A DNA stretch of 64,000 nt from Patescibacteria group bacterium (GTDB taxonomy: Bacteria; Patescibacteriota; Patescibacteriia; UBA9934). The translations under genes and the position numbers were made by a program. Below, piece after piece: positions 1 through 64,000 of this stretch. Under the pieces are notes generated by a model. That model did no database searches, was not told the origin of the DNA, and saw only the letters and a list, made by a program, of their open reading frames with translations. How positions within the stretch are numbered: the first letter of the stretch is position 1; each line of letters starts with the position of its first letter. The stretch spans positions 2,977 through 66,976 of the forward strand of contig JBBTSM010000010.1 of NCBI GenBank assembly GCA_038064675.1, in the 5' to 3' direction.

Positions 1-1
1 T

Positions 2-424
2 CTTGCCACCGCTGGACTCGATTTTGCTCCGTCCTTCCTCGATGTTGACGGACTACTAAAGAATTTTGGCTACAAACGCACGGCATCACAGGAACAATAT
101 AGAGCATTCATTCTTGACGGCATTCATCGTGATTCCCCATTTATTGGAGCGCGACCAGGAATGATTCTTGGCTCACCACAGTTTGAAAGCGAAATCTCTA
201 AAATCACCGGTGACCCAGATATTGCAGTAGAAGTAACAAAAGATGAAAAGCTTATTGGGCGGTTAACGCTGGCCGAGCTTTTTGAGGTGTACGAGGGCAA
301 AAATGAGCGGAACGAGATCGTGAAACTTGCTGTTAACGGATATGGTTATTCAAATGCATCGGTCGCAAAGCACCTTGGCTTGAGCAATACAACGATAAGT
401 CTCATTGCAAGAGGCAAAAAGTAA
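2..424 (+). CDS. Partial CDS (N-terminus outside window): IS200-like/REP-associated (COG1943-type) protein with C-terminal DnaA-C-like helix-turn-helix
   Basis: Frame is open from position 2 with no stop before 424. C-terminal IVKLAVNGYGYSNASVAKHLGLSNTTISLIARG is a typical DnaA-C/HTH_17-like DNA-binding helix, as found at the C-terminus of IS200-like transposase-related proteins. Confidence 0.4.
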   Translation, partial: LATAGLDFAPSFLDVDGLLKNFGYKRTASQEQYRAFILDGIHRDSPFIGARPGMILGSPQFESEISKITGDPDIAVEVTKDEKLIGRLTLAELFEVYEGKNERNEIVKLAVNGYGYSNASVAKHLGLSNTTISLIARGKK

Positions 425-781
425 AAGGTAAAGACCTGACCCCGTTCCGTTCAGAAATTCCCTTTCTCTTTCTGCACTCTGGCAATGATCTTGGTAATGT
501 CCGCTTCCGGGATTTCTGATTGAATGCGTGCAAGAATCGTTGGGATCATTCCATCGATATCGAATGTTGCAGGCGCACTATCGCAGCCAAGGATAAGAAT
601 CCCAGCGGCGTAGCTCGAGACGCGAACGTCGTCGGCGAGCGGTGAACCCTCAAGCATTTCCGAGAGAATCTCCTTCGCGCGATCCACGATGATCGCCGCG
701 GTGACTTGTTTGGTGATGCCGTGGCGCTTCAACGTACCCTCGAGCATCTTGCTGATCTGTGTGAGCGAACTGCGCTTCCGC

Positions 782-3718
782 CTAGGCTGGTCTTGCATAC
801 GGGCAGATGTCTTTAAAGTCGCAGTATTGGCAGTGTGGGCCTGGCGTTGCTTGGAATGTGCTTGTGCGAATCTTCTCCATGCTATCGCGAATCTGGAGCT
901 TGAGCTTTTCCTTGTCTTTATCCGTTGGCTCGAAGCTGACGGCGGTGTTCGATTCCAAGTAGTAGTACGTGAGCTTTTTGACGACGAGGGGTGGCACGAA
1001 GCTTTCTTCTGCGGCGATGGCGTACAGCACAAGCTGACGGCGGTCGTCCCAATCGAGCTTCGCCTTTGGCGTGCCGGTCTTGTAGTCGATGATTTCGATT
1101 CCGCCCTCTACATCGTCAATTCGGTCGATACGACCTTTCACCAGAATGCCGTCGATTTTAAGCGTGAATCCTTTTTCGATGAATTTTGGTGATGGCGGAT
1201 TCTCCGTAACGACGCGATAGTATTCCTTCATGATCTCTGTGCCACGAGCGTGGTATTCGTCGCGTGTGTTGTCGTCCGGATACCACTCGTCGATCCATGA
1301 TCGATCATACATGTCGAGCAGATCCTTTATCGTCGGCAACGCGATTGATTCGGTAGCGCCACCAAAAAGCGTTGCTTGATGCGCGGCTTTCGCAGCAATG
1401 ATGCGCTCCATGAACGCCTGGAGCGCATTGTGCATGGACTTTCCAAAGCTCATCTGGTGCTTGCCATACGACGGCACACCGATGATATGCGCGTACTTGT
1501 ACTGCAACGGACAGGTACTGAACGCCGCGATCTGCGAGAAGCTGATTTTGTCGGGAATGTGAATGTTCGCGTCACCGGTTGGCTTCTTTCCTACCTCGAG
1601 CGCCAAACTATCGGCAATGTTCTCCGGTCGAGCCACGCTGATCGCGTTCGTGAAGCCGAGCTCATCCAAGAATCGCGAGATTTTTCGCTTTCGCGATCCG
1701 CCGTAATCTTCCGCGCTCATCAAGTACAAGCCCTCCTTTGCACGAGTCATCGCCACATAAAACAGTCGACGCTCTTCTGCGACGTGATCGTTCCCCTCAA
1801 CTTCTTCCTTCATCAATCCCAGCGGGAAATCGATCGCCTGGGATCGGCCAACTGATGGAAATCGCTGTTCTACCAGGTTGATGACGAATACGTAGCGGAA
1901 CTCGAGGCCTTTCGATCCATGCACAGTCATCACTGAAACAACGTCCGGCCCTTCCTCAGGGTCCTGCGCCACAGCGCCGTCCTCCCCTGCCGCGCGTTCA
2001 GCATCGAACTCTTCGATGAATCGTGGGAGTGTTGCGTCGTCGTTCATCGCGACGAATCGCTTTAGTCGGTTAAAGAATCGCTCGAGGAATCGATAGAGCT
2101 CTTGCTGCTCCATTTCTGATGCGTGCTGACAATCGCCGAGTAATCCCGTCTCCTTCATCATCGTCACGAACAATTCAGTAATCGGTAATCGCTTTGCCTT
2201 ATTTCGGAGCTCGGCGATTTTCTGTTGGAGGTCGATAATGGTGTTTCGACCATGCATCGAAATTCGTGCAGCATCGGCGTACGTCAAAAGATCGAACAAC
2301 GACATTCCTTTTCTGCGAGCGTAGAACATGAGCGCGGTGAGATCCTCCTGCGATAGCCCCAGCCGAGGATGCGAAAGAATGCGGTACAACGATGGCGAGT
2401 CGTGCGGCGCGTTGATGACGCGAAGGTAACACAGCGCATCAAGAATAATCGGCATGGTGTACAGGCCAGACAACGCCATGAATCGATATGGAATACCGGC
2501 GCGCTCGAGAGCCTCGAGGAACGGATCAACGTGGTCGTTTCCGCGCGCAAGGATCGCAAAATCCTTCCAACTTGCGCCAGATTCGTCGTGCAACTTCGTG
2601 ATCGTTTCAACGACTGTGGCGACCTCGTCTTCAAGCGTTGCAGCGTGAATATGATGCACGTTTCCGGCGTGTTCGATATTCGAGATCAGTTGTTTCGATA
2701 ATCCTTCCGAAATTTCGAGCCGATGTGGATTGTTCTTGGTGATCGACGAATACGCAACGTCGAGAATCCCTCGGCCGCTCCGATAGTTGTGCACGAGAAC
2801 GATCTTTTTCGTATCAGGAAAATCCGATCGGAACGTAAGAATGTTCGCGAGTGCTGCACCGCGGAATTTATAAATCGCTTGATCGTCGTCTCCCACGATT
2901 GTGAGGTTATTCCTTGGAGCCGCAAGAAGTTTTACGAGCTCGTACTGCACGCTGTTTGTATCTTGGAACTCGTCGACCACAATATACGTGAATCGCTTCC
3001 GGTACTCCGCGAGAATGTTTGGACGAGTCTTGAACAGCTCGACGGTGTATGCGAGCAGATCACCGAAGTCGAGTGCGTCTTCTGCGATAAGGATGTCTTG
3101 ATACGTTTTGTATGCTCGAGCAACTTCGCGGTGCTTTTCCCATTCGAGTCGTTCTTCTTCTGGCAGCGAATCAAACGCCTCTTCCGATCCCGAAGTAATC
3201 GTTGAGATCTGGTTCTCAACATTCGCAATGTATTGGTCCGGCGTAATCCCCTCGTCTTTTGCTCGTGAGAAATGCGAGAGGAGGAGTTTGAAGAATTTGG
3301 TTGGAGTACCCCGAGGCTTGTAGTAATCGAGCTTGAAATCAGCGAGATGACGGCGCATGAACAGCCAACCATCAACCTCAGACGCAACCGTGAAATCTTG
3401 CGGAATTCCAATGTCTACCCCGTGTTCTCGAAGAACCTTTTCGCAGAATGCGTGAAACGTAGAGATCGATAAATCAACGTATCCCATTGGCAACAACACA
3501 TCCACACGCTCTTCCATTTCATTCGCGGCCTTATCGGTAAACGTCAGGGCCAAGATATTCTCCGGCATCGCTTTCCCCTGCTCAATGAGCCATGCAATAC
3601 GTTTTGTAATCACCGTGGTCTTCCCCGTTCCCGCGCCAGCAATAATCATGAGCGGTCCATCGCCGTGCATTACCGCTTGTTGCTGTTCGGCGTTGAGACC
3701 TTCGAAAAGATTAGACAT
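782..3718 (-). CDS. UvrD/PcrA-family SF1 DNA helicase fused to a C-terminal PD-(D/E)XK Cas4/AddB-like nuclease domain with a 4-Cys cluster
   Basis: 978 aa. Walker A AGAGTGKT, motif II VVDEFQDTN, motif III TIVGDDDQAIYKFRGA, NYRS, and motif VI VAMTRAKEGLYL. C-terminus has GRIDRID...EIIDYKTG...QLVLYA plus Cys in FSTCPLQY and CQYCDFKDIC, a RecB/Cas4-type nuclease with an Fe-S cysteine set. Confidence 0.9.
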   Translation of the reverse strand: MSNLFEGLNAEQQQAVMHGDGPLMIIAGAGTGKTTVITKRIAWLIEQGKAMPENILALTFTDKAANEMEERVDVLLPMGYVDLSISTFHAFCEKVLREHGVDIGIPQDFTVASEVDGWLFMRRHLADFKLDYYKPRGTPTKFFKLLLSHFSRAKDEGITPDQYIANVENQISTITSGSEEAFDSLPEEERLEWEKHREVARAYKTYQDILIAEDALDFGDLLAYTVELFKTRPNILAEYRKRFTYIVVDEFQDTNSVQYELVKLLAAPRNNLTIVGDDDQAIYKFRGAALANILTFRSDFPDTKKIVLVHNYRSGRGILDVAYSSITKNNPHRLEISEGLSKQLISNIEHAGNVHHIHAATLEDEVATVVETITKLHDESGASWKDFAILARGNDHVDPFLEALERAGIPYRFMALSGLYTMPIILDALCYLRVINAPHDSPSLYRILSHPRLGLSQEDLTALMFYARRKGMSLFDLLTYADAARISMHGRNTIIDLQQKIAELRNKAKRLPITELFVTMMKETGLLGDCQHASEMEQQELYRFLERFFNRLKRFVAMNDDATLPRFIEEFDAERAAGEDGAVAQDPEEGPDVVSVMTVHGSKGLEFRYVFVINLVEQRFPSVGRSQAIDFPLGLMKEEVEGNDHVAEERRLFYVAMTRAKEGLYLMSAEDYGGSRKRKISRFLDELGFTNAISVARPENIADSLALEVGKKPTGDANIHIPDKISFSQIAAFSTCPLQYKYAHIIGVPSYGKHQMSFGKSMHNALQAFMERIIAAKAAHQATLFGGATESIALPTIKDLLDMYDRSWIDEWYPDDNTRDEYHARGTEIMKEYYRVVTENPPSPKFIEKGFTLKIDGILVKGRIDRIDDVEGGIEIIDYKTGTPKAKLDWDDRRQLVLYAIAAEESFVPPLVVKKLTYYYLESNTAVSFEPTDKDKEKLKLQIRDSMEKIRTSTFQATPGPHCQYCDFKDICPYARPA

Positions 3719-3761
3719 AGAGATGAAAAGTTGCTAATCTTAGCCAGCACATGGGTGTATT

Positions 3762-4163
3762 ATGCGTTTTCGTGCGACGGCCGTTCGTGAACTTTCGGAG
3801 ATGTTTCGCTTCAATTCTCCCGCGTTTGGAAATCTGGGCCCGCAGGATCGGGTTCTGTTCATGGATCTTTACACTGAGGGATCCGATTTCGCTTGTGCAG
3901 GAATGGTTCTTTTTACGCGTGGAGATCGGCGCGGCGCACTTCTTCTGGCCGACCGCTGGAGCGATGGAAGGATCCTGATCACTACGTGGATCGATGCTTC
4001 GTTTTTTTACACACTTACCGATCCGCGAGTGCGTTCTCTCGGAGCTGACGCTGTTGCGCAATACTGCACCATCGTCAATCCGCACAAGCTCAACGCGGAA
4101 GAAATCTTCTCGCATGTCATGCGAACCATGCTCGAACGTCCTGCCAAGAACATGGGAAGTTGA
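3762..4163 (+). CDS. hypothetical protein (133 aa)
   Basis: ORF divergent from the helicase gene, followed by a GC hairpin terminator. No recognisable motif. Confidence 0.35.
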   Translation: MRFRATAVRELSEMFRFNSPAFGNLGPQDRVLFMDLYTEGSDFACAGMVLFTRGDRRGALLLADRWSDGRILITTWIDASFFYTLTDPRVRSLGADAVAQYCTIVNPHKLNAEEIFSHVMRTMLERPAKNMGS

Positions 4164-4193
4164 ATCATCAGGCTTCCGTCCATCGTCGTGCTC

Positions 4194-4225
4194 GCGCCGC
4201 CCTACGCAGGGGCGGCGTTCTGTTT
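4194..4225. terminator. GC-rich hairpin (cgccgccc-tacgcag-gggcggcg) followed by ttctgttt, between convergent genes
   Basis: Inverted repeat read directly in the sequence; T-rich tail on the + strand. Confidence 0.5.
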
Positions 4226-5441
4226 AAAGCGACGCGACGCTCTGCGCAACAGAAACAGCGAACTGAATTCCTGGTTGAGTGAGAAGGTATCCACCGACGC
4301 CGAACATGATGAGGACGTGAACGGCAAGGACGGCGGCAAAGATCTTTTGATGCTTTGACATCGGGCCCGTCGCTTCTTCTGCGTGGTCTTGTGCGGTAAG
4401 TGTTATCACTGCACGAACGTAATATGCGCTCAGAATTGCGAGAATCGCAAAGACGCACAGTGCGAGAACGAGATAGGCTTGCAACGCGTAGCCAACGCCG
4501 ATCAGTTCGCTGACGAAGAGCATCGAGAATGGTGCGCCGAGGAGAGAGGCAAAGAGCGCGCCGCAGAGATATTTGATTACTGGTCGGGTGCGAACAGATG
4601 CAGAATCTTGTGCCGCATACCACAGTCCCGAATGCGCTACTGCCTGACCACCAAGGTGAATGAGCGCTGGGATTGTTCCTGCTGGACCTGCGCCAACCAT
4701 GAAGGCAACTAGTCCAATGTGTTCGATACTTGAAATGGAAAGGAGCTGACGGTTCTTTTTAAACACGAGTTTAATGACGGAGATAAGCAAGAGGAGAACG
4801 CCAAAGCCAAGGAAGATGTTGTCTGTCCATGTGCCGCCGTCTGCCATCGCAACGTCTGCAATCTGTTTTAAGCGAAGAAGCGCAATGAAAAATACTACTG
4901 GCGCCGCTGTGCCAACAAAGCTGGTAAATCGCGTCTTCATGAAGAACAACCCGAACGCGCCAAGAATACCCACGGCAACCGCGGCGAATGCAAACTGAAC
5001 CAGCTGAGCATTGAGTGTGCTGGTTGCAAGAGTTTCAGCAACGCCACCAAAGGAAAGCGCGCTCCATGAGGACACACCAGCGTCCATCTGCGCCTTGAGG
5101 AACAGCGCCGCTCCCACAACGAAAAGCCCAACGGAACCGATACACAGCGCGAGAATGGTCTTTCGTGCTTTTTCGTTTGCTGCACGTTCCGCATGAAGCG
5201 CAAGACACGTCGCACAGATGACGGCTAATGCAAATGCGAGTGCAAGCACGGCGAGATTGTCGGTGAATAGTGTGGCGATGACGGCGATGAATCCTGCAAT
5301 AGTCACTGAGAGTTCGGATCGATGTGCTCGTGTTCCTCCGATGGTGAGAATGAATGTGCCAACTCCGAGTACTCCTACCAACACCAATTGGCACCACACA
5401 AGAAGATCTACGTGCCAAAGAGAAAGAAAGGCATTCAACAT
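4224..5441 (-). CDS. proton-conducting antiporter-like membrane subunit (NuoN/MrpD/HyfF-like, Proton_antipo_M family)
   Basis: 405 aa polytopic membrane protein. SIEHIGLVAFMVGAG and ALIHLGGQAVAHSGLWYAA resemble the conserved core of complex I/Mrp antiporter subunits. Confidence 0.55.
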   Translation of the reverse strand: MLNAFLSLWHVDLLVWCQLVLVGVLGVGTFILTIGGTRAHRSELSVTIAGFIAVIATLFTDNLAVLALAFALAVICATCLALHAERAANEKARKTILALCIGSVGLFVVGAALFLKAQMDAGVSSWSALSFGGVAETLATSTLNAQLVQFAFAAVAVGILGAFGLFFMKTRFTSFVGTAAPVVFFIALLRLKQIADVAMADGGTWTDNIFLGFGVLLLLISVIKLVFKKNRQLLSISSIEHIGLVAFMVGAGPAGTIPALIHLGGQAVAHSGLWYAAQDSASVRTRPVIKYLCGALFASLLGAPFSMLFVSELIGVGYALQAYLVLALCVFAILAILSAYYVRAVITLTAQDHAEEATGPMSKHQKIFAAVLAVHVLIMFGVGGYLLTQPGIQFAVSVAQSVASL

Positions 5442-5450
5442 ATGAGGCGA

Positions 5451-7187
5451 TTAGCGGCGAAGTTTTTCAAGCGCACCGTTCCAAACCTTTCTGAGCCTGT
5501 TGCCGATCGTGAAGCGATTCATGATGTTTGTTCGGCACGTTTCGATTCCAGTGAACGTTGGAATGCGATCAATCCACGATGCGCGAAAATACCACTTCAT
5601 CAGCGCAATTGCGCCAACAACGATGCCGATAATTCCCATACGCAACGTTCCTGCAGCAGTGACGATACCTCCGTTGAATGTTCCTGCGGCGTCGGTGAGC
5701 GGATCGGCGCCAATGGCGACGAAAAGCTGCGGTAAAGCGAATCCACTCACGAGTGCAAGGAATGCAAGGAGAACGATTGGCGTGAGCTGAGAATCAGTAG
5801 CCTCGGTGACGACGGCGTCAGATTCTGATCGTGATGTGCCGAGGAACACGCCGATGATGACGCGACCAATACTCACGATCGATACCAGTAGGCAAAGGAT
5901 GAAGATGACGAGGATTGCGATGCAGACAATCGCCAATGGAAGCTCCACTGCACGGAACGTCGTTCCGAGCGTTGTCGCAAACATCCATGCACTCGTAAAT
6001 GTTGCGAATGGTGGAAAGCCGATCGCGCAGAACATCAAGATGAATGCTGCGAGCGTGAGCTTTGGCATTTTTGTGGCAAGACCGCCGCTCCGATCAATAT
6101 TCGATCCCACAACGTCGCCAACAAGGAATAGACCGGATCCTGCAATTGCGCTTACGACGATCTGGACGAATGCGGCGAACAGCATGACGTTCATTGCATC
6201 GTAGATTGCCACAGCCTGGAATGCCATGGCTCCAGCAACCATTGTTGCTGCAACACCCAAGCCTTGCAAAGTGATGTTACTGAATATGCGTTGAATATTT
6301 TTCTCGTTGAGCGCACATACTGCGCCACAAATGATGGTGAGCACACCAAGGAGCGCAACAGGAAGCGCGAACCAAATTGACAGTGGAGGAAGGATAAAGA
6401 GAATGCATCGAATAAATCCGTAGAACGCCACGCCAGAAAGTGTTCCGCGAAGCAGCACGGCGTTGTGCGCAGGAACGATGGTGAGAACGTTACGGAACCA
6501 ACGGTGCATTGGGAAAAGACCGATGGTTGTAGCGAATCCAAACAGCAACAATCCGTATCCCACGATGAGTTGCGTTGGCTCAATCTGGCCCGCAAGGTAT
6601 GCCAGTGTGCCGAAGTCGCTAAAGAGCGCACCGGACGACAGAATAAAGAGTCCAGCAGTAATTGATGCAACGCCAAGTTGAGACACGGTGAGAAATCGTA
6701 TCGCAACGGATTTGTGCTGTTCACTCATCGGTAACAACGTAAGAAAGAACACAGAAAGCGTCATTACTGCCCATGCCGCGATGAATCCAATACTGTTTCC
6801 AGAAATCAAAACCCATTGTGTGCCGATAACGATCAGTGCAGTAAGTATTCCGACAAGACGAAGATGCGTCGGACTCCCCTGATGCCTTACTCCGTACACT
6901 AAGGCGTACAGCCCCGCCGCCGCAATCACGATCGATATTGCAAGAAAAAAGATCGCACTGAAGCGATCCAACGCGATCGTCATCCCATAAAACATTGGCA
7001 CAGCCATGGTGAACGGTGCCTCGGCCACAGCACCGTATGCCCCAGCGATCACTCCACCGATTCCGGAAAGCGCGATCAAGAGAGAATTCCATCGGAACGA
7101 CATCGCTGGCTTGAGGAACGCTGACACTACAAGCGCAAGCACCGGGGCGACCATGGCGACGTAAAGTGTGTTCTCGAAAGGTGTCAT
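5451..7187 (-). CDS. proton-conducting antiporter-like membrane subunit (NuoL/MrpA/HyfB-like)
   Basis: 578 aa, at least 14 predicted TM helices. FPMHRWF...PAHNAVLLRGTLSGVAFYGFIRC and GGLATKMPKLTLAAFILMFCAIGFPPFATFTSAWM match PF00361-type signatures. Confidence 0.65.
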   Translation of the reverse strand: MTPFENTLYVAMVAPVLALVVSAFLKPAMSFRWNSLLIALSGIGGVIAGAYGAVAEAPFTMAVPMFYGMTIALDRFSAIFFLAISIVIAAAGLYALVYGVRHQGSPTHLRLVGILTALIVIGTQWVLISGNSIGFIAAWAVMTLSVFFLTLLPMSEQHKSVAIRFLTVSQLGVASITAGLFILSSGALFSDFGTLAYLAGQIEPTQLIVGYGLLLFGFATTIGLFPMHRWFRNVLTIVPAHNAVLLRGTLSGVAFYGFIRCILFILPPLSIWFALPVALLGVLTIICGAVCALNEKNIQRIFSNITLQGLGVAATMVAGAMAFQAVAIYDAMNVMLFAAFVQIVVSAIAGSGLFLVGDVVGSNIDRSGGLATKMPKLTLAAFILMFCAIGFPPFATFTSAWMFATTLGTTFRAVELPLAIVCIAILVIFILCLLVSIVSIGRVIIGVFLGTSRSESDAVVTEATDSQLTPIVLLAFLALVSGFALPQLFVAIGADPLTDAAGTFNGGIVTAAGTLRMGIIGIVVGAIALMKWYFRASWIDRIPTFTGIETCRTNIMNRFTIGNRLRKVWNGALEKLRR

Positions 7188-7333
7188 AGTCTGGAAATAT
7201 TACGGAATAAGTCCCTATACATCGGACGAAGTGTATGGTTTACAGAGCCTCCAATCAAGCAGGTTGTCCACCCCAAAACAAAAGGACCGCAGCTACCGGC
7301 GGCCCCTTTGTTGGGCGGCGCAGTGAGCTGCGG

Positions 7334-7693
7334 TCAGAGGTAGATCACCTGCATCACCCGGAGGCTCGGGTTGGAGATGTGGTCGCGCCTGCCCCCCGCG
7401 TTCGCCAAAGCCGAACTTGCCGCAATCCAACAGGAGCTCAGGGCCTCCTTGATGCTCGACGGAAGTCCGGGATCCTTCTGGCGGAGTTGTGACGCTCCGA
7501 GTTTCGCGATGAGCACCGCGACGAACCTGTATGACGCGGGGAAATCGGGATCGCAGTCGATGGGATCGGTGATCCCCTGGGCGACGAAGGTTTCTCCGTC
7601 GTAGACGTGGAAGAGAAGCTGGAATCGCACATGTACTCCAAGTGCCACATCATTTATAGCAGATTTTCGGCCTTTTGTCGAGTATTTACGCAA
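7334..7693 (-). CDS. hypothetical small protein (119 aa), doubtful
   Basis: ORF in a GC-rich gap between the atp terminator and the antiporter gene. No motif; could be non-coding. Confidence 0.2.
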   Translation of the reverse strand: MRKYSTKGRKSAINDVALGVHVRFQLLFHVYDGETFVAQGITDPIDCDPDFPASYRFVAVLIAKLGASQLRQKDPGLPSSIKEALSSCWIAASSALANAGGRRDHISNPSLRVMQVIYL

Positions 7694-7720
7694 AAAGACG
7701 AGTATTTACTCGTCTTTTTC
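7693..7720. terminator. Rho-independent terminator of the ATP synthase operon (aaagacgagta-ttt-actcgtcttt plus T-run), T-tracts on both strands
   Basis: Perfect 10-bp stem immediately downstream (minus strand) of the atpC stop. Confidence 0.7.
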
Positions 7721-7740
7721 GCCCAGGTTTTTCTTCCTTT

Positions 7741-8181
7741 TTACGCCTCGCTTCGGTGTTGGCGCGACTTCCCTTTCTTCATGGCTACACGATAGCGAGC
7801 CAGTTCGCGTTCCAGATGTGCTGCGGCGTCGACGAACCCGACGTCGTTGGCGTTACGCATGTTCTTGAGGTTGTCCTCCGCGAGCTTCTTTGCGGCCTCG
7901 ATCGCGGCGACTTCAAGCTCTTCGCTGCGCTCTGCCGTGTCGGCAAGTACAACGACCGATGATCCATCACGAACCTCGAAGAGCCCGGTCGAAGTCGCGA
8001 GAAGTGTTTCCTGTCCGCCGTTCATGATTCGCATCTCACCAGCCTTCATCAGCGCCAAGAGTGGAATGTGATGTGGGAGGACGGTAATTTCCCCCATGCT
8101 CGTCATAACCGAAATCGAATCCGCCTCGCCTTCTTGGACGATGCGTTTTGGGGTAACGATTTGGTAGTGGAGTTTTGGCAT
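7741..8181 (-). CDS. atpC: F0F1 ATP synthase subunit epsilon
   Basis: MPKLHYQIVTPKRIVQEGEADSISVMTSMGEITVLPHHIPLLALMKAGEMRI is a typical epsilon N-terminal beta-sandwich. The ORF's upstream ATG at 8214 lies inside the repeat element, so the start is taken at the second ATG. Confidence 0.85.
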   Translation of the reverse strand: MPKLHYQIVTPKRIVQEGEADSISVMTSMGEITVLPHHIPLLALMKAGEMRIMNGGQETLLATSTGLFEVRDGSSVVVLADTAERSEELEVAAIEAAKKLAEDNLKNMRNANDVGFVDAAAHLERELARYRVAMKKGKSRQHRSEA

Positions 8182-8209
8182 AGTGGTAGCACAAGCTAGT
8201 GATTTTTCC

Positions 8210-9754
<1,545 letters not shown>

Positions 9755-10624
9755 TTAAGCGAGTGCCGCGGCACCGCTGCTAATCTCTGCGATTTCCTGC
9801 GTAATCGCAGCCTGTCGAACTTGGTTATAGGTAAAGGTGAGTGATTCCATCATGTCTCTTGCCGAATCCGATGCGTTCTTCATGGCGAGCATTCGTGCCG
9901 CGTGTTCGGATGCACTCGACTCGAGCAGCGCCTGATAGAACGTAGTCATGACAAGGTTTGGAATGACGCGTGACAGGAGCTCCGAGGCATTTGGCTCAAT
10001 GGTGTAGTCCGAGGCCGCTTTTGCTGTTTCCTCCGTGCGTTTCTTCTCCCCTTCCCCATACGGCAACACCGTTTGCATGGTTGGGGTTTGTGTGACGCCG
10101 GAAATGTAATCCGTATAGAGCAGACGCACCCGTCGATATTTTCCTTGGAGGAATCCATCAAGCGCGAGTCGAGCCACGGGAACGATATCGCTGTACTTTG
10201 GAGCGTTGCCCAGACCAGCAAAGGATGCGACAACGCTGTACTTGAGGCGTTGCATGGCGTCCGATCCTCGCTTCCCAACCGCGATAACATCCACATCGCC
10301 GAGCGATTTCATCTGCTCGCGTGCGAACTTCACCATGTTCACGTTGTATCCGCCGGCGAGTCCACGATCAGACGTGAACAGAACGACGAGTTCGCGATCC
10401 CCAGAGCCTGGCGTGAGCATTGGGTGTTTTAGCGAATCTCCAGCTCGCTCCATGACCGCTTCAATGGTGGACTTTGCAAGCACAACATATGGCCGACCGC
10501 GGAAGGTTGCCGACACTGCTTTGCGCATTTTGCTTGCCGCCACCATTTCCATGGCTTTGGTAATTTTGCGCGTATTTTTGACCGACGAGATTCGGGATTT
10601 GATGAGCTTGCGGGACATGGCCAT
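9755..10624 (-). CDS. atpG: F0F1 ATP synthase subunit gamma
   Basis: MAMSRKLIKSRISSVKNTRKITKAMEMVAASKMRKA is the canonical gamma N-terminus. Start taken at MAMSRK rather than the longer ORF. Confidence 0.93.
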   Translation of the reverse strand: MAMSRKLIKSRISSVKNTRKITKAMEMVAASKMRKAVSATFRGRPYVVLAKSTIEAVMERAGDSLKHPMLTPGSGDRELVVLFTSDRGLAGGYNVNMVKFAREQMKSLGDVDVIAVGKRGSDAMQRLKYSVVASFAGLGNAPKYSDIVPVARLALDGFLQGKYRRVRLLYTDYISGVTQTPTMQTVLPYGEGEKKRTEETAKAASDYTIEPNASELLSRVIPNLVMTTFYQALLESSASEHAARMLAMKNASDSARDMMESLTFTYNQVRQAAITQEIAEISSGAAALA

Positions 10625-10657
10625 AGGGACGGGAGGGCAATGGACAAGGGGCAAGGG

Positions 10658-12166
10658 TTAAGCCGTGAACGTTGAAAGGAATTTCTTCAGTTCAGATTCG
10701 AGGCTTGCCTTTACGTCGCCAGAAACGTCGCGAGCTTCTACGATCGATTTCAGCACAGAAGCGCCGATCGATTCGAAGTAGCGCAAACATTCTTCTTCAA
10801 ACTTCTGCATCGCCGTTACTGGTAGCGCGTCGAGCATGCCGTTGTTTAGTGCGAAAATCACGATGGCTTGTTTTGCGAACGACATTGGCGAGTACTGCTT
10901 CTGCTTCATAAGCTCCATTGCGCGACGACCGCGTTCAATTTGCTTCTTGGTTGCTTCATCAAGATCAGATGCGAACTGCGCGAATGCTTCAAGCTCGCGG
11001 AACTGTGCGAGGTCGACCTTCAGTGTTTTTGCAACGTTCTTCATTGCCTTCGTCTGCGCCGACGATCCAACGCGTGAAACTGACAGACCAACGTTGAGCG
11101 CTGGGCGCTGACCGCGGTAGAAAAGATCGGACTCAAGGTAAATCTGTCCGTCGGTAATCGAAATAACGTTTGTTGGAATGTATGCGGAAACGTCGCCTCC
11201 CTGTGTTTCGATGATTGGAAGCGCCGTAATCGATCCCCCACCGTGCTCTTCGTTCAAGCGAGCAGAACGCTCGAGCAAACGGGAGTGCAAATAGAAAACG
11301 TCGCCAGGATATGCCTCGCGTCCTGGTGGACGGCGGAGCAACAAGGAAATTTCGCGATATGCCCAAGCGTGTTTGCTCAAATCATCGTACACGATAAGGA
11401 CATCTTCGCCCTTTGCCATGAAATATTCAGCAATCGCACAACCTGCGTATGGAGCGAGGTACTGCATCGCGGCAGGATCAGATGCGCCAGCAAGAACAAT
11501 CGTGGTGTAGTCCATTGCGCCAGCAGCCTCGAAACGCGCCATGATCTGCGCAACCTTCGACTCCTTCTGTCCGATGGCAACATAAATACACTTCACGTTC
11601 TCGCCCTTCTGGTTGAGAATCGTATCGATAGCGATAGCGGTCTTTCCCGTCTGACGGTCGCCAATGATGAGCTCTCGCTGACCACGGCCAACTGGAATAA
11701 GCGCATCGATTGCCTTGATACCCGTGTGCATTGGAACGGAAACGGACTTACGCGTCATGACGCCTGGAGCAACCTTCTCCACTGGAGCAAGCGTCTTTGT
11801 TGAAAGTGCACCCTTGCCATCGAGCGCATTTCCCAATGGATCAAGAATACGGCCAACGGTCTCTTCGCCAACAGGGATGGAAAGAATACGACCAGTGCTT
11901 CGTGCGGTGTCGCCGGCTTTCACACCGGTTGCGTCGCCAAGAATAATGACACCGATCGTCTCTTCCTCAAGGTTGAGTGCAACACCAAAGACGCCGTTGC
12001 CGAAGTCGATCATCTCTTGGCTCATCGCGTTACCGAGGCCGGACAAGCGTGCGACGCCGTCGGACACGCTCATGACGGTTCCCACACGCTCTTCGTGCGC
12101 TTCCACTTTAAACTCGTCGATGCGTTCTCGGAGGACTGCGATGATGTCTGCTTTTTTGGTTGCCAT
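10658..12166 (-). CDS. atpA: F0F1 ATP synthase subunit alpha
   Basis: GDRQTGKT Walker A; N-terminal beta-barrel [17 protein letters not shown]. Confidence 0.97.
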
Positions 12167-12176
12167 AGATTTGGGT

Positions 12177-12572
12177 TCAAGATGCTGCGCTATCAAGGGA
12201 CTGTTTCAGTCGCTGAAGGATTCCTGCCACGCTTGCGTCGATTCGCCGGTCGTCGATGCGGATTACTGCACCGCCCATCAATCGTTCATCGATACGTTCC
12301 GTGATGTCTGCGCCAGGAGCATTGGCCTCGATCGCTTTTCGCATTGCTACCGTGAGCGGATGTGCAGAAACGATCGTGACGTTTGCTGCGCCAAACTTTC
12401 GCTTCCAGGCACCGTGAATTTCTCGTTCAACGTCGCGCCATTTGTGCATCATGCCCCGTGCGGCAAGCTCGCCTACAAACGCGTCGATAATTTTCACCAA
12501 CTCTGCGCGAGTGACATCGACGCATTCGTCGACGAGCACCGTGGCAAGATGGCGTGGAGTAAGCTTTGGCAT
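12177..12572 (-). CDS. atpH: F0F1 ATP synthase subunit delta (OSCP), short form
   Basis: Position between atpF and atpA. C-terminal [27 protein letters not shown] is typical of delta. Confidence 0.75.
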
Positions 12573-12573
12573 A

Positions 12574-13125
12574 TTACGTCATCTTTCGCACAACTTCCTC
12601 AGCAAGTGATTGCGACTTCTTTTCCGTGAGGCCTTCGGTAACAATCTTTGCTGCAGCACGCACCGCGATGTCGACGACATCTTTGCGCAACGCCATTAAC
12701 GATGCTTCGCGTTCTGCCGCGAGCTGTTCTTTGCCTTTTGCGATGACACGTTCCACTTCCCGCTTCGCTGCCTCCAACATTTCGTTCTTGCGTGCATCGG
12801 TTTCTTTCATTGCACCTTCGATGATCGCTTGTGATTCCTTGTGAACCGCAACGAGCATTGCGTCGCGCTCGGCTTCAGATGCCTTCATACGCGCGGTAAT
12901 CTCTTCCACATCCTTCATGCTCTTTGCAATTGCCGCCTCACGCTTGTCGAGAATCGCAAGGATCGGCTTGTAGACAAAGCGCCACAGGACGACAAGAACC
13001 AGCAAGAAGTTGACGAGCTGCGCCGCGAATAAATCGCCGCGAATGCCGAACGTGCCAAGAACGCCAGTTGGCGCCTCAACCTGTTCGGATGCTGTTGCTG
13101 TCGTTGTTTCGTTTTCTGTTGCCAT
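12574..13125 (-). CDS. atpF: F0F1 ATP synthase subunit b
   Basis: Single N-terminal TM helix (LVNFLLVLVVLWRFVYKPIL) followed by a long charged coiled coil. Confidence 0.9.
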   Translation of the reverse strand: MATENETTTATASEQVEAPTGVLGTFGIRGDLFAAQLVNFLLVLVVLWRFVYKPILAILDKREAAIAKSMKDVEEITARMKASEAERDAMLVAVHKESQAIIEGAMKETDARKNEMLEAAKREVERVIAKGKEQLAAEREASLMALRKDVVDIAVRAAAKIVTEGLTEKKSQSLAEEVVRKMT

Positions 13126-13330
13126 AGAAGTTCATCAAATCGATCTCATGACTTGCAGAGGATTGAAGAATCAAATCCCCCGACAAGTAACGATATCTGA
13201 ATAGGACCTAAACTTTTGATTTTGGATGCAGTTTTGGTGTGCGACGAAGGCGGGAGCGTCAAGGCGTACGTAATTGTACGCCTTCGATCACGCCGAGGAA
13301 GCAAGCCAAAAATGCGCCAAAAGCGGAAGT

Positions 13331-13564
<234 letters not shown>

Positions 13565-13756
13565 TTAGGACTTTCTCATTTGAGCCTAGTTTCGACGAAG
13601 ATCGAGGAAAGCTTCTGAGGCGTACTTCTTGGTACGGTGAAGAAGTTTCCGATGATCTGAGTTGAAAATAGGCCAAAGGAGGAAGTCCTATGAATCATGA
13701 ATGAAGGTTGTTCGACGATCGAAATCGCCAAACGACATTCTCCCACGATGACGAGA

Positions 13757-14599
13757 TTATGCATGATGATCATCATGTCCGCCATGTGGTGTGGTGGCGA
13801 TGACGAGATACACCAACGTAAGCATTGCGAACACCGTGGCCTGAACAACGCCAACGAGAATCTCGAGGAACATGAAAGGAATCGGTACCACGTACGATAC
13901 CAAACCAAGCATGACGGTCATGAGAATTTCGCCCGCGAACACATTTCCGAACAATCGGAGGGAAAGTGAAAGGGTCTTTGCGAATTCACCGATGATTTCA
14001 ATGAATCCAACACCGAACTCGATGACCGCAGTAATAAATGCCATTGGGCCGTGTTTGATCGACTTGAAAATGCCTTTGACGTTCACGAACTTGCTGAAGT
14101 AGTCGATGAACCCGACGGCACGAACACCGGCAAAGTGCGAGAACAACACTGCGGTGACCGCAATGGCAAGTGTGAAGTTTAAGTCGCTTCCTGCCGAGCG
14201 AAGCAACGGAATGAGTTCAGTTTCTCCATGGACGAGTTCATAGAAACCGACGGTTCCTGTTCCTGGAAGCAATCCGAGCCAGTTGTTTGCAAGAACGACA
14301 AAGAAAATCGTTGCGATTAATGGAAAGAACTGGCGTGCAAGTTTACGTGTGCCGGCGATCTTTTCGATCTCCGTGGAAATGATTTCGACAATGGATTCAA
14401 TCACGTTGTGCACGCCGCGAGGAACCAGGCCCTGTCGACGTGTTGCAACAAACGCAACCACCACAAAAAAAACTGTCACAATCCATGCATTCACCATGGT
14501 ATTGGTGACTGGAAATGCGCCAATATGGGCGATTGGTTCCGCAGCAAGCGGAACAAGCGCGAAACTAAGGGGCGATGAGTTTTTGATACTCTTTTGCAT
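13757..14599 (-). CDS. atpB: F0F1 ATP synthase subunit a
   Basis: LSLRLFGNVFAGEILM contains the essential Arg; polytopic. Confidence 0.95.
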   Translation of the reverse strand: MQKSIKNSSPLSFALVPLAAEPIAHIGAFPVTNTMVNAWIVTVFFVVVAFVATRRQGLVPRGVHNVIESIVEIISTEIEKIAGTRKLARQFFPLIATIFFVVLANNWLGLLPGTGTVGFYELVHGETELIPLLRSAGSDLNFTLAIAVTAVLFSHFAGVRAVGFIDYFSKFVNVKGIFKSIKHGPMAFITAVIEFGVGFIEIIGEFAKTLSLSLRLFGNVFAGEILMTVMLGLVSYVVPIPFMFLEILVGVVQATVFAMLTLVYLVIATTPHGGHDDHHA

Positions 14600-14804
14600 A
14601 CTGCCGAACTTTTTTCACAAGAATGAACGCGGTGCCCAGGAATGTCAGCGTGAGCAGCACCACGAACAGGACTCGGCCCGTGCCATAGCGAGCATCCAAG
14701 AACTTTCCCGCAATCGCCGCAACGAATGCTGGCACAAGGATTGTTCCCGTAATGTCTGCCATCGCCCTCAATGCAAACCGCATCGATGACCGAAAATCGT
14801 CCAT
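14565..14804 (-). CDS. AtpZ/AtpI-like small membrane protein (putative ATP synthase protein I)
   Basis: 79-aa two-TM protein (start MDDFRSS) immediately upstream of and overlapping atpB, the usual position of atpZ/atpI. Confidence 0.4.
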   Translation of the reverse strand: MDDFRSSMRFALRAMADITGTILVPAFVAAIAGKFLDARYGTGRVLFVVLLTLTFLGTAFILVKKVRQYAKEYQKLIAP

Positions 14805-14874
14805 AAAGCGGCGTGAGTATACCGTACAAAAAGAACAATTGGAAGTTTGCTGTTGGGGAAAGAACACACAATGG

Positions 14875-15735
14875 CTAAGGTAAGCGAAAAAGTGTTCGAG
14901 CATTCGCCGATGTTACTTTCGCGACCTCCGAGAGCACGATCCCCTTTAAGTCCGCGATGGCCTGGGCAATGAGAGCGACGTTCGCCGGTTCGTTTCGCTT
15001 CCCTCTTAGGGGTACAGGGGAGAGATACGGACAGTCGGTTTCGATCATCATTTGCGCTAATGGGATCTCTTTCACCGCGGAGGCTACGGATTTTCCAAAC
15101 GTCACGATGCCGGTGATTGAGATCAAAAATCCAAGATCGGCATACTTTGCCGCGTCGTCGATCGTGCCAGTAAAACAGTGAATCACTCCCCTGCGCTCGA
15201 TTCCTCCACGCGCAATCTCCTCGACGATGAGAGAGCGCATATCGTCATGAGCGCCAGTGACATCGGCCGTTGTTCCACCGCGACAATGAATCACAACAGG
15301 CTTGTGGTGTTTGGTTGCGAACTGAAGCTGTTGACGTGCAACGTTGCGCTGATCGTTTTTAAATACTTCAATGTCCATCCCTTCTGGAATGCGGGAGTAG
15401 TCGAGACCGAACTCGCCGATCGCGACAACTTTTGGATGACGAACGAGTGATTCGTAGCGCTCGGAATCGAATTCCTTCTCTGGCGTCGGCTTACTGAGCG
15501 TCTCCTCATTCTCGTCCACGAAGTTATGGTCGTGCACGTGGCCTGGATGCAATCCAATCGTGCACCACACACCATCGTGTTGTTCGGCAAAATCGATTCC
15601 CGATGCGCTCGTCGCGAATTTTGTTCCAACCGTAATTAACGAGATCCCGTTGTCGCGAGCACGTTGCAATACTTCGGCACCATCGGCGCTAAAGGCTGGG
15701 AAATGGAGATGAGCGTGGGAGTCGATGAGTTCCAT
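14875..15735 (-). CDS. tatD: TatD-family metal-dependent hydrolase (DNase)
   Basis: MELIDSHAHLHFP, GLHPGHVHDH, AIGEFGLDY and the C-terminal ETDCPYL are TatD signatures. The upstream in-frame extension to 15990 is the repeat element, not coding. Confidence 0.9.
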   Translation of the reverse strand: MELIDSHAHLHFPAFSADGAEVLQRARDNGISLITVGTKFATSASGIDFAEQHDGVWCTIGLHPGHVHDHNFVDENEETLSKPTPEKEFDSERYESLVRHPKVVAIGEFGLDYSRIPEGMDIEVFKNDQRNVARQQLQFATKHHKPVVIHCRGGTTADVTGAHDDMRSLIVEEIARGGIERRGVIHCFTGTIDDAAKYADLGFLISITGIVTFGKSVASAVKEIPLAQMMIETDCPYLSPVPLRGKRNEPANVALIAQAIADLKGIVLSEVAKVTSANARTLFRLP

Positions 15736-15792
15736 AGTAGGAGATGAGCGATCGGGATTACCCTTGAGCGAGCGCTGCGCGCGAGCGAATTG

Positions 15793-15977
15793 AGCGAGTG
15801 AGGTGACATCGTGAGCGCTAGTGGCGAGGGTACATTCTTCCAACGAGCACGCGCCCCACAGCTGCAGTCGAACGAAGTGAGACTCTGCAGCGTAGGGGAT
15901 TCGCGCGGAGTGCAGAAGAATGTATCCAAGCCACCAGCTCACGATAGTCATTGGATCCCCGCCTGCGCGGGGATGAC
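15793..15977 (-). repeat. Copy B of the ~185-bp repeat element, inverted relative to copy A
   Basis: Reverse complement aligns to 8210..8397 at about 80% identity, including the identical 26-nt hairpin gtcatccccgcgcaggcggggatcca. Confidence 0.8.
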
Positions 15978-15999
15978 TGAAGAAGTCCACGATCTACAT

Positions 16000-16473
16000 T
16001 TACAGAAGTCCGGCGTTGCTTTCGATATCTACTGCGCGGCTGACGGCAGTTGATGAGAGGAGTGATGTTCGAACGTCTCCGATCGGAACGAGCGTGACGG
16101 CAACATAGGCGAGAACAAGAATCGCAACTGCGGATTGCAGTACGCCGAATGCGGCGCCAAGAACGTTGTTGATGAAATTCACGAATGGAATGATTGCGAT
16201 GATTTTGCGAACAAGATCAAGCGCGTCAACGATGTATTGTGCAAGACGACTTGCGATCAGCGAGAAGACGAGGAACGCGCCAATGGTAATCCACGGATGC
16301 TCGGCGAAGGTAAGGCCAAACGAGTCGTGCAACCAGCCCATTGCGTAGAACGACGCAACGACGCTTGCGATAAGCGCGAGCAAGCTTCCAAACGATCGCA
16401 CAAACCCGCTTTGCCACCCGGCGAGCGCCATGACGATAACGAAAACGAGGATGAGAATATCAACGATGCCCAT
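16000..16473 (-). CDS. cvpA: CvpA-family membrane protein
   Basis: MGIVDILILVFVIVMALAGWQSGFVRSFGSLLALIASVVAS matches the CvpA/colicin V production protein N-terminal pattern; 4 TM helices. Confidence 0.6.
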   Translation of the reverse strand: MGIVDILILVFVIVMALAGWQSGFVRSFGSLLALIASVVASFYAMGWLHDSFGLTFAEHPWITIGAFLVFSLIASRLAQYIVDALDLVRKIIAIIPFVNFINNVLGAAFGVLQSAVAILVLAYVAVTLVPIGDVRTSLLSSTAVSRAVDIESNAGLL

Positions 16474-16474
16474 A

Positions 16475-18037
16475 TTATCGATCTCTTCGAGGGAACAACG
16501 GTTCCCCAGCCACAAGAATATCACTTTCGTACCTACGAAGGATTTCCGCAGCTGTCGCTGGTATTACTGGTTCGAGTGCCGTTCCGATCCAACGGATCAT
16601 CGCAGCGAGTTCGGACAACGACTTCTTCGCAGCAGCAGGATCGACCTTCACGAGCTTAAATGGCTCCTCTGTTCCGATTTTCACATTCGCGATATCGACC
16701 ACGCGCCAGACGATGTCTACATATAATCGGAAATCGTACCGCGCGATCGCCCTTTCAAGAAGCGCATCGAATCCCGTGTCTTCTCCCACAAAGGTTTCGG
16801 CGGTAACATCTGTCTTATCGCCAAACATTCCAGCGATATCGTTCACGATTCCGGAAAATAATTCACCGATCTGCGTACGCTCTTCCGCTGTCGTTCCATG
16901 GCGCGCCTTGAAATCAACACGATCGATTCCCTCGGGGAAACTCTTTGCACACATTGCCGCAACACGGCTGACGAGGTTACCAAGGCCGTTCGCGAGTTTC
17001 GTGGCAAACAAGATTTCGAATTGCTCCTTGGAGTAATCACCATCTTGCCACGATGGCATTCCGCCAAGAAGATAAAGACGAGTCGCATCGGTTCCGTATT
17101 CTGCAACAAGATCGTACGGATTGATGACGTTGCCGATGGACTTACTCATCTTCTGTCCATCCGCAGTCACGTAGCCGTGAATGAACACCTGTTTCGACGG
17201 TTCAATGCCAACAGACATCAACATCGCTTGCCACATCGCAGTTTGCTGACGAAGGTTGTCCTTCCCCGCCACCTGCACACTTGGCCAAGCAGAATCGAAC
17301 AGCGATCCTTCCTTCGGCCAACCGAGAGTAGAGATGTAGTTTACGAGCGCGTCGAACCATACGTACATCACCTGAGTCTCATCGCCAGGTACGGAAACGC
17401 CCCATGGCATCTTCGTCTTCAATCGCGAGATACTGAAGTCGTTCAAACCACCTTCGACGAAAGTTCGAATCTCGTTCATGCGTGCCGACGGCATCACAAA
17501 ATCTGGACGATCGCGATATAGATCGAGAAGCCTTTGCTGGTACTTGGAGAATGCGAAGAAGTAGTTCTCTTCCTCGATAAGATCGAGATCGCGATTCGGA
17601 TGAATTGGACAACGTCCCTCGACGAGCTCGGAATCGGTCTTTTCCAGCTCGCAACCCACACAATACTTCACTGAGTATTGCTTCTTGTAGATATCGCCGT
17701 TTGCATTGCATCGCGTCCAAAATTCTTGCGCAGCAGCAATGTGATATTCATCCGTGGTGCGAACAAAATGCGTGTAGCTCAAATTCAATGTCGACTTCAA
17801 CCCGTCAAACTTCGCGGCGTATTCGTCGCAATACGCCTTCGGATCGATCCCAGCTTCAATCGCCTTCTGATAGATTTTCTGACCATGCTCATCGGTTCCG
17901 GTATTGAACACCACATCGAATCCTTTCGATCGATAATATCGAGCGAGCATGTCAGCCTGAACAATCTCCAACGCAAATCCAATATGCGGATCAGCGTTTA
18001 CGTACGGAAGTGTTGTAGTGATGGAATAGGTCGGCAT
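16475..18037 (-). CDS. metG: methionine--tRNA ligase
   Basis: Class I HIGH-type N-terminus (PYVNADPHIGFALE), KMSKS motif (KMSKSIGNVI), Zn-knuckle CVGCELEKTD...CPIH. Confidence 0.95.
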   Translation of the reverse strand: MPTYSITTTLPYVNADPHIGFALEIVQADMLARYYRSKGFDVVFNTGTDEHGQKIYQKAIEAGIDPKAYCDEYAAKFDGLKSTLNLSYTHFVRTTDEYHIAAAQEFWTRCNANGDIYKKQYSVKYCVGCELEKTDSELVEGRCPIHPNRDLDLIEEENYFFAFSKYQQRLLDLYRDRPDFVMPSARMNEIRTFVEGGLNDFSISRLKTKMPWGVSVPGDETQVMYVWFDALVNYISTLGWPKEGSLFDSAWPSVQVAGKDNLRQQTAMWQAMLMSVGIEPSKQVFIHGYVTADGQKMSKSIGNVINPYDLVAEYGTDATRLYLLGGMPSWQDGDYSKEQFEILFATKLANGLGNLVSRVAAMCAKSFPEGIDRVDFKARHGTTAEERTQIGELFSGIVNDIAGMFGDKTDVTAETFVGEDTGFDALLERAIARYDFRLYVDIVWRVVDIANVKIGTEEPFKLVKVDPAAAKKSLSELAAMIRWIGTALEPVIPATAAEILRRYESDILVAGEPLFPRRDR

Positions 18038-18042
18038 AGTGG

Positions 18043-18696
18043 TTATTCACGATCGACAACAATGACAAACTCCCCTCGCGTGCTCGTCTTCTCGAGATCG
18101 ATGAGAATCGATTCCGCGGTACCGCGGTATATTGTCTCATGAATCTTTGTCAGCTCGCGACAGACAATTAACTTTCGTTTTAGTCCCTTCATTGCCTCGA
18201 GCGTCTTTTCAATTCGATGCGTGGATTCGTACATCACTATCGCGTGATCAATCTCACCGAGCTCACGAAAGAACTTCTCGCGACCTTTCTTGTTCGGTGG
18301 AAAGCCGACGAAGGTGAATCGATCGAGCGCGATGCCAGCGATCGACAACGCAGCAATCGCCGCACTCGCGCCAGGAATCGGCGAAACCTTCACGCCAGCA
18401 GCAACCGCGTCGGCCACAAGGAATCCGCCAGGATCCGAAATACACGGCGTCCCAGCATCGGTAACGATCGCCATATCGATTCCCGAAACCAGCTGATCGA
18501 CGATCTTCTTCCGAGCGAGTTGGTCGGTATGTTCGTGGAACGCCATCAGCGTTGGCCTGACTTGAAGATGCGCCATCAGTTTGCTCGAGACGCGCGTGTC
18601 TTCGCACAGCACGATATCAACAGCCGCAAAAATTTCCTTTGCTCGTTCGGTAACATCGCCGAGATTCCCAATTGGTGTTGCGACGACGTACAACAT
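18043..18696 (-). CDS. rsmI: 16S rRNA (cytidine1402-2'-O)-methyltransferase RsmI (tetrapyrrole-methylase fold)
   Basis: MLYVVATPIGNLGDVTERA, DTRVSSKL, TDAGTPCISDPG; typical RsmI. Confidence 0.85.
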   Translation of the reverse strand: MLYVVATPIGNLGDVTERAKEIFAAVDIVLCEDTRVSSKLMAHLQVRPTLMAFHEHTDQLARKKIVDQLVSGIDMAIVTDAGTPCISDPGGFLVADAVAAGVKVSPIPGASAAIAALSIAGIALDRFTFVGFPPNKKGREKFFRELGEIDHAIVMYESTHRIEKTLEAMKGLKRKLIVCRELTKIHETIYRGTAESILIDLEKTSTRGEFVIVVDRE

Positions 18697-18701
18697 AGCA
18701 A

Positions 18702-19892
18702 CTATTCGTTGGTTGCGACCGCCTTCCATGTTGGATGCATTGCCGCCATACAGAACCAGAATCCGCGAACCGTTGGAAGCTCAACAAGCGCGTGCGCTTC
18801 ATCGTTATTTTTCACGCTCCAACCGTCGGCATACCACACACCACCGGTTTCATTATCGGTTAAGCGCTTCTTAGCAAAGTCAAAAGAAAACGTGTGTACG
18901 TCGCCATTGTTTGACTGTGTCTTAAATACTCGCACCGTATCCGTCTCAAAATTGTAGATAGCGATAATTGGCACGTCGCCAAGTTCTGCGGTCATCATTC
19001 CGGTTCCGGAAAGTGCGAGCGCAGAGAATGCTGAACCATTCGTTCCGTCGGTAACGCCATACGTCACCCATTTCGATGTGAAGTCTGGGCTGGTGTGGTT
19101 GATTGGAAAATAGACACCCTTGCTTGTGTCGTAATTGCCATATGGATGACGAGTGTAGTCGCGAGTAATGCCAGTGTTTGTGGAAAGCACCAAGCCAGAT
19201 GGGTACAAATTCTTCCACACCTTCCACGTCATCATCTGAGAAGGAATAACGGAAAGCGTTCGTCCGATTGCCGTACCCTGAATCGACTGACCCGTTGCTT
19301 GCAACCACAGTGATCCTGTTTCAGCATCCTTCATGACAGTATTGTTGTTGTACACCTTTCCTGTTGCTTCGAATGTATGTGTTCCGACGGAAGGAAAATT
19401 ATCAAAACTCAAATCAATATCTCGATCGTACACAACGCCCGTTCCACATAGTGGGCAGTATGTGATGGCAATATTCTTGCCATCGATCGTATCGTTCACG
19501 ACTTCGTGCCAGTTCATGATTTGTACTGGATAGAACCGGCGTGTTCCCCCGAGATCAAGATCGATGCCAAGAAGATCGTCGGCAATCACGGCGTCGGATG
19601 CAAGAACGGAATCGTATTTTGGATTCGTGAGGGCTGGAATTCCTCCTTCAACAACTCCACTGTCGTAGAGTTGATCATTCGGAACGAGCGACGCAACACC
19701 GTCGCGAGTAACCGCCGATGCGTATACACCACCATCGAGCGATGGCCATGCGGCGCCGTTTGCTTTGTTCGATTGATACGTATTGTATGCCCATGTCAGC
19801 CCAGCAATCACGACAATCGCCCCCACGAACAGCCCAAGATTTTGCTTTTGTGTTTGCGTCATAGATAGGTAGTCCTTCCCCATTTTGTCCAT
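18702..19892 (-). CDS. DUF3179-family secreted/anchored protein
   Basis: N-terminal signal anchor. WHEVVNDTIDGKNIAITYCPLCGTG matches the DUF3179 signature region. Confidence 0.55.
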   Translation of the reverse strand: MDKMGKDYLSMTQTQKQNLGLFVGAIVVIAGLTWAYNTYQSNKANGAAWPSLDGGVYASAVTRDGVASLVPNDQLYDSGVVEGGIPALTNPKYDSVLASDAVIADDLLGIDLDLGGTRRFYPVQIMNWHEVVNDTIDGKNIAITYCPLCGTGVVYDRDIDLSFDNFPSVGTHTFEATGKVYNNNTVMKDAETGSLWLQATGQSIQGTAIGRTLSVIPSQMMTWKVWKNLYPSGLVLSTNTGITRDYTRHPYGNYDTSKGVYFPINHTSPDFTSKWVTYGVTDGTNGSAFSALALSGTGMMTAELGDVPIIAIYNFETDTVRVFKTQSNNGDVHTFSFDFAKKRLTDNETGGVWYADGWSVKNNDEAHALVELPTVRGFWFCMAAMHPTWKAVATNE

Positions 19893-20105
19893 TTTCGACT
19901 CACGTCATCAAAAATTTCCTCAATGTACCATGAAGTACACCTCGGAAATTTTTTCGACGTTCATCGAAACTGGTCTAAAATGAGAAAGTCCTCATAGGCA
20001 GAAGTGTAGCGGATAACCAGTTGATTGTAAAAGATATTCACGGTATCTTTGAGTCTGATCAGGCCACGAAATGTAAAAAAATTTATCTTCAAGTGTCGTA
20101 AAACT

Positions 20106-20630
20106 ATGATCGCTATTAACAAGCCAGCACCAAGCTTTGAAAACATTACGTCGTACACCGAGGGAGAGTTCACCAAAACCAGTTTGAGCACCTACAAAGG
20201 TGGTTGGGTGGTGCTGTTCTTCTACCCTCGCGACTTCACGTTCATCTGCCCTACTGAAATTAAAGGTTTCCAAAAGCACGAAGCAGACTTTGCTGCACTC
20301 AACGCAAAAGTCGTCGGCGCATCCACCGACAGTGAATGGAGTCACAAAGCATGGTTTGAACGCGATCTTCCAGAAGTGGCCTACCCTATTCTTGCGGACA
20401 CCACGCAAAAAGTTTCCCGCGACTACGGCGTATTAAATGAAGACGACGGCAGCAGCGATCGCGGACTCTTCATCATCGACCCAGAAGGCGTGGTGAAATT
20501 CGCACTTGTCTCCGCAGGATCGGTCGGCCGATCGGTAAAGGAAGTAATTCGTGTACTGACAGCTCTGCAGTCTGGCGAGCTTTGTCCGGTGGAATGGGAA
20601 CCTGGCGAGAAGACATTAGGAAAGGCGTAA
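20106..20630 (+). CDS. peroxiredoxin (AhpC/TSA family, typical 2-Cys)
   Basis: FFYPRDFTFICPTEI holds the peroxidatic Cys; resolving Cys in GELCPVEW near the C-terminus. Confidence 0.92.
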   Translation: MIAINKPAPSFENITSYTEGEFTKTSLSTYKGGWVVLFFYPRDFTFICPTEIKGFQKHEADFAALNAKVVGASTDSEWSHKAWFERDLPEVAYPILADTTQKVSRDYGVLNEDDGSSDRGLFIIDPEGVVKFALVSAGSVGRSVKEVIRVLTALQSGELCPVEWEPGEKTLGKA

Positions 20631-20647
20631 ATTCTTCATCAAAAACA

Positions 20648-20683
20648 GTAGGTCAGAGCCGCGTGGCTCTGACCTACTTTTGA
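20648..20683 (+). terminator. hairpin gtaggtcagagccgcgtggctctgacctac plus tttt, terminator of the prx gene
   Basis: Perfect inverted repeat followed by a T-run. Confidence 0.7.
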
Positions 20684-21852
20684 ATACAAATCTGTCGTGA
20701 GTCTCGATTGTCCGAAAACGTCAGTCGCCAGTACGTATCGTCTTCCTGAACGCGCAGTTCCATTCCAATCTCCTTACAGATTCTGGAGAAGACTTCTCGA
20801 CAAAGCAGAAATCGACTTTCCAACGTATTTGTTAATGGAGTTGGCGGTGTAACCGTGAGCTTTTGTAAATAAAATTCAAACTCCTCTGCCGCACGTTTTG
20901 TGATGCTCGGCGCAACTCCCGTCTGTACAGCATTCCGAATGGATTTCAGGATCTCCTCTTCACTTTTATTTCGAATATCTGCGGTAAAAAAATCACTATA
21001 TGCTTGCACCGCACGAATGTTTTTAAGAAAACCATGTGCGATTCTTCGGCAGGAAGTAGTAATATACGGATGCGTTCGCAAAAAACTTTGCATTCCAAAC
21101 TTTCTTACAAAGAAATACGTAAGTACAAGCTCCTCTCCAACCCACGCCGAGGGATCGAATCCTCCGATGCGAACATATGAAGCAGCACTCAAAACAGTGT
21201 TCCCGCACCATGCGCTAACAAAAGCATCCTCCGGAGCGTCAGGACCGTATGCACTTTCCAAATTCTCTACCAATCTTACTAAATCACCAAAATACGGAAT
21301 TTCATATGCGGCGTCAATATAATGCTGCGACTGCGTACTCAACAGCGCCTTTCCACGGTGAAGAGCAACAAGACTCTCAAGATACTCTGGATCGATCTTC
21401 AGTGCATCGGCGTCATTATTCACGAGCAAGGTCTCCAAACCAGATCCACGCAAAAGCGCAAGGTCATTCAGAATCTTCCGAAGAAGTCCAATTGGCGCCT
21501 TCTGTGAAAATGTCCATTCAAAAAAACACACTCGAACCGTGTGTGATTTTTGAAATTCACGAACCTGATTTTTCAACCTATTCACTGATGAATCTTCTTC
21601 CCTCCGGTTCAGGAACAGAAGAACCTCGTAACGTTGTTTTTTAATTGTCTGTTTCTCGTACAGCGTCAAAAGCCGTTCGATATTCTGTTCGGATGAATGT
21701 ACGGGGATTAAAACAAAAATGGACGTCCCTGGCACAGCCGGTGGCAGCTGTGCCAGAACATCAGCGAGCGTCTGAACGTATTCAGGATGGTTCTTCTGCT
21801 CGTTCGCAAGATACTCTTGAATCTCATCGACCATACTCAGCTCCATTGCCAT
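20674..21852 (-). CDS. GT-A-like (DXD motif) glycosyltransferase-family-2-like protein; stand-alone paralog of the C-terminal domain of the giant protein at 22829..27748
   Basis: SIFVLIPVHSSEQNIERLL (GT2-like first strand), LLVNNDADALKIDPEYLESLV, SAASYVRIGGFD. These align with giant-protein segments FEILLYVNWPK, LVIANDADTVYGSPEYLVDVL, RGSSYAAIGGN. Confidence 0.55.
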   Translation of the reverse strand: MAMELSMVDEIQEYLANEQKNHPEYVQTLADVLAQLPPAVPGTSIFVLIPVHSSEQNIERLLTLYEKQTIKKQRYEVLLFLNRREEDSSVNRLKNQVREFQKSHTVRVCFFEWTFSQKAPIGLLRKILNDLALLRGSGLETLLVNNDADALKIDPEYLESLVALHRGKALLSTQSQHYIDAAYEIPYFGDLVRLVENLESAYGPDAPEDAFVSAWCGNTVLSAASYVRIGGFDPSAWVGEELVLTYFFVRKFGMQSFLRTHPYITTSCRRIAHGFLKNIRAVQAYSDFFTADIRNKSEEEILKSIRNAVQTGVAPSITKRAAEEFEFYLQKLTVTPPTPLTNTLESRFLLCREVFSRICKEIGMELRVQEDDTYWRLTFSDNRDSRQICIQK

Positions 21853-21855
21853 TTC

Positions 21856-22251
21856 TTATTCTTGCGACTCACCTTTCGTCGCTTTGTCCAAGGCAGAGTG
21901 ATATACGGTTAATGCATCCAAACGCGCCCGTTGCTCATCCAAGCCTTCCGTGCCCGCAAGAGGAGACCGCGCCTCTGCAGAACCCTCACGACTCATCCTA
22001 TTTGCCAAGGCTGCGTAATACGCGTCCCAATCCACTACTGATTGTGGCCCCGCTTGACGAAGTGCTTCTGCCTTAGCCATAGCCTCTTCCTTTGTCCCTG
22101 GATAAACAGCAACAGTGGCAGCATGTTCATGTGCTGCAAGTAACGTATCGAATGCCTTCTTCTGACCCGGCGTATACAAAATTTGGTCTGGTTCGTGAGT
22201 CCTATCCCCTTCCGGCACACGCTCAATAAACGGATCTTTTGGTTCTGGCAT
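21856..22251 (-). CDS. hypothetical protein (131 aa), co-transcribed upstream of the GT-A-like gene
   Basis: 4-bp gap to the downstream gene. No motif. Confidence 0.4.
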   Translation of the reverse strand: MPEPKDPFIERVPEGDRTHEPDQILYTPGQKKAFDTLLAAHEHAATVAVYPGTKEEAMAKAEALRQAGPQSVVDWDAYYAALANRMSREGSAEARSPLAGTEGLDEQRARLDALTVYHSALDKATKGESQE

Positions 22252-22316
22252 ACGATGGTATTAAGAATCTAAAGCAATTCTAACAGATACAGGAAATATT
22301 CTCTGTTGTTATTCAC

Positions 22317-22412
22317 AGAAAGAGGTGATCCGCGCTCTGACGGCATTACAATCTGGCGAGCTGTGTCCGGTGGAATGGGAACCGGGTGAGAAGACCTTAG
22401 GGAAGGTGTAGA
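22317..22412 (+). pseudogene. Remnant 3' fragment (last ~31 codons plus stop) of a second, diverged peroxiredoxin gene
   Basis: Encodes S-KEVIRALTALQSGELCPVEWEPGEKTLGKV*. The prx gene ends SVKEVIRVLTALQSGELCPVEWEPGEKTLGKA*. About 80% nucleotide identity, differences mostly synonymous. No upstream ORF. Confidence 0.7.
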
Positions 22413-22443
22413 ATAACGGTGAGGCAATTAATGCTGCATCAAT

Positions 22444-22785
22444 ATGAGCAATGAGCTCCCATCACAAAGAGAGGTTGTCGAGGCAGAAATTCAAAGAGTA
22501 ATCGCCGACTACCGCGAACAAGAAAAACTTGCAGCGAGCCCAGATTACAATATTCGATACGGACCAAAGTATTTTATTGGACTAAACAAAGGACGATTTG
22601 CTTTTGCGGCACTAGGCGTTCCGCAAACGCGCGATGGTGGCGCACCATTCTATCCAAACTGGACTGTTGAAGATTTTCGACATGTCTGCCGAGAACTCGG
22701 GATCGACTACGAAGCAGCAGATACATTTGCGAACCAAGAGGTTGCCCAAAGAACACAGCGAGGTGCAGGAAAAGAGAATAATTAG
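22444..22785 (+). CDS. hypothetical protein (113 aa)
   Basis: ORF followed by the hairpin terminator at 22797. No motif. Confidence 0.4.
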   Translation: MSNELPSQREVVEAEIQRVIADYREQEKLAASPDYNIRYGPKYFIGLNKGRFAFAALGVPQTRDGGAPFYPNWTVEDFRHVCRELGIDYEAADTFANQEVAQRTQRGAGKENN

Positions 22786-22796
22786 CGGGTACAAAA

Positions 22797-22822
22797 AATC
22801 AGAGCCGTGCGGCTCTGATTTG
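22797..22822. terminator. hairpin aaatcagagccgtgcggctctgattt, between convergent genes
   Basis: Core tcagagccgYgYggctctga nearly identical to the hairpin at 20655. Confidence 0.6.
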
Positions 22823-22828
22823 TTATTG

Positions 22829-25800
22829 CTAGAACACCGGAGGAACAAATGGCCCCAATGGGTTATTTTTTAACTTCGCACCCTTTCTGTTGCTTTCTCG
22901 ATACTCAAGAAGTCTCCTGCGGAGAACCGATGTATCAGTTGGGATTACCGTAATCCACTCAGGATGAGGTGAGATATCGGCCTTTATGCCAAGGAAATCC
23001 AATGTCTGCCTCAAATACTCTTCACCTTCAAGACCGATTTGTCCGCTTCCGTGATAGTAGAAGGTTTTTTGTGCAATATGCATGAACGCTTCAATTTCAT
23101 CACGGATTCTGGCATTGAATTGTTGAACAATTTCATCGCTCTCCGAAGCCTCGGCGAGCTTTCGGACATCGAGATTTTCAGGTTGCGCGTGTTCCGCCAT
23201 TCCACCTCCTCGAACATTTTTTCTGTCGTTAAAATCAGACCACGTGTACGCAACAAGCTCTCCACTTTTGAACTTATCGATTTCACGACGTGGGTCGACC
23301 ATGACCCAATCCTTGTTCGAATATCCAACCGTTCTCTTTCCACCACGAGCGACTGAGAAGAGACGACCGAATTCGATATCTGCCCAGAAATCCTTGGTAC
23401 GATTTCCACCGATTGCGGCATAACTTGATCCGCGCAAAATCGTATTTCGTCCCTGAGTCATAATGTTCCCAGTCTTTGAGCGTGAAATTGCTTCGATAAA
23501 CTGCGCAAACCTCATCGCAACATGGAAGGTTGGATTCTTTTCGTAAACCTCCGGATCGAGATCCTGCCTACCGACAAGAGCGTCCAAATCCGGTCTCTTC
23601 TTCATGTCATCAAGGACATCGACAAGATACTCTGGAGATCCATAGACTGTATCTGCATCGTTGGCGATGACGAGAATTTCCCGGTCTCCTGATCGTCGAA
23701 GGTTTCGTCGCAACGCGAGATCGAATACTTTTCTTTTAATCCAACCGACTTCAGGTTTTCCGACCTTAATTTCCTCAGAGTATACCTTCAGTGCAACTTT
23801 AGGGTGATCTTTTCTGAAACGCTCGATCTCCGAGAATGTTTTGTTTGCATCTGCGCCTTTTGGCCAGTTGACGTAAAGAAGTATCTCAAACTTCGCGGTT
23901 TTTCCGGCCCAAACTGAAGCACCTTTCCGGTCGCGGTTCACCGCATACGTCTCCAGAGTTCTGTAAATATTTGCATGCTCACCGGCACCAGCAGCCGCCA
24001 ACGCAACACAAGCTTCTACGCTATCACCCATCTTGTCTTTGTTTTGAGCGTCAAGCGTATCGAGTTCCTTTTTGTAGCCAGGATAGCGCCTTTCCATGTC
24101 TTCGAAATACCATTCCATCTCCTTTCGCGGATTGAGAGGCGCATTTGGATCCTCTTTCAATCGAGGAGACATATCTGCACGAAGTGCCTGTTCGCTCCCC
24201 TCGGTTGCATTTGGGTAATACGGATACAGCGCAATAGCAGAATCTCCACCTTCTAATTCTGGCGTCTGATTCCCCGCTTCTGGCCCTGCAAATTCACCGG
24301 GCGGCAAAGGTGGTGGTGCAACTGGAGGCATAAACGGACCCGCCTCACCTCGAGGCCCCTTCTTCATCGGCTCCATCGGTTGACGACCGCGAATTGGGAC
24401 GAACCAAGGGACGATGACTGGCGGAACTTCGTGGCCTGGGAGATCGATGTTCGTGACGTGGCGAGCGACGGATTCAGCGGTGTCGGTGGAGGTAATTCCG
24501 GAATGGACTCCAGCGCCCTGCGCTGTTGCAAGAATACTGAAGTGGTTCACGCCAGCGGCATCGAAGCCTTTAGAAACTCCAACCTCGGCAGTGTGATACA
24601 GCGGAATAACCTTTCCGTGATCAATGCGGAAGAACGTCTTGCCGATGTCCGATGTCGGATCGATATGAATCTGCCCGTGTTGATCCGGTAATACTTCAAT
24701 AACACTATTCTGCGCGTGATCGTTCATCGTGAGCAACACACGAATTTTGCCCTCAACAAGTTCTGCCGGAGCATTATCTGTTAATCCGCTATGGAATGAA
24801 CCGTCCTTCGCCATGTGACCCATGGTCATGACGATCTGGCCATCTGAATCCAAACCCATTGGGTGCACGCCATCGCCGGTCACTCCGCCCCATTCAAGTT
24901 TCAATTCGTTGTGATCTGCGCCAAGCCAACGCTTAAGCTCCTCTGAAAAATGCATCGGCGTGTCGTTGTCCATCCAGTGATCGCGATGGATTTTCTGCAT
25001 TGCATGATGACGCAACCATTCCCATGTGCTTTCTTTGGTACTGGTGGTGGCGCCTGAATTGATCCACTGATCTTTCTCCACAATATTCGCGCCTGCACCT
25101 CGCAACGTAGCCTCCGACGCAGCATCAAGATGACCCGATGCATCGATGTGCAGGCCAGATGCAATTGCATGATGATCCGCGGCAGACTCAAGAACAAAGC
25201 TTCCATCCGCCTGCGGCACAAGATCGGTTCCCGGAGGAGTCGTGAACGATCCCCCGCCAATCATTTCCATATTCGGTGAACCGACGGCAGCAAGCGGGGC
25301 ATGATTAAAGTACGCCATGAGCGCATGCCACGCACTGCCGATGGTGGTGTCTCCACCCGTACCAAGCGCCCACAGGTCGTGAGCGACGGTACCAACAACG
25401 GCACCGATCGCCATCGTAGAAAGTCCGCGCTTCAATGCGACACGGTTCGACCACTCTGCGAACTTCTTCTGCTGCACGCGCGCTTTGCTGGTCTCCTTGC
25501 CATATAAGGAAACTTCACTCAGCTTATAGATATAGTCAAAGTACTCCTGAAATCCGGCGACGGTCTTATTCTTTACTTTCTCTCCGTATGCATCTTCGTG
25601 TGCTTTCCGAAGGGCGGCTTTCAAACTTGCACGCGCAACATCGAGATTCAACCGTTCAACTTCAGCCTCCGCAACGCCTGTATATTTCAGCAAGTCGATC
25701 TTCTCGCGATCACTGATACGAATACGCGCCTCTATATTCGCAAGGACTTCAGTAGCATTTTCGATCGTGACATCACCACGCAACTCTTTGCTATCCGCAC

Positions 25801-27748
25801 TCAAGAATCCGCGAACACTTTCCGCGAGCCCCTTTGCACTTTCACGAGCAAGCGCAAACTTCTCCATCTCTGCGCGACGAGGCTGAACCTCGCGACCACT
25901 CCGCAGCGCTTGGATTTCCTTTTCTAACGAATACCGCTCCATCGGCTGCCACCATCCAAGCTTTCCCTGTCTCGCTAATAATTCTGCCTCAACCTTATTC
26001 GAATCGTCATTCTTCGTCTCCCCACCAAGCGCCATCTGGCGTTCGTGAAGAGCGCGCTCGCTGTTCAATCGGCCCTTTTCTTTCCATGCGCTGTACGCTC
26101 CAGTGACAACTGCGGAACCTCCAAACGTAAGTGCCTTTGCCGCCGTGTTTTTGAGACCGGCCATAATTCCAATTCCCCACATGGACGCTGCCGCGCCAAG
26201 CGCGATACCGATTTCGTTTCGAAACGCTATGGCAATGGCGCCTCCAGCCACAGGGTGACGACTACTCCATTGATCAAGCTTTTCAAGTGTTTTATCAATA
26301 AAATTCTTTTCTCGTTCCGTCCGAGCGCCAAGCTTCATTCGACCAACGACAATTTCAAGATCAATATCCAGATTCTCCATCCCATTCACTGCCGCGGCAG
26401 CCTGACGAACCTGTTCCGCAAGCTTGTCCAAGTTATCCGCATACAACATGCCACGCCCTTTTGCTTCTCCGCCCAATGCATTCGCACTCGCGAAAATTTT
26501 ATCCCGACGTAATTGCAATTCCTCCTTGCTCATTTCAACGTTCGAGGCATATTCCTTCACCAACTCCAACAGATCAACACGAACCGCCTCTTCTTCTGGC
26601 GAATACTTCGTGACGCCTTCTGCATCTTTCTTTCCAAACTCCGTTCTTCGTTCTCCGTGCGCACCTTCGTTGTGCAAAAATTCATCACTTCGTTGCACCA
26701 AGCGTTCAAGCATCGCGCCAGTTGCCTTTTCGTGGTCTGCACGACTCAGCCCCTTACCAACGAAAACGTTGCGCGTAGACAGCACCTGGTTGCGTAATTT
26801 TCCAATCCCACGCTGTCGATATTCCTCGTGCGCAAGATTATGCTTGAAAATCTTATCCCACGTTCCCGCATCTCGCTTTTCTGCGTGCAATGATTCATCT
26901 ACGTCGTCACTGATAATATCCTCGGCCGTATCAGAGATATCGCCTGCGCCGTACCGCAAATGCAAAGGAACGCCCTTTTTCGCGACGGGCTTTTCGCTTT
27001 CGTCATCCTCAAGCTCAACCATCACTGGCGTTGCTGGGGGTTTTGCACCCGTCTCAACAACTTTGCGCTCCATAGAATCCGCGGTCAATTTCTCGAGATT
27101 CACAGAAACTCCACTCCCGTCTACATCAGCTGGGAGTGCTTTGACGCCCTCAGACATCGCTACAACCTTAGCAACAGGTATCGCAAGAATTTCACCTTTC
27201 GGTCCTTTTAACAGCACCGGGCTACCATCATCTCCAGACACAACACCAAGAATTCTCCATCGCTCCACTGCGGCCCCGCGCAACAAAAAAACATCTTCAC
27301 CGGCACGCCGTGCATACGCAGCCTGAGCGCGGCGAGCCTCATCTTCTGTCCATGATTCTGCCGACCAACGATGTCGTGGGCGCCTGTACGTTTCACCACG
27401 AGATACAGCATTATCGTATCCGCTCCGCATTTCGTCATCAGACAAAATTCCGTACGCATCGGCGGCCTCCTTAAATCTCCGGCTCGCCTCAGCTCGAACA
27501 GCGGCCGATTCCTTGTCGTGTCTATCAGGATGAAATTTCATCGCAAGCTTAAGGAAAGCAGCCTTAATTTCATCTTTACTCGCATTAGCGCGAACGCCCA
27601 AAGCATCGTACAGGGTCTTCGGCGCAGATTCACTACTTGATTCCGCGGTATCCGTCGCCTCGTGCGAACCGCTGTTTTTTTTATAGCCCCCGGCAACTCC
27701 CAGTCCGAAGAACGTATCTTTTCCTAACGGCATTTTATACATCAACAT
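22829..27748 (-). CDS. giant multidomain protein (1639 aa): N-terminal DnaJ J-domain, coiled-coil region, Gly/Ala-rich TM segments, proline-rich linker, C-terminal GT-A-like (DXD) domain
   Basis: J-domain TLYDALGVRANASKDEIKAAFLKLAMKFHPDRH...YGILSDDEMRSGYD with HPD. Hydrophobic AGGAIAIAFRNEIGIALGAAASMWGIGIMAG and GLSTMAIGAVVGTVAHDLWALG. PFMPPVAPPPLPPGEF linker. C-terminal LVIANDADTVYGSPEYL. Confidence 0.8.
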   Translation of the reverse strand: MLMYKMPLGKDTFFGLGVAGGYKKNSGSHEATDTAESSSESAPKTLYDALGVRANASKDEIKAAFLKLAMKFHPDRHDKESAAVRAEASRRFKEAADAYGILSDDEMRSGYDNAVSRGETYRRPRHRWSAESWTEDEARRAQAAYARRAGEDVFLLRGAAVERWRILGVVSGDDGSPVLLKGPKGEILAIPVAKVVAMSEGVKALPADVDGSGVSVNLEKLTADSMERKVVETGAKPPATPVMVELEDDESEKPVAKKGVPLHLRYGAGDISDTAEDIISDDVDESLHAEKRDAGTWDKIFKHNLAHEEYRQRGIGKLRNQVLSTRNVFVGKGLSRADHEKATGAMLERLVQRSDEFLHNEGAHGERRTEFGKKDAEGVTKYSPEEEAVRVDLLELVKEYASNVEMSKEELQLRRDKIFASANALGGEAKGRGMLYADNLDKLAEQVRQAAAAVNGMENLDIDLEIVVGRMKLGARTEREKNFIDKTLEKLDQWSSRHPVAGGAIAIAFRNEIGIALGAAASMWGIGIMAGLKNTAAKALTFGGSAVVTGAYSAWKEKGRLNSERALHERQMALGGETKNDDSNKVEAELLARQGKLGWWQPMERYSLEKEIQALRSGREVQPRRAEMEKFALARESAKGLAESVRGFLSADSKELRGDVTIENATEVLANIEARIRISDREKIDLLKYTGVAEAEVERLNLDVARASLKAALRKAHEDAYGEKVKNKTVAGFQEYFDYIYKLSEVSLYGKETSKARVQQKKFAEWSNRVALKRGLSTMAIGAVVGTVAHDLWALGTGGDTTIGSAWHALMAYFNHAPLAAVGSPNMEMIGGGSFTTPPGTDLVPQADGSFVLESAADHHAIASGLHIDASGHLDAASEATLRGAGANIVEKDQWINSGATTSTKESTWEWLRHHAMQKIHRDHWMDNDTPMHFSEELKRWLGADHNELKLEWGGVTGDGVHPMGLDSDGQIVMTMGHMAKDGSFHSGLTDNAPAELVEGKIRVLLTMNDHAQNSVIEVLPDQHGQIHIDPTSDIGKTFFRIDHGKVIPLYHTAEVGVSKGFDAAGVNHFSILATAQGAGVHSGITSTDTAESVARHVTNIDLPGHEVPPVIVPWFVPIRGRQPMEPMKKGPRGEAGPFMPPVAPPPLPPGEFAGPEAGNQTPELEGGDSAIALYPYYPNATEGSEQALRADMSPRLKEDPNAPLNPRKEMEWYFEDMERRYPGYKKELDTLDAQNKDKMGDSVEACVALAAAGAGEHANIYRTLETYAVNRDRKGASVWAGKTAKFEILLYVNWPKGADANKTFSEIERFRKDHPKVALKVYSEEIKVGKPEVGWIKRKVFDLALRRNLRRSGDREILVIANDADTVYGSPEYLVDVLDDMKKRPDLDALVGRQDLDPEVYEKNPTFHVAMRFAQFIEAISRSKTGNIMTQGRNTILRGSSYAAIGGNRTKDFWADIEFGRLFSVARGGKRTVGYSNKDWVMVDPRREIDKFKSGELVAYTWSDFNDRKNVRGGGMAEHAQPENLDVRKLAEASESDEIVQQFNARIRDEIEAFMHIAQKTFYYHGSGQIGLEGEEYLRQTLDFLGIKADISPHPEWITVIPTDTSVLRRRLLEYRESNRKGAKLKNNPLGPFVPPVF

Positions 27749-27765
27749 ACTTTTACACTAACGCG

Positions 27766-28065
27766 TTAGCTAAGGTACGACGTACGGAAATCCATGAGCG
27801 TTCGCGCAAGCACTTCCTGATAGTTTGGCACGTTGCTCACGAAAAACTCGCGAACAACGTCTGGTTCGGCATCGGCGTCCATAAGGTCGTTGAGCTCCTC
27901 AACTTTGTCTGTCTCGAGTAAGGCGACCATCTCTGCATTCAAACGCTCGCCAATTCTCGTCATGAGGTCTGCGCGAAGCTCGGCAAGCACCGCTTCGTCT
28001 ACCGATGTAAGCCCTCGTTCCACGAGCAAATTCTCTACGAACTGTTCAAGCGTTGGAGCTGCCAT
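27766..28065 (-). CDS. small acidic hypothetical protein (~100 aa) immediately upstream of the giant gene
   Basis: Start MAAPTLEQF; 18-bp gap to the giant ORF; acidic helical composition. Confidence 0.45.
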   Translation of the reverse strand: MAAPTLEQFVENLLVERGLTSVDEAVLAELRADLMTRIGERLNAEMVALLETDKVEELNDLMDADAEPDVVREFFVSNVPNYQEVLARTLMDFRTSYLS

Positions 28066-28144
28066 AGCAAAAAGCAAAGAGTATTAGCTCAAGTATAACA
28101 AAATGCACACCCCATCGATCCGATGAGGTGTGCATGATTCCACA

Positions 28145-29653
28145 TTACATTCTCTCGACCAGCTCAACGAGCGTTCGCACGCCGTGACCGGTTCCGCCTT
28201 TGCCCAAGTAGCTTCCCATTGGCTTTTCGGCAAATGCTGGGCCGGCGATATCCAGGTGCACCCATGGCAAGCCGTCCACGAACTCTTCCAGGAAGAGGCC
28301 GGCGGTGAGCGATCCACCGTATCGCGACGTTGGGATGTTTCGCAGATCGGCGATATCGGATTCGATGAGCGATCGATATCGCTTCTCCAGTGGCATGCGC
28401 CACATCTTCTCACCGGCGTCTTCTGCGGAATCGAGAACCGACTGCGCGAGCTCGTCGTTATTACTCATCAATCCCGTAATCTCCTCGCCAAGCGCAACAA
28501 CACATGCTCCAGTCAACGTTGCAAGATCCACCATCGCCGTCGGCTCGAGCTTCTTGGCGTACGTCAGAGCATCGGCAAGCGTGAGGCGGCCTTCAGCATC
28601 GGTATTGAGAATTTCGATAGTCTTACCGTTGCTCGCCTTCACGACGTCGCCTGGGCGAATTGCTTTGCCCGACGGCATATTTTCGACTGCCGCGATAATG
28701 CCGTGCACCTCGCATCGAGGTTGCAGCTGACCAAGAACGGTGAAGAATCCAAGTACTGCCGCAGCGCCAGCCATGTCGCACTTCATCGTCATCATTCCGT
28801 CGCCAGGCTTTAATGATAATCCTCCGGAATCGAATGTAACGCCCTTGCCGATAACGGCGAGACGCTTCCGGCTCGATCGTTCTGGTGTGTACGTGAGATG
28901 CAAGAACTTCAGCGGCTCATCGGAGCCATTCCCCACCGCAACATACGAACCCATGCCAAGCTCTTCGCATTCAGCACGATCGAGAACCTTCAATGAGAAG
29001 TTCTTCCCCGCCTCCTTCACAATTCTCTCTGCAGCCTCAGCGAGCGCCGATGGCGTCATCACCTGCGCTGGCATATTGACGAGATCGCGAGCAACGGCAA
29101 CACCGCCAGCAATCGCACAGCCACGTTCCACTGCCTTGCGCACACGAAGCACGTCGCGACCGTCGCGAATCACCAACGTTATTTCCTTCATGCGCTTTGC
29201 ACCGTTCTTTTCCTTGTATGTATCGAATGCGTAGTCCGCAAGCTGCGCTGCGACCACCATGGCTTCTGCGACATCCGCAGCATCACCTTCTTCGGACACC
29301 GGAATTTCCACCGCGAGTGTCTTCGCACCAAATCGGCGAGTCAACGTGATTGCCGTTCCGATCATTTCGCGGGCGGATTCGAGCGTAGCATCTGTAGCCG
29401 ATCCCAAACCGATAACGAGGATGTGATGATGTGCCGCATCGTGAACATCAACGGCAAGAACCTCACCGGCCTTTCCGACAAATTCGGAAGCCTTCATCGA
29501 TCGTGCCGCGCTTTTCCGAACGGATTCTGGCATTCGTCCAACGATCGATTCTATCGAGAATCCTTCCCCACTAAACACCGGGAGCACGAGCACCTCGGCT
29601 TTTGCGGAAAACAGATCCATCTTTTCTCCAAGGATGTTCATAACGGTGTTCAT
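28145..29653 (-). CDS. pepA: leucyl aminopeptidase (M17 family)
   Basis: NTDAEGRLTLADAL is the M17 signature; also VGKGVTFDSGG and DMAGAAAV. Confidence 0.92.
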   Translation of the reverse strand: MNTVMNILGEKMDLFSAKAEVLVLPVFSGEGFSIESIVGRMPESVRKSAARSMKASEFVGKAGEVLAVDVHDAAHHHILVIGLGSATDATLESAREMIGTAITLTRRFGAKTLAVEIPVSEEGDAADVAEAMVVAAQLADYAFDTYKEKNGAKRMKEITLVIRDGRDVLRVRKAVERGCAIAGGVAVARDLVNMPAQVMTPSALAEAAERIVKEAGKNFSLKVLDRAECEELGMGSYVAVGNGSDEPLKFLHLTYTPERSSRKRLAVIGKGVTFDSGGLSLKPGDGMMTMKCDMAGAAAVLGFFTVLGQLQPRCEVHGIIAAVENMPSGKAIRPGDVVKASNGKTIEILNTDAEGRLTLADALTYAKKLEPTAMVDLATLTGACVVALGEEITGLMSNNDELAQSVLDSAEDAGEKMWRMPLEKRYRSLIESDIADLRNIPTSRYGGSLTAGLFLEEFVDGLPWVHLDIAGPAFAEKPMGSYLGKGGTGHGVRTLVELVERM

Positions 29654-29675
29654 AGCTCCTCCGAGTTAGAATGCA

Positions 29676-30017
29676 TTATTCCTGCAGGTACTGAGCCATC
29701 TTAGTCACAAGCGCTGGCACATCGTCAATGTGAACATCCCCAAGGAAGATGGGCGATCGCTGCGCTTGAGCGATCGACGGATTACCGTCTTGGGCAAATT
29801 GAGCGAGTGAAATGATGGCCACCGTCGGCCCTTCCTTGCAGTGATCCATACACGATGTGGAAAGAACCCGAACCGGCAAACCGGCAGCTTTCATTGCCTC
29901 CTTGATTGCTGCCCGAAGCCCTGGCTCGGTAACGCCGCAGGATTCCCTGCCATCGTCCCGGCGATTTTCACACACCAGAACCACGGATTTATACAGTTTT
30001 TGGCTAATCTCATGCAT
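29676..30017 (-). CDS. thioredoxin-like [2Fe-2S] ferredoxin family protein
   Basis: VLVCENRRDDGRESCGV ... VLSTSCMDHCKEGPTV: four-Cys pattern of the NuoE-like/2Fe-2S_thioredx fold. Confidence 0.65.
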   Translation of the reverse strand: MHEISQKLYKSVVLVCENRRDDGRESCGVTEPGLRAAIKEAMKAAGLPVRVLSTSCMDHCKEGPTVAIISLAQFAQDGNPSIAQAQRSPIFLGDVHIDDVPALVTKMAQYLQE

Positions 30018-30092
30018 ATTTGTGGGCGATTTGTTTGACGATTCATCGAACCTCAGGCATACTCTACTCCATCATTCGATTCCCTTTTCATT

Positions 30093-30239
30093 ATGCCAAG
30101 CCGCCATCACCTCTCACGAAAGTCTCAAAACGCTCTTTTCGCCATCAAGCGCGAGAAGGCTTTTGCCACCCACCGAAAGTCCAAGGCCATCCGTATGCGA
30201 AAGCTCGAGGCTAAGGAAGCTGCAAAGTCCGCAAAATAA
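30093..30239 (+). CDS. candidate small basic protein (48 aa), not in ORF track
   Basis: ATG-to-TAA frame MPSRHHLSRKSQNALFAIKREKAFATHRKSKAIRMRKLEAKEAAKSAK, ending 7 nt before a strong terminator. No clear RBS; family unassigned. Confidence 0.25.
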   Translation: MPSRHHLSRKSQNALFAIKREKAFATHRKSKAIRMRKLEAKEAAKSAK

Positions 30240-30245
30240 GGAATA

Positions 30246-30280
30246 CAAAAGACCCTCCGATTACTCGGAGGGTCTTTTGT
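30246..30280. terminator. bidirectional Rho-independent terminator (aaagaccctccg-atta-ctcggagggtcttt)
   Basis: 12-bp perfect stem with U-rich flanks on both strands. Sits directly downstream of proS (minus) and of the small + ORF. Confidence 0.8.
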
Positions 30281-30290
30281 ATCTGTCGGA

Positions 30291-31724
30291 CTAGTAGCTT
30301 CGAGCGAAGACGACACGCTGACTCGATGGCTTTCCGGAGAACACGCATGTTCCGGTGGATGGCGCTTCGGCAAACGGAATGCAGCGAATGGTGGCGTTCG
30401 TAACTTCTTTAATCTTCTTCTCATCGTCCGCGTCGCCAGACCAATACGCCGTTACAAACTTTCCGGCTTCGATTGCAGCAACGAATTCATCCCACGTTAC
30501 AACGCTCACTGAGTTCGCTTCACGGTGTGCCAAAGCACGATCGAAAAGATTCTTCTGGATTGTTTCCATCAGATCGGCGACTGTTGCAGCAGCGTCGGCA
30601 ATCGCCACGCGAGACTTCTCGCTCGTGTCGCGACGTGCAACAACCACCTCACCCGCGGCAATATCCTTCGGTCCAATTTCAACACGAACAGGAATTCCCT
30701 TCTTTTCCCAGTGGAAAATCTTTTCACCTGGGCGGCCGTCGCGAGTATCAATCTTGCCTCGCACACCAGCCGCCTGAAGTTCAGCGAGCAAGGCGCTCGC
30801 CTTCTCCATGACCGGACCACGCTCTCCGTCTTTAAACCAGAGTGGAATGATGATCGCCTGAACGGATGCAACCTTTGGTGGAAGAACAAGACCCTGATCA
30901 TCGGAATGCGTCATGATGAGCCCGCCAATCATGCGTGTTGAAACACCCCAGCTTGTTTGCCATGCCAGCTGTTCCTCGTTGTTCTCGTCGCTAAACTTTA
31001 CGTTGAATGCTTTTGCAAAATTCTGTCCAAGGTTATGCGACGTCCCAAACTGCAGCGCCTTGCCATCTTGCATCATGGCCTCAACACAATAGGTTCGCAG
31101 CGCACCGGCAAAGCGCTCACTATCCGACTTTTGTCCTGGAATGACTGGAACCGCCATCACATTTTCCGCAAAATCAACGTAGATATCGAGCATCTTTCGA
31201 GCAAAGGCATCAGCTTCGTCATGCGTAGAATGCACCGTGTGCCCTTCCTGCCACAAGAATTCTGTGGTTCGAAGAAACAGGCGCGTTCGCATTTCCCAGC
31301 GCACCACGTTTGCCCACTGGTTAATGAGCAGTGGAAGATCACGATAGGAATGAATCCATCCGCTGAACACTTCGTACATGATGGTTTCCGATGTTGGACG
31401 AACCACAAGTGGCTCGTCGAGCTTCTTTCCACCTGCATGCGTGACCGTTGCAACTTCTGGTGCGAACCCTTCAACATGATCTGCTTCACGGCTCAAAAAA
31501 CTCTGCGGAATGAATAATGGGAAATACGCGTTCTCAACACCAACAGCCTTGAAACGGGCATCAAGATCTTTCTGGATCATCTCCCAGATCGCGTATCCGT
31601 GCGGCTTGATGATCATGCAGCCCTTCACTGGCGAATGCTCCGCCATATCTGCTGCGGCGATAACATCCAAATACCACTGACTATAATCTTCGGCGCGAGG
31701 AGTAATGCGAGTATTCGATGCCAT
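30291..31724 (-). CDS. proS: proline--tRNA ligase, archaeal/eukaryote-like type
   Basis: Class II motifs; N-terminal AEDYSQWYLDVIAAADM and HGYAIWE; C-terminal Zn-binding ProRS-C (CIPFAEAPSTGTCVFSGK). Start taken at MASNTRIT. Confidence 0.93.
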   Translation of the reverse strand: MASNTRITPRAEDYSQWYLDVIAAADMAEHSPVKGCMIIKPHGYAIWEMIQKDLDARFKAVGVENAYFPLFIPQSFLSREADHVEGFAPEVATVTHAGGKKLDEPLVVRPTSETIMYEVFSGWIHSYRDLPLLINQWANVVRWEMRTRLFLRTTEFLWQEGHTVHSTHDEADAFARKMLDIYVDFAENVMAVPVIPGQKSDSERFAGALRTYCVEAMMQDGKALQFGTSHNLGQNFAKAFNVKFSDENNEEQLAWQTSWGVSTRMIGGLIMTHSDDQGLVLPPKVASVQAIIIPLWFKDGERGPVMEKASALLAELQAAGVRGKIDTRDGRPGEKIFHWEKKGIPVRVEIGPKDIAAGEVVVARRDTSEKSRVAIADAAATVADLMETIQKNLFDRALAHREANSVSVVTWDEFVAAIEAGKFVTAYWSGDADDEKKIKEVTNATIRCIPFAEAPSTGTCVFSGKPSSQRVVFARSY

Positions 31725-31899
31725 AAAAATGTTGCTTCGTTTGAATGCGTCGATGGTACCGGAAAAAGGAAATCGTCGCAAAATCGAAACCGGGCACTTC
31801 TCTTCGAAGATGCCCGGTGCGTTGTGATGACCTCTAGCTGTCACATGTATCGTTCGTCTTGACGACACTTACTAGATTCATCGTTCGCGCTTCTCCAGC

Positions 31900-32470
31900 G
31901 CTAGCGATGAACGGGCCTGTGATTGCAAGCCACTTTCAGACAGAATCCACCGCGAACTCGATCGCTACCTGGACGCGTAAGGGCAGTTCCCCTCACGCCG
32001 AACTGCACAGTTTTTGTCAATTTGGCTGACGGCCGGTCGCTGACGGAGGATTTACTCCACCCGGTGGGGGATGAACCCCTCCTAGAGGCAAAGGTGAACT
32101 CCGCCAGACGACCGACCGGGCCAAAGATGCTCCGTTGCACCCAGTGTGCGGCTTCAGCGAAGCGGCACTCGCTCAGTTCAGCCCCATGAAGGCTGAACGT
32201 TGCACGGAATCTCATCCCCCGATGCGTCGACGACATCCAGACGACGTCCGCAGGCTTCGGGTGGCTGAGGAGGCAGGCCTCGTCAACTGTTTACCGGTTC
32301 TTGCTGCCGGCATTCACGATGATTTTGGGACTGCCGATGGTGAAATCATCGTTCCTTTCGAAGCCCTTGGCAGGCTACGAAGGTGTACGAGTGTCATATT
32401 CACCAACTCCGGGAGACAACCCGGTTTGCGTAGTCGGCCATTGCACCGATCCACACGAGACCCAGCACTC
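31900..32470 (+). ncRNA. candidate structured non-coding RNA of unknown class in a ~950-bp GC-rich gene-free region
   Basis: No credible ORF on either strand; GC well above flanks; many stems. actccacccgg and acaacccggtttg loosely resemble RNase P P15/P4 elements, but the 5' P4 and CR-II motifs could not be found. Strand and boundaries uncertain. Confidence 0.2.
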
Positions 32471-32820
32471 CAAGCGGCCGAGATCGGCCGCCGTACGTAT
32501 TAGGAGTAGGAACACTCTCCGTCTCCGCCGTCAATATACCGGCGTAAGAAAGACGTGACGCGGAAGGAACCCAATGGCGGTTCACGCGGCTGAGAAAGCT
32601 CCTTTCAGACGTTGGCCGGGCCTATTCAGCCTCGCACCACCAGTAGCCTCTACCACCTTTCGGCGATCAGGTTACAAAAACGAGAATACCACAAATTTCC
32701 GCTTTCGTCAAGCGGAATTCAATATAAAACACAAGAAAACCCAATAAAGTCTTCAGTTCTATACAAGGGAAATACTCGGTATACTTGGCGCATCCGAAAT
32801 GAAACCACCCTCTTTAATAA

Positions 32821-33216
32821 GTGTCGCAAAACACATCTATGACCGAACAACTCAATCCAAATCTTTCAGAAGAACAGAAGAACGTGTGCTTCTTAAAAGG
32901 CACTGAGCCACCGTTTAGTGGAAAGTATTACAAAGCCACGGACGCTGGAACGTATGTTTGTGCCAACTGTGGGCACGAGTTGTTCGGTTCGGATACGAAA
33001 TTCGACTCTGGTACGGGATGGCCGAGTTTTTGGGACGCAACAAACTCAGCGAACGTCGCCACCGAACCGGATCGCGAGCTTGGTATGGCACGAACCGAAA
33101 TTCTTTGTGCCAACTGTCGTGCCCACCTTGGTCACGTCTTCCCCGACGGCCCAGCGCCAACTGGCATGCGGTATTGCGTAAATTCGTTGTCACTCGATTT
33201 TAAACCGAAAGCGTAA
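32821..33216 (+). CDS. msrB: peptide-methionine (R)-S-oxide reductase
   Basis: CANCGHELF ... CANCRAHLGHVF: two CxxC Zn motifs plus catalytic region, typical MsrB/SelR. Confidence 0.93.
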   Translation: MSQNTSMTEQLNPNLSEEQKNVCFLKGTEPPFSGKYYKATDAGTYVCANCGHELFGSDTKFDSGTGWPSFWDATNSANVATEPDRELGMARTEILCANCRAHLGHVFPDGPAPTGMRYCVNSLSLDFKPKA

Positions 33217-33226
33217 TCACTCTTCT

Positions 33227-33634
33227 ATGCAGTCCTCAACGCCACAACAGATGCAGATTCGAAAGATTCTTTGGTTCGCATTCATCAACGCAATCGTTAT
33301 TTACAATATCGTCGGTTTTATCACTTTCGGCAACAACTCAAACGCGGGCCGCGTTGTGCGCAATCTTTCATTCAACGATCCTGTTGTTGTCGGAATCGGA
33401 GCCTTTGCAGTGCTCGCAGCTGTTGGGTCGATCCTTCTCGCAAGAACTCCGCTTACATCCTCCGTGCAGGATTACCCAAAATTCCTTATTCGATTAGCTG
33501 TTGCAGAAGTTCCCTCAATTCTCGGCCTCGTTCTTTCGTTCACGACACTCCAACCAGAACCGCTTTGGATTGCGTCGGTTGTCTCAATTATTCTGCTCAT
33601 CGTGCACCGTCCACAATTCACACAAACACTCTAA
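33227..33634 (+). CDS. hypothetical small membrane protein (135 aa, 4 TM)
   Basis: Hydrophobic segments; no motif. Confidence 0.5.
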   Translation: MQSSTPQQMQIRKILWFAFINAIVIYNIVGFITFGNNSNAGRVVRNLSFNDPVVVGIGAFAVLAAVGSILLARTPLTSSVQDYPKFLIRLAVAEVPSILGLVLSFTTLQPEPLWIASVVSIILLIVHRPQFTQTL

Positions 33635-33647
33635 AGAGCACCGAAGA

Positions 33648-35432
33648 TTACTTCGCCGCTTTCAGCATCTCAATCTCTTCGCACAACACAAGCCACTGAT
33701 GCTCAATTCGGCTCAGCTCGTCGTCCAGCTCGGAGAGGCGACGGTTCTTTTCTGGTGAGTAGTCGGTTGGGTTCTCAAAAAAGTACGCAAGAATTCCACT
33801 CTTTTCTTTATCGAGCTTTTCAATCTGCACCTGCATGCGCTCTGCGAGCCGTTGCTTCTCTTTGAGCATCTGTCGACGAAGCGATCGTGCCTCCGCGTCA
33901 TCGGACAACTCCTTCGGTAGCACCTCAACGTCGTCCGCGTCCATGATCAATTCCAAGTCACGCACGTAGTCCTCGTACGTCCCAACGTAGTGACGAACAG
34001 TTCCACCACGAATTTCATAGATTCGCTCAGCAAGGGCGTTGACGAATGTTCGGGCGTGGGAAACGAAGAGTACGGTTCCGCCGTATTCCTTAAGAGCCGA
34101 TGCAAGCGACTCCGCTGTCTCCACATCAAGGTGGTTCGTTGGCTCGTCGAGAATGAGTACGCTGTGTTCGTGCAGCAACATTCCCGCCAAACACAATCGG
34201 GCGCGCTCTCCCCCGGAAAGCACGCTCGTCGTTTTCTCCAGATCGTCACCACGGAAGAGGAAGTTGCCCGCCATCATCAAAATACGCTCCCCCGATGCCA
34301 TTGGCGGCGCTAAGCGAGTGAGATACTGCAAAATTGTTTCCGTTGGAATAAGCGTCGCATCCGTCTTCTGGTCGTAATACCCAATATCTGCCCGATGCCA
34401 CCATTTTGCTGATCCCTCAATCGGCTCGAGAATTCCCGCGAGCGTCTTCAAGAGTGTTGATTTTCCCTTTCCATTCTCCCCCGCAATAACAACCTTCTCT
34501 CCACGATTAAACGTAAACGAAATGTTCGATCCAATGACTTTGTCTCCGTAGCCGATCGACAACTTTTCTACGCGCACCGCAATACCCGGGATAATCACCG
34601 GTGTTGGAATGACGATACGCGTCGTCGACAAATCTTTCTTAATGGCGACGATTGAGCGGCGGAGCTTCTCAATGTGCTTCATTTTACTTTGTGCCCGCGA
34701 CGCCTGGCTGGCCTTGTACTGAAATCGATTCACGAATTCTTGATGGTGCGCCATCTCTCTAGCCACACGCTTGTTGCTCTTCCGCACAAACTCCAACTGC
34801 TCCGCCTTCCACACAAGATAGTCTTCAACGGTTCCTGGATACGACGTCATTGCCGCACGCTCAATCTCCATGGTTGACGTACACGTGTTCTGGAGGAATT
34901 CACGATCGTGCGCGGTCATGATAAAGCTCCCTTCATACTCGGCAAGGAAACGCTCGAGCAGCAACAACGTTGGAAGATCGAGGTAGTTCACTGGCTCATC
35001 GAGCAACAAGAGATTCGGATCACACAGCAACATCGCCACAATTTTCACACGCATCTGGTATCCGCCAGACAGCGCGGTTGGTGGCTTTTCGAGGTCGGTT
35101 CCGTGCAACCCAAACTTTGCTGCAAGCTTACGCACGTCCCACGTTGGCTTGCCCGAGATCGATGAACAGTATTCCTCCGTCGTCACATCGCCTGGCAGAA
35201 TGTCGTGTTGCGCAACCATGCCAAGCTTCGTCCACGGCATGAGTTTCACGGATCCAGCATCAGGCTCCTCGATTCCCATGAGCATGTTCAGAAGCGTCGA
35301 TTTCCCAGCACCATTGCGGCCAATCAGCGCGATATGCTCCCCCTCACCCACCACAAACGAAATATCGTCGCAGACAACTTGCTTGCCATACGACTTTCGG
35401 AGGTTTTTCACGTCGAGGAGTGGCTTAGACAT
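33648..35432 (-). CDS. ABC-F family ATPase (tandem ABC domains, no TMD)
   Basis: Two Walker A sites (GRNGAGKST, GENGKGKST), two signature motifs (LSGGYQMRV, LSGGERARL), charged inter-domain linker. Confidence 0.92.
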   Translation of the reverse strand: MSKPLLDVKNLRKSYGKQVVCDDISFVVGEGEHIALIGRNGAGKSTLLNMLMGIEEPDAGSVKLMPWTKLGMVAQHDILPGDVTTEEYCSSISGKPTWDVRKLAAKFGLHGTDLEKPPTALSGGYQMRVKIVAMLLCDPNLLLLDEPVNYLDLPTLLLLERFLAEYEGSFIMTAHDREFLQNTCTSTMEIERAAMTSYPGTVEDYLVWKAEQLEFVRKSNKRVAREMAHHQEFVNRFQYKASQASRAQSKMKHIEKLRRSIVAIKKDLSTTRIVIPTPVIIPGIAVRVEKLSIGYGDKVIGSNISFTFNRGEKVVIAGENGKGKSTLLKTLAGILEPIEGSAKWWHRADIGYYDQKTDATLIPTETILQYLTRLAPPMASGERILMMAGNFLFRGDDLEKTTSVLSGGERARLCLAGMLLHEHSVLILDEPTNHLDVETAESLASALKEYGGTVLFVSHARTFVNALAERIYEIRGGTVRHYVGTYEDYVRDLELIMDADDVEVLPKELSDDAEARSLRRQMLKEKQRLAERMQVQIEKLDKEKSGILAYFFENPTDYSPEKNRRLSELDDELSRIEHQWLVLCEEIEMLKAAK

Positions 35433-35455
35433 GGCAGGAAGGGTACACTAGAAAT

Positions 35456-35968
35456 ATGCGTCTTCCAACCAGAAAGAAAGAACTTGAGCGGCAGCAAACC
35501 GAGGAGCCTGATTTGCATTTCACGCCAGAAAAGATTGAAGCGATGAAACGGGAACTTCAACGGCTCATCGATGCGGAACGAGGTGTTGCCGCGGCAGAAG
35601 TAGTACGTACTGGTGAAATGGGCGATTTCTCAGAGAACGCGGGGTATCAGTGGGCAAAGCAGAATCTTCGGCGAATCAACGGAAGAATTCTTTCTCTCAC
35701 CGAAAAGATTAACCACGCGATTCCTATCGTCCACGAGGCGGGGTCGAGTCGAGTCCGAATTGGATCGACCGTAACAGTGAAACTCGAACCAGGATCGGCG
35801 ACGTACACGTACGAAATTCTCGGCTCACAAGAAAGCAACCCAATAAAAGGAAAGATCTCGCATCACTCCCCCATTGGCAAAGCACTTCTGGGTTGCATGG
35901 TCGGCGACGTCGCAGATGTTCAGGTCGGCGATCGAACAACGCACTACACTGTCGTCGCCATCGCATAA
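35456..35968 (+). CDS. greA: transcription elongation factor GreA family
   Basis: GDFSENAGYQWAKQ (acidic tip/coiled coil) and C-terminal FKBP-like SPIGKALLGCMVGDVADV. Confidence 0.85.
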   Translation: MRLPTRKKELERQQTEEPDLHFTPEKIEAMKRELQRLIDAERGVAAAEVVRTGEMGDFSENAGYQWAKQNLRRINGRILSLTEKINHAIPIVHEAGSSRVRIGSTVTVKLEPGSATYTYEILGSQESNPIKGKISHHSPIGKALLGCMVGDVADVQVGDRTTHYTVVAIA

Positions 35969-36014
35969 CCAAAAACACCCAGCCAATTCGGCCGGGTGTT
36001 TTGGTGTTTCGTTC

Positions 36015-36371
36015 TTACTTCGCGAGAAGCATGAGAAGTGCCGCAGCAATCGCGATGTTCTTTTGGAACATGATCATGTCGGTCATCTTCTGCTTCTCGT
36101 CGGTGGTTGCCCAGAAATTGTGAATCATCACTGCGAATACCACGAGCAATGCCGCAAGCGCACCGTATGCCCATACAAGGTCCATCTGGAAGAGAATACC
36201 TATTCCACCAAGGACCAAGATCAGTCCGCCGACGTACACGCCAACTTCTGGCATTGGCACCTTCTTGTACTTTGAGTACTCGATCAATCCCTTCGCTTTA
36301 GTGAAGTGTGGAATACCCGCAAGAATGAAGTACACGCCGAGCACGATCTTTCCCACAAGAAACAATGTTTC
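36015..36371 (-). CDS. DoxX-family membrane protein
   Basis: METLFLVGKIVLGVYFILAGIPHF... is a DoxX-like 4-TM pattern. Confidence 0.6.
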   Translation of the reverse strand, partial: ETLFLVGKIVLGVYFILAGIPHFTKAKGLIEYSKYKKVPMPEVGVYVGGLILVLGGIGILFQMDLVWAYGALAALLVVFAVMIHNFWATTDEKQKMTDMIMFQKNIAIAAALLMLLAK

Positions 36372-36417
36372 CATAATGATAGGTAATGATTCTTGCACGA
36401 AGCGTACAGGAAAGACG

Positions 36418-37290
36418 CTATGATTGAAAGAATTCACCCGGGAATTCTTTTGAGTGAGTTAGTGAGAGATCGGCGTAAACAATGGCGTATTCGAAATCGA
36501 AGTCCGGTTGTAACGCTTCTGGATGAACAAACATCAACGCCGTGGTGAGCCCGTCTGCAACCAACGTGGAATCGGCAACAACCCACACGGCGAGAATATG
36601 TTTTGGCGACGAGAGCGATCGCGGATCAAGAATGTGATTGAACGCGCCCCAGGCTCGCCGATTTCCCGCTGAGCCACAAATGCTCGTGTTCACGACGGAA
36701 GCCACGCCAATGACCTGTGACGCGCTCACAGGGCTCTCTAGCCCAACACGTAACACCGCATTCGCATCACTCCGATACCGCATGTCTCCGCCGGCATCAA
36801 CGCAATACGAACCAATCCCTTCACTTGCGATGAGATCGGACACAATGTCGATAAGATATCCCTTTCCAGCAGCTCCAAAATCAAGAAGCGCAGGCTCGAG
36901 GAGATCAATAACCGATCCTTCAACGCGCATCACATCGTCCCATCGCTTTGGCGCCATCATGGGTTTTGTCTTCAACGAATACGCGGCATCGTACCCAGCA
37001 TCGGACAACGCCTGGCCAATCAATGGCGTAACGAATCCTCCGGTGAGATCGTACAGTTTTCGATACAGCACGAGCATCGACACAGCATCAGTGGGCAGTT
37101 CATACCGACCCGCCTTCTTCGACATTGCGGTAACGATTGAATCCGCGCGAAAGCGCGAATAGGCCTTGTCGAAGATTTCGATCCGATTTCGAATCTTCCC
37201 CATCACAAACTCGACGCGCTGGGCGTCGAGGGTTGCGGGAAGATCGATGCACCAATGTGTGCCGATCGCATCGAACTCGTTCCGATACAT
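36418..37290 (-). CDS. apbE: FAD:protein FMN transferase (ApbE family)
   Basis: LDFGAAGKGYLID matches the ApbE FAD-binding motif (LDxGAIAKGY). Confidence 0.8.
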   Translation of the reverse strand: MYRNEFDAIGTHWCIDLPATLDAQRVEFVMGKIRNRIEIFDKAYSRFRADSIVTAMSKKAGRYELPTDAVSMLVLYRKLYDLTGGFVTPLIGQALSDAGYDAAYSLKTKPMMAPKRWDDVMRVEGSVIDLLEPALLDFGAAGKGYLIDIVSDLIASEGIGSYCVDAGGDMRYRSDANAVLRVGLESPVSASQVIGVASVVNTSICGSAGNRRAWGAFNHILDPRSLSSPKHILAVWVVADSTLVADGLTTALMFVHPEALQPDFDFEYAIVYADLSLTHSKEFPGEFFQS

Positions 37291-37291
37291 A

Positions 37292-37828
37292 TTATGCTTG
37301 AGCCTGAGTTTTAATGGCGTTCAATGCATCATTAAACCCTTTTGGTGTTAACGATGAACCAGAAACTTTGGTCAATTGCACATCGGCAATATTCTTTCCC
37401 ACAACGAATGTTTTGTATCCGGCAATAAATATATTCTGGTACATCATCGATGTACCGTCGGTGGCTTTCGCGGTCACAGTGGCTGCAGTAATTACATCAT
37501 TCACCAGCGTAAGCTCCACTCCCATACCCTGTGCAGGCGCTTCAGGAACACGGTAGGTTGTTGTGACGGAATATGTGCCATCTTTATACGTTGACGTGGA
37601 TGCTGGTGCTGGTGCTGGAGTTGTCGATGGCGTCGGTACTGGAGTGCTCGGCGTCGTCGTCGTGCCCGTTGTCGGCTTTACGGATGTCGTTGTTGCAGGA
37701 GTCGTCACAACTACACTCGACGTGACAGGCTGCGCCTGTTCCTTTGGCTTCATGACGAAAAATCCTAGAACAACCACGGGAAGCAGTGCCGCAACAAGAA
37801 TAGAAACGCGTTTCACTGTATTTTGCAT
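37292..37828 (-). CDS. FMN-binding domain protein (flavinylation target), signal anchor plus Thr/Pro-rich linker
   Basis: YKDGTYSVTTTY ... after a TTPAT-rich linker; directly downstream of apbE. Matches the FMN_bind domain organisation. Confidence 0.6.
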   Translation of the reverse strand: MQNTVKRVSILVAALLPVVVLGFFVMKPKEQAQPVTSSVVVTTPATTTSVKPTTGTTTTPSTPVPTPSTTPAPAPASTSTYKDGTYSVTTTYRVPEAPAQGMGVELTLVNDVITAATVTAKATDGTSMMYQNIFIAGYKTFVVGKNIADVQLTKVSGSSLTPKGFNDALNAIKTQAQA

Positions 37829-37916
37829 AGGAAATTTAAGTACGAAAAGTATACAGGTCGTGCGTGAACGGCGAAAGCCGCCACGTGTGGATGGCGGCTT
37901 TCAGACGCGCACATGT

Positions 37917-38465
37917 TTAGCCATTATCTTCTTGAACATCTCCCCCGTTCATCATTCCTTGACCGCGCATCATGCCACCAGATCCACGATGCATTCCTCC
38001 TGGACCACGACCGCGGAGGCCTTGGCCTGGAGCAAATTCCTTTGGAAGATCGTTTGACTCTGCCCACGCCTTCTGCGTTTCTGCATTTGCCTTGAGCGCA
38101 GCTTGGCGCTCTTCTGGCGTCTTATCCTTCAAACTCTCAAAGAATGTCTTCTGCGTTTCCATGTTCGCGGCAATCGCATCGGCCTGTGCTTGCGTTAACT
38201 TGCCGTCCGTTACCGCTTTCGTAAGATGATCAGCAATGTTCTCTTGTCGTTGCTCCTGCATCGTTGCGTGCTGTTCGTCGAACACCGCCTGAACATCCGC
38301 TTCTTTCACATTAAACTTTTTTGCAATCGCGGTCACAAGATTCTGCATTGGTTTGTGAACGATGGACGTGTCTGTTGCAGCGAATGCGGTTGCTGTACCG
38401 AACGCACCCATGCCGAGTGTCGCAACGATCGCCGCAGCAATCACGGATTTCTTTGTCGTCGTCAT
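37917..38465 (-). CDS. secreted hypothetical protein (signal peptide; helical, Gly/Met-rich C-terminus)
   Basis: MTTTKKSVIAAAIVATLGMGAFGTATAFA signal; no motif. Confidence 0.5.
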   Translation of the reverse strand: MTTTKKSVIAAAIVATLGMGAFGTATAFAATDTSIVHKPMQNLVTAIAKKFNVKEADVQAVFDEQHATMQEQRQENIADHLTKAVTDGKLTQAQADAIAANMETQKTFFESLKDKTPEERQAALKANAETQKAWAESNDLPKEFAPGQGLRGRGPGGMHRGSGGMMRGQGMMNGGDVQEDNG

Positions 38466-38520
38466 AGAACAATGATGTTAAGAGTAACGTCTAGACTATA
38501 GAAAACGTGCCATGAAGCAA

Positions 38521-39555
38521 TCATGAAGCCTTGTGGATAGGCAGAACAATGCTCACTGTTGTACCAATATCTACAGCACTTTTCATAGCAATTGTTCCCC
38601 CAGATGATTGGACGATGGATCTTGCAATAGACAATCCCAATCCGCTTCCACCGGTCCGTCGCGATCGGCTCTTATCTGCTCGATAAAATCGGTCAAAAAT
38701 CTTCTGTACATCGTGCTCGGCAATGCCAACGCCGGTATCAGCCACATCGATACGAACCGAGTCATCTTGTCGCGTCATTGAAACATTCACCGATCCATTG
38801 GTGCGGTTATACAGAATCGCATTCTCAATCACATTCGTGAGCACGCGGATTAATGGCTCTTCTGTGGCAAGAACAGTAAATGTTTCCGGCGCGTCCTCTA
38901 GCGTAAGTGTCACACGGTGTTTTGTTGCAATCGACGACAGCCGATCAACAACCGTTTGAAGAACGTCGTTCATCGTCAAAGAAACCCTCGTCACCTCCGT
39001 CCCAGTATGCTCAAGCTTCGATAATGAAAGAACATCGCTCACCAATGTACTCATACGCCGAACCTCCTCAAGATGACTCTCGGCAGATACTCGCACGTCG
39101 GCCGATCCGCCATCGCGTTCGTTTTCCAGGTTCGCCTGGAGAATCGCAAGCGGTGTTCGAAGTTCGTGCGATGCATCGCTCAAGAACTGACGCTGACGTT
39201 CATATGCTTCTTCGATTGGCCGCAGTGTACGCGTGGCAAGCCGATAACTAATAAACACCGAAAGAAACACAAGAATGCCATTCACCATGAGCAACGTGTC
39301 AGACAAATCTTCAGTAACGTCGTCAACGTTCACCGGGAATACCACCGGGTGAATGCGATCGTTTCGATCGATAACCAACGCAAATCGCTGACTAAGACGA
39401 TCCGAAAACACGGTGCGCGTTACTCCACTTGAAATGAACAAGAGAATAACAAGAATGCCGGTGTAAATTGCCGTCAGCGCAACGCGTGTTCGAAAATATT
39501 CTTCACGAAACGAGCCGGTATCCTTTTCCCCAAACCGTTTGAATACGTTTCGCAT
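38521..39555 (-). CDS. sensor histidine kinase (HisKA + HATPase_c)
   Basis: H-box SHELRTPL; N, G1 and G2 boxes (NAILYN, DTGVGI, GGSGLGLSI); two N-terminal TM helices. Confidence 0.9.
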   Translation of the reverse strand: MRNVFKRFGEKDTGSFREEYFRTRVALTAIYTGILVILLFISSGVTRTVFSDRLSQRFALVIDRNDRIHPVVFPVNVDDVTEDLSDTLLMVNGILVFLSVFISYRLATRTLRPIEEAYERQRQFLSDASHELRTPLAILQANLENERDGGSADVRVSAESHLEEVRRMSTLVSDVLSLSKLEHTGTEVTRVSLTMNDVLQTVVDRLSSIATKHRVTLTLEDAPETFTVLATEEPLIRVLTNVIENAILYNRTNGSVNVSMTRQDDSVRIDVADTGVGIAEHDVQKIFDRFYRADKSRSRRTGGSGLGLSIARSIVQSSGGTIAMKSAVDIGTTVSIVLPIHKAS

Positions 39556-40168
39556 ACTCCTTTGGCAATTTCTTTCGAAGATTTTTCAAGTGAACATCTA
39601 CAACATTGCTTAACGAGTCGAAGAACCGATCCCACACGTGCGACAAAATATCTTCTCGCGTTACCACAGCGCCTTGATTCCGCAGGAAGTACTCGAGCAA
39701 TGCATATTCTCGCAACGTCAGATCGATCGGTTTTCCGTTGATCGTAACAATTTGTGAACGCGTATCAAGGAGCAATCCGTCCAGTGTCAGCACATCGCCT
39801 TGCACGTTCGGTGCCCTGCGAGTAATCGCACGAATGCGTGCCACAAGCTCGTCGAACGAGAATGGCTTCACAACATAATCGTCTGCACCAACGTTGAATC
39901 CGGTAATCTTTTCGTGCACGTCGCTCTTTGCGGTAAGAAACAGCACCGGCGTTTGCACACCAGATGCCCGAAGCTTCTTACACATTTCAAAACCGTCCAT
40001 GATGGGCATCATCACATCGAGCACAATACAATCATACACATTGTCTTTCGCAATCCGTTCCCCCTCTGCACCGTCGAAAGCCGCATCAACCGTGTATCCA
40101 CGGCTGCGCAAGCCTTGAACGATAGCGGCATTCAATTTCTGTTCGTCTTCAACAACGAGGATTTTCAT
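39503..40168 (-). CDS. OmpR/PhoB-family response regulator
   Basis: MKILVVEDE, DVMMP, winged-helix C-terminus (TLREYALLEYF...VWGKGYRL). Confidence 0.93.
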   Translation of the reverse strand: MKILVVEDEQKLNAAIVQGLRSRGYTVDAAFDGAEGERIAKDNVYDCIVLDVMMPIMDGFEMCKKLRASGVQTPVLFLTAKSDVHEKITGFNVGADDYVVKPFSFDELVARIRAITRRAPNVQGDVLTLDGLLLDTRSQIVTINGKPIDLTLREYALLEYFLRNQGAVVTREDILSHVWDRFFDSLSNVVDVHLKNLRKKLPKEYAKRIQTVWGKGYRLVS

Positions 40169-40410
40169 ACGTAGATAGTATACAAACATCGCATGAAGGA
40201 ACCGTGAAGCCACAATATCCACAATTCTCTTGCAAAGCAAAGAATCTGTGGTATTCTCAATACATCCCTATGAACGCTCAGTCGTACGCAACCCAGATTC
40301 TCGTGGTCGCAATGCCAATTCATGGCCTTTGCGATTTTACGCGTTTCCTTCCTTGTGCCAACGACAGATCGATTCATTCTGTATAACGCAACGTCCAAAC
40401 GTGCGTGACT

Positions 40411-40455
40411 GAAGAAAAACGATCTGTCTCCCCGACAGGTCGTTTTTCTTCAGGC
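40411..40455. promoter_or_regulatory. 20-bp-stem near-perfect hairpin/palindrome ctgaagaaaaacgatctgtc-tcccc-gacaggtcgtttttcttcag upstream of the two-component operon
   Basis: 20 paired positions with one G.U, 5-nt loop; no T-run, so operator or RNA structure rather than a classic terminator. Confidence 0.4.
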
Positions 40456-40521
40456 GTTCACTCACTCCCCACGGCTTTGCCTGAGGCCAAACACCCCGTT
40501 CCCCGCAGAGGTTCCCGTTCC

Positions 40522-40845
40522 ATGGCACGTTTGAAGCCCCATCAGAAGAAGAATCGCGCCGCTCTCGCTGCGCTCGGCCATACCTCCGTCGCAAGCGCAA
40601 TCGCGGAGATCCGCCGGTCGATGCCCAGCTTCGACAAAAGGCACAACTACCCGAAGGTGAAGGGCATTTGCCCGTCCCTCGTGGATCTCGTGCTCTGGGC
40701 TCGTGGCCAAAAAGCGTTCGCGTTCGATCACGAGACCGGCGGATTCGTCTCCAACAACCAGCGCGATCGCGAAGCTCGCAGCCTCTCGCGTTCTCGCGAG
40801 GATCGATTCCCGAAGTCCGGACAGCCCTGGCACATCTGCGAGTAG
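40522..40845 (+). CDS. hypothetical protein (107 aa) in a GC-rich patch, doubtful
   Basis: ORF MARLKPHQKKNRAALAALGH...; alternative ORFs on the other strand are Arg-rich and random-looking. Confidence 0.2.
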   Translation: MARLKPHQKKNRAALAALGHTSVASAIAEIRRSMPSFDKRHNYPKVKGICPSLVDLVLWARGQKAFAFDHETGGFVSNNQRDREARSLSRSREDRFPKSGQPWHICE

Positions 40846-40940
40846 AAACGACATCCCACCATACGCGGTGGAAACAACAGATCGGCCACGCACCGATCAA
40901 CGAAACGGGACGAGCTTCGCAGCTCGTCCCGTTCACAGTT

Positions 40941-42395
40941 TTATGACAACGTGCTCATGTCGAGCGTTTGGGTGAAATGAATCTGCGATACAAATTCTGG
41001 CGCGTGGCTCACCATGATGACGCAGCCTTGATATTCATCGATCGCTTTTGCAATAACTGGAAGATGACGGAAGTTGATGTGGTTTGTTGGCTCGTCAAGA
41101 ATCAACAGCCCCGGGGCCTGCAGCACGAAACGGGCGAAGCAGAGCAAACCTTTCTGACCTTCGGACAGTGAACCCACCGTGTTCTGCAGCACAGCACTTG
41201 TAAGCAAGAATTGCGAGGCAACGGCGCGAAGCGTTTCGTTCGACTTCAGCTCCATCACCGATGCGAGCGAATCGTACGCGGTTTGTTCAAAATCGAGCCC
41301 GGAGAAATCTTGTTTGTAGTATCCAACCTTTACGCCTGGATCGATCGCGAGGCCTTCTGTTTTTCCCGACGCCAATGCGCGAAGCAGCGTACTCTTACCG
41401 ATGCCGTTTGTGCCGGAAACCAAAAGCTTCTGACGGCGACGCAACTTGATGTGCACCTTTGCATCACGAGGTTCGTGATTCTTAATAACTTTCACCGAGG
41501 TCATCGTCACCATTGTTTCAATAAAGTCCTGCGTTGGAATAGCAAAATCCTTGATGGTCCGATCATCACGACGCACCTCTACCATGTTCTCCTCTGCTTC
41601 TTCGGCTTGGTCTTTGAGCTTACTTGCCAACTTACGCATCTTTCCTCCCTTGTTTGCGAAGAAGTTCACCTTATCTTTGCGGTCTTGAATCTCCTTCAAG
41701 AGCTGCGCGTTCTTTGCGCGATCACGTTCAACACGAGCAGCAATCTCTTCAATCACGTCGGAATAGTTTCCAACATAGATATCCGTTTGATGACGGTACA
41801 CATCCAAGTGCAACACACCTTCGGTAAACGCGTTTAAGAAATCCGCATCGTGGGAAATGACGAGTACTGTTTTTGGATACATCATCAAGAAGCCGGTAAG
41901 GTGCTCGATGCCGTCGTGATCAAGGTTGTTCGTCGGCTCGTCGAGCAACAGGATATCTGGGTTCTGAATCAATGCGTACGCAAGAAGCAAACGTGCTTGT
42001 TGGCCACCGGAAAACTCGCCAATGATCTTTTCCAGCGGTGCAACAAGATTCACCGCCTCGAGCACTTCAGCGATACGTCTGTCCAGATCGTACGTGATCT
42101 CTGGAAATGCGTGTGCAAAGAAATCGCGAACGGATTCGGTGAGATGTTCGCGGCTCATCACCTGACGACCGATGGCAATCGTCGATCCCTTCTGAATGTG
42201 GATCTGTCCGCCGTCGGGTTTGATCTCCCCCAGAATCATTTTAAAAATTGTGCTCTTCCCCGCACCATTCTGGCCCATCACGGTAATTTTACTGTTCTCA
42301 CGAATCGAAAAGTTCGCATCGTCAAGAATTGGGTAATCCCCGTCATACGCATACGACACGTTTTCAAACCGGACGATGACATTGCCGTGGTCCAT
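40941..42395 (-). CDS. ABC-F family ATPase (second paralog)
   Basis: Two ABC domains (GQNGAGKST / GTNGIGKST; FSGGQQARL / LSEGQKGLL) with a basic linker. Confidence 0.9.
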   Translation of the reverse strand: MDHGNVIVRFENVSYAYDGDYPILDDANFSIRENSKITVMGQNGAGKSTIFKMILGEIKPDGGQIHIQKGSTIAIGRQVMSREHLTESVRDFFAHAFPEITYDLDRRIAEVLEAVNLVAPLEKIIGEFSGGQQARLLLAYALIQNPDILLLDEPTNNLDHDGIEHLTGFLMMYPKTVLVISHDADFLNAFTEGVLHLDVYRHQTDIYVGNYSDVIEEIAARVERDRAKNAQLLKEIQDRKDKVNFFANKGGKMRKLASKLKDQAEEAEENMVEVRRDDRTIKDFAIPTQDFIETMVTMTSVKVIKNHEPRDAKVHIKLRRRQKLLVSGTNGIGKSTLLRALASGKTEGLAIDPGVKVGYYKQDFSGLDFEQTAYDSLASVMELKSNETLRAVASQFLLTSAVLQNTVGSLSEGQKGLLCFARFVLQAPGLLILDEPTNHINFRHLPVIAKAIDEYQGCVIMVSHAPEFVSQIHFTQTLDMSTLS

Positions 42396-42403
42396 AGGAA
42401 AAA

Positions 42404-43300
42404 TTATCGAATGGGGACTCCTGATGCCGCGCCAACCATGCAGTCGTCGTTGCACCAAATTCCTTTCTCGTGTTTTGCACAGTTGAAACAGATCAACAAT
42501 TGCTTATGACACTCATGCCATGCGCAATTCCCAAACCGTTCTGTTTTGCTCGAGCACGCCGTACATTCACCAATCACCATATATTTATCTGTAAATTGTT
42601 CAGTCATTCGTCCGTCAAAAACGTACAACGATCCCAAGAAATCCTCCCCGGGAAACTGCCTCATGTACGTGCCAATTCCACCGTTCAGCTGGTAAACGTC
42701 TTCGAATCCCTGCTGCTTCAGGAAACCTGATGCTTTTTCACATCGTACGCCATACGTACACACCGTGAGCACTTTCTTCTTTTTCAGATCCTCGAACTTC
42801 GACGTAATCTTCGGCAAATCTCGAAAATTCGCCATTGTGCTGTTCTTAGAGTTGGCAAAGTGGCCTACAGCGTACTCGTAATTGTTGCGCATGTCGATGA
42901 TTTCGAACTCTTCACCATTTTCAATCCAGCGCTTCAGCTCCTCAGGATCGATGTGCTTTCCCGTCGTCACATTTGGATCGACATCCTGATCCTTTGATAA
43001 TCCTGTCGCGACAATTTCGGATCGGAGCTTTACGACGAGCTTCTTGAATGCCTCCCCTGTTCCTGGACTCGATTTAAACCAGAGACCCACAAATTCCGGT
43101 AACGAGTGCATCCAAGCCTCGTACTCCGCAATCGATTCCGCCGCCCCTTCAAGGGTGCCATTTATTCCTTCAGCTGCAACGAGGATTCGTCCAAAAAGAC
43201 CCAGCTTTTCGCACATCTCCCGTTGGAGAGCGACGAATACTTTTGGGTCTGAAATCCGAACGTATTTATAGAAGATGATGATCTCGGTTGGCGCGGACAT
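42404..43300 (-). CDS. trhO: rhodanese-domain tRNA U34 hydroxylase TrhO (YceA/UPF0176 family)
   Basis: N-terminal IIIFYKYVRISDP...LGLFGRILVAAEGINGT, rhodanese CxxGxR (CTYGVRCEKA), C-terminal Cys cluster CTACS...CAWHEC...CFNC. Start taken at MSAPTEI. Confidence 0.8.
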   Translation of the reverse strand: MSAPTEIIIFYKYVRISDPKVFVALQREMCEKLGLFGRILVAAEGINGTLEGAAESIAEYEAWMHSLPEFVGLWFKSSPGTGEAFKKLVVKLRSEIVATGLSKDQDVDPNVTTGKHIDPEELKRWIENGEEFEIIDMRNNYEYAVGHFANSKNSTMANFRDLPKITSKFEDLKKKKVLTVCTYGVRCEKASGFLKQQGFEDVYQLNGGIGTYMRQFPGEDFLGSLYVFDGRMTEQFTDKYMVIGECTACSSKTERFGNCAWHECHKQLLICFNCAKHEKGIWCNDDCMVGAASGVPIR

Positions 43301-43435
43301 ATTCGGCAAGAGTGTACGCGAAAAAAGTGAAAGAGACCAGACCCGAACCTGATCTTTGATGGATGTGAAGGGAGCGAATGGCGGTAACAGCGCATCATCG
43401 GCGAACTTGGCATGTGCGTTTTGCGAAATATTGTA

Positions 43436-43511
43436 TGTGCGGTCGACCGCACATTTTATCTGCAAAAATGCCAATACATCGATGAGCGAAATGTTCGGTG
43501 GACCGCACATG
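43436..43511. promoter_or_regulatory. operator module: 18-bp perfect palindrome tgtgcggtcgaccgcaca plus related site cggtggaccgcacatg exactly 60 bp downstream
   Basis: Module repeats at 54969..55044 with identical site sequences and spacing but different spacer. Lies upstream of trhO. Confidence 0.6.
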
Positions 43512-43580
43512 CATAGAATCGGGAATCGAGGATCTACGCTCGCGTAAAAAGCTAGCTCACCGTGGATTGCCGCATCGGAA

Positions 43581-45365
43581 TTACGATTCCCTCTTCCCAT
43601 GCATCACCATCTCAACCGCGTGTTCCAACGATCCTGCTGGCGTAACGGTTCCGGCATTCACGAAGTAGATTTCATCGGCAGTTTCGATGGTATTCAAACG
43701 GTGCGCGATGATCACACGCGTTGTGGTAGATGGAAGTTGGCGAAGAATGTCCTCAAGCAGTTGTTCGGTAACGGTATCGATGTTTGCAGTCGCTTCGTCC
43801 AAGATAAGAATATCCGGTTTTCGCAACACCGCTCGCATGAACGCAATCAACTGTCGCTGGCCAAGACTCATGGAATTTCCGTTCGATGTTACTGGTGTTT
43901 CCAATCCCTCCGCAAAGCGAGGGAGGAGCGCCGACAATCCGCTCGTCGTAATAATTTCAACGAGTCGCTCCGATGATACTGAAGCAAGCTCATCGTTACC
44001 GTACACGATATTGTCACGAATGGTTCCAGTAAATAGGAACGGCTCCTGCAAAATGAATCCAATGCGCTTGGCACGATCGGCCGCCACGTAATTCTTCATA
44101 TCAACGCCGTGAAGCAGCACCGATCCTTCCGACGGATCGTACAATCGCGCCATCAACGACGCTGTGGTGGTTTTTCCCCCACCAGTTGGACCAACCAACG
44201 CATACGTCTTCCCCGCTTCAAGCGAAAAGTTCACGTCGCGCAACACGGTCTTACCATTCGGATAGTGGAATTTCACGTTTTTGAATTCCAGAACTGGTGC
44301 GGATGTGTTCACCGCAGCGCCGGATCCCTCAATCATTTCCGACTCCATGCTGAGAATATCAGAAATACGGTCCCACGCCGCTAGCGCAAGCTGGAAAGAG
44401 CTCCAGAGGCTCGCAATTTGGCGCAACGGATCATAGAAACGTGTTACATACGTCAAGAAACTGATAAGCACACCAATGGTGAGCAACCCGAGGCCAATGA
44501 GATGCGCGCCGTACGCAATAACGACGAGAATCGCGATGTTGCTCGACAAACCGTAGATTGGGGCGAAGATGGTATTCGCGAGTCCGGCAGTGATCGATGC
44601 TTTGAAGTTTTTCTCATTCACCGTTGTAAACCGTTCGCGGAAGTAGTCCTGGCGGTGGAACGCTACGATAACGCTAAAGTTGTTCAGGCTTTCTTGAATA
44701 CTCGCGCTCATGTCGCCGATCGTTTCCAGGCTCTTTGCGTTCTTGCGTTTCATCCAGCCGGAGAGCAGACGAGTGATGACGAGGAGGAACAATGCCGGGG
44801 CAAGAGCCGCAGAACCAAGACGAGGGTTAATAACGAGTACGGAGATTCCAGCACCAATCACCATAAATACGCTTCCAACGAATTGCATCAATGCCTGAGA
44901 GAAGAACTGGTTGAGCTTGTCCGTATCGTTGTTGATACGAGAGATGAGATCACCAGCCTTGTTCTGGTTAAAGAACGCCACAGGAAGCGTTTGAAGCTTC
45001 GTAAAGATCGCATTACGCAAATTGAACAGCACGCGATTGCTCACAGCACCCATCACACGAGTTTGGGTGTACTGCGCTAATGCGGCAAGACCGAAGATAG
45101 CGAGCAGTAAGGATGAGAACGTGATAACACCATCAAACTGACGCGTGACGATGTACGTATCAACAACATGACCAACAATAATTGGCGCAGCAAGATTCAG
45201 GCCTGAGTTCAGGATGATCGCAATGAACGCGATGACCATTCCCTTCTTTTCACCCCCGATAAACGGCGCAAACTTCTTCGCCACGGCAAGGAGCGCGTTG
45301 GACGACGTTCCTTTGTTTTCGGCAAGACTATAGTTCATATGCGCTGGTGCTTTGCTGTGATTCAA
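43581..45365 (-). CDS. ABC exporter, fused permease/ATPase (MsbA-like)
   Basis: 6-TM N-terminal domain plus NBD (GPTGGGKTT, LSLGQRQL, ILILDEAT). Confidence 0.92.
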   Translation of the reverse strand: MNHSKAPAHMNYSLAENKGTSSNALLAVAKKFAPFIGGEKKGMVIAFIAIILNSGLNLAAPIIVGHVVDTYIVTRQFDGVITFSSLLLAIFGLAALAQYTQTRVMGAVSNRVLFNLRNAIFTKLQTLPVAFFNQNKAGDLISRINNDTDKLNQFFSQALMQFVGSVFMVIGAGISVLVINPRLGSAALAPALFLLVITRLLSGWMKRKNAKSLETIGDMSASIQESLNNFSVIVAFHRQDYFRERFTTVNEKNFKASITAGLANTIFAPIYGLSSNIAILVVIAYGAHLIGLGLLTIGVLISFLTYVTRFYDPLRQIASLWSSFQLALAAWDRISDILSMESEMIEGSGAAVNTSAPVLEFKNVKFHYPNGKTVLRDVNFSLEAGKTYALVGPTGGGKTTTASLMARLYDPSEGSVLLHGVDMKNYVAADRAKRIGFILQEPFLFTGTIRDNIVYGNDELASVSSERLVEIITTSGLSALLPRFAEGLETPVTSNGNSMSLGQRQLIAFMRAVLRKPDILILDEATANIDTVTEQLLEDILRQLPSTTTRVIIAHRLNTIETADEIYFVNAGTVTPAGSLEHAVEMVMHGKRES

Positions 45366-47061
45366 CCATCTGGACGTATTCTGGCGACGTTCGCATCAAT
45401 TCCTCATGCTTACCTTTTGCGAGAACTTCTCCTTCCATCAGAAGCACGATTTGATCGTAATGCTGAATTGGAGCAATCGTTTGCGTCACAGACACAATCG
45501 TTGTTCTTGGATAATTCGCGGCAATATTCGCCACAATCTTCTGCTCTGTTTTTGCATCAACGCGAGCTGTAAAGTCGTCCAGGAACAAAATCTTTGGATT
45601 CAGCGCCAAGGCACGAGCAAGCATGATCCGTTGCTTCTGCCCGCCGGAAAGACTCGTTCCACGCTCGGAAACGATCGAATCCAATCCTTGTGGCAAGGTG
45701 CTGATAAAATCACCAAGCTCCGCAGTCGCAATCGCTTTCGCAATATCTGCCTCCGTCGCAATTCCGGCAAAGGCGATGTTCTCGCGTACCGACACATTGA
45801 ACATGATGCTTTCCTGGAACACCAAACCAATCTGACGATAAAAGGAAACCTTTTCGTATTCCTTCATGGGAATACCGTCGTACGATACTGATCCTTCCTG
45901 TGGATCCACCAATCCGATGAGCGCGTAAAGCAGCTGCGTCTTTCCTGCAGCTGTTGGCCCAAGAATCGCGGTCTTTGTACCGGCCTTAATGGACAACGAC
46001 ACATCTTTGAGCGCGTACTTCTCTCCGAACATCATCGTGACGTTCTTCACATCAATATCTCCACGAATATCAATCACTCGCGTTCCCGTGTCCTTTGTAT
46101 CTGGAGAATTTAATACGTCAGTGATGCGTTCGTACGACGTGGTGGCACGAGCGATAACGTTGCTCATCATGCCGATCATCAGAATTGGGAAAATCATCAA
46201 TCCCACATAACTGTTGAACGCCGCAAAGTCGCCAAGTGAAAGCCCACCGCCAATAACCAAATGGCCACCGAGGAACAGAATGACGAGTGTTGCAAAACTC
46301 GCAACAAAAGTAATGATTGGAATGAGACCAGCAAAGAGATACAGGATGTTCATGCTCACGTCTTTTGCTTTTGCGTTCACCACCGTAAACTTCTGCTCTT
46401 CTGTATGGCGTGCGTTAACGACACGAATACATGCGGCACCAAGAATGCTTTCGTTAATCACCTTGTTCAGCCAGTCGATGACCTCTTGCGACGCCTTGAA
46501 CAGCGGGCGGACACGAGAGAGCGTCATTGCAAACGCGAATCCAATCGCCGGCAATACGCACAGCACAACAATCGCGAGTTCGTATTGAATGGACAGCAAC
46601 AACAGCGCAGACCCAACGATGATGATCATGGACGACACCATGGTTACGATGGCTTGCGACACGAAGAGCTTCACCGCATCGATGTCGGACGTGAGGTTCG
46701 TGAGCAACTGCGACGGGGTCTTTTCCTGGATGTATGCAAAGCTCTGATTTGAGATTTTCGCCGTCAGGGCATTACGCAAATCACGAGCCACACGTTCCGA
46801 CGCATACGTCTGAACAATTCCCTGCAGATACGTCAGCACTAAAATGCCAACCGCAACGGCAACGAACTCGATGGTGATCGTTGATTGATCCAATTGGTGC
46901 GTCAGAAATGCATCGATAGCGCGGGAAACAAGCTTTGGAATAACCAAACTCACCGAGTTCATCGCAACAGCCAAACCGATCAACACAATGACGAATCTTC
47001 GATACGGCGTAAGAACGCTGAAGATGCTCGGAGGAGATTTCTTTGGGATTTCTTGAGTCAT
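45328..47061 (-). CDS. ABC exporter, fused permease/ATPase, partner of the downstream gene (heterodimeric pair)
   Basis: 6-TM domain plus NBD (GPTAAGKTQ, LSGGQKQR, LFLDDFT). Overlaps the downstream gene by 38 bp. Confidence 0.92.
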   Translation of the reverse strand: MTQEIPKKSPPSIFSVLTPYRRFVIVLIGLAVAMNSVSLVIPKLVSRAIDAFLTHQLDQSTITIEFVAVAVGILVLTYLQGIVQTYASERVARDLRNALTAKISNQSFAYIQEKTPSQLLTNLTSDIDAVKLFVSQAIVTMVSSMIIIVGSALLLLSIQYELAIVVLCVLPAIGFAFAMTLSRVRPLFKASQEVIDWLNKVINESILGAACIRVVNARHTEEQKFTVVNAKAKDVSMNILYLFAGLIPIITFVASFATLVILFLGGHLVIGGGLSLGDFAAFNSYVGLMIFPILMIGMMSNVIARATTSYERITDVLNSPDTKDTGTRVIDIRGDIDVKNVTMMFGEKYALKDVSLSIKAGTKTAILGPTAAGKTQLLYALIGLVDPQEGSVSYDGIPMKEYEKVSFYRQIGLVFQESIMFNVSVRENIAFAGIATEADIAKAIATAELGDFISTLPQGLDSIVSERGTSLSGGQKQRIMLARALALNPKILFLDDFTARVDAKTEQKIVANIAANYPRTTIVSVTQTIAPIQHYDQIVLLMEGEVLAKGKHEELMRTSPEYVQMVESQQSTSAYEL

Positions 47062-47141
47062 AGGAAGTCGATAATACTAGCACGGTTTACTTGATTGTTC
47101 AAACTTTTTGTGTAATCATAGCGCAGAAATCTCTTCCTCCT

Positions 47142-47939
47142 ATGTTTATTTCCATCATCACTGACTGCCAAGACGGCAACGCGCAGGTTCGTCAGCAAAC
47201 GCGATACAGCGTGCTCTTCCCCGGAGTTCCATCGAGTTTTACTGGTGCGTTCTCCGATATTGAAGCCGCAGGCAACCTCATCGATGTGTTTGATGCGTCC
47301 GACGACCAGGAAGGCATCATTGCCGTGAATGTTGCGCCGCGTCATGGTGCTGCACGAAAATGGCCGAATGGCACACCGTTCGGGTATCTCTGGATTGGGA
47401 AGATTCTCGTCGTTTGTACCATCGACGGCGAGGTGCTCTCCCTTTTGAAAAAATTCGGCCTCGCGGACCACGTAAACGTCACCGACATTCGCACGGTTCT
47501 GGCGTTTGGCGGATATGATCAGGAGATTATCGATCGCGCAGCAACGTCGCAGTTCCGCAGCTTCGATTACCTTCCGCGCCTCGCTCGAATTGCGTGGGAC
47601 AAGAAAGACGTGCCATCGGAGAAGCTCATGTTCACCGACATTCCCGATGCAGCACTTGATGTGTGGCGCATTGATTCCTTTGGCAACTGCAAGACGACGC
47701 TTCTTCCTGAAGACATCGCCTTTGAAGAAGGCGCTGAACGCGAAATTATCTTGAACGGTCTTGCCATTAAAGCAACATGCTACAAGCAGCTTCGCACGGT
47801 TCCGAATTACCAAACCGGACTAACCATGGGAAGCTCTGGTTACGGAAACAAGCGATTCCTCGAACTTGTCGTTCAAGGATCGAGCGCGGCAAAGCATTAC
47901 AACATCACGCAGAAAGACACCTTTCAAATTGCGAAATAA
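47142..47939 (+). CDS. hypothetical protein, possibly divergent SAM hydroxide adenosyltransferase/DUF62-like
   Basis: ISIITDCQDGNA and VNVAPRHG...IDGEVLSLL loosely follow DUF62 patterns (ltDFG.D...VvDPgVG...PDNGlLs). Assignment tentative. Confidence 0.35.
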   Translation: MFISIITDCQDGNAQVRQQTRYSVLFPGVPSSFTGAFSDIEAAGNLIDVFDASDDQEGIIAVNVAPRHGAARKWPNGTPFGYLWIGKILVVCTIDGEVLSLLKKFGLADHVNVTDIRTVLAFGGYDQEIIDRAATSQFRSFDYLPRLARIAWDKKDVPSEKLMFTDIPDAALDVWRIDSFGNCKTTLLPEDIAFEEGAEREIILNGLAIKATCYKQLRTVPNYQTGLTMGSSGYGNKRFLELVVQGSSAAKHYNITQKDTFQIAK

Positions 47940-47940
47940 G

Positions 47941-48050
47941 CCCCCTCCGACTCCCCCATAAATGGGGGAGAGATTTCACCGAGCGGCTCCCCTCCATTTA
48001 TGGAGGGGTTGGGGGAGGCCAAAAACGCCTCGTCATTCCGACGAGGCGTT
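47941..48050. terminator. cluster of three hairpins between convergent genes (ctcccccataaatgggggag; cccctccatttatggagggg; aacgcctcgtcattccgacgaggcgtt plus ttttgtttt)
   Basis: Inverted repeats read directly; the last has a T-run. Confidence 0.6.
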
Positions 48051-48057
48051 TTGTTTT

Positions 48058-49026
48058 CTACTTCACTAATGGGTAAAGATCAGGATCGATGGTCCGGTCA
48101 AAACACACTCGACCAACTCCGTGTTTCCAACTCCCATAATAATCTGTTCCGTACGCTCGGTATGGCATCGAGACATCCGTCTGATCCCCAACAGAATCTG
48201 CCTCAAATGTTGCGCAGAGAGTGAAGTTCAGACCGTCTCCTGTTGAATATTCGTATGCGGCTCCAGTGCTTGGATCCACTGGAACAGAATATCCGCTCAG
48301 CGTATTCGTCAGATCGTTCAACGTTACCGGCAATACGCCTTTCTTTAACTGATAGAAGTTTGTTACTTCATTCTGAATTGTCGCTAAGTCAGACACGCGC
48401 TGATCATCGAATCGCACCTTTCGCTGTTGTGCCGGTGAGCCGACAAGGAGGAACCCGAGCACGATCATTGCCACGACAACAACCGATGCAGCGACTGCAG
48501 TTTTCTTTGGAACCGTCGACTTCGCGATCGATTCTGTACGGAGATCCCAAAGGTAATACGCAAACACCGCGACGGCTGTTGCGAGTACAACGAGAACCTT
48601 CAAGATGAATCGTGTCGTAATCTCGCCGTTCAAGAAGTAATTCACCAAGGTGATGAGGTCGACGACGATGGTGATTGCTGTCACGAAAAGGGTGAGATAG
48701 AGCAACCATTTGCGAATCGCAATTTCACGCTTCTCAGAATCTGCCTTCGCATCCTTGTACATGAACCAAGAAATTCCCACAAACGCTGGCCACATCACGA
48801 TGAGACTTGCCATGCCGGCACGAATTGCATCAAGCGCTCCGGTATAATAAAAACTCAATGCGTCGGGAAACGTCACGTCGATGTACTGAAACCCGAGAAT
48901 AATGAACGACACGACGGAAACATACAGCGTCACAATGGCGAACAAATGCGAGAACACATCTTTCGCCGTTGAGCGTGGGAGTGATTTCATACACATAGAA
49001 TTACGTTTCTGCTTTGAGCATACCAC
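48058..49026 (-). CDS. DUF5671-like integral membrane protein
   Basis: Multi-TM N-terminal half and a soluble C-terminal half; resembles the DUF5671 architecture common in Patescibacteria. Assignment from memory. Confidence 0.45.
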   Translation of the reverse strand: MVCSKQKRNSMCMKSLPRSTAKDVFSHLFAIVTLYVSVVSFIILGFQYIDVTFPDALSFYYTGALDAIRAGMASLIVMWPAFVGISWFMYKDAKADSEKREIAIRKWLLYLTLFVTAITIVVDLITLVNYFLNGEITTRFILKVLVVLATAVAVFAYYLWDLRTESIAKSTVPKKTAVAASVVVVAMIVLGFLLVGSPAQQRKVRFDDQRVSDLATIQNEVTNFYQLKKGVLPVTLNDLTNTLSGYSVPVDPSTGAAYEYSTGDGLNFTLCATFEADSVGDQTDVSMPYRAYGTDYYGSWKHGVGRVCFDRTIDPDLYPLVK

Positions 49027-49083
49027 TTTCGCTTTTCCCCATATCTCGCTGGGAAACGGTATACGAGTGGTATACTAAAATAT

Positions 49084-49284
49084 ATGATGGAAAATGAAAA
49101 TCATTTTATTATTCCGGAATCGTCGGCGCGTAAATATACCCCCGAGGAACTGGACATTATTCAACGAGCGAACATGGCCGCCAAGACTACGCCGGCACCG
49201 GAATCGCCGGATGCACTAAGACGAAGACGCCTTGGAGAAGGTGTCGTTGAAGAATGGACCGGGCCACATACAAAGCGGATATAG
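49084..49284 (+). CDS. hypothetical small protein (66 aa), doubtful
   Basis: Short ORF; no motif. Confidence 0.2.
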   Translation: MMENENHFIIPESSARKYTPEELDIIQRANMAAKTTPAPESPDALRRRRLGEGVVEEWTGPHTKRI

Positions 49285-49328
49285 CAAAAATACAAAAGCC
49301 GCCTCTCGCGAGGCGGCTTTTGTGCATT

Positions 49329-49733
49329 TTAGATTTCGTCTGCGTCCAAAAGTTCGAGGATCTGATCAAGTTTGCGTTCAATAGCGGCAAGACGTACGGA
49401 ATCGCTGCTTCCAGATGCGCGATCGTCACGCGGCGCGTAGGCTGGGCGCTCGGAACGATCCGAGTACGATGGCTTGCGGTCGAACGATGGGCGACGGTCG
49501 TCGCGATCGCTGAATGATGGGCCGTCGGTACGGAAACAATCGCGGCATTTTACTGCGCGTCCTTCGCTTGGGAAGAACGGCACTTGGCATGGCTTACGGC
49601 ACTCGCTACACACGGCATCGTGCAATTCACGAGGTGCTGGACGGCCCGCTCCAGCACGGTTCCAGGTGCCACGATTGCTGGGCTTTCGGTCCGTTGTGCC
49701 GCCAGAACGCTGACTTTGATATTTGTTGTACAT
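49329..49733 (-). CDS. zinc-ribbon protein with low-complexity R/D/S-rich tail
   Basis: CSECRKPCQVPFFPSEGRAVKCRDC forms a 4-Cys zinc ribbon. Tail has degenerate DR..PS(F/Y) repeats. Confidence 0.5.
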   Translation of the reverse strand: MYNKYQSQRSGGTTDRKPSNRGTWNRAGAGRPAPRELHDAVCSECRKPCQVPFFPSEGRAVKCRDCFRTDGPSFSDRDDRRPSFDRKPSYSDRSERPAYAPRDDRASGSSDSVRLAAIERKLDQILELLDADEI

Positions 49734-49993
49734 AGGATTTTGCGAATGTTAGCAGAAAAAGTTGTATAACGCAAGCTGGTGGCGAGGGTGCATCCGTTTG
49801 CACTCACTCCTCAACGGGTCCTGTCGCCTCGGACCCCGTTACGGTGCTCAGCTCGCGCGTGAATGTTTTGCGTAAGCATCGAATACGTACAGCGCTCGTT
49901 GCGCTCCGTACGGGGACCTCCCTCGGCGCCACCCGTTGAATCGCTCGATTAACCATGCATCCTCGCCGCTGGCGCTTGCGTGTAGGGGAAGGC

Positions 49994-50974
49994 TCAGTCT
50001 CCCGTCACTACTGTAAAAGTCATTCGTCCAAGAACTTGCCCTGTCGTCGTCTCAACGCTCACGCGCCACTTACCGGCGGCGATAGAAGACACCATCGAGT
50101 AGCCGCGATAGCCATCCGGCCTGCCACCGCTAATTTGGAATGGAAGTTCGTGTTCTGTTTCCCAGCTATGCGTGTCTGCATCGTATCGTTGCCATACGTG
50201 AACAATGGTCGTCGTTAATCCTTCTGGCGCATACACCGCAGTGTAGGCATACAGCGCATCACCGGGAGTGACAAGAATGGTTTCACCAAAAATATATCGA
50301 TCGAGCCACGATTCTTCCGGCGTCACCAGGACGTAGTCCGATGTAACACTGTAGGCCATCGTGGCATCGCGAAGCGCGAGAGGAATCGGTGGAATGATGT
50401 TCAAAAAGTAACAGGTGTTCATGAAGACGAACACGCCGGCAATCACAAGCCACATACGAACACGATCTTTGTAAAGATCGCCGAGGTTGATAAGGAGGAC
50501 AAGCAACAATGTCATCACAATCATGCTCGCCAAGCCTCCAGCCAAGAACACCGGCCAGCTTAACGACGCAAAGAGGTGGGCGAACCAAATCGCAAATAGC
50601 GAGAAAAGTGCGAAGTACAAAATGCCAATCTGCACCATCGGTCTGAGCACAATGTGTCGAAGAGTTTCGTTCGAGATCATCAAGATTGCCACAAGCGCGA
50701 TGAGCGGCCAGGTTACCGAGAGCGTTCCGCTGAACCAATAAAATAATAATGCCGTACTTAACAATCCTCCCATCGCAAACTGCTGCGCAAACGGTGCGGC
50801 GAGTCTGACGTATCGCAATCGTGGCGATTCTTCTGCACGCTGAAATGCAGTAAGTGCCATAGAGCCCATGACCACCGCAACGTATATGCTCATGACAATA
50901 AACTTCTCTCGCAAATCCAACACACGAAACTGCCACACGTCAAATGCGGTTCCCATCACCAACATCGTCGGCAT
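49994..50974 (-). CDS. integral membrane protein with C-terminal beta-rich extracytoplasmic domain (possibly DUF2914-like)
   Basis: About 8 TM helices, then YVLVTPEESW...WRVSVETTTGQVLGRMTFTVV. Confidence 0.45.
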   Translation of the reverse strand: MPTMLVMGTAFDVWQFRVLDLREKFIVMSIYVAVVMGSMALTAFQRAEESPRLRYVRLAAPFAQQFAMGGLLSTALLFYWFSGTLSVTWPLIALVAILMISNETLRHIVLRPMVQIGILYFALFSLFAIWFAHLFASLSWPVFLAGGLASMIVMTLLLVLLINLGDLYKDRVRMWLVIAGVFVFMNTCYFLNIIPPIPLALRDATMAYSVTSDYVLVTPEESWLDRYIFGETILVTPGDALYAYTAVYAPEGLTTTIVHVWQRYDADTHSWETEHELPFQISGGRPDGYRGYSMVSSIAAGKWRVSVETTTGQVLGRMTFTVVTGD

Positions 50975-51095
50975 GAACCATCGTTCATATCGACTCAAAA
51001 ATTCTCGAACGTGCTTGTATGTTTGGAGTGCTTGTCGCGATCCCGGAATCATAAATGTATGAGCCGAGCATACCACGCTCGAACAACGATTTGCG

Positions 51096-51500
51096 CTATA
51101 CCTTCAGTCCGTTTGCAATGAGAACCGTTGCAACAGAAACCGATGCGGCAAGCACAGTACCCCATGCGAGATCGACCGCAGTCACGAGCAACGGCCAGTC
51201 CTTTGTTGTCGCAAGACTCGTCAGGTCATACGTTGCGTATGTCACGAGCCCGAACAGCGCACCGTACATCAATGCCCGAATCCATGAATGTGATTCGTAT
51301 GCCGGCCCAATCACGAAAACAACAAGACCAATAATAAACACAACATAAAACGCAATCGCCGCAAGCCAGTTCACATTCGATGCCATAAGATACCCAATCT
51401 GACTTTTATACAATCCGCGCGCAGCAAATCCAATCCACGTCAGATCCAGCGCAAGAAACACAGGAAGCGCAATAACAAATAACGAAAGCGATGTTGGCAT
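51096..51500 (-). CDS. hypothetical 4-TM membrane protein (134 aa)
   Basis: Hydrophobicity pattern only. Confidence 0.45.
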   Translation of the reverse strand: MPTSLSLFVIALPVFLALDLTWIGFAARGLYKSQIGYLMASNVNWLAAIAFYVVFIIGLVVFVIGPAYESHSWIRALMYGALFGLVTYATYDLTSLATTKDWPLLVTAVDLAWGTVLAASVSVATVLIANGLKV

Positions 51501-51633
51501 ACAAAATCAATTACATGTTTAGCACTCTCATAGCATACCGCGGCTTGTCATACGAAAGTAGTTCGCAATCCAACGAAAGTTACTGGCGTTTCGTGTAAAG
51601 TTTTTGCGCTCTTCGATCACGAGACTACCAAAA

Positions 51634-51662
51634 CACCGACCACGCTGGTCGGTGTTTTGTTT
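51634..51662. terminator. hairpin caccgaccacgctggtcggtg plus ttttgttt
   Basis: Perfect 8-bp stem with T-run on + and T-rich on the minus strand; downstream of the small minus-strand genes. Confidence 0.55.
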
Positions 51663-51674
51663 GGTGGAACGGAG

Positions 51675-51839
51675 CTACTTCTTAGCTCCCTGACAGCTGA
51701 TAGACCACTGAAGCAGTATTCCCATACCTGCAATGAACATCATGATCGTTGCACCAGACCAATCGTTCGCACCAGAGCCCCGGTACACAATCGCGTACAA
51801 CACCATCAATATGCCAACACCATAGGTAATAAATGGCAT
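51675..51839 (-). CDS. candidate small membrane protein (54 aa), not in ORF track
   Basis: MPFITYGVGILMVLYAIVYRGSGANDWSGATIMMFIAGMGILLQWSISCQGAKK; two hydrophobic helices; 6 nt downstream of the lmo0937-like gene. Confidence 0.25.
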   Translation of the reverse strand: MPFITYGVGILMVLYAIVYRGSGANDWSGATIMMFIAGMGILLQWSISCQGAKK

Positions 51840-51845
51840 AGAATA

Positions 51846-51995
51846 TTAGATGACTTTCTCCCCACGAATCACGCGAAGCAGCACCACGACGATCGCAATG
51901 ACCAAGAGAACATGGATGAATCCCCCCATCGTGAACGACGTCACCAAACCCAGGAACCACAGGATGAGAAGAATCACTGCAATCGTCCACAACAT
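51846..51995 (-). CDS. lmo0937-family small membrane protein (49 aa), not in ORF track
   Basis: MLWTIAVILLILWFLGLVTSFTMGGFIHVLLVIAIVVVLLRVIRGEKVI closely follows the lmo0937 family consensus (MLWTI..IL..LW.LG......GG.IH.LLVIA). Confidence 0.5.
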   Translation of the reverse strand: MLWTIAVILLILWFLGLVTSFTMGGFIHVLLVIAIVVVLLRVIRGEKVI

Positions 51996-52111
51996 AGAAA
52001 AGCGTTACCTCGCAAGATTCCGCATAAACGATCGTTCCCTCCACCATGCGCTACAATGCATAAGAATGCAATGATGTTCATCGTTCTGCGACTGTGCTAC
52101 GATCACACCTC

Positions 52112-52787
52112 TATGATTCCTGCATCCTTCTTTACCGCAACCACAACACTCTCCGACCTCCCGGTGGACGCCAAACCACACATCGCGATGGTTGGGCGTT
52201 CCAACGTGGGAAAGTCGTCGATGATTAATCATCTCACCGGCCAAAAGAAGCTCGCTCGTGTCAGCTCCGATCCTGGCCGAACGCAAACCATCAACCTGTA
52301 CGATATTCATGACCGATTCTTTCTTGTGGATCTTCCCGGCTACGGCTATGCGCAAACGTCAAAAGAAAAGCGCGTTATGTTTGCCGAAATGATTCATGAA
52401 TATCTCTTGCAGACGCCACAGCTTCGGCTTGTACTTCTCATTATCGACGCACGCATTCCCCCAACCGAACTTGATGCCGACATGGCAGCGTGGTTGCAAG
52501 AAAACGGCATTCCGTTCGTCATCATCACGAATAAGATGGACAAACTCTCCGCATCGGAAGCCGCAAAACTTCATCGTACGCTCGAGGAAAAATATCCTGG
52601 TGTTCGCCGCATTGAACACTCCATCACTTCTGGACGCAATCGCAACGAAGTATGGGGCGCGATTGAGGCCGCCACACGAACGCCGGCCCGGGACATGACC
52701 GTTACTAGTGAGCTTTCCTGGACCGCACCGTCGTTCAATGTGGATCTTACTCCGCCACCTGAAGAAACGAACGAATATCTTGGGTAA
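52112..52787 (+). CDS. engB: ribosome biogenesis GTP-binding protein YsxC/EngB
   Basis: G1 GRSNVGKSS, G3 DLPGYGY, G4 TNKMDKL. The ORF-track N-terminal 150 aa (from 51657) are a spurious extension overlapping minus-strand genes. Confidence 0.85.
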
Positions 52788-52790
52788 CGA

Positions 52791-53300
52791 CTACTCGAGG
52801 ATTTCTGTGTTGGTGAGCGAGGCACGAATTCCATCAAGATCCTGTTTCGTTATTGTGTTCCCCCGAAGATCCAGGCGCTGCAAGTGTTTCAAATTCCCAA
52901 GCTCATTCGGCAAACCCGTCAATTGGTTGTTCGAGAGATCGAGCGTTTGTAAATTCACCAGCTGACCAATTTCTGCCGGCACCCCAGTCATCGCGTTATC
53001 GCTTGCATCAAGTGATTGTAAGTTCTGCAAGAACCGAATTTCACCCGGAAGCGCTCCGGTAAGTGCATTGTGAGAAACATCAAGGCTCGTGGTTGTTGTT
53101 TTTGTGAATACCGAAGACTGCAGGCTCGTGAGTCCGCGATTGCTGAGATCAATCACCGTTGAAGACGTTGCCGTTGAGGTGGATGACGGTGTTGTGGTCG
53201 ACGGCGAGGTCGTGGTTGTGACCGCTGTCGGCACCGATGCAGTACATCCGGCACCCATTATCACCATCCCGAAAACCAGTACGAAACCAAAAAGGATCTT
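52791..53300 (-). CDS. secreted leucine-rich-repeat (LRR) protein with Thr/Ser-rich linker
   Basis: Signal peptide MKILFGFVLVFGMVIMGAGC (lipobox-like). Repeats LxxLxxLDLSNNQLTGLP / LQSLDASDNAMTGVP. Confidence 0.75.
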   Translation of the reverse strand, partial: KILFGFVLVFGMVIMGAGCTASVPTAVTTTTSPSTTTPSSTSTATSSTVIDLSNRGLTSLQSSVFTKTTTTSLDVSHNALTGALPGEIRFLQNLQSLDASDNAMTGVPAEIGQLVNLQTLDLSNNQLTGLPNELGNLKHLQRLDLRGNTITKQDLDGIRASLTNTEILE

Positions 53301-53331
53301 CATAGAGTTCAACCATAACACGGTTCACCTC

Positions 53332-53643
53332 TTACCGCATTGGACACGTATTTTTCCCAAGCGCTGCGTACATGCCGCACCAAGAAAATGCCGCTTCGAA
53401 GAAGCAAAACCCAGAGAAGAACACCAGCCACCAGCTCCAGCCAGTCAGCATCGCCCAGAACAAAAGCGCAATACCGACGACAAGGCGAACCACGCGGTCG
53501 TTCATGCCGATGTTGCGCGTGGCACCATGTGGCTTCTTTGACGCAAACGTTTTCATGAACGCTCGATACGCAAAAGCAAATACTACGCCAGCAATCATTG
53601 CAGACGCCGCAGAAATGAGGGCCGAAGATGAAAAATCAATCAT
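53332..53643 (-). CDS. DUF2892-family small inner-membrane protein
   Basis: Two TM helices and C-terminal FCFFEAAFSWCGMYAALGKNTC, as in DUF2892/YgaP-like proteins. Confidence 0.5.
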   Translation of the reverse strand: MIDFSSSALISAASAMIAGVVFAFAYRAFMKTFASKKPHGATRNIGMNDRVVRLVVGIALLFWAMLTGWSWWLVFFSGFCFFEAAFSWCGMYAALGKNTCPMR

Positions 53644-54056
53644 AGAGACGTTGGGTATATTTTCGTAAGGCATTCGCTCCACTCGCTCTCAGCAACTGGC
53701 TGCACAGAGAGCCGGGAATTCTTCACAAGCACCATGTTCTTGAGCTCAGGAAGCTTCTTGATGTCGTCGAGCGACAACGGAACATCTGCTGCACGATCGG
53801 CTCGAATATCAACTGCGACCCAATCCCCTTCCCTTGCGGTTGGGTCTGGATACGCCGCTCGCGCAACAATCGCGAGCCCATGAATCGATCGCTCGTTCAC
53901 CGAATGATAGATGAACACAGAATCGCCAATGCGCATGGCGCGTAAATTGTTGCGCGCCTGAAAGTTTCGCACGCCCGTCCAGCTTGTGGTGCCTTCGCGA
54001 ACAAGATCGTCCCACGAGTATGTACTCGGTTCAGTTTTGAGAAGCCAATGCTGCAT
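53640..54056 (-). CDS. EVE-domain (PUA-like) protein
   Basis: MQHWLLKTEPSTYSWDDL...WTGVRNFQARNNLRAMRIGDSVFIYHS is the EVE signature. Confidence 0.85.
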   Translation of the reverse strand: MQHWLLKTEPSTYSWDDLVREGTTSWTGVRNFQARNNLRAMRIGDSVFIYHSVNERSIHGLAIVARAAYPDPTAREGDWVAVDIRADRAADVPLSLDDIKKLPELKNMVLVKNSRLSVQPVAESEWSECLTKIYPTSL

Positions 54057-54059
54057 AGA

Positions 54060-54824
54060 TTACACAGAGATCCACGTCGGTTCGGCAATGAGTCTGCCGC
54101 CGTCAATATCAAATCTACGAAACGCGCGAAGATCGGTAGAGGAACCGGCATTGTACATGGCAAGCGGCCGCTGGGTATATGGGAAAACAATTTCCGACGG
54201 CACGTGGCGATGACCGTGAAGTACAAGGTCGCAACGGCCTTTGATTTTTTCTAAAAGTTTCGAACCGTACGAAAGGTTTTCAGCGAACGGAAGAGAGAAC
54301 CAGGAGGAAATATATTCAATGAAAAGCTCCGCGGGAAGCGGCAACGGATGATGATGGAGCGCGACAATAACGAATGTTCCTTTAGGGACTTGCGATAATA
54401 ATCGATCAACGTCGCGAAGCATTGCCGAGGAAATATTTCCATGACTCGCAAACGTGATGCGATTGTACCAACGGGTCGTATCAATACGAAGCGTGATGAT
54501 GTCGCCCTGCCGTACAAGATTTACTGGTTCATCACCCATCATCTGGCGAGAAACGTTCGCACGAGATCGGTCGTGATTCCCCGGAAGAAGAATCATGTTT
54601 CGGTCTGCTCGAAGTTGTGTAGTGATCGCAAAGAACTCCTCGAACTCGGCGATGCTCCCGCGATTCGTAATATCACCCGTCACGATAACGGTTTGAATGT
54701 TGCTCGCGAGAATCGCATCACACATTCGCCTCAGCACAAACGAACGCTCAGGCGAAGAGCCGATGTGCAGATCCGAAATGTGAGCCACAGCGTGCAGATG
54801 AGAATATTCTATCACCATGATCAA
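54060..54824 (-). CDS. metallophosphoesterase (calcineurin-like)
   Basis: ISDLHIG, VTGDITNRG, LPGNHD, VALHHHP, GHRHV motifs. Confidence 0.85.
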   Translation of the reverse strand: MIMVIEYSHLHAVAHISDLHIGSSPERSFVLRRMCDAILASNIQTVIVTGDITNRGSIAEFEEFFAITTQLRADRNMILLPGNHDRSRANVSRQMMGDEPVNLVRQGDIITLRIDTTRWYNRITFASHGNISSAMLRDVDRLLSQVPKGTFVIVALHHHPLPLPAELFIEYISSWFSLPFAENLSYGSKLLEKIKGRCDLVLHGHRHVPSEIVFPYTQRPLAMYNAGSSTDLRAFRRFDIDGGRLIAEPTWISV

Positions 54825-54968
54825 AGAATCTGAACGGAAATGAAGGGAACTGCTATTGGATGGGTTGTGAGGGTTGAGAATCTGATCTTTTGAAGGGGTT
54901 GGGACGAGACAAACGATTACTCAACATCATCGGCGACCTCGGGGTGGTCGACTTCGTGATATTCTCTA

Positions 54969-55044
54969 TGTGCGGTCGACCGCACATTTCGCTCTTCGAT
55001 TCATTGGGCTTTTTGTAAATAAAATGTTCGGTGGACCGCACATG
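54969..55044. promoter_or_regulatory. second copy of the operator module (palindrome tgtgcggtcgaccgcaca; site cggtggaccgcacatg at +60) in a divergent promoter region
   Basis: Identical sites and spacing to 43436..43511. Lies between the metallophosphoesterase gene (minus) and the SET gene (plus). Confidence 0.6.
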
Positions 55045-55261
55045 CTCAGAATCTGAAATCGCGCACCCGGAATTGCCGATGATGCCTGTCGCTCGTCAGC
55101 TCATCCCTCACTTTTGCTCAAAGGATCAGTCTCCGTACATCACATTCTCTCAAAGACCACTTCAGATTATGCCGAAGAAAACCATGCGCAGCCGTCACTC
55201 CTCACCGCCTTTCGTCTCGCGGCATATTTCAAGGTCCCGGTTGAAAAGCTCTTTTCCTTCA

Positions 55262-55291
55262 AAGAACGCCCATAGCGTTCTAGACTTTTTT
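55262..55291 (+). terminator. hairpin agaacgc-ccata-gcgttct followed by agactttttt, inside the 500-bp region upstream of the SET gene
   Basis: Stem-loop plus T6 on the + strand with no annotated upstream + gene. Possible sRNA or attenuator terminator. Confidence 0.35.
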
Positions 55292-55328
55292 CCAAATTTC
55301 TGCTATTCTTCGCGGTTATTTTTCTTCT

Positions 55329-55730
55329 ATGACCTACGTCCCCCGCAAAACCGCATTCAATGTTGTGCCGCGCAAAAGCGCTGCGGGCTTGGGCGTGTTT
55401 ACGAACGTTGCCATTCCAAAGCGTCGGTTCATTATTGAATACTGGGGCGACATCGTCACCGAAGACGAAGCGAATCGCATTGGCGGAAAGTATCTTTTCG
55501 AAATCGGGAACGGCAAAACCATCAATGGCACCACCCGAAAGAATATTGCTCGGTATATCAACCATTCCTGCCGTCCAAACTGCGAAGTCGAAGTACAGGG
55601 CCGAAAAGTGCTCGTCTTTTCAAAGCGCGCAATCAAACCCGGCGAAGAGCTTTCGTACAACTACGGCAAAGACTACTTCAACCATTTCATCGGCAAGCAC
55701 TGCCGCTGCGCGAAGCACCGAGCTGTATAG
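55329..55730 (+). CDS. SET-domain protein lysine methyltransferase
   Basis: RFIIEYWGDIV, NHSCRPNC (SET motif III), ELSYNYG (motif IV), post-SET Cys GKHCRCAKH. Confidence 0.9.
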   Translation: MTYVPRKTAFNVVPRKSAAGLGVFTNVAIPKRRFIIEYWGDIVTEDEANRIGGKYLFEIGNGKTINGTTRKNIARYINHSCRPNCEVEVQGRKVLVFSKRAIKPGEELSYNYGKDYFNHFIGKHCRCAKHRAV

Positions 55731-55736
55731 CTCGCA

Positions 55737-56084
55737 CTACACGCGCAAGTTTCGATAAATCACAAACGCCACATCACGCACAAGATTCCCGCGGTCTTCG
55801 GATTCCATGGGATCGAAAAATCCCTGGCGGATTCCGCCACGATGACTGAGGTCGGACAACAGACGTTTCGCCATTGGCTGGGGTTTGTCGTCGATCATGT
55901 CGTCCGCAAGAACGGTTGTAACGATGTGTTCGAGAGACTTTTGAATCGCTACAATTTCCGATGGGCTAATTGCCGAGTACTCCTCGTGAAAATCTGGAAA
56001 GGCATTCAAACATTCCAACACGGCGGAAATGATGATCTGACTTCGCTCCTGCGGGGTGCGTTCAATAGGTTTTGGCATAGACAA
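55737..56084 (-). CDS. hypothetical protein (115 aa)
   Basis: ORF convergent with the SET gene; no motif. Confidence 0.4.
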   Translation of the reverse strand: MSMPKPIERTPQERSQIIISAVLECLNAFPDFHEEYSAISPSEIVAIQKSLEHIVTTVLADDMIDDKPQPMAKRLLSDLSHRGGIRQGFFDPMESEDRGNLVRDVAFVIYRNLRV

Positions 56085-56172
56085 CGTTTTGTCCGCATCG
56101 TAACACAGAACCAGATTTCTTTGACGTTTCTGGAAAATACTGTCTTACTGTGCCCACCACTTTTGAGGAAAC

Positions 56173-56709
56173 GTGACCATCACCGAACAGTTCATGCTCG
56201 ACCAGCTCGAGCGCGCCGACGGCATCCTCACGAAGTGCCTCGCAAATCCCACCACACGATGGTACTCGACGCTCATCGACGACGCGTTCCCGAATGTGGA
56301 ACGTATCTGGGTTCGGATGGACAACGGCTACCTTGCGGTTATCCATCGAATCCTCCCGGTGCCAAAGGGCGCTGAGCCGCTCTACTACTGGCACCGTCGT
56401 CCAACGGGGTTCCTCGTGATGGATGGTTCGTACCGAACGGGCATCGGCAACGGACCGCCAGGCGAATCGCCACCGCCGATCGTCCGAGAGACGATCTGTT
56501 ATCCCGGCGAACGTCGCACCATGATTCAACCGAACGACTGGCATTGGGTGAAGCCCGTACGCCATTCCGTGATCAGTGTGAACGTGGTGGGGCCGGCACA
56601 CCCGGGCATCCCCGAACGGGCAACACGGCACAGCCTCTTTGCCCTTCCACCGGATCGTCTCGCACGGCTCGTCCAGGATTCTCGTTTGCTCTATGGGGTC
56701 TTCGGCTAA
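56173..56709 (+). CDS. hypothetical protein in a GC-rich patch (possible cupin-like fold)
   Basis: Protein-like composition versus the Arg/Trp-rich opposite-strand ORF. GYLAVIHRI...YYWHRRPTGFLVMDG...PNDWHWV suggests a beta-barrel, but this is weak. Confidence 0.4.
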   Translation: MTITEQFMLDQLERADGILTKCLANPTTRWYSTLIDDAFPNVERIWVRMDNGYLAVIHRILPVPKGAEPLYYWHRRPTGFLVMDGSYRTGIGNGPPGESPPPIVRETICYPGERRTMIQPNDWHWVKPVRHSVISVNVVGPAHPGIPERATRHSLFALPPDRLARLVQDSRLLYGVFG

Positions 56710-56780
56710 CTAACGGGGCATGAGCGACGCAACACTCGTGCCCAACACAAAATGCAGCTCATCTCGAGCTGCATTTTGTG

Positions 56781-58574
56781 TTATTCCCCGTCCTCATTCC
56801 CACGAAGCTGGGTTTCTTGATACTTCTCCCACAACTCTTGAAACTTCTCTGACGTTTTCAGCAAATCATCCAACGATCCCGATGCCACAATGCGGCCGCG
56901 TTCGAAGTAGTAAATCGAATCGAATTCTTTCAACAGATGCAGTCGGTGCACCGAAGAGATAATCGTCTTTCCCTTAAACGACTTGAATACACTTTCGTAA
57001 ATATGCAGCTCGTTCCGCATATCCACACTGCTCGTAGGTTCGTCGAGGAGCACGATCGATTTATCGGCACAGGCAAGAAGTCCACGAGCAAGGGCAAGAC
57101 GCTGTTTTTCACCACCACTCAAGTTCACGCCCTTCTCCACAATTGATGATTCCCATCCGTGTGGCAAACGCTCTACCACGTTCGTAAAACGTGCCATGTC
57201 GGAATATTTCTTTACCACCGCCATCGGATACTCCACCCCCATCGTCACATTTTCGCGAATAGTTGTGGCAAAGATTTCTGGATCCTGCGGAATGAGCGCG
57301 ATTTGCGCGCTGAGCATCTCGATGCCGTTCTTCAGCGCCTTTCCATCCAATAGAATATTCGATTGCTTTGATGGGTATAGCCCACGAAGCAACTTCAGGA
57401 ACGTGGTCTTCCCGCTTCCGCTTTCGCCAATTAATGCAATGCGCTCGCCGCGAGCAATGCGCATCGATACGTCGTCAAGGTGAAGGTCCGCACCGTCATC
57501 GGCGTGATACGAGAATGAAAGGCTCTGAATATCAAGAACTTTCCACGGTGCACCGCGTCGAAAGCCGGGAACAGCTTTCGTATTCTGGAAGTCGTGCGCA
57601 ATACGTTCGGCATTCATCACCGCCGTTTTCTGCTGCACAAAGTCACCGTACTGATACGCAAAGTTAAAGAACACGTCGGTCACGCGCATCACATAGCTCC
57701 AGAGCAGATAGACGGTTCCAATAACCACAGCCGATCCTGTCGCGAGATTGGTATAAAAATATGTTCCAAGCACCAACGCAACCATCACGCCGCCGGAAAT
57801 AGACACCATCGCCCACTTAGATTCATTGATAACGTTATTGCGCACGAACACCTTAAACGGTTGATGAATCTTTTTCGCAATAGCCTTCGTGACGAGCTTT
57901 TCAATTCGAAGAATAATCACCGTGGTCACGTTGCTAATCACATCGAAGACTTTCGCCGCAATGGCGTTGTCGGCACGGTTAATTTCGTCGTACTGCCGAA
58001 TGAGCCGCTGATCAAACTTCAAAATCAGCACGATCGTTAATACCACCATCACGAGCACAATTGCACCAGACGTCAGACTAAAATATGAAAGAATCACAAA
58101 CGCGCTTCCAAGCTTCATGAAGCCTTGCAGCGCCTGGAATGTGTCCGTTCCGAACCGATACAGCCCACTGCTTCCTTTTTCGATTTTATCGATGGTATCG
58201 CCGGAATGATGATCCGTATGCCACGCCGCCGGCAGCGCCAACGTGCCTTCAAGCAAATACATTTTGTATTTCGCGCGAGCAAGAAATGCATTGGTAATTT
58301 CAATCACACGTGCCGGACCCCAAAACACCCAAAATGCTATCTGAGTTGCCACGAACAACGACGTCAGAAGCAATAGGAACGAAATATTCTCCTGCGTCAC
58401 TCCGCCAAACTGAATCACGTCAAGGATTTTCGCAATGACGAACGGTTCAAGCGTGCCGATGATGTTCGCGAACACGAACAGTACGATATACAAAACAACC
58501 TTCCGCCTATTACCGGCAGAAAATTCCCACAACTTTCCTGAAAGAAAAATAATCGGGTTATCCCGGAATGCCAT
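56781..58574 (-). CDS. ABC exporter, fused permease/ATPase
   Basis: 6 TM plus NBD (GESGSGKTT, LSGGEKQR, VLLDEPT). Confidence 0.9.
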   Translation of the reverse strand: MAFRDNPIIFLSGKLWEFSAGNRRKVVLYIVLFVFANIIGTLEPFVIAKILDVIQFGGVTQENISFLLLLTSLFVATQIAFWVFWGPARVIEITNAFLARAKYKMYLLEGTLALPAAWHTDHHSGDTIDKIEKGSSGLYRFGTDTFQALQGFMKLGSAFVILSYFSLTSGAIVLVMVVLTIVLILKFDQRLIRQYDEINRADNAIAAKVFDVISNVTTVIILRIEKLVTKAIAKKIHQPFKVFVRNNVINESKWAMVSISGGVMVALVLGTYFYTNLATGSAVVIGTVYLLWSYVMRVTDVFFNFAYQYGDFVQQKTAVMNAERIAHDFQNTKAVPGFRRGAPWKVLDIQSLSFSYHADDGADLHLDDVSMRIARGERIALIGESGSGKTTFLKLLRGLYPSKQSNILLDGKALKNGIEMLSAQIALIPQDPEIFATTIRENVTMGVEYPMAVVKKYSDMARFTNVVERLPHGWESSIVEKGVNLSGGEKQRLALARGLLACADKSIVLLDEPTSSVDMRNELHIYESVFKSFKGKTIISSVHRLHLLKEFDSIYYFERGRIVASGSLDDLLKTSEKFQELWEKYQETQLRGNEDGE

Positions 58575-58604
58575 ATGGATGAAAGTATAGCAGGAACGCA
58601 ACGC

Positions 58605-59846
58605 TCACGAGAGAAATGTTGTTTTCACCGCACCGCCAAAAAATATATCAATGTACTGTTTTGCGTTGGTAAGCACTAACGACACTGACTGTTTTCGCTT
58701 CGGATCATACAACGCTTTCCACACGTTTGGCTTTCCGAGAATGCTGTCGCAGAACATCGTCGCAGAAAGAGCGGCGTACGTCATGCCGTTTCCAGAAAAT
58801 GCTGTTGCAAGAAATTGTCGCGGAGCGAATTCGCCGATGTATGGCAAACCATCAATAGATTCCACGAGTGGCCCGCTCCATTTGTGCACAATGCGAGTTA
58901 GCTGGGTTGGAAGTAGTGTTTTCACAAAACGCTCCAACGTTGCGAAACTCTTTGTTTCACTTACCGGAATATCCTGACGATGGTCTGCACCACCAATTAT
59001 AAGCCGATCGAATGCTTTCCCGAAATCGACACGCCAATAGCGATACGGCGTTTGCGCGTCGATATACATTCCTTCCTTGAGCACACCCTTTGGAATTTCC
59101 ACGTCGATCACGTACCCTTTGTAATTCGCTTTTTTGAATGCGAGGACTTTTGGCTTGTTGAACGGCACCGAGGTCGCGACAATAATGTGCTTCGCCTTGA
59201 CGCTGCCCAATTCCGCGCGTGCAGTGAACATTTCTCCCTGAACAATCTCAACAATCGAAGTCTGTTCAAAGATCCGCACCCCGAGGAGCTCGGCCTTTCT
59301 TGCTAACGCCTGAACAAAACGAATCGGATGAAATTTTGCTTGGTTGGGAATTTCTAACGATCCAACGTTCGCAAATCCAAGATCGTTTACACGATGGAGA
59401 ACAAGATCAATCCCAAGTTCTTTCGCGGTGGAATATTCCATTTCCAAATTCGCAAAATCTTTTGCCTTCGTTGCATACAGGAATTCAGAGCATCGAAGGA
59501 AGTCACAGTCAATATTCTCAACCTGAATGATCCGCTCGATAATATCGATCGCCGATCTGCCAGCATGCCACAGCGCTTTCGTCTTTTCCAATCCGAACAG
59601 TTTCTTCATCTGCACGAGTGTCATGTCAGTGACCTGGGTGACGAATGCCGTCGTGCACACTGTCGCTCCATACCCGATCCGCTCAGATTCACACACTACG
59701 ACGCGTTTACCTTCTAACGCTAAAAGATATGCGCTCATGATTCCAGTAATGCCACCACCAATAATGACGACATCTGTTTCAAGATGCGCATTCAGTGCCG
59801 TGTACTGCTCGCTTGGCTCTGCTGACTCCCATGAAGTGACGTTCAT
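58605..59846 (-). CDS. FAD-dependent oxidoreductase (DAO family)
   Basis: N-terminal VVIIGGGITGIMSAYLLALEGKRVVVCE dinucleotide-binding motif; upstream of and co-directional with the ABC exporter. Confidence 0.8.
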   Translation of the reverse strand: MNVTSWESAEPSEQYTALNAHLETDVVIIGGGITGIMSAYLLALEGKRVVVCESERIGYGATVCTTAFVTQVTDMTLVQMKKLFGLEKTKALWHAGRSAIDIIERIIQVENIDCDFLRCSEFLYATKAKDFANLEMEYSTAKELGIDLVLHRVNDLGFANVGSLEIPNQAKFHPIRFVQALARKAELLGVRIFEQTSIVEIVQGEMFTARAELGSVKAKHIIVATSVPFNKPKVLAFKKANYKGYVIDVEIPKGVLKEGMYIDAQTPYRYWRVDFGKAFDRLIIGGADHRQDIPVSETKSFATLERFVKTLLPTQLTRIVHKWSGPLVESIDGLPYIGEFAPRQFLATAFSGNGMTYAALSATMFCDSILGKPNVWKALYDPKRKQSVSLVLTNAKQYIDIFFGGAVKTTFLS

Positions 59847-59865
59847 AGGGAAAGTATAGCAGTCT

Positions 59866-59923
59866 GGATCCCCGCCTTCCCCCTTCGCTAAAGCTATGGG
59901 GGACAGGTCGCGGGGATGACCAA
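59866..59923. repeat. partial or expanded copy of the repeat-element hairpin (ggatccccgcc ... gtcgcggggatgac, with a 33-nt insert containing ccccc...ggggg)
   Basis: Reverse complement reads gtcatccccgcg[acctgtcccccatagctttagcgaagggggaa]ggcggggatcc, the same arms as the gtcatccccgcg-cag-gcggggatcca hairpin of copies A and B. Confidence 0.55.
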
Positions 59924-59933
59924 AACATAAATA

Positions 59934-60740
59934 TTACTTTCGAATACCGATGTTTCCGTTGACCGGCAGAGATTTCATCAATGTGTCTGAAACAACTTTC
60001 ACTTCATGAAAATCCTTGTTCCACGACAGGAAGACCGCTTCAGTTGGGTACAGGTATCGTCCACCGTCGTGACCACAGAAGTACACGTTGGGATTGTCTT
60101 GTGTGCGAATCATATCTCCTGGCATGCATGTGGTGATTTCTACAACAGCTGTAGCGGTCGCAACAGCTGCCTGAGGCTTCACGGAAACATCGGTGGCACT
60201 CAGCGTGATTGCCGACTCCGCCCTTTGCGCAGCCTTCAACATTGGATACGGATCGATTGGAGCATTGTTGAGATTCAAGATCTCGAAATGGAGGTGCGAC
60301 CCGGTGCTCTCCGCATTTCCCGAATCGCCAACGTACCCAATCTGCTGACCGCGTTTCACATGGGCGCCCTTTTTAATCCCCTCGGCGTATGCGTATTCTG
60401 GACCACCCTTCCCGTCGTCGGTTCCCGGAGTGTCGTTGTTCAAATGGACGTAATTATATTGATACCCGTCGTCACCGCCCAGCATGATCATGTATCCGTA
60501 GCTCGGCTCCACCATTGGAGCAAAAAGGATCGTGCCGTCCACTGCCGCAAGGACTGGAAGCATCTTGGCCGCCATAATGTCTGTGGCGTGATGCACGCGG
60601 CCACCGCTTCGTGCCGCGGTGAAGGTGTCGGTGAACGAGACGTCGCCCACCACTGGGAACGTGATGTCGCGAACAGTTTCAGCGTGGGCGAACGCTGGCA
60701 CGCCCAAGAGCAAAAGCACGGAACATATCCAATACTTCAT
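59934..60740 (-). CDS. M23-family metallopeptidase (LytM domain) with signal peptide and C-terminal extra domain
   Basis: HHATDI ... GDSGNAESTGSHLHFEI: HxxxD and HxH zinc-ligand motifs. Confidence 0.88.
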   Translation of the reverse strand: MKYWICSVLLLLGVPAFAHAETVRDITFPVVGDVSFTDTFTAARSGGRVHHATDIMAAKMLPVLAAVDGTILFAPMVEPSYGYMIMLGGDDGYQYNYVHLNNDTPGTDDGKGGPEYAYAEGIKKGAHVKRGQQIGYVGDSGNAESTGSHLHFEILNLNNAPIDPYPMLKAAQRAESAITLSATDVSVKPQAAVATATAVVEITTCMPGDMIRTQDNPNVYFCGHDGGRYLYPTEAVFLSWNKDFHEVKVVSDTLMKSLPVNGNIGIRK

Positions 60741-60785
60741 AGGTTCCTATCGTATCAATTTCCCCAATATTTTAAAAGAATTGAT

Positions 60786-61652
60786 GTGGATACGGTGGTT
60801 GACAAATCCATAGACAGAATCCGCCGTATCGGCTACACTTCCCGGTCCGATTTCACCGCAGGAGGATCCCTGGCAACTCGCATCATTCCCCTCGATCTCA
60901 CCAACGAGAAAGTTCGACTGGACCTCGAAGCAATGCAGTACGCCTACACCCAAGGTTCGTGCATCGCCTTCGCCGCGGCCATGCATCGGGTCACCGGATG
61001 GCAGATGATCGCACTCGATGCGACGCTCACTCACGTCGGCGTTCGCACACCGGACGGGACCATCTGGGACGCCCGCGGGCCGGTGACGCCGGAAGAGTTC
61101 ATCGAACCGTTCACTGACACCGTGCCCGACGAGTTCCCGGTCGTCAGCTGGGAATATCTCCGAGGAGCGTGTCCGGCGATCGACTACCTTCTCGGAGCGC
61201 AACGACACGCATCGATGATGTTCCCGCAGCTCCCCCACCTGCCCACCAGCGATCGCTCACGGAACCTCGCGTTCATGGACGACGTGTGGGAGCTCGGCAT
61301 CCTGTGGAACTACTGGATTGCAGCTCAGCAACCCGATTCGCTCACCACGTGGCCGATCATCAGGGAGGCATTCGGGGACGAGGCCGGCTACCGCGCCACG
61401 AACAATCACGGCGCGCGAACCGTGGATCGAATGCTCACGTCACAACAGGGTCGCGGGCCGAGTCATCTCCCCCGCGGAATCGAGCAGTTCCTCACGAAGC
61501 TCGCTAGCCTCAGTCGGAAGCACGGCCTGTGGATCCACGCCGTAGGAACGTGGCCGCGGATCGTCCGACTCGATCGCGAAGAGAAGATGGCGGCCGTCTA
61601 CATGATGCGCCAGACCGACACCGCTTCGGGATTTCTCACGACACTCCTCTGA
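60786..61652 (+). CDS. hypothetical protein encoded in a markedly GC-rich segment (probable horizontal acquisition)
   Basis: Only the part of ORF 60006..61652 that does not overlap the M23 gene. In-frame GTG at 60786, or ATG about 60934. GC and GC3 far above the window average. Confidence 0.45.
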   Translation: MDTVVDKSIDRIRRIGYTSRSDFTAGGSLATRIIPLDLTNEKVRLDLEAMQYAYTQGSCIAFAAAMHRVTGWQMIALDATLTHVGVRTPDGTIWDARGPVTPEEFIEPFTDTVPDEFPVVSWEYLRGACPAIDYLLGAQRHASMMFPQLPHLPTSDRSRNLAFMDDVWELGILWNYWIAAQQPDSLTTWPIIREAFGDEAGYRATNNHGARTVDRMLTSQQGRGPSHLPRGIEQFLTKLASLSRKHGLWIHAVGTWPRIVRLDREEKMAAVYMMRQTDTASGFLTTLL

Positions 61653-61656
61653 AACG

Positions 61657-61700
61657 CGAAGGCCGCCCCTTATTCCACGGGGGCGGCCTTCATGCTTTTT
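61657..61700. terminator. hairpin aaggccgcccc-ttattccac-gggggcggcctt followed by catgcttttt
   Basis: 11-bp GC stem plus T-run between convergent genes. Confidence 0.7.
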
Positions 61701-62010
61701 ACAGTTTCATCATCGCGGCACCGAATTCCTCGTCCGTCGCCTGATCACCGTCGAGAAGCGCGAACGGATTCGCTTGCCAGTGTGGCAATGCGGCCATGTT
61801 CTTTCGCGTCAGTCGCTCCGCGAGAACACGATCGCCGTCGGTCACCGATCCCATAAAGAACTGTACTCCCCCTTCAAAAATATCTTCCGCGGGCTTCATC
61901 GCTCCATCGACAACGTCGAATTTGCACACAACACCTTCCGCGGTCTCGATTCCCACGTCTCCTGCATGGTCCCCTTCGAGTGGCATTCCGCACGCAATGC
62001 ATGATTTCAT
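61699..62010 (-). CDS. hypothetical protein with N-terminal zinc-ribbon-like motif
   Basis: Start MKSCIACGMPLEG (CxxC), then an acidic domain. Confidence 0.4.
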   Translation of the reverse strand: MKSCIACGMPLEGDHAGDVGIETAEGVVCKFDVVDGAMKPAEDIFEGGVQFFMGSVTDGDRVLAERLTRKNMAALPHWQANPFALLDGDQATDEEFGAAMMKL

Positions 62011-62111
62011 ATACAAAAGTGTATCACCATTCTCTTTTCCCACACCATTGACAGCTCCACAGAACAGGCATGAAATGAAGGGTAAGGCCTTATTTTTAAT
62101 CCTCCTGGCTT

Positions 62112-64000
62112 ATGACCTCTCTTTTTCTTCGGAGAACACTTGGAATAACAACGATCTTTGCCATGTTTTTGGGCTTTTTCCCAACAGCAGCTGGTGCAGC
62201 ATGGCTCGCCGCCCCAACCAACGTCACCCTTGATGGCGGCATCTACACCAACGACACCACGCCAACCGCCACCTGGACACGCCCTTCTGGAGCAACCTGG
62301 TATCAAATTTTAGTCGATAATGGCAACTGGATCGATATTTCCAATACCGACTCCTACACCATCTGGAGCCTAGCAAACGGCTGGCACACGTTCTACGTTC
62401 GTGCTCGCGACAATAGCAACACCGTAAGCGTTTCAGACTCCGTCACCTTCGAAATCGACACAGCTGGCCCAACCGTTCCTGCAGTTTCGCCATCAACGGC
62501 AACTGAGGATCGCGCAACAACCTTTAGCGTAACGCCTTCCGGCGAATCTACAATATCGTTCTGCGATCTGTACGTGAGCGGATCCTCTGTCGGATCGATG
62601 ACGAAAAACGGATCAACCTTTACCAAGTCCTACACGTTCACCAACGACGGCAGCTACACGGTGTACGCACGCTGCGCCGATGGTGATGGGAACTACACCA
62701 CTGGAACATCGCGCACGGTTACGGTAAGCAATGTGGATGTTTCAGACACCTTCTCCGTTCCATCAGTGTCTCCTTCAATCGCAGTAGAGGATCAATCAAC
62801 AACCTTCACCGTTACTCCATACGGCACACTCGATGCGATCGCCTGTAATCTGTACGTCAGTGGCGCGTACGCAGGATCGATGAGCAAGTCGTCAGCAACA
62901 TTCAGCAAGAGCTACACCTTCTCGAACGATGGCAGCTACACCGTGTACGCGTCTTGTGAAAACGAGAACGGCAGCTGGGTGAATGGCACATCACGAACCG
63001 TCAGCGTGAGCAACATCGACGTAAACGACACATTTTATGTGCCATCGGTTTCACCATCGTCAGCGAACGAGGACGAATCGACAACATTCACCGTGTCGCC
63101 ATACGGCACACTGGATGCCATCGCATGTAACCTCTACGTGAGCGGATCATCCGTTGGTTCCATGAGCAAATCCGGCAGCACATTTAGCCGCAACTACACC
63201 TTCAGCAACGACGGAAACTATACCGTCTACGCGTACTGCGAAAACGAGAACGGCACTTGGACATACGGAACGTCACGCACTGTTACCGTCAGTAACACCA
63301 ATACAAACGATACATTCACCGTCCCATCGGTTTCTCCTTCAACGGCAACCGAGGACCAGTCCACGACATTCTCTGTTACGCCATACGGCACACTCGACGC
63401 AGATGAATGCAAACTCTACGTCAGCGGATCATCTGTTGGATCGATGAGCCAGTCTGGCGACACCTTCTCCAAGAACTACACCTTCTCGAACGACGGGAGC
63501 TACACGGTGTACGCGTACTGTCAGGATGAGAATGGCGACTGGGAATACGGAACATCACGCACGGTTACCGTGTATCAGCAAAGCTCGAGCAACACATCGC
63601 TCGATGTTCCAACGGTTTCCCCATCAACGGCAGTGGAAGACGAACGAACCGAGTTCACCGTGTATCCAACAAGCAACTACAATGTTACTGATTGCTGGTT
63701 GTATGTGAACGGCTCACGCGTCGCAACAATGGACGAAGAATCCACGAACCGATTCGCTGCAGACTACACCTTCAGCAACGACGGCAGCTACAGCGTGTAC
63801 GCACGATGCACCGATAGCCACGGCACAACGGTGAACGGCGACGAACGCAGCGTGTACGTGAGCAACCAGTCGTATTCGTACGACGACGCAGACCGCGGAA
63901 CACTCATCAAAATTCCCTGTGGCGTGTATTCCAACACATCGGAAACGTGTAAGGCCGTGTATTACTACGGCAACGACGGCATGCGCCACGTGTTCCCAAA
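62112..64000 (+). CDS. secreted surface protein with an N-terminal Ig-like domain and at least 5 tandem ~95-aa Ig-like repeats (two Cys each); partial, continues beyond window
   Basis: Open frame from ATG 62112 (preceded by in-frame TAA) to the window end, missed by the ORF track. Signal peptide MTSLFLRRTLGITTIFAMFLGFFPTAAGAAW. Repeat unit VPSVSPSTATEDQSTTFTVTPYGTLDAIACNLYVSGSSVGSMSKSGSTFSKNYTFSNDGSYTVYAYCENENGTWTYGTSRTVTVSN. Confidence 0.8.
   Translation, partial: MTSLFLRRTLGITTIFAMFLGFFPTAAGAAWLAAPTNVTLDGGIYTNDTTPTATWTRPSGATWYQILVDNGNWIDISNTDSYTIWSLANGWHTFYVRARDNSNTVSVSDSVTFEIDTAGPTVPAVSPSTATEDRATTFSVTPSGESTISFCDLYVSGSSVGSMTKNGSTFTKSYTFTNDGSYTVYARCADGDGNYTTGTSRTVTVSNVDVSDTFSVPSVSPSIAVEDQSTTFTVTPYGTLDAIACNLYVSGAYAGSMSKSSATFSKSYTFSNDGSYTVYASCENENGSWVNGTSRTVSVSNIDVNDTFYVPSVSPSSANEDESTTFTVSPYGTLDAIACNLYVSGSSVGSMSKSGSTFSRNYTFSNDGNYTVYAYCENENGTWTYGTSRTVTVSNTNTNDTFTVPSVSPSTATEDQSTTFSVTPYGTLDADECKLYVSGSSVGSMSQSGDTFSKNYTFSNDGSYTVYAYCQDENGDWEYGTSRTVTVYQQSSSNTSLDVPTVSPSTAVEDERTEFTVYPTSNYNVTDCWLYVNGSRVATMDEESTNRFAADYTFSNDGSYSVYARCTDSHGTTVNGDERSVYVSNQSYSYDDADRGTLIKIPCGVYSNTSETCKAVYYYGNDGMRHVFP
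62476..63900 (+). repeat. tandem direct repeats, period 282-285 bp, 5 units, coding
   Basis: Unit starts at 62476, 62761, 63043, 63328, 63613; units diverged at about 75-85% nucleotide identity. Confidence 0.85.

Follow-up and report, generated by a model that had tools for sequence, protein, structure and literature searches.

An orphan peroxiredoxin gene end as a recombination scar in a hypervariable interval of Candidatus Uhrbacteria

In an uncultured groundwater bacterium of the Candidatus Uhrbacteria (Patescibacteria), an orphan copy of the 3' end of a peroxiredoxin gene (prx), located downstream of the intact gene, is a genuine recombination scar. The explanation that we favour, and to which we would accord an even chance, is that this orphan tail derives from the end of the prx orthologue of another Uhrbacteria lineage and entered the locus joined to a small gene, p113. 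Judged from its colinearity with related genomes, the orphan tail belongs with p113, the gene that follows it, and not with the glycosyltransferase (GT)-like cassette that lies between it and the intact prx. Across Ca. Uhrbacteria, the interval from prx to a giant J-domain gene is a cassette-exchange zone.

Results

The window (the whole stretch of 64 kb of DNA that was analysed) contains prx as the last gene of a conserved block, MetRS-RsmI-DUF3179-prx, the synteny of which is held across Ca. Uhrbacteria (Table 1; related loci and genomes are designated by L numbers). A repeat search recovered a two-copy direct repeat (20538-20629 and 22319-22410) of 92 nt with 80% identity and a spacing of 1781 nt, and alignment of the intact prx end with the orphan tail by their stop codons gave 74 of 93 identical nucleotides and 28 of 30 identical residues. 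A first-pass annotation of the same DNA had reported a diverged duplicate of the prx 3' end at 22317..22412; the duplicate was confirmed and its exact span corrected to 22319..22411. The orphan tail, whose translation is KEVIRALTALQSGELCPVEWEPGEKTLGKV*, as the annotation had given it, with the TAG stop at 22409-22411, possesses neither a start codon nor prx sequence upstream: homology to prx breaks off sharply 5' of codon 145, the in-frame codons further upstream are unrelated and a TAA stop is encountered at 22262. Alignment of both copies revealed no similarity 3' of their stop codons.

Table 1. Features of the prx-to-giant interval (window coordinates)
Feature	Position	Strand	Description
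Intact prx	20106..20630	+	174 aa, AhpC/TSA; Pfam AhpC-TSA, E 4e-37
Repeat copy 1	20538..20630	+	Codons 145-174 and stop of intact prx
Hairpin A	20644..20681 (core 20653-20672)		Bidirectional terminator between convergent prx and GT392
GT392	20674..21852	-	Glycosyltransferase-like; Pfam CHGN, E 0.0024 (weak, under family cut-off)
p131	21856..22251	-	Small ORF upstream of GT392, same transcriptional direction; no Pfam match
Upstream (promoter-side) spacer of p131	22252..22318		Conserved; stops exactly at the orphan-tail junction
Repeat copy 2 (orphan prx tail)	22319..22411	+	30 codons and TAG
Promoter-like site (GTGAGA, 17 nt, TAGAAT)	22386..22414	+	Consensus scan; inside the end of the orphan tail, 30 nt before the p113 start
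p113	22444..22785	+	Small lineage-restricted gene
Hairpin B	22793..22824 (core 22799-22818)		Bidirectional terminator between p113 and the giant gene
Giant gene	22829..27748	-	1639 aa; N-terminal J domain (Pfam DnaJ, E 7.5e-18) and GT392-like C-terminal domain

GT392 is paralogous to the C-terminal domain of the giant protein, with 25-28% identity to residues 1210-1448 of the latter; its homologues are 46-65% identical, and those that were looked up (L087-L089), as well as that of L016/L090, hold the same position. The protein p131 is 33% identical to p93 of L087, which is encoded at the same position, where small ORFs are also found in L088, L089 and L090, and the p131 upstream spacer aligns with the small-ORF upstream regions of L087, L088 and L089 up to the motif TATTCACAG. 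In a word-indexed protein search p113 matched nothing but itself, as was likewise the case for p319 of L016; exhaustive HMMER searching retrieved one homologue of 113 aa (61% identical) and one of 98 aa (44% identity over the matched stretch; 36% by tblastn), and a protein-level scan of JGI metagenomes recovered no p113 relatives. The giant gene delimits the variable interval on the right and shares no more than 35-57% identity with its homologues in relatives.

Sixteen of the 18 coding differences between the two prx tails are synonymous, in keeping with their first-pass description as mostly synonymous. Nei-Gojobori analysis gave 16 synonymous differences (Sd) over 22.2 synonymous sites and two non-synonymous differences (Nd) over 67.8 non-synonymous sites, and a binomial test argued against neutral decay of the copy (p = 1.7e-8); the tails therefore diverged under purifying selection, while both belonged to working genes. 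Third-position identity between the orphan and intact tails is 0.48, the same as between species (0.35-0.55), and the prx tail is conserved in all relatives.

Independent assemblies from separate data sets (L001, L002 and L004) span the orphan tail with an identical structure at 99.99-100% identity, thereby excluding an assembly artefact and establishing that the truncation is genuine in this lineage, while L003 matches the window up to the end of its own contig, which falls within GT392. The first-pass annotation had envisaged that the fragment might prove to be the genuine end of an intact gene in relatives, implying a sequence or assembly error; relatives do carry an intact prx at this place, but the agreement of L001, L002 and L004 disposes of the assembly error. 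It is true that related Uhrbacteria co-occur in the same samples, the window type (L003) and the L016 type (L092) both having been recovered from ERZ1292624, a situation that would suit an assembly chimera of two such strains. This reading, along with that of the genome's own prx tail having been duplicated internally and then diverged, is nevertheless barely credible given the concordant assemblies and given that a non-coding copy would decay with dN approximating dS, contrary to the counts above.

Almost every related genome has its own set of genes between prx and the giant gene, and L009 carries a second, independent prx-tail fragment; both findings bear out the earlier view of the region 3' of prx as a recombination hotspot. 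The interval comprises a GT-like gene and a small ORF in L087, L088 and L089, a p113-family gene after prx in L093 and L095, both cassettes in the other order in L090, and neither in L007; that of the window holds both alternative cassettes, with the prx tail at their border. No prx fragment accompanies the GT392-type gene and small upstream ORF that L087, L088, L089 and L090/L016 carry in the prx-to-giant interval. Since GT392 and p131 occupy the same place in L087-L090, the GT-like cassette is not the insert, and the first-pass proposal that its insertion truncated a prx copy is not supported. In L093, L095 and L090, a p113-family gene is located directly 3' of the intact prx, facing the giant J-domain gene. 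Positions 22319-22719 of the window were aligned by blastn with positions 312-704 of L093, the alignment starting exactly at the first base of the orphan tail, and the window and L093 are colinear from the orphan tail, which corresponds to the end of the intact prx of L093, through the spacer to p113, the L093 homologue of which is the 61% identical one; the same order of prx tail followed by p113 is observed in L095 and L090.

A former prx tandem, in which insertion of the GT cassette, or a deletion, cut short a full-length paralogue, had been put forward to account for the orphan tail. The low dN in the presence of saturated dS does place the tail in a working prx until recently and, taken alone, fits a long-maintained paralogue, but a copy as old as this dS implies should be visible in related lineages. 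Comparison of 83 independent Ca. Uhrbacteria loci revealed no second close prx copy in tandem (0/83) and no head or middle fragment of prx, and the second AhpC/TSA matches seen in distant relatives are paralogues of 24-32% identity that lie upstream of prx. With GT392 and p131 in their usual place in relatives, and with relatives showing a single intact prx exactly at the position that the orphan tail holds relative to p113, we regard a tandem origin as highly improbable. All prx fragments found, those of this lineage and of L009, are tails that lie 3' of prx and share its orientation. A common origin of the L009 fragment and the orphan tail of the window was considered and rejected, as their 70 of 93 identical positions reflect no special relatedness.

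The closest genome is L088 (MetRS 96% at the amino acid level; ~14% nucleotide divergence across the MetRS region). Compared to L088, the intact prx has diverged evenly, its body at 55 of 432 positions (12.7%) and its tail at 14 of 93 (15%), and the orphan tail has diverged at 22 of 93 (23.7%). The orphan tail contains 11 states that are absent from five close relatives, and the nine of these that are synonymous would have been acquired in a working gene of another lineage. Lineage-unique states are also in threefold excess in the intact tail (7/93 versus 11/432 in the prx body, p = 0.026), which could itself be an imported piece on account of this mild surplus. At sites where L007 and L088 differ, the orphan tail sides with L007 (7 to 2) and the intact tail with L088 (7 to 3), a pattern that both directions of transfer predict and that does not separate them. 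The gene prx is moreover a mosaic that resembles L007 over its 5' 135 nt and L088 over the remainder (p = 0.007), and GT392 shares more identity with its homologue in L087 (65%) than with that in L088 (47%), although L088 is the closest genome, so that 'native' is hard to define in this interval. The intact tail displays 14-23 mismatches and the orphan tail 17-26 to every sampled tail, with synonymous sites near saturation, such that no donor or recipient lineage can be named. A degenerate, fragment-specific DNA pattern had no match in the metagenome contigs; neither this search nor the JGI and word-indexed searches with p113 recovered a donor with a near-identical tail followed by p113, and the direction of transfer consequently rests on the divergence statistics of only 93 bases.

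Removal of positions 22319-22785 leaves a spacer that aligns over its full length with that of L088 (120 versus 121 nt), but those of L087 and L089 lose similarity immediately past the same motif, so that this precise-excision alignment supports a pure insertion only weakly. The junctions, CACAG/AAAGAG and ATTAG/CGGG, share at most 'AG' (~2 nt of microhomology, as read from the window sequence). The insert adjoins a candidate anchor for the crossover, consisting of hairpin B and the adjacent giant-gene 3' end, which have homologous counterparts in L007, L088, L089 and L093.

The cores of hairpin A (TCAGAGCCGCGTGGCTCTGA) and hairpin B (TCAGAGCCGTGCGGCTCTGA) are identical at 18 of 20 positions, and both hairpins score as terminator-like, with folding energies of -29.3 kcal/mol (z -7.7) and -19.4 kcal/mol (z -4.3), respectively. 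The similar palindromic hairpins which the first-pass annotation had seen as bounding the region are thus real, their cores being located as listed in Table 1 and not at 20655 and 22798. When CAGAGCCNNNNGGCTCTG was searched with up to two mismatches, hairpins A and B were the sole matches in the 64 kb window (0.15 expected); a genome-wide repeat family was rejected on the basis of these two copies in 64 kb, the likeness reflecting homologous terminator units. GAGCC...GGCTC hairpins homologous to hairpin A follow prx in L007, L087, L009 and L012, while hairpin B, which shares 19 of 20 positions with the one hairpin of L007, has homologous counterparts in the giant-gene terminators of L088 and L089. 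The orphan tail may also act as the promoter region of p113, a possibility suggested by the promoter-like site within its end, which stems from a consensus scan whose number of sites is not above shuffle expectation.

Discussion

Under the explanation favoured here, the ancestral locus would have consisted of prx, a hairpin, GT392, p131, the spacer, a hairpin and the giant gene, and the donor would have been a p113-type relative with the order prx, p113, hairpin and giant gene. Following uptake by transformation, the right side of the donor DNA could have found pairing partners in the homologous terminator hairpin and in the giant-gene 3' end, while its left end would have extended only ~93 bp into the donor prx. 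As ~93 bp at ~80% identity would be too short for a homologous crossover, this left end would have become attached illegitimately to the spacer immediately preceding the hairpin, the outcome being an additive insertion of ~467 bp (22319..22785) with no swap of cassettes and with the foreign prx tail marking the illegitimate joint. Patescibacteria have been reported to carry competence and recombination genes (PMC12455944). The presence of recombination machinery in this organism is indicated by an AddA-like helicase-nuclease encoded in the window at 782-3718.

Integration that relies on homology at one side and on an illegitimate joint at the other is well established (PMC3240628; PMC5361080), and homology-facilitated illegitimate recombination (HFIR) has been described in natural transformation or conjugation of Acinetobacter, Streptococcus pneumoniae, Pseudomonas stutzeri and E. 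coli (PMC3240628; references in PMC5361080). As in HFIR, foreign DNA would have been added beside a putative homologous anchor with a non-homologous second joint, no recombinase gene is present, the event would be an insertion and not a replacement, and the insert would include the terminal stretch of the donor DNA, in this case 93 bp of donor prx; the insert had furthermore diverged from its resident homologue while functional (Sd 16, Nd 2; 22/93 versus 14/93). In contrast to HFIR experiments, the present case is deduced from a natural genome, including its anchor and direction, the microhomology at the junctions does not exceed ~2 nt and the recipient has apparently lost no sequence.

The transfer may also have proceeded in the opposite direction, by displacement of a 3' end, which we deem possible but rather unlikely. 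In this scenario, an ancestor of the L093/L095 type (prx, p113, hairpin, giant gene) would have received DNA of the L087/L088 type (prx, hairpin, GT392, p131, spacer) through a homologous crossover in the prx body; illegitimate joining of the far end to the resident prx at codon 145 would have pushed the tail and p113 of the recipient downstream, and the intact prx would end in donor sequence. The recipient architecture that is needed exists in L093 and L095, the intact tail exhibits the aforementioned excess of lineage-unique states over the body, and the nearest homologue of GT392 resides in L087 and not in the closest genome. In addition, the orphan tail, hairpin B and giant gene lean to L007/L009 and the intact tail and GT392 to L087/L088, the mosaic boundary in prx could be the left crossover, and at Rhs, CDI and T6SS loci old 3' ends are documented to be displaced along with the gene that follows them (PMC5361080). 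However, a native fragment predicts the opposite of the divergence from L088 that was found, in which it is the orphan tail that stands out against the intact tail and the body, and the synonymous nature of most of its unique states (9/11) is not that of decay after truncation. Displacement would also require the donor DNA to end exactly where the conserved block upstream of p131 ends, so as to leave a clean canonical architecture, and the illegitimate joint would fall in a stretch that is itself able to pair with the donor tail.

C-terminal displacement with arrays of orphan 3' ends has been described in Rhs, CDI and T6SS effector-immunity loci (Kirchberger et al. 2017, PMC5361080). These share with the present locus an orphan 3' end downstream of an intact gene and in the same orientation, a hypervariable interval beside a conserved gene, and an orphan end that still precedes its cognate downstream gene, here p113, as the colinearity with L093 illustrates. 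They differ in that functionally different toxic tips are swapped and immunity genes kept, whereas the two tails described here encode nearly identical residues; prx specifies a housekeeping antioxidant enzyme, and the divergence favours an orphan tail that was incoming and not displaced.

Integrative elements that insert into the 3' ends of genes restore the gene and duplicate the att site, and the att repeats share an exact core of element origin. The window resembles such a case in that a direct repeat of a gene 3' end brackets extra DNA (~1.7 kb) and the target gene is intact, and both prx tails contain an identical run of 20 nt, TGTCCGGTGGAATGGGAACC, an identical run in the L009 pair measuring 35 nt. 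A circular element with a prx-tail att site might accordingly have integrated in Campbell fashion through a crossover in TGTCCGGTGGAATGGGAACC, the tails representing attL and attR. We consider this very unlikely, as Pfam identified no integrase or recombinase in GT392, p131 or p113, nor in the giant protein, and as the bracketed genes are resident in relatives devoid of the repeat (L087-L090), whereas the DNA of such an element would be absent from relatives with an uninterrupted site. Moreover, the repeats are 20% diverged at synonymous sites, 11 of the 20 identical bases (GAATGGGAACC) represent nearly invariant codons in all relatives, and p113 had no match in phage or plasmid collections.

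The phenomenon is a familiar type of recombination scar, an ordinary footprint that involves no new principle. Its value lies in offering a dated, base-resolved example of between-species gene gain in Candidatus Uhrbacteria, which are not growable and whose gene-exchange mechanisms are therefore known only indirectly, and in the identification of the prx-to-giant interval as a hypervariable locus. It is tempting to speculate, though we would sooner doubt it than not, that this interval serves as a dedicated exchange locus of Uhrbacteria, where the p113 family, GT-like genes with their small ORFs and toxin-antitoxin pairs are shuffled between co-occurring species by transformation, with the conserved prx and the shared terminator hairpin as recombination arms. 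On this view, the scars of the present lineage and of L009 would document natural one-sided (HFIR-type) integration events in an ultra-small bacterium that has not been cultivated, and the tail may have been kept for the sake of the p113 promoter. For these epibionts, the giant J-domain/GT-like protein, the stand-alone GT and the small orphan genes could be relevant to cell-surface or host-interaction biology.

A repeated peroxiredoxin 3' end

The intact peroxiredoxin gene prx ends in a stretch of 30 codons plus stop (20538..20630) that is repeated as an orphan fragment further downstream (see Table). A repeat search returned the pair as a direct repeat of 92 nt at 80% identity, and alignment by the stop codon gave 74 identical bases of 93 and 28 identical residues of 30, confirming the duplicate that the first-pass annotation had recognised, whose translation had been read correctly and whose coordinates were one to two bases off. 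The likeness breaks off sharply on the 5' side of codon 145, and the codons that precede the fragment in frame are unrelated as far as a TAA at 22262; sequence comparison revealed no likeness between the two copies beyond their stop codons. The same structure is present at 99.99–100% identity in independent assemblies of this lineage that span the fragment (L001, L002 and L004), and a further assembly, L003, is concordant over its reach, its contig ending inside the glycosyltransferase-like gene GT392, which rules out an assembly chimera.

The differences between the tails are mostly synonymous, as had been annotated, with 16 synonymous differences over 22.2 sites and 2 non-synonymous differences over 67.8 sites by the Nei-Gojobori method (p = 1.7e-8 against neutral decay). 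Third-position identity of the fragment to the intact tail is 0.48, compared to 0.35–0.55 between species. Synonymous divergence at the between-species level together with an almost unchanged peptide argues that the two tails diverged in working genes of separate lineages and would have been united recently by gene transfer.

Table. Features from prx to the giant gene, with window positions
Feature	Position	Strand	Length	Remark
Intact prx	20106..20630		174 aa	Pfam AhpC-TSA, E 4e-37
Hairpin A	20653..20672		20 nt	after prx
GT392	20674..21852	-		glycosyltransferase signal weak, sub-threshold only
p131	21856..22251	-		without Pfam family
prx-tail fragment	22319..22411	+		
p113	22444..22785	+		without Pfam family
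Hairpin B	22799..22818	.	20 nt	between p113 and giant gene
Giant gene	22829..27748	-	1639 aa	convergent

The interval between prx and the giant gene

The giant protein carries a J domain at its N-terminus (Pfam), and its C-terminal domain and GT392 are distant paralogues (25–28% identity). The similar hairpins previously reported to bound the region are both present as 20-nt palindromes, 18/20 identical, each with a stable fold and a terminator-like score, and the motif has no further matches in the 64 kb window.

An exact-protein look-up and a scan with a single genome for each species assigned the window to Candidatus Uhrbacteria (Patescibacteria) from groundwater, and 80 species-level loci formed the comparative frame. 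The MetRS-RsmI-DUF3179-prx block is kept in many of these loci and the sequence after prx is not conserved. In the closest genome found, L088, amino-acid identity reaches 96% for MetRS, 94% for RsmI and 98% for prx, but only 47–48% for the GT homologue and the giant, both of which are fast-evolving. The related locus L007 runs from prx through one hairpin to the giant with nothing between, and in L008 the giant gene is missing, as is anything else between prx and the sequence corresponding to window 27923 and beyond (L008:10523-11225). As the content after prx is variable, its genes patchily common to lineages and its flanks conserved, the prx-to-giant interval is a hypervariable mosaic zone between conserved borders.

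The single hairpin of L007 (L007:2112-2170) is flanked on the left by sequence like that beside the window's hairpin A and on the right by sequence like that beside its hairpin B, which looks like a deletion, or the ancestral state, between two hairpins. In L088 the GT gene lies between two small ORFs that are paralogues of each other, p80 and p111 (3543-3785 and 5042-5377; 54% identical over 61 residues). Assemblies L003 and L092 both derive from ERZ1292624, so that one groundwater sample contains the window's organism together with the L016/L090 lineage, whose prx is 87% identical and has a p113-like gene immediately 3' of it; lineages that could act as donor and recipient thus live in a common habitat.

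Origin of the fragment

It had been proposed that a former prx tandem was disrupted, its second copy being truncated through insertion of the GT cassette or by deletion. Had there been a tandem, relatives would be expected to show it intact or to retain various pieces of prx, yet 83 independent loci contained no second close prx and no prx head or middle fragment, the one further piece being a tail fragment in L009; weak second matches in distant relatives are AhpC/TSA paralogues, 24–32% identical, upstream of prx. The tandem, and with it a paralogue remnant, was consequently rejected. Nor is the GT cassette the truncating insert, as it is not lineage-specific: GT392 homologues (46–65% identical), with a small ORF before each of them, occupy the same place in L087, L088, L089 and L090/L016, and the prx fragment is absent from all of these loci. 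Upstream of p131, the spacer (22252..22318) can be aligned with its counterparts in L087, L088 and L089 as far as the junction itself, and hairpin B has homologues in the giant-gene terminators of L088 and L089 and in the one hairpin present in L007. An integrative element was likewise discarded, since Pfam revealed no recombinase in the interval and the bracketed GT genes are resident in relatives. What stands of the original proposal is a recombination footprint at a hotspot.

The small gene p113 was apparently an orphan in a word-indexed protein search; exhaustive HMMER searching recovered homologues of 113 aa at 61% identity and of 98 aa at 44% across the aligned part (36% in tblastn), and a search of phage and plasmid collections returned no phage or plasmid relatives. 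In L093, prx is 92% identical and intact apart from its truncation by the contig end; 24 nt after it comes a p113 orthologue, followed by a GAGCC-type hairpin and a convergent giant-gene 3' end 75% identical to that of L088. L095 has the order DUF3179, prx, p113-family gene, giant, DUF5663, and L090 encodes a longer protein with a p113-like N-terminus directly 3' of prx. Using blastn, window 22319-22719 was found to align to L093 312-704 (prx tail, spacer and p113), starting at the exact first base of the fragment. These contexts and this colinearity argue that p113 formerly had a prx in front of it, of which the fragment is the remainder. Both alternative fillings of the interval lie next to each other in the window, namely the L087 and L088 type (GT with a small ORF) and the L093 and L095 type (p113), with the prx tail at their border.

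A candidate promoter (GTGAGA, 17 nt, TAGAAT; 22386-22414) overlaps the fragment's stop codon 30 nt upstream of the p113 start, a consensus match that might be the reason why the prx tail travels with p113.

Mechanism and direction of transfer

The architecture fits one homologous crossover and one illegitimate joint, for which homology-facilitated illegitimate recombination (HFIR) is a documented route (PMC3240628; PMC5361080). A resident locus consisting of prx, hairpin A, GT392, p131, spacer, hairpin B and giant may have received a donor piece of prx tail, p113, hairpin and giant, which would have paired on the right, its short left end being joined illegitimately beside hairpin B. An incoming donor prx tail and p113 is the favoured direction, to which we give about an even chance, because the intact gene is evenly diverged from L088 (prx body 12.7%, tail 15%, MetRS about 14%) and the fragment more so (23.7%), and because 9 of the 11 fragment states absent from five close relatives are synonymous. 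Such states point not to decay but to acquisition while the sequence belonged to a functional prx in a more distantly related lineage.

The converse, that the native tail was displaced by incoming GT-type DNA, is rather unlikely; here the resident would have been prx, p113, hairpin B and giant, and the donor (prx, hairpin A, GT392, p131 and spacer) would have paired in the prx body with an illegitimate joint at codon 145. It would accommodate a threefold excess of lineage-unique states in the intact tail (7/93 against 11/432 in the body, p = 0.026), the greater proximity of GT392 to L087 than to L088, and the internally mosaic prx, whose first ~135 nt match L007 11 to 2 at sites where L007 and L088 differ and whose remainder leans to L088 18 to 11 (switch near nt 140, Fisher p = 0.007), but it is at odds with the higher divergence of the fragment from L088. 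The preference for an incoming prx tail and p113 is a judgement, as the informative bases number only 93 and a metagenome scan with the p113 protein and a fragment-specific DNA pattern revealed no donor among sampled sequences.

The fragment is a new example of an already known kind of footprint. It behaves like an HFIR product, and its layout recalls that of Rhs, CDI and T6SS loci with their orphaned 3' ends (PMC5361080), but it falls outside this polymorphic-toxin class since essentially one and the same peptide is encoded by both tails. It is of value because it preserves, in a natural genome, a record of gene gain between species within an uncultivated Patescibacteria lineage, and because it draws attention to the prx-to-giant locus as hypervariable.

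A second scar at the prx border

In L009 (10526-11252), an intact prx is followed by a hairpin, a RelE-superfamily toxin (86 aa, with sub-threshold matches to HigB, ParE, YafQ and YoeB), an ORF of 73 aa upstream of the toxin gene and, last, a prx tail of 46 codons. This tail is decaying, with an in-frame W to stop change and several replacements, and within it a 35-nt run, with diverged sequence on either side, is identical to the intact tail of L009, a pattern suggestive of gene conversion or of a crossover core. Both scars are tails lying downstream of prx in the same orientation, and from the independent L009 case it follows that the prx border has undergone additive integration more than once.

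Recombination end-processing machinery is encoded nearby, as shown by an AddA/RecB-like protein of 978 aa (window 782-3718; UvrD helicase and PD-(D/E)XK nuclease). The divergent DUF3179-prx intergenic region contains an imperfect palindrome with 19-nt arms (AAAAATTTCCTCAATGTAC / GTACACCTCGGAAATTTTT; 19910-19953), a stretch which yielded no blastn alignment to L088 or L007 and which may constitute an operator or terminator.

Follow-up and report, generated by a model that had tools for sequence, protein, structure and literature searches.

Free-standing and giant-borne copies of a divergent GT2-like module in a variable locus of a Patescibacteria bacterium

A stand-alone 392-aa protein (GT392) and the C-terminal module of a neighbouring giant protein belong to the same domain family. 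On balance, we favour the reading that they are two ancient paralogues of a divergent GT2-like module, probably both active and serving the same pathway, in a recombining and lineage-variable glycosylation locus. Soluble GT392 and the giant-borne copy would then work on the cytoplasmic face of the membrane, as parts of one glycosylation pathway. The giant's module would be swapped at a proline-rich linker, and the cassette of a small gene and GT392 would be swapped independently of it between close relatives. Such replacements would alter the sugar chemistry lineage by lineage, and the variation may serve glycan diversification.

The window, i.e. the whole 64 kb stretch of DNA that was analysed, belongs to a tiny-genome Patescibacteria bacterium. 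Its features are collected in Table 1.

Table 1. Coordinates of the features discussed (window numbering).
Feature	Position	Strand	Remarks
Variable island, 3.7 kb	20633..24355		blastn: no nucleotide similarity to closest relative L003 save the AhpC relic
Terminator-like palindromic hairpin between convergent AhpC and GT392	20644..20681
GT392, stand-alone GT-A/GT2-like protein (predicted)	20674..21852	minus	392 aa; ORF and translation
N146-D147-A148-D149, DXD-type metal/nucleotide-sugar motif of GT392	21406..21417	minus	D147, D149 invariant in 164/164 family domains
Small hydrophilic protein, 131 aa	21856..22251	minus	3 nt upstream of GT392; two-gene cassette with GT392
AhpC relic, last 31 codons and stop	22316..22411	plus	direct repeat of intact AhpC 3' end (20535-20630)
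ORF113, between giant and cassette	22444..22785	plus	opposite strand
Second hairpin copy, between ORF113 and giant stop codon	22793..22824
Giant protein	22829..27748	minus	1639 aa: J domain, weakly hydrophobic segments, beta-rich middle domain, Pro-rich linker, GT module
C-terminal GT-A/GT2-like module of giant, aa 1207-1639 (by homology)	22832..24130	minus	hhalign E=4e-17 to stand-alone family
N1363-D1364-A1365-D1366, DXD-type motif of giant's module	23651..23662	minus	invariant in 29 giants and 164/164 domains
Proline-rich linker of giant, aa 1116-1206	24131..24403	minus	holds recombination breakpoint at ~aa 1131
Conserved beta-rich middle domain of giant, aa 800-1115	24404..25351	minus	AF2 pLDDT 72.5
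J (DnaJ) domain of giant, aa 46-112, HPD motif	27413..27613	minus	Pfam PF00226 E=7.5e-18
DUF5663 gene, directly upstream of giant	27766..28077	minus	Pfam PF18908 E=1e-6; conserved in L002

Homology of the two copies

The initial annotation had described a two-gene cassette whose 392-aa product was taken for a free-standing paralogue of the GT-A-like domain in the giant, on the basis of three shared motif pairs. Both open reading frames (392 and 131 aa) lie on the minus strand at the coordinates given, and all three motif pairs are present and collinear. With BLASTP one HSP was obtained between GT392 71-231 and giant 1283-1448, showing 28% identity and a significant E=4e-8 (single comparison). 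The HMM-HMM comparison of the stand-alone family with the giant C-termini (hhalign) covers 367 columns with a probability of 98.85% and E=4.1e-17, pairing GT392 7-383 with giant ~1207-1607, and reveals a wider similarity than had been noted. Intermediate sequences bridge GT392 and the giant's module at E=1e-13 to 1e-14. These alignments show homology over the whole length of GT392 and, together with the AF2 model and the Foldseek search described below, support the proposed relationship. Seven close homologues of GT392 were found. Met7 may be the true GT392 start, since homologues start at 'MVDEI'.

The phylogeny of the domain family was approximated by a rough neighbour-joining tree on identity distances. 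There, GT392 and the giant's module fall into different deep clades: the former into an 18-member clade of stand-alone proteins only, the latter into a clade of C-terminally fused domains. With 28% identity and this separate placement, the two copies are best read as ancient paralogues rather than as products of a recent local duplication.

Fold, catalytic residues and domain family

A Foldseek search with the AF2 model of GT392 (pLDDT 87.2, pTM 0.87) gave 139 PDB matches at E<=0.001; the matches listed are GT-A enzymes with GT2 members leading. RmlT, TarS, PcManGT, TarP, K4CP and hyaluronan synthase were matched with E=1.6e-9 to 1e-6 and a probability of 1.0, at TM-scores of only ~0.4. The model thus predicts a GT-A fold of GT2-like type for GT392, and the giant's module is assigned to the same fold through its homology to GT392. 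No glycosyltransferase model in Pfam or NCBIfam reaches its cut-off with GT392 or the giant: the best such Pfam match of the window proteins, CHGN with E=0.0024, is under its cut-off, and the NCBIfam glycosyltransferase matches are all sub-threshold.

D147, D149, R269 and R270 show no variation in 164 of 164 family domains. In the same set position 241 is Asp in 153 domains and Glu in 8, seven of these in the GT392 subclade, and at position 240 Glu (128 domains) prevails over Ala (24, among them the window giant). The acidic pair 240/241, with the consensus E240-D241, reads Glu-Glu in GT392 and Ala-Asp in the giant. Its positions were set by sequence spacing and motif context in comparison to E197/D198 of RmlT, which are both essential (PMC11697029). 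After strand 2, GT392 carries an Asn (N82) where typical GT2 enzymes have Asp. Since the NDAD motif and a carboxylate at the presumed GT2 catalytic-base position are kept in both copies, GT392 and the giant's module are probably active inverting glycosyltransferases, although the departure of both from the consensus acidic pair and the Asn after strand 2 speak against this.

It is unlikely that GT392 is instead a non-catalytic paralogue, acting beside the giant's active module as pseudo-enzyme, activator or specificity subunit. The exchange of Asp241 for Glu in its subclade would fit such a role, as would its 47% identity to the closest relative L003 in comparison to 96% for MetRS and its conservation beside a giant bearing the same module. 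However, the exchange retains the carboxylate, and within the subfamily (7 sequences, 45-65% identity, 100 invariant columns) the DXD motif, N82, D130, E240 and R269/R270 are strictly kept. In view of the mosaic pattern described below, the low identity between relatives also points to gene replacement rather than decay.

The best structural matches, RmlT (L. monocytogenes) as well as TarS and TarP (S. aureus), are wall teichoic acid GT2 enzymes. In a PDB profile match, the N-terminal strand-helix-strand of the family aligns by sequence to the N-terminus of TarS. Similar to RmlT, the family exhibits a DXD-type motif followed ~90 residues on by a putative Glu-Asp-type acidic pair (positions by spacing), and like all three enzymes it has an extra C-terminal subdomain after the catalytic domain. 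In contrast to them, identities amount to 10-14% at the low TM-score given above, and the window proteins stay under the Pfam GT2 cut-off. The family has Asn after strand 2, its own invariant Arg-Arg (R269/R270) and a family-specific N-terminal helical 'YL..E...YPEY' element. It is mostly embedded in 1,000-2,900-aa proteins, and the window shows no evident teichoic-acid context.

The domain family comprises ~2,000 clusters at 50% identity and is without a Pfam model of its own. This size was obtained from an exhaustive representative search; a word-indexed protein search with the mixed alignment A1 returned nine proteins. No description of the family was found in a literature search. PF00535 matches five of 55 giants (3/29 and 2/26) at the E-value limits used, and in the two examined in detail (P0031, P0034) the match lies above the cut-off and within the same domain. 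By these matches the family appears to be tied to GT2, only transitively. NCBI lists one member under the name 'glycosyltransferase [Candidatus Buchananbacteria]'.

Among the best-scoring members, mostly proteins of the length mentioned, 71 carry the domain at the C-terminus, 49 internally and 2 at the N-terminus, and 43 are stand-alone; in some giants it is duplicated in tandem. P0008, P0009 and P0010 resemble giant-type modules standing alone; P0008 and P0009 derive from giant genes that are split or truncated (L005, L006) and were therefore not counted as free copies. The partner domains differ: the window giant has a J domain and many others a Ser/Thr kinase, and an FkbM methyltransferase or a second GT copy in tandem also occurs. 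Kinase domains occur in 12 of 26 giants, two of which also match the WaaP/Kdo kinase family. The glycan-type partners (second tandem GT, FkbM methyltransferase, kinase domains) would be consistent with a role in glycosylation.

All family members with a source name are Patescibacteria. Since a scan of GTDB genomes with the stand-alone alignment A2 gave only a single further locus, L007, this taxonomic breadth leans on few source names. Patescibacteria account for a large part of bacterial diversity, and the majority of their large genes are without a functional assignment. The locus supplies a name, divergent GT2-like module, and a signature (N82, D130, NDAD, E-D, RR) for a domain of this family size whose best-scoring representatives are mostly giants.

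Mosaic structure and the nature of the giant

The window was compared by blastn with L003, L001, L002 and L007. Within the variable island lie GT392 and the small gene, the AhpC relic, ORF113, two terminators and the giant's GT module. Nucleotide homology of the giant to L003 ends at 24356. The flanking housekeeping proteins are 81-98% identical to those of L003; MetRS is 77% identical to that of L002. The body of the giant shares ~77% (74-82%) identity with L003 and its GT module 18-38% in a sliding window. In comparison to L002 the relation is reversed, with 33-54% for the body and 62-94% for the module (76% overall). To L003 and L001 the module is only ~30% identical (L001 29%). The sliding-window identity changes partner at ~aa 1131, in the proline-rich linker. 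GT392 again differs, with 65% identity to L001 and 47% to L003. This pattern points to a three-way mosaic in which the giant's body resembles one relative, its GT module another and the cassette a third.

The order giant, small gene, stand-alone GT is kept in L001-L003, so that the two-gene cassette proposed initially recurs in three related contigs. In the distant L009/L010, a giant with a GT domain is likewise followed by a stand-alone member, 27% identical. From this order and its recurrence a functional coupling of the two copies may be argued. The varied domain positions, the tandem copies, the differing partners and the exchange between relatives support the earlier suggestion of shuffled domains or a diversifying enzyme family. 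Between close relatives a module is exchanged at a defined linker, and a free copy beside it is exchanged independently. Should the modules be active, the locus would offer organisms reliant on cell-to-cell contact a compact means of varying their glycosylation.

Hypervariable glycosylation islands are known from O-antigen, capsule, flagellin and pilin glycosylation loci. As in these, GT genes are replaced between close relatives within conserved housekeeping flanks. Unlike there, one exchanged unit is a domain of the giant swapped at an internal linker, and the locus yielded no genes for sugar-nucleotide synthesis, a flippase or a polymerase. A far-reaching generalization, which we regard as possible though improbable, is that Patescibacteria possess a large undescribed class of giants with hydrophobic, possibly membrane-spanning segments. 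Their swappable GT2-like modules, often accompanied by a kinase, a methyltransferase or a second GT, would make up hypervariable 'glyco-islands' with the free paralogues. These islands would determine the surface or effector chemistry of the episymbionts, and hence host range or phage resistance. Taken to its extreme, this reading would make the giants effectors that are delivered to glycosylate host-cell targets.

In the giant's J domain 'KFHPDRH' is readable, and PDB J domains match at E=1e-12; the domain occurs in one of 29 giants scanned. Gly/Phe, zinc-finger and C-terminal DnaJ domains are absent and all DnaJ equivalog scores (NCBIfam) are far under their cut-offs, pointing to a J-domain fusion rather than a DnaJ orthologue. 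The middle domain is 74-82% identical to that of L003, and its AF2 model gave no significant fold match in the PDB. Due to the weak, Gly/Ala-rich character of the hydrophobic segments the membrane topology is uncertain, and the cytoplasmic GT module is thus an assumption. The DUF5663 gene is 63% identical to its L002 copy.

A quite unlikely alternative describes the giant as polymorphic-effector-like, its body delivering a swappable GT 'warhead' into host or competitor, with the small proteins as immunity proteins or chaperones and GT392 plus small gene as an orphan module retained for recombination. Such orphan modules are found in the polymorphic toxin systems CdiA-CT/CdiI and Rhs. Similar to these, the giant keeps its body while its C-terminal module changes at a defined boundary; 3' of the giant follows a small gene that evolves fast (in L003 each GT module has a small paralogue after it), and a free copy of the module is nearby. 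The cultivated members of the organism's group are reported to be all episymbionts. Large clostridial toxins are GT-A glucosyltransferases with DXD motifs and central hydrophobic regions and might offer a parallel.

In contrast to the toxin systems, however, the replacement modules all belong to one GT family instead of unrelated toxin folds, and across the aligned giants no other part is conserved as widely as this module, whose catalytic residues vary little or not at all. By fold, the matches are to housekeeping GT2 enzymes and not to the GT families of toxins. GT392 is a complete, anciently independent gene, full-length and from an old stand-alone clade, rather than an orphan truncated at its 5' end. 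No signal peptide, secretion or trafficking domain was found: the N-termini of the giants are hydrophilic without a signal-peptide-like segment, and Pfam detected no secretion domains in 55 giants. Further, the 131-aa protein does not co-vary with the C-terminal module as an immunity gene would; it tracks the stand-alone GT (closest L001, whose giant module is 29% identical) and not the giant's module type (closest L002).

The favoured glycosylation reading may also be compared with pairs of giant adhesin and glycosyltransferase, such as HMW1A/HMW1C, AIDA-I/Aah, TibA/TibC and the serine-rich-repeat adhesins with Gtf. In these pairs the large protein serves as the substrate; it carries export signals and lacks a GT domain. 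A stand-alone GT gene kept beside a very large protein gene is common to both; unlike the adhesins, the giant here bears the same GT module and has no recognisable export signal.

Borders of the cassette

The AhpC relic forms a 92-nt direct repeat with intact AhpC at 80% identity. In total, 22 of 96 nt differ, and the codon changes comprise 15 synonymous and 3 non-synonymous ones, indicating that the two genes diverged while still functional, each in a different genome. The relic of a foreign AhpC 3' end marks the border of the cassette. A homologue of ORF113 lies directly 3' of AhpC in L007.

The AhpC 3'-end and hairpin repeats bracket the cassette as a duplication would leave them. It is nevertheless highly improbable that the stand-alone gene is a recent tandem duplicate of the giant's 3' end together with terminator and AhpC 3' end: the modules are too distant and lie in different deep clades, positional orthologues of both occur in L001-L003, and the changes in the relic are mostly synonymous (15 vs 3). 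This explanation was rejected on the separate clades and the relic's synonymous divergence. Chance or composition as the source of the motif similarity, for which only the low pairwise identity of 28% speaks, is practically negligible and is excluded by the pairwise, profile-profile and intermediate E-values given above.

No convincing sigma-70 promoter was found in a scan upstream of the cassette, with fewer sites than in shuffled sequence, and no tRNA or Rfam RNA marks an integration site in the window. Due to the terminator and the opposite-strand ORF between them, giant and cassette are not co-transcribed in the window. The 131-aa protein and ORF113 have no Pfam or NCBIfam match. The sole BLAST match of the former is the L001 copy with 33% identity and E=4e-9. 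Positional homologues of 80-111 aa occur upstream of the stand-alone GT in L001-L003; identities to relatives are 24-36% (only 24% for L002), and just the N-terminal 'MPEPKDP..ERV' is recognisable. In L003 the order is giant, small80, GT397, small111, the two small proteins being 54% identical. The two hairpin copies of the window show 90% identity, and their core TCAGAGCCGCGTGGCTCTGA occurs at just two sites in the 64 kb, compared to 0.05 expected.

Layout of the locus and homology of the two modules

The locus is chromosomal, in a metagenome-assembled genome of a Patescibacteria (CPR) bacterium, and is surrounded by housekeeping genes for F-type ATP synthase, TatD, CvpA, MetRS, RsmI, DUF3179, AhpC, M17 aminopeptidase and ProRS. 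Neither tRNA nor Rfam RNA was found within the 64-kb window. The stand-alone protein GT392 is identical in sequence to the NCBI entry 'hypothetical protein AAB473_05275 [Patescibacteria group bacterium]'. Its annotated start (21834-21852) probably lies six codons ahead of the true one, since most close homologues begin at or within one residue of Met7 ('MVDEI...').

Features of the locus around GT392 and the giant protein
Feature	Position	Strand	Remark
Giant, 1639 aa	22829-27748	minus	
Small protein, 131 aa	21856-22251	minus	
GT392, 392 aa	20674-21852	minus	
ORF113	22444-22785	plus	opposite-strand gene between giant and cassette
J domain of giant	27413-27613	minus	aa 46-112, HPD motif
DUF5663 gene	27766-28077	minus	directly upstream of giant
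AhpC relic	22316-22411	plus	last 31 codons + stop; direct repeat of intact AhpC 3' end 20535-20630
Terminator-like palindromic hairpin, two copies	20644-20681 and 22793-22824		one after GT392/AhpC, other after giant/ORF113

The initial annotation had described GT392 as a free paralogue of the GT-A-like domain at the C-terminus of the giant, based on three collinear motif blocks. All three motif pairs were found in collinear order, and BLASTP aligned GT392 71-231 with giant 1283-1448 (28% identity, E=4e-8). When seven stand-alone proteins were compared, profile against profile, with the C-termini of five giants, a match over 367 columns resulted (probability 98.85%, E=4.1e-17), in which GT392 7-383 corresponds to giant ~1207-1607, and intermediates from related contigs linked both proteins with E=1e-13 to 1e-14 over ~320 residues. 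Therefore, the entire 392-aa protein matches the last 430 residues of the giant, which confirms the observation; the relationship is longer and stronger than could be seen initially, and chance similarity is refuted. A matrix of identities and a rough neighbour-joining tree place GT392 in a clade of 18 proteins, all stand-alone and 356-401 aa long, and the giant's module in another clade, in which most domains are fused at the C-terminus. GT392 and the module are hence ancient paralogues, and a recent local or tandem duplication of the giant's module is refuted.

Fold class and conserved residues

The curated glycosyltransferase thresholds of Pfam and NCBIfam were reached by neither protein; the best Pfam match of GT392 is CHGN (E=0.0024), and the giant matches DnaJ only. 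The AlphaFold2 model of GT392, for which 12 sequences were aligned, is a confident one (pLDDT 87.2, pTM 0.87). Foldseek searches of the PDB with this model returned GT-A enzymes, GT2 members first, with RmlT on top (E=1.6e-9) and further matches to TarS, PcManGT, TarP, K4CP and hyaluronan synthase; these matches have a probability of 1.0, but TM-scores of only about 0.4. In a profile search of PDB sequences TarS aligns with the first strand-helix-strand (E=0.0015). Two relatives (P0031 and P0034) pass the Pfam cut-off for PF00535 inside the same domain, and another carries the NCBI name 'glycosyltransferase [Candidatus Buchananbacteria]'. On these grounds the module belongs to the GT-A/GT2 class. 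Its fold and chemistry are already known in kind, and the system does not constitute a new category.

Across 164 domain sequences D147 and D149 (NDAD motif), R269 and R270 are invariant, and N82, D130, G122, Y157, N218 and G231 nearly so. A Glu-Asp pair ~92 residues past the DXD motif (Glu240 in 128 and Asp241 in 153 of the 164 domains) corresponds in context to E197/D198 of RmlT, where mutation of either residue abolishes activity (PMC11697029). The pair is replaced by Glu-Glu in GT392 and its six closest relatives and by Ala-Asp in the giant's clade. Both window copies retain a carboxylate where the catalytic base is presumed to lie, which argues that GT392 and the giant's module are both probably active enzymes. 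The exchange of Asp for Glu at this position is suggestive of GT392 being a non-catalytic partner, but every other catalytic position is under strong purifying conservation.

Family size and architectures

When 1.84 billion cluster representatives were searched exhaustively with a profile, 1,972 family proteins were found at E<=1e-3, of which 381 reached E<=1e-30. Pfam and NCBIfam contain no model dedicated to this family, and no published description was found in the literature searched. Most of the best 150 matches are 1,000-2,900 aa long. Among the retrieved sequences, 71 carry the domain at the C-terminus, 49 internally and 2 at the N-terminus, and 43 are stand-alone proteins (<=560 aa); tandem double copies occur in at least five giants. 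Two apparent stand-alone modules of the giant type, P0008 and P0009 (L005 1-2684; L006 1-1465), are fragments of giant genes that frameshifts or gene-calling have split, and the same protein continues in adjacent ORFs. Fusion and fission of the domain occur elsewhere in the family. A third paralogue, free-standing and 460 aa long, is present in the closest cassette relative (L001 3812-5194, minus strand); its 49-55% identity to the second domain copies of tandem-double giants points to fission or fusion of genes in the family.

Among 29 giants scanned, only the window giant contains a J domain. The presence of this domain suggests recruitment of DnaK to this putative membrane protein. The L002 orthologue starts ~110 residues later, without J domain. 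A Ser/Thr protein kinase follows the GT module in 12 of the 26 'internal' giants scanned (P0044-P0153, alignment A7), and 2 of the 26 also match the WaaP/Kdo kinase family. A kinase domain is likewise found in the L001 giant (L001 1-2724) and an FkbM-type methyltransferase in the L009 giant (L009 2-4729); DUF362 and a calpain-type peptidase were matched by single members. No signal peptides were found in the giants and their N-termini are hydrophilic. Upstream of a conserved beta-rich domain, whose model (pLDDT 72.5) matches no solved fold, the giants have between one and three Gly/Ala-rich segments of weak hydrophobicity. Since J domain, kinase and GT all use cofactors or partners of the cytoplasm, the enzymatic C-terminus would be cytoplasmic.

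Synteny, mosaic structure and probable recombination

The related loci L001, L002 and L003 keep the gene order: the giant comes first, then a small protein of 80-104 aa and the stand-alone GT, followed by convergent AhpC, DUF3179, RsmI and MetRS. In the far more distant lineage of L009 and L010, a giant with internal GT domain is followed two genes downstream by a stand-alone GT of the same subfamily (27% identical). In L002 (279-572) as in the window, a DUF5663 gene sits immediately upstream of the giant; the L006 copy (4791-5093) lies downstream of a 1070-aa gene. The DUF5663 gene may be another conserved partner. The small proteins are hardly conserved, with the N-terminus alone recognisable. 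In L003, two paralogous small proteins (3543-3785 and 5042-5377, mutually 54% identical) are located on either side of the stand-alone GT, a layout that resembles module-plus-partner repeats.

The main new result is the mosaic structure of the locus. Judged by flanking housekeeping proteins, L003 is very close (MetRS 96%, RsmI 94%, AhpC 98% identity), L001 intermediate (AhpC 92%, DUF3179 77%) and L002 more distant (MetRS 77%, AhpC 83%). The body of the giant follows this order (L003 74-82%, L001 about 68-71%, L002 33-54%), whereas its GT module shows the reverse, with 62-94% to L002 but just 18-38% to either L003 or L001; the partners switch at ~residue 1131, within a proline-rich linker. GT392 gives a third pattern (L001 65%, L003 47%, L002 48%). 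Nucleotide similarity to L003 ends at the AhpC stop (20632) and restarts only at 24356, which defines the borders of a 3.7-kb island (20633-24355) holding GT392 and the small gene as well as the giant's GT module.

Most likely, the locus encodes two GT2-like inverting glycosyltransferases, both probably active, of which GT392 would be soluble and the other carried by the giant with its hydrophobic segments. Both would act in one lineage-variable glycosylation pathway, with specificity reshuffled through module replacement. The data show the homology, the fold class and the conserved motifs, as well as the family's size and architectures, the synteny and the mosaic pattern; catalysis, location in the cytoplasm, a common pathway and the biological role are inferred. 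The swap between body and module and the small downstream genes would also fit a polymorphic-effector-like system. However, no secretion signals were found, a single family supplies all modules, the small protein and the giant's module do not vary together, and the free copy is no truncated orphan. The family occurs inside giant Patescibacteria proteins, its modules can be swapped and a free paralogue is co-conserved; it offers a lead into the cell surface or host interactions of CPR bacteria.

At the cassette border, on the far side from the intact AhpC gene, lies an AhpC relic (92-nt repeat, 80% identity). It differs from the resident copy in 22 of 96 nt, which amounts to 15 synonymous codon changes and just 3 that are non-synonymous. 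As the differences are mostly synonymous, the two copies evolved apart while both were functional, each in a different genome, and one became a fragment only later; the relic is a recombination scar and stems from a diverged functional allele. Beyond it follow ORF113, a homologue of which is found directly downstream of AhpC in the related locus L007 and which L002 and L003 lack at this position, and then the second hairpin copy. The hairpin core TCAGAGCCGYGYGGCTCTGA occurs at two sites only in the 64-kb window, versus 0.05 expected by chance. Together, relic, ORF113 and hairpin copy suggest that DNA of a relative was imported here through recombination.

Follow-up and report, generated by a model that had tools for sequence, protein, structure and literature searches.

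A giant Patescibacteria protein carrying an N-terminal J-domain, a conserved core and a predicted GT2-like glycosyltransferase domain

Results

A single reading frame of 1639 residues

The stretch of DNA analysed here, which we call the window, comprises 64,000 nucleotides of a contig from a Patescibacteria group bacterium. We focus on one giant gene, the gene immediately upstream of it and a smaller gene nearby:

22829..27748, (-) strand: whole open reading frame (ORF), 1639 aa, stop-free in translation
27766..28077, (-) strand: DUF5663 gene, ~95 aa, pI 4.1 (PF18908, 29.7 bits against a cut-off of 23.7)
20674..21852, (-) strand: standalone paralogue of the glycosyltransferase domain, 392 aa, with an NNDAD motif (BLASTP)

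The giant protein is identical to NCBI MEK7633166.1 (P0166 in our set), and P0001 differs from it only in starting at the second Met; an alternative annotated start, at Met6, gives 1634 aa. Inspection of the translation revealed no N-terminal signal peptide in the 1639-aa protein. Its odd architecture was the sole reason to consider an assembly or annotation artefact, that is, two to three genes fused by a frameshift or on a chimeric contig, and nothing was found in favour of this idea. Against it, the ORF is continuous across all 1639 aa, five contigs from public assemblies (NCBI, ENA and Logan records) encode the identical protein, the core and the glycosyltransferase domain share a single ORF in about 100 independent relatives, and the J-domain extension stops exactly where the N-terminus of the orthologues begins. 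On the basis of ORF continuity and the independent assemblies we rejected a frameshift or chimera, which we regard as exceedingly improbable. The preliminary description of this DNA had likewise treated the frame as a single gene.

A canonical J-domain at the N-terminus

27413..27613, (-) strand: J-domain, aa 46-112 (Pfam PF00226, DnaJ)
27524..27532, (-) strand: HPD tripeptide, aa 73-75, within KFHPDR (sequence)

DnaJ was the sole family matched when the whole protein was searched against Pfam. The PF00226 match (64.8 bits against a cut-off of 27.8, E 7.5e-18) covers profile positions 2-63 of 63, and a PDB search matched more than 60 J-domain chains with a best E of 1.1e-12. The domain has the HPD tripeptide, a helix II that is basic and, in helix III, the motif FxxxxxAYxxLSD. 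In the AF2 model, helices at 58-71 and 79-98 lie either side of the HPD loop at low pLDDT (50-69), and Foldseek recovers J-domain structures weakly (E 0.16-1). The canonical J-domain proposed earlier at residues ~45-110 is thereby located, and the helix II-III geometry around HPD agrees with the low-pLDDT model. Full-length DnaJ models of NCBIfam align over their first ~70 positions only, and no G/F-rich region, zinc finger or DnaJ C-terminal domain was found with Pfam or NCBIfam. Because the ancestral N-terminus has gained a canonical J-domain, we assign the protein, from its sequence, to the predicted class C (type III) J-domain proteins.

The alignment of orthologues (A1) begins where the J extension ends, at aa ~113-120. 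None of 14 close relatives carries an N-terminal J-domain, which is restricted to one 90%-identity cluster (P0001/P0166). The J-domain is thus a lineage-specific addition. A J-domain and a glycosyltransferase in one polypeptide are a rare combination, found among the relatives examined in the P0001/P0166 cluster only, in keeping with the initial impression that the architecture was unfamiliar.

J or J-like domains as such occur at the N- or C-terminus of ~4% of family representatives. P0128 has a C-terminal J-domain above the Pfam cut-off (33.3 bits, KKYHPDG) and P0113 a C-terminal J-like domain (23 bits, QWHPDL); the C-terminal J-like domains of P0055 and P0111 are without HPD (HQDKHP and YNADNG, respectively). 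HPD is retained in the first two of these and lost in the second two, and the entire N-terminal domain is absent from the 14 close orthologues. At least five family representatives gained J or J-like domains independently, at either terminus, and these independent fusions provide a Rosetta-stone argument for a link to DnaK, for which no gene was found within the 64-kb window. The selective value of the J fusion is unproven because it is confined to one 90%-identity cluster. The J-domain could be a recent neutral or decaying fusion in a protein that works like its J-less orthologues, as its presence in a single cluster, its absence from the 14 close orthologues and the loss of HPD in P0111 and P0055 would suggest. 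However, the domain of the window protein is fully canonical, scoring 37 bits over the Pfam cut-off, and the recurrent independent gains are hard to explain without a DnaK link, so that we find a neutral fusion distinctly improbable.

J-domains direct where Hsp70 works. TopJ functions in terminal-organelle assembly, and the DjlA proteins of E. coli and Caulobacter are membrane-anchored. J-domain proteins give Hsp70 its localisation and specificity (PMC3486835); DjlA has been reported as a co-chaperone in a membrane process (PMC10754441), and TopJ has been described in Mycoplasma (PMC4923136). Like DjlA and TopJ, the window protein places an HPD-containing J-domain, with neither G/F region nor zinc finger, on a large non-chaperone region that would site DnaK. 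The NCBIfam TopJ and DjlA models match it in the J-domain only, with no similarity elsewhere. DjlA, at ~270 aa, is anchored by a transmembrane segment at its N-terminus and carries the J-domain at its C-terminus, whereas the J-domain here is N-terminal; TopJ lacks an enzyme domain and has a Pro-rich region of acidic character, whereas the window protein has a 1500-aa scaffold with a predicted glycosyltransferase. We know of no described J-domain protein with such a scaffold and a glycosyltransferase, and a search of the full-text literature found none.

A C-terminal domain predicted to be a GT2-like glycosyltransferase

22832..24208, (-) strand: predicted GT-A fold, GT2-like domain with C-terminal alpha/beta subdomain and basic tail, aa 1181-1639
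23651..23659, (-) strand: DXD motif, here DAD, aa 1364-1366, within ANDAD (conservation)
23378..23383, (-) strand: A1456-D1457, equivalent of the GT2 'ED', with D1457 as putative catalytic base

The structure model of this domain is confident and matches GT2 folds at 9-18% sequence identity; the predicted structure adds elements of its own, a helical extension at the N-terminus and an alpha/beta subdomain at the C-terminus. Among the 100 glycosyltransferase-bearing family representatives, D1364 is retained in 93, D1366 in 95 and D1457 in 92; the Glu that precedes the last of these is replaced by Ala in the subtype of the window protein (14/100). NDAD is invariant in an alignment of 10 sequences (A3), and the domain also has an invariant, family-specific RR pair.

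The domain of the window protein itself has no glycosyltransferase match in Pfam even at E<=1, and a PDB profile search returned 6p61 only (E 0.37). Its relative P0002 passes the Pfam thresholds (PF13641, 29.4 vs 27; PF00535, 25.4 vs 23.3), and PF00535 is matched by 8 of 38 family members with a best E of 1.7e-9. Since the window domain falls below every Pfam glycosyltransferase threshold, its assignment as a predicted GT2-like GT-A glycosyltransferase rests on homology to these relatives and on the fold. The Rossmann-like domain with LVIANDADT noted at the outset is accordingly located, its DAD occupying aa 1364-1366 and its DXD widely conserved. Of the families then suggested for it, the GT-A, GT2-like affiliation has held up in the model but the TcdB/Lgt-like one has not: a toxin domain of that type was rejected on the ranking of structural matches, which favours GT2 folds.

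We compared the domain with the GT2 proteins PcManGT (6yv7, Pyrobaculum), SpsA (1h7l), GlfT2 (4fix), TarP/TarS and the hyaluronan, chitin and cellulose synthases (catalytic domains), from which it differs in being tethered by a Pro-rich linker to a giant scaffold. It is not a processive synthase because it has neither a QxxRW motif nor a transmembrane channel. With the glycosyltransferase toxins TcdA/TcdB (GT44), Legionella Lgt/SetA and PaTox the window protein shares a GT-A domain with DXD, a very large multidomain architecture and a host-associated lifestyle. Unlike them it is an orthologue in a housekeeping context with no translocation or autoprotease domain, and these toxins are absent among the 60 structural matches listed for the window domain.

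A large family with a conserved core and a variable C-terminal module

27134..27346, (-) strand: small N-terminal beta domain, aa ~135-205 (alignment A1; AF2 strands 153-188)
25349..26968, (-) strand: helical part of the core, aa ~261-800 (conservation, AF2)
24440..25333, (-) strand: beta-rich core domain, aa ~806-1103 (AF2 pLDDT 65-88; conservation)
24368..24427, (-) strand: Pro-rich hydrophobic motif VPPVIVPWFVPIRGRQPMEP (conservation in alignment A5)
24209..24367, (-) strand: low-complexity Pro/Gly-rich linker including PPVAPPPLPP (sequence; AF2 pLDDT <50)

Homology with family members starts at the small beta domain, which is duplicated in P0017. Conserved motifs mark the helical part (KHNxxxExYRQ, GARTE, PRRxEME and IEARIxxSD) and the beta-rich domain (W(x)DNDTP and NELKLxWGG), the latter having few Lys and Arg residues. 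The Pro-rich motif has the family consensus PPPxIPxxGRxPLEP, with P1114, P1118, R1122 and P1124 invariant in A5, and the PPVAPPPLPP linker noted previously follows at aa ~1140-1150. For aa 1-1140 the AF2 model, built from an alignment of at most 15 sequences, is of low confidence (pLDDT 60, pTM 0.36). No relative of the core was detected in Pfam, NCBIfam, PHROGs, the PDB (by sequence) or structure searches, a CheA-P2-like match of the small N-terminal domain was non-significant (E 0.19), and no conserved P-loop was found in the core. We use 'scaffold' as a description and not as a function because the core is without a detectable relative of known function.

The family sharing this core (~1000 aa) is without a Pfam model and comprises 1248 clusters at 50% identity; a search with the core profile gives 1248 representatives at E<=1e-3 and, at the stricter E<=1e-30, still 701. 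Our scan of genome contigs used narrow patterns and therefore under-sampled the family. Between the window protein and P0002-P0010 sequence identity ranges from 26 to 64%, and further alignments cover larger shares of the query. Core plus a GT2-like domain is the usual architecture, seen in 100 of 129 representatives (~78%); other C-terminal modules are Ser/Thr kinase (Pkinase), GT9-like, Peptidase_C2 (calpain-like), HopA1-like, YkuD and J domains. The family members found belong to Patescibacteria, and they form a large unnamed family of this lineage, defined by the core profile and a neighbouring DUF5663 gene.

Weakly hydrophobic helices and a conserved charge pattern

26081..26263, (-) strand: H1 and H2, Gly/Ala-rich, moderately hydrophobic, aa 496-556, a candidate membrane hairpin
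25349..25441, (-) strand: H3, third conserved hydrophobic helix, aa 770-800, preceded by a basic flank

In Kyte-Doolittle (KD) windows of 19 residues, only aa 513-531 of the window protein reaches 1.6 (maximum 1.63), the other segments lying at 1.2-1.3. Family medians are 1.25 for H1, 1.33 for H2 and 1.56 for H3, where 45% of members reach 1.6. The segments are conserved in position across the family and lie below usual transmembrane hydrophobicity. The earlier proposal of a membrane-anchored protein thus stands as regards the presence and conserved position of Gly/Ala-rich hydrophobic helices, but their strength is weak (KD 1.2-1.63).

Lys and Arg show an asymmetry that is conserved in the 129 members: they make up 36% of the 15 aa leading into H3 but 9% past this helix, where the flank is acidic, 8.8% of the beta domain, 15-18% of the helical and glycosyltransferase regions and 27% of the stretch just after the Pro motif. 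This pattern fits an extracellular location of the beta domain, a model that needs an unorthodox fourth crossing. The protein could then be receptor-like, crossing the membrane four times and coupling an event outside to an enzymatic output inside. H1 and H2 would form a hairpin and H3 would lead outward, the beta-rich domain (aa ~806-1103) would bind envelope or host material, and PPPxIPxxGRxPLEP would return the chain to an output module inside (GT2, Ser/Thr kinase, GT9-like or J), the N-terminal J-domain still working with the cell's own DnaK. The charge asymmetry around H3, the rank of H3 as the most hydrophobic segment and the output-type C-terminal modules, kinases for example, are all consistent with such an arrangement. 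It is nevertheless unlikely in our judgement: the return segment is not a normal transmembrane helix because it has ~8-12 hydrophobic residues and many prolines, H1 and H2 are weakly hydrophobic, and the positive-inside rule is unreliable at a domain size of ~300 aa.

YkuD L,D-transpeptidases are extracytoplasmic enzymes. One relative with such a module at its C-terminus, P0092, has an extra hydrophobic helix between the glycosyltransferase region and YkuD.

A fixed slot beside a DUF5663 gene

The DUF5663 gene lies immediately upstream of the giant gene, on the same strand, in 9/9 loci examined, including those of the distant P0009 and P0010. Its product is a protein of ~100 aa, acidic and helical-looking, and no fusion of DUF5663 to the core was found among the 129 representatives. 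In Uhrbacteria-type genomes the pair keeps a fixed place among housekeeping genes, the giant gene lying in a conserved slot between Peptidase_M17/DUF5663 and AhpC/DUF3179, and each locus examined has a single copy of the giant gene, orthologous across Uhrbacteria/Patescibacteria MAGs. A fixed slot among housekeeping genes implies that the locus is not accessory, contrary to how it had looked at first sight. An adjacent paralogue cassette and pseudogene remnant had also been described. The former is present as the standalone glycosyltransferase-domain paralogue (25% identity to the domain over 244 aa, BLASTP E 1e-9, also found by tblastn), part of a three-ORF insertion missing from most syntenic loci, but no pseudogene remnant of the giant gene was found at 18000-22900, where tblastn matched only this paralogue. 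In sister lineages an adjacent gene of 835-841 aa with a HAD domain was considered as a split-off glycosyltransferase domain and rejected as unrelated. A search of the literature on DUF5663, giant proteins of Uhrbacteria and fusions of J-domain and glycosyltransferase found nothing relevant.

Polymorphic toxins and LXG-type proteins are modular, with small helical partner proteins encoded upstream. The family of the window protein resembles them in its conserved N-terminal region, variable C-terminal enzymes and acidic protein of ~100 aa encoded upstream. It differs from them in having no secretion-system or immunity-like genes in the neighbourhoods examined, no WXG/LXG motifs, a single copy per locus and a dominant C-terminal module that is conserved and not polymorphic. 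This bears on the possibility that the protein belongs to a contact-dependent effector or polymorphic-toxin-like system of an episymbiont, with the C-terminal warhead delivered to the host, the conserved N-terminal part serving for anchoring or export and DUF5663 acting as a dedicated chaperone or targeting factor. The modular layout with a flexible linker, the effector-typical domains in the family (Pkinase, Peptidase_C2, HopA1, GT and J), the small acidic partner gene, the standalone glycosyltransferase paralogue nearby, the moderate rather than strong hydrophobic segments and the restriction of the members found to Patescibacteria would fit such a system. We find it very unlikely all the same, given a single-copy orthologue in a housekeeping slot, a glycosyltransferase that ~78% of members carry, its catalytic residues conserved and with no cassette-like swaps between close relatives, a GT2 fold unlike that of known glycosyltransferase toxins, a J-domain at the N-terminus and so far from the supposed warhead, and a relative (P0092) that requires an extra transmembrane helix to place YkuD outside. 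The gene is housekeeping-looking rather than an accessory-island toxin.

Discussion

The results above show which domains the protein has, how far their motifs are conserved, the size of the family, its synteny, its pairing with DUF5663 and the repeated fusions to J-domains. The reading that we favour, tentatively and at slightly less than an even chance, is that the protein is an enzyme on a membrane-associated scaffold and that its J-domain recruits DnaK of the same cell. The core would consist of the small beta domain, the helical region with H1-H3, the beta-rich domain, PPPxIPxxGRxPLEP and the flexible linker, the latter holding a variable enzymatic module that is most often a predicted GT2-type GT-A glycosyltransferase. 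The hydrophobic helices may keep the scaffold at the membrane. Both termini would face the cytoplasm because the J-domain, GT-A and kinase modules need DnaK, NDP-sugar or ATP, and a cytoplasmic C-terminus is supported by P0092, which inserts its extra helix before an extracytoplasmic YkuD. The missing signal peptide at the N-terminus agrees with this placement. The glycosyltransferase domain could then transfer sugar to an acceptor close to the membrane, with DAD 1364-1366 binding the divalent cation and the nucleotide-sugar donor and D1457 acting as base. The N-terminal J-domain, for its part, would dock DnaK-ATP and trigger hydrolysis, and Hsp70 may act on the scaffold or its partners in folding, assembly or remodelling. 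Several points count against this reading: a core with no detectable relative of known function, the low confidence of the AF2 model of aa 1-1140, a glycosyltransferase domain below the Pfam thresholds and with Ala for Glu in its ED motif, the weakness of the hydrophobic segments, a charge pattern that fits an external beta domain, the lack of a DnaK gene in the window and the restriction of the J fusion to one 90%-identity cluster.

A more ambitious picture, which we consider a long shot, would make DUF5663 and the giant core a hitherto unrecognised, Patescibacteria-wide modular envelope machine, with the beta-rich domain facing outward, to the host or the environment, and interchangeable heads (GT2, kinase, GT9-like, protease and J-domain) on a Pro-rich tether. 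The heads might enter the host cell or act upon it, or contact might be converted into envelope glycosylation, with Hsp70, the cell's own or the host's, powering assembly or action, as the J-domain versions would indicate. If true, episymbiotic bacteria would have in this machine a host-interaction system that defines their lineage.

Returning to the scaffold-enzyme, the J-domain on a conserved scaffold, together with J or J-like domains at the opposite end of relatives, offers a testable handle on an opaque family. This family is among the larger unnamed ones in Patescibacteria and usually carries an apparently active GT2-type glycosyltransferase. The analysis provides a definition of the family (core profile plus DUF5663), a catalogue of C-terminal modules and H73, D1364, D1366 and D1457 as candidate residues for mutation. 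Patescibacteria have tiny genomes, and their envelopes and host attachment are poorly understood. A protein of ~1000-1600 aa kept in a housekeeping slot of such genomes is likely to be important, whether in envelope biogenesis or in host interaction.

An intact gene in a shared gene order

The giant gene (22829..27748, minus strand) is by far the longest ORF of the region, and its 1639-aa translation is uninterrupted. The window protein is present on five contigs from public assemblies and is identical to NCBI MEK7633166.1; databases already list it as an uncharacterised entry. Given the unbroken frame and these independent records, a frameshift or chimera is very unlikely, in agreement with the single gene of the preliminary description, and an assembly or annotation artefact deserves almost no credence. 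The surrounding genes, in order, are:

33648..35432, ABC-F
30291..31868, ProRS
28145..29653, Peptidase_M17
27766..28077, minus, DUF5663, immediately upstream of the giant gene
22829..27748, minus, giant gene
22444..22785, plus, divergent 113-aa ORF, no Pfam or PHROG match
21856..22251, minus, 131-aa ORF preceding the GT paralogue, no Pfam or PHROG match
20674..21852, minus, standalone 392-aa paralogue of the GT domain (E 1e-9, 25% identity, NNDAD)
20049..20630, AhpC
18702..19892, DUF3179

Orthologues from MAGs of Candidatus Uhrbacteria and other Patescibacteria have a matching order around them, with ATP synthase genes coming after this block in related loci, and the locus is thus not the accessory one proposed earlier. 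Compared with most syntenic loci, the three ORFs that follow the giant gene form an insertion; the second motif of the GT paralogue is GEELVL, not ED. A 391-aa gene occupies a similar place in another family locus, L014. Elsewhere in the window, Pfam gives no match at E<=1e-5 for two sizeable ORFs, 60006..61652 (plus, 548 aa) and 4224..5441 (minus, 405 aa), the former lying in the highest-GC stretch (0.577 at 60-62 kb).

In 9/9 loci (the window, L002, L003, L005 and L012-L016), two of them with distant members in different neighbourhoods, the next gene upstream of the family gene encodes DUF5663. The product is an acidic protein of about 95-104 aa (pI ~4.1) with a conserved C-terminal FR(T/A)(S/T)YL. 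Fusion of DUF5663 to the family protein was found in 0/129 representatives, and no mention of DUF5663 was found in the literature searched.

A large family sharing the core

Word-indexed searches returned 14 relatives of 984-1576 aa with 26-64% identity to the window protein. A profile of the core, the middle ~1000 aa, was then searched against 1.84 billion representatives and matched 1248 proteins at E<=1e-3, of which 701 reach E<=1e-30, with lengths of about 930 to 2066 aa among the 150 matches listed. Judged by sequence comparison, the conserved part of the window protein is its middle. The core has no known relative in Pfam, NCBIfam, PHROGs or PDB sequences, and structure searches with a weak AF2 model of aa 1-1140 (pLDDT 60, pTM 0.36) found nothing meaningful. 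Its parts are:

aa ~135-205, small beta domain
aa ~261-800, long helical region with three conserved, moderately hydrophobic helices
aa ~806-1103, beta-rich domain (AF2 pLDDT 65-88) with motifs W(x)DNDTP and NELKLxWGG
thereafter, invariant Pro-rich motif PPPxIPxxGRxPLEP
thereafter, disordered Pro/Gly linker

The Gly/Ala-rich hydrophobic helices described earlier were located at aa ~496-556 (H1, H2) and ~770-800 (H3), and the PPVAPPPLPP linker is present in the translation. The small beta domain is seemingly duplicated in the relative P0017 (aa 1-200; L014 1643..6373), units resembling it occur in N-terminal extensions of P0026, P0036, P0057 and P0073, and its resemblance to DUF6406 and to the P2 domain of CheA is weak and not significant.

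Recurrent J-domain fusions

The predicted N-terminal J-domain was confirmed by Pfam DnaJ at aa 46-112 (64.8 bits versus a cut-off of 27.8, E 7.5e-18), with HPD at aa 73-75, and dozens of solved J-domain structures match (E down to 1e-12). It occurs only in the window protein's own cluster: 0/14 close relatives carry it, and their N-termini align at window residue ~113-120, the exact end of the J extension. A recent functionless fusion is, in our judgement, an improbable reading. Other family members carry J or J-like domains at the C-terminus (motif, Pfam score and state of HPD):

P0128, KKYHPDG, 33.3 bits (above cut-off), canonical HPD
P0113, QWHPDL, 23 bits, HPD present
P0055, HQDKHP, about 23 bits, J-like without HPD
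P0111, YNADNG, about 23 bits, J-like without HPD

Independent J fusions at either end are a Rosetta-stone type of argument for DnaK as a working partner of the family.

A GT2-like domain and other C-terminal modules

The window protein's own C-terminal domain is not recognised by Pfam, while the same domain in P0002 passes GT2 cut-offs (PF13641, 29.4 vs 27; PF00535, 25.4 vs 23.3) and PF00535 is matched by 8/38 family members (E down to 1.7e-9). The structural matches listed include these GT2 enzymes:

6yv7, PcManGT, 17.0
8smm, hyaluronan synthase, 16.9
4fix, GlfT2, 16.8
8k52, chitin synthase, 16.4
1h7l, SpsA, 14.9

The reported DXD is present as ANDAD, and over 100 GT-bearing relatives D1364 and D1366 are kept in 93% and 95%, D1457 (the Asp of the GT2 "ED" motif) in 92% and the family-specific pair R1487/R1488 in 91%/96%. 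The fold and DXD results thus leave the GT-A assignment standing. In the window subtype (with P0011, P0012, P0014, P0015 and P0017) Ala or Gly replaces the Glu of ED and the Asp is retained. The domain seems to be an active GT2-like transferase. A basic tail, NRKxxKLxxNPL..., ends this subtype (window aa 1618-1639, nt 22832..22897; also P0011, P0012, P0014 and P0017); other GT subtypes lack it. No TcdB/Lgt-type toxin was found among the 60 structural matches listed. The toxin/effector framing put forward earlier is not supported, and we regard a contact-dependent effector system as unlikely.

The GT domain follows the linker in 100/129 top representatives, and many members add further C-terminal modules. 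Module types were confirmed by Pfam on a sample of extensions (Ser/Thr protein kinase, GT9-like, DUF362, YkuD, calpain-type protease, HopA1, DnaJ), the remainder being assigned by eye. Partly by eye, a Ser/Thr protein-kinase-like domain follows the GT in P0027, P0042, P0044, P0057, P0060, P0062, P0082, P0083, P0089 and P0133, and a GT9 heptosyltransferase-like domain replaces GT2 in P0023, P0039, P0048, P0079, P0091, P0094 and P0130. YkuD (behind an extra TM helix), calpain-type protease, DUF362 and HopA1 occur once each. Some lineages lack the GT domain; at three loci from two lineages (Uhrbacteria) such a gene is directly followed by an 835-841-aa gene that overlaps or abuts its stop codon and has a HAD-hydrolase domain at aa ~245-460 (L003 10729..13236; L008 9348..11873; L009 9426..11933). 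This gene was considered as a relative of the GT domain and ruled out, being unrelated on comparison.

Topology and proposed role

Only one 19-residue segment of the window protein reaches Kyte-Doolittle 1.6, and family medians for the three hydrophobic segments are 1.25, 1.33 and 1.56. J-domains, GT-A domains and kinases depend on partners or substrates found in the cytoplasm, and P0092 inserts an extra hydrophobic helix ahead of its terminal YkuD domain; the simplest placement of both termini is therefore cytoplasmic. K+R content is 36% in the 15 aa before H3, 9% in the 15 aa after it, 8.8% in the beta domain, 27% just after the Pro motif and 15-18% in the helical and GT regions. This striking distribution would fit four crossings in a receptor-like protein that has its beta domain outside the cell, but the segment proposed to lead back across the membrane has far too few residues and too many prolines to be a standard transmembrane helix. 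We keep both topology models and consider the receptor-like one rather unlikely.

Our preferred, still tentative, reading makes the protein a membrane-associated scaffold-enzyme that belongs to a conserved Patescibacteria family and whose GT2-type head would glycosylate a membrane-proximal acceptor. With its lineage-specific N-terminal J-domain it would be a class C J-domain protein, recruiting DnaK of the same cell to the scaffold. The data show the domain identities, the conserved motifs, the size of the family, the synteny, the pairing with DUF5663 and the repeated J fusions, while the protein's localisation and topology, its acceptor and the part played by DnaK are inferred. DjlA and TopJ, site-specific class C JDPs (PMC3486835, PMC10754441, PMC4923136), are the closest known analogues of the J part and GT2 enzymes those of the C-terminus, whereas the core is unlike either.

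This unusual architecture is real, and the J-plus-GT protein newly combines kinds of domain that are already known. Of greater interest is the large family associated with DUF5663, for which Pfam has no model and the literature searched no description, and which is clearly important to these Patescibacteria.

Follow-up and report, generated by a model that had tools for sequence, protein, structure and literature searches.

A candidate XRE repressor-operator cassette, duplicated and with an inverted core in one copy, in a relative of Candidatus Uhrbacteria

Introduction

To our knowledge, almost nothing is known about transcriptional regulation in CPR bacteria (Patescibacteria), since these organisms are uncultivated. 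The DNA considered here, a 64-kb stretch hereafter called the window, comes from an uncultivated groundwater bacterium that is a relative of Candidatus Uhrbacteria. Two of its intergenic regions carry the same palindrome, followed at the same distance by the same second site, which raises the question of whether these sites bind a transcription factor and, if so, which protein that would be and which genes it would control. The original prediction had proposed a binding module for a dimeric HTH protein, on the argument that the sites are conserved in otherwise unrelated surroundings. Our analysis leads us to regard a related reading as probable, namely that a mirror-symmetric control cassette exists at the two loci in paralogous copies, through which a small homodimeric repressor of the XRE (HTH_3) family, similar to CylR2, would act.

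Results

Each module contains two dyads at a fixed distance

Both modules lie upstream of minus-strand genes. Module A precedes trhO, the start of which is likely the ATG at 43300, and module B precedes a metallophosphoesterase-EVE-YgaP_TM-LRR operon:

trhO (tRNA U34 hydroxylase): 42404-43300, minus strand; Pfam UPF0176_N + Rhodanese + Rhodanese_C; NCBIfam TrhO at 234.8 bits, cut-off 170
Metallophosphoesterase operon: 52791-54824, minus strand; beyond the proximal arm of module B; from Pfam plus the gene calls of L003, an assembly of the same population
Metallophosphoesterase: 54060-54818/54824, minus strand; first gene of the operon beyond module B
EVE domain protein: 53640-54056, minus strand; same operon
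YgaP-like TM protein: 53332-53682, minus strand; same operon
LRR protein: 52791-53321, minus strand; same operon

The palindrome TGTGCGGTCGACCGCACA was found where it had been predicted, at 43436-43453 and 54969-54986, and AGAATCnGrAATCG was likewise confirmed after the second site, at 43515 and 55048. The second site itself had been described as a half-site 60 bp from the first. While cggtggaccgcacatg does start at 43496 and 55029, it belongs to a full imperfect dyad, TGTTCGGTGGACCGCACA, which starts at 43492 and 55025, is palindromic with 2 mismatches, and provides each module with a second full dyad of 18-20 bp. The spacing is indeed identical in the two modules, with a true site-to-site distance of 56 bp from start to start and not 60. 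The two dyads of each module are inverted repeats of each other, and are referred to here as candidate operators L and R:

Operator L, module A: 43435-43454, unstranded; ATGTGCGGTCGACCGCACAT, a perfect 20-bp dyad, the same as at 54968-54987
Operator R, module A: 43491-43510, unstranded; ATGTTCGGTGGACCGCACAT, inner half-site weakened (T at position 5), central GG
Operator L, module B: 54968-54987, unstranded; ATGTGCGGTCGACCGCACAT
Operator R, module B: 55024-55043, unstranded; ATGTTCGGTGGACCGCACAT

Allowing up to 3 mismatches, the 18-mer matched the 64 kb four times against 0.05 expected, a count that none of 100 shuffles reached, and all 6 occurrences of GACCGCACA in the window (0.67 expected) fall within the two modules. 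Operator bases are identical between modules A and B at 40 of 40 positions (P ~5e-9 at a per-base identity of 62%).

The flanking arms are homologous and mirror-symmetric

Outside the sites the two promoter regions had been taken to be unrelated, a view that alignment does not bear out. The left and right flanks of modules A and B are homologous in direct orientation, with 63% identity over the left 90 nt and 55% over the right 40 nt, and have in common the boxes CATCATCGGCGA, CTGATCTTT and AGAATCnGrAATCG. This homology reaches beyond the sites to ~185 bp or more, for a cassette of ~185-330 bp. That all 40 operator bases are identical while the arms are only 55-63% identical suggests selection on the exact operator sequence. 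The arms were delimited as follows:

Proximal arm, module A: 43344-43434, minus strand, toward trhO; CAAAGATCAG at 43349-43359, TCGCCGATGATG at 43393-43404, and CAAAACGCACA / ACAATAT adjoining the operator
Distal arm, module A: 43511-43580, plus strand; GCATAGAATCGGGAATCG and, further out, a TTGCCGCATCGG box in decayed form (43568-43579); borders directly on the stop codon of an ABC transporter gene
Proximal arm, module B: 54877-54967, minus strand, toward the metallophosphoesterase operon; boxes at 54882-54892 and 54925-54936
Distal arm, module B: 55044-55129, plus strand; GCTCAGAATCTGAAATCGCGCACCC, TTGCCGATGATG at 55073-55084 and CTCAAAGGATCAG at 55117-55129; mirrors the proximal arm

An anchored alignment of all modules, including those of the relatives described below, revealed that the right arm mirrors the left one in diverged form. 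Proceeding outward, the operator is followed by nAnAAT at a distance of 1-4 nt, CAAA(A/T)CGCACA, T(C/T)GCCGATGATG, CAAAGATCAG and a start codon, an order that can also be described as an nAnAAT element, CAAAACGCACA, GCCGATGATG, CAAAGATCAG and then the gene. At one related locus, L018, the module is an imperfect palindrome over 112 bp. As judged from these sequences, the cassette looks like a symmetric divergent control region that was copied as a unit.

We considered several other functions for these blocks. Since exact matches to GCCGATGATG and CAAAGATCAG are confined to the modules, we rejected the boxes as general expression signals, and coding potential of the conserved blocks was rejected because a 1-nt indel between the copies breaks the frame and the ATGATG-initiated peptides are not conserved. 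A scan for consensus promoters, read with the caveat that promoter rules for CPR bacteria are not established, gave a single candidate, TTGGCA-16-TATTGT, which points into operator L of module A and has no counterpart in module B. No convincing sigma-70 promoter overlapping the operators was found, which counts against the repressor-operator reading. Inspection by eye led us to discard a sigma-54 promoter in TTGGCATTTTTGCA, where the GG-to-GC distance is 9 and not 12, as well as a canonical sigma-70 promoter within the 36-bp core between the operators, which is without an acceptable -35 at 16-18 bp; the core may hold a -10-only element. Open reading frames called across these intergenic regions are spurious, including a 398-aa extension of trhO to 43600 and frames of 62 aa and 135 aa at 54853-55438, a point of relevance to annotation.

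Related loci place the cassette upstream of a small XRE gene

A search of 185,579 species representatives for the exact 20-mers identified one other real locus, L001, which is the orthologue of module B in a Ca. Uhrbacteria MAG; the remaining matches were single chance sites in loci L002 and L007, and there were none in viral contigs. Their presence at only one other real locus indicates that the element is not a widely dispersed repeat. Instead of the many non-promoter copies that the original prediction had named as the outcome speaking against it, there are 2 modules in 64 kb, and the exact 20-mers occur in one other genome. Four assemblies from the same population as the window (L003-L006; Hainich groundwater and GCA_964357295.1) are identical to it across module B.

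The original prediction had called for a cognate regulator to be identified, and a candidate is found in L001, where an intact 71-aa HTH_3 (XRE) gene (Pfam 1.9e-11) adjoins the orthologous module B, starting 70 nt to the right of operator R and preceding the SET gene. The window retains a remnant of this gene:

Decayed XRE/HTH_3 gene: 55114-55275, plus strand; the C-terminal 33 aa (55174-55272) alone still match
SET-domain methyltransferase: 55329-55730, plus strand; Pfam SET 9.5e-23; downstream of the XRE remnant

The remnant is 76% identical over 33 aa by tblastn (E=1e-13), has lost the recognition helix and gives no Pfam match, and its DNA aligns to the intact L001 gene with gaps of 34 nt and 20 nt. 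With the adjoining XRE gene reduced to a pseudogene, a protein binding the sites has to be encoded at another locus. The 64-kb window contains no intact XRE gene or other candidate HTH, which counts against the repressor-operator reading; its sole regulator is an OmpR-type response regulator.

A protein search with the L001 XRE gene yielded six further clusters, three of which were looked up:

L015 (cluster P0125): RuvB...bPH_2, then XRE, then SpoIID; operators TGTCAAGTTGACTTGACA / TGTAAAGTCAACTTGACA
L018 (cluster P0126): PPIase, then XRE - TM0106 RecB-like nuclease; operators TGTCGTGTCAACACGACA / TGTTGTGTGGACACGACA
L019 (cluster P0127): context as L018 (PPIase, then XRE - TM0106 RecB-like nuclease); operators TGTTAGGTTGACCTAACA / TGTTAGGTCAACCTAACA

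In all four loci examined (L001, L015, L018 and L019), which represent 3 genomic contexts, the cassette lies directly upstream of the XRE homologue, an intact HTH_3 gene encoding 71-75 aa that sits 70-180 nt from operator R. Among solved proteins, CylR2 comes closest to the XRE protein (E=1.1e-8 over 62 aa); it is a dimeric repressor of 66 aa. The trhO copy has an orthologue as well: at L009, where TrhO is 87% identical, the cassette is present with sites of the CGT type defined below. L009 and the XRE locus L018 come from one assembly and have the CGT type in common, just as modules A and B of the window are of one type, from which we infer that L009 and L018 are copies within one genome; the GTCATTCTGAACGAAGTGA block common to both, which is REP-like, may have inserted independently. 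At four more distant trhO loci (L010, L012, L013 and L014; TrhO homologues 82-86% identical) the dyad pair is absent upstream of trhO, indicating that the trhO copy of the cassette is lineage-restricted. As for the targets that had been proposed, trhO and the metallophosphoesterase operon with the SET gene on its other side, these are plausible, with the correction that on the SET side the cassette directly serves the XRE gene itself, decayed here. Membership of the regulated genes in a defence system was rejected, as the PADLOC and NCBIfam matches were all far below cut-off.

The relatives bring the number of distinct modules to seven (the window modules winA and winB, L001, L009, L015, L018 and L019), and all seven have the 56-bp start-to-start distance and the 36-bp spacer despite indels in the arms. 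The operator has the form ATGT-NNN-GT-NN-AC-NNN-ACAT, in two 20-bp copies per cassette, and can be written as the pattern ATGTGCGGTC(C/G)ACCGCACAT or as TGTGCGGT-NN-ACCGCACA. Within-site pairing over the 7 modules amounts to 98% and 92% for the two sites. When the window and all loci were scanned for the generic dyad TGT-N3-GT-N2-AC-N3-ACA, only the modules were recovered, plus the single chance sites in L002 and L007, and the distance was 56 bp wherever both sites were detected. This distance corresponds to ~5.3 helical turns and places the two sites on different faces of the helix, which counts against the repressor-operator reading. The inner half of operator R is the weaker half-site, at position 4 of the 18-mer, in the window, L018, L015 and L009, thus across three different site types, and this recurrence fits a tuning of affinity as far as sequence can indicate.

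Operator triplets co-vary across half-sites and possibly with the recognition helix

The seven distinct 76-nt module cores align without gaps, and the variable operator positions in them are confined to one triplet and its mirror image. Four site types exist, TGT-GCG/CGT/CAA/TAG-GT, in which the triplet changes in step in all four half-sites. Overall, 95% of cells are paired and 6 pairs show double changes, values that none of 500 shuffles reached, and slid controls fall to 21-52% paired; the co-variation is based on four lineages, which are few and phylogenetically dependent. On the protein side, variation within the HTH peaks at the first position of helix 3, the recognition helix, where R goes with GCG, G with CGT, S with CAA and T with TAG, and a second variable position comes after the SQ of helix 2. 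By analogy with the 434 repressor and CylR2, we take the variable residue of helix 3 to be an N-cap and not a classic base-contacting residue, which counts against the repressor-operator reading.

Taken together, the intact XRE gene of L001, its homologues beside the cassette in 4/4 loci and the co-varying triplet support the core idea of a binding module for a dimeric HTH protein. The argument originally given for it, conservation of the sites between divergent spacers, falls away, as the modules are paralogous cassettes and the spacer, as detailed below, is conserved but inverted.

The 36-bp core upstream of trhO is inverted

The spacers of modules A and B had been described as unrelated, and read in the same direction they appear to be, yet spacer A resembles the reverse complement of spacer B at a level that none of 200,000 shuffles reached. 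A repeat finder likewise reported 43435-43525 as complementary at 80% to 54953-55043. The two cores and the ungapped comparisons among them are:

Core (spacer), module A: 43455-43490, unstranded; 36 bp, reversed against module B and every relative whose orientation is clear
Core, module B: 54988-55023, unstranded; common orientation, CATTGGGC plus an A-rich end GTAAATAAA adjoining operator R
winA against winB: direct 8/36, reverse complement 29/36
winA against L001: direct 9/36, reverse complement 29/36
winA against L018: direct 15/36, reverse complement 21/36
L009 against L018: direct 27/36, reverse complement 12/36
L019 against L018: direct 18/36, reverse complement 18/36

The core is conserved and asymmetric, its A-rich end always abutting one operator. 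In the resulting orientation matrix, winB, L001, L009, L015 and L018 point one way and winA the opposite way: the core of the trhO copy in the window is inverted relative to both its paralogue and its orthologue. We do not claim a second inversion for L019 against L018, where both directions give 18/36 ungapped and the L019 core is half-palindromic. An assembly artefact was dismissed as the source of the flipped core, since the longest exact inverted repeat between the window operators is 10 nt, below any assembly k-mer, so that the orientation of the core is set by reads.

The deviant T at position 5 of operator R stays on the same side in the flipped module A and the unflipped module B. As the weak inner half-site kept its place when the core was flipped, there was no exchange at the operator centres, and either the breaks fell inside the 6-bp inner repeat ACATTT/AAATGT or the sites were re-homogenised later. 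Orientation did not differ among consensus assemblies of the same population in any of three sets (window with L003-L006; L015-L017; L019-L021), and a Pfam scan of 67 ORFs, serine and tyrosine recombinases included, found no recombinase or transposase in the 64-kb window. The lack of a recombinase, the single orientation per population and the unmoved weak half-site together argue for an evolutionary inversion via the inverted repeats and against a programmed switch. We infer that the flip is likely an evolutionary event mediated by these repeats, which could have occurred by recombination or template switching between the two inverted-repeat operators. As a result, the A/T-rich end of the core (..GATAAA|ATGT, -10-like or U-tract-like) now adjoins the operator near trhO and no longer the distal one. 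L and R are complementary beyond chance even in their central, non-palindromic dinucleotides (9 of 12 cells, P ~0.009), a feature not required by a pure two-operator model, and at the sequence level this suggests that the two repeats have interacted repeatedly. Both multi-base compensatory changes and loop inversions have been documented for template switching (PMC8794818).

Alternative explanations for the paired dyads

The mutual complementarity of L and R also allows for a structural nucleic-acid element, in which the 20-mers pair as a 22-26 bp RNA hairpin or DNA cruciform and the association with XRE genes is secondary; it might act between neighbouring transcription units to insulate them, terminate transcription directionally, provide an RNase III target or stabilise 5' ends. 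The 96-nt core forms a long L:R hairpin on both strands, with a dG of -32 to -43 kcal/mol and z-scores of -4.9 to -7.4, and L:R pairing is 93%, with the central dinucleotide included in L001, L015 and L019 (binomial P ~0.009). One hairpin followed by a T-run was flagged as terminator-like at 43435-43454, a distal hairpin with a T-run comes after the ABC transporter gene in L009, and template switching is documented to keep stems while inverting loops (PMC8794818). A hairpin needs only that L be the reverse complement of R, however, and leaves unexplained the dyads within each site (98% and 92% paired), the identical sequence of unlinked copies in one genome and the position of the module beside an HTH gene in 4/4 loci. 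Moreover, the mismatch in operator R of the window would be U-C on one strand and G-A on the other, with no G-U wobble on either, no U-tract follows the long stem, and an RNA element would not be expected to have a conserved loop that functions whichever way round it lies. The window has no Rfam match at the gathering threshold, and at E<=1 only eukaryotic miRNA-precursor models appear, with 16-28 bits against cut-offs of 75-105. On balance, we think a structural element unlikely.

To a non-autonomous mobile or REPIN/MITE-like repeat, a two-armed element of ~200-330 bp with inverted terminal boxes GAACTGATCTTTGATGG that would be recognised by a transposase and move into further intergenic regions, we assign a decidedly low probability. 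The module forms a long, imperfect palindrome whose terminal boxes are inverted and match over ~20 nt with 2 mismatches in L015, and the arms of L018 are 73% complementary over 51 nt; the inverted palindrome doublet recalls a REPIN, at least 4 different gene neighbourhoods are involved, and the contigs of several relatives end nearby. Against this stand the very low copy number (2 in 64 kb and, in the search of 185,579 species genomes, L001 as the single further related locus with the exact 20-mers) and the placement of the copies, each of which immediately precedes a start codon and keeps a fixed orientation, with none in genes or at random intergenic spots. Neither a transposase or RAYT gene in the window nor a target-site duplication was seen.

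The flipped core in turn invites the reading of a programmed micro-inverton, in which the dyads are hix-like recombinase sites with 9-bp half-sites around an asymmetric central dinucleotide, and a directional element of the 36-bp core (a -10-like TAAAAT or a U-tract) flips and switches expression between the two sides. Consistent with this, the core of the trhO locus is flipped relative to paralogue and orthologue between 20-bp inverted repeats, the spacing is strictly fixed around a conserved, asymmetric core, and L001, L015 and L019 have exact inverted-repeat sites with asymmetric centres (CC/GG, TG/CA). A programmed inverton nevertheless fails three of its defining tests: there is no recombinase in the 64 kb, a single orientation was found in each set of consensus assemblies (5 for the window population, 3 for that of L015 and 3 for that of L019), and a central crossover would have moved the weak inner half-site to the other operator, whereas it stayed. 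In addition, the central dinucleotides in the window, CG and GG, are incompatible, and the invertible segments usually described measure ~150 bp and up, far above the 56 bp between crossover centres here. We regard a programmed switch as highly improbable. There is a slight chance that the operators double as the arms of a 36-bp micro-inverton whose flipping is spontaneous, repressor-aided or carried out by an unlinked recombinase. If a micro-inverton did exist here, the flip would redirect expression, turning trhO on or off or choosing between XRE and the metallophosphoesterase operon, and the segment would be the first of its kind in CPR bacteria and much smaller than any other invertible regulatory segment known.

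Discussion

Under the repressor-operator reading, which we favour, dimers bound to both operators would repress the outward promoters of both arms. The home position of the cassette would be directly upstream of the XRE gene, with autoregulation as the predicted consequence, and the copy before trhO would have brought trhO under the same control. The weaker inner half-site of operator R may allow graded occupancy. In this genome the neighbouring XRE gene has decayed, with the repressor presumably supplied by a paralogue beyond the 64 kb.

An XRE-type operator cassette belongs to a well-known kind. The closest comparison is with CylR2, the cytolysin repressor 2 of Enterococcus faecalis, reportedly described by Rumpel et al. 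in 2004 as a homodimer that binds a ~22 bp dyad located between divergent promoters. CylR2 and the 71-75 aa XRE protein are alike minimal HTH_3 proteins and align over 62 residues, including the ..SRQT..IEK.. recognition helix. Unlike in the CylR2 system, two operators lie here at a fixed 56 bp around a conserved 36-bp core in a mirror-symmetric region, the cassette is duplicated before an unrelated gene, at least 4 candidate operator specificities exist among close relatives, and neither a CylR1-like partner nor cytolysin genes are present. The cassette is also reminiscent of phage Cro/CI, the C-proteins of R-M systems and Aca proteins, in that a small XRE dimer with predicted autoregulation has two dyads upstream of its own gene, one operator is weaker, and protein and operator specificity may have diversified together among close relatives. 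C-boxes and Cro/CI operators are adjacent, however, only a few bp apart as opposed to 56 bp, and there are no phage, R-M or anti-CRISPR genes here, the genes in question being trhO, the metallophosphoesterase-EVE operon and the SET methyltransferase, and in relatives the TM0106 RecB-like nuclease.

Other likenesses concern the inverted repeats. Invertons such as fimS, hin and the Bacteroides PSA switches also have inverted repeats on either side of a segment that points one way or the other in related copies, but here the segment measures only 36 bp, the 64 kb encode no recombinase, the consensus assemblies of each population agree in orientation, and the break points lie off the repeat centres. 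Hairpin-loop inversions by template switching have been described in rRNA and miRNA stems (PMC8794818) and in chloroplast intergenic hairpins (PMC12928735). As in those cases, a loop has been inverted in place between short inverted repeats, and the stems show multi-base compensatory changes; the reported loops are mostly 4-8 nt, in contrast to the conserved 36-nt loop here, whose stems are protein-type dyads. With REP/REPIN elements the modules have in common two short inverted palindromes of ~76 bp in total and an intergenic, lineage-specific occurrence, and they differ in their low copy number, fixed position and orientation upstream of genes, lack of a RAYT and association with an HTH gene. 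What is unusual about the cassette is the fixed 56-bp spacing around a conserved, flippable core, the four apparently co-diversified specificities among close relatives and the loss of the adjoining regulator gene in this genome.

The analysis offers a concrete candidate regulator-operator pair for the CPR, centred on two 20-bp dyads 56 bp apart, together with a small candidate regulon comprising trhO, the metallophosphoesterase-EVE-YgaP-LRR operon and the SET methyltransferase, and in relatives the RecB-like nuclease. It illustrates regulon growth through duplication of an entire control cassette, as well as the tendency of DNA flanked by mutually inverted operators to become inverted. The four natural variants of operator and recognition helix could reveal the specificity code of a minimal CylR2-like HTH.

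Long reading frames and flanking boxes at the cassettes

Each cassette arm carries outward-pointing boxes, T(C/T)GCCGATGATG and CAAAGATCAG (window 43349-43404, 54882-54936 and 55073-55129), and no exact copies of either were found in the window outside the cassettes. Three long open reading frames cross the cassettes, and these include trhO extended to 398 aa:

42404-43600, minus strand, long reading frame crossing a cassette
54853-55041, minus strand, long reading frame crossing a cassette
55031-55438, plus strand, long reading frame crossing a cassette

As comparison of the paralogous cassettes shows the region to be non-coding, these frames are almost certainly spurious. The same effect across non-coding DNA accounts for the trhO of one relative (P0003) being annotated at 355 aa.

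Gene order around trhO

The order trhO, ABC-F ATPase, sometimes a small ORF, OmpR-type response regulator and histidine kinase (window 38521-42458; relatives' loci L009, L010, L012 and L013) is kept among relatives with or without the upstream cassette. Several contigs with close TrhO homologues stop 120-150 nt upstream of trhO (L008:1, L010:1 and L011:1), that of L008 ending about 12 nt short of the expected position of operator L. Difficulty in assembling the inverted repeats, or else low coverage, may explain these ends.

Other repeats in the window

Between genes there are repeated copies of GTCATCCCCGCG(C/A)AGGCGGGGATCC, a palindrome of REP-like type, and related GTCAT... palindromes lie within the cassette arms of relatives, as GTCATTGCGAGGAGGGTAATCCCGACGCGGCAATC in L001 (a Ca. 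Uhrbacteria MAG) and as GTCATTCTGAACGAAGTGA in L009 (a trhO locus) and L018 (an XRE locus). The copies of the REP-like palindrome and the remaining repeats are as follows:

8210-8235, 15952-15978, 59909-59933 and L013:1-28, REP-like palindrome copies
8200-8390, plus strand, and 15800-15990, minus strand, non-coding inverted repeat of about 190 nt (87% column identity)
20538-20629 and 22319-22410, direct repeat of 92 nt (80% identical)
62472-63815, tandem repeat of a 282-bp unit (4-6 copies, 63-88% identical)

The copies of the ~190-nt repeat flank the F-type ATP synthase operon, one lying between atpD and atpC and the other upstream of a TatD-family gene. The first 92-nt copy is the 3' end of the AhpC/TSA peroxiredoxin gene. 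The second, 1.8 kb away within unannotated sequence, may be a gene fragment. The 282-bp tandem units apparently encode a repeated 94-aa domain, and the coding region to which they belong continues past the window's edge.

The regulator remnant and its neighbour in relatives

55114-55275, XRE/HTH_3 regulator pseudogene
L018:3246-4634 and L019:3246-4637, TM0106-family RecB-like nuclease (NCBIfam, 340 bits)

Only the C-terminal 33 aa of the XRE/HTH_3 regulator are recognisable in the window; its helix-turn-helix has been removed by deletions of about 34 nt and about 20 nt relative to L001, and all five assemblies of the window population share this state. In two relatives, L018 and L019, the nuclease gene begins 18 nt after the XRE gene, and the nuclease is likely an additional member of the regulon.
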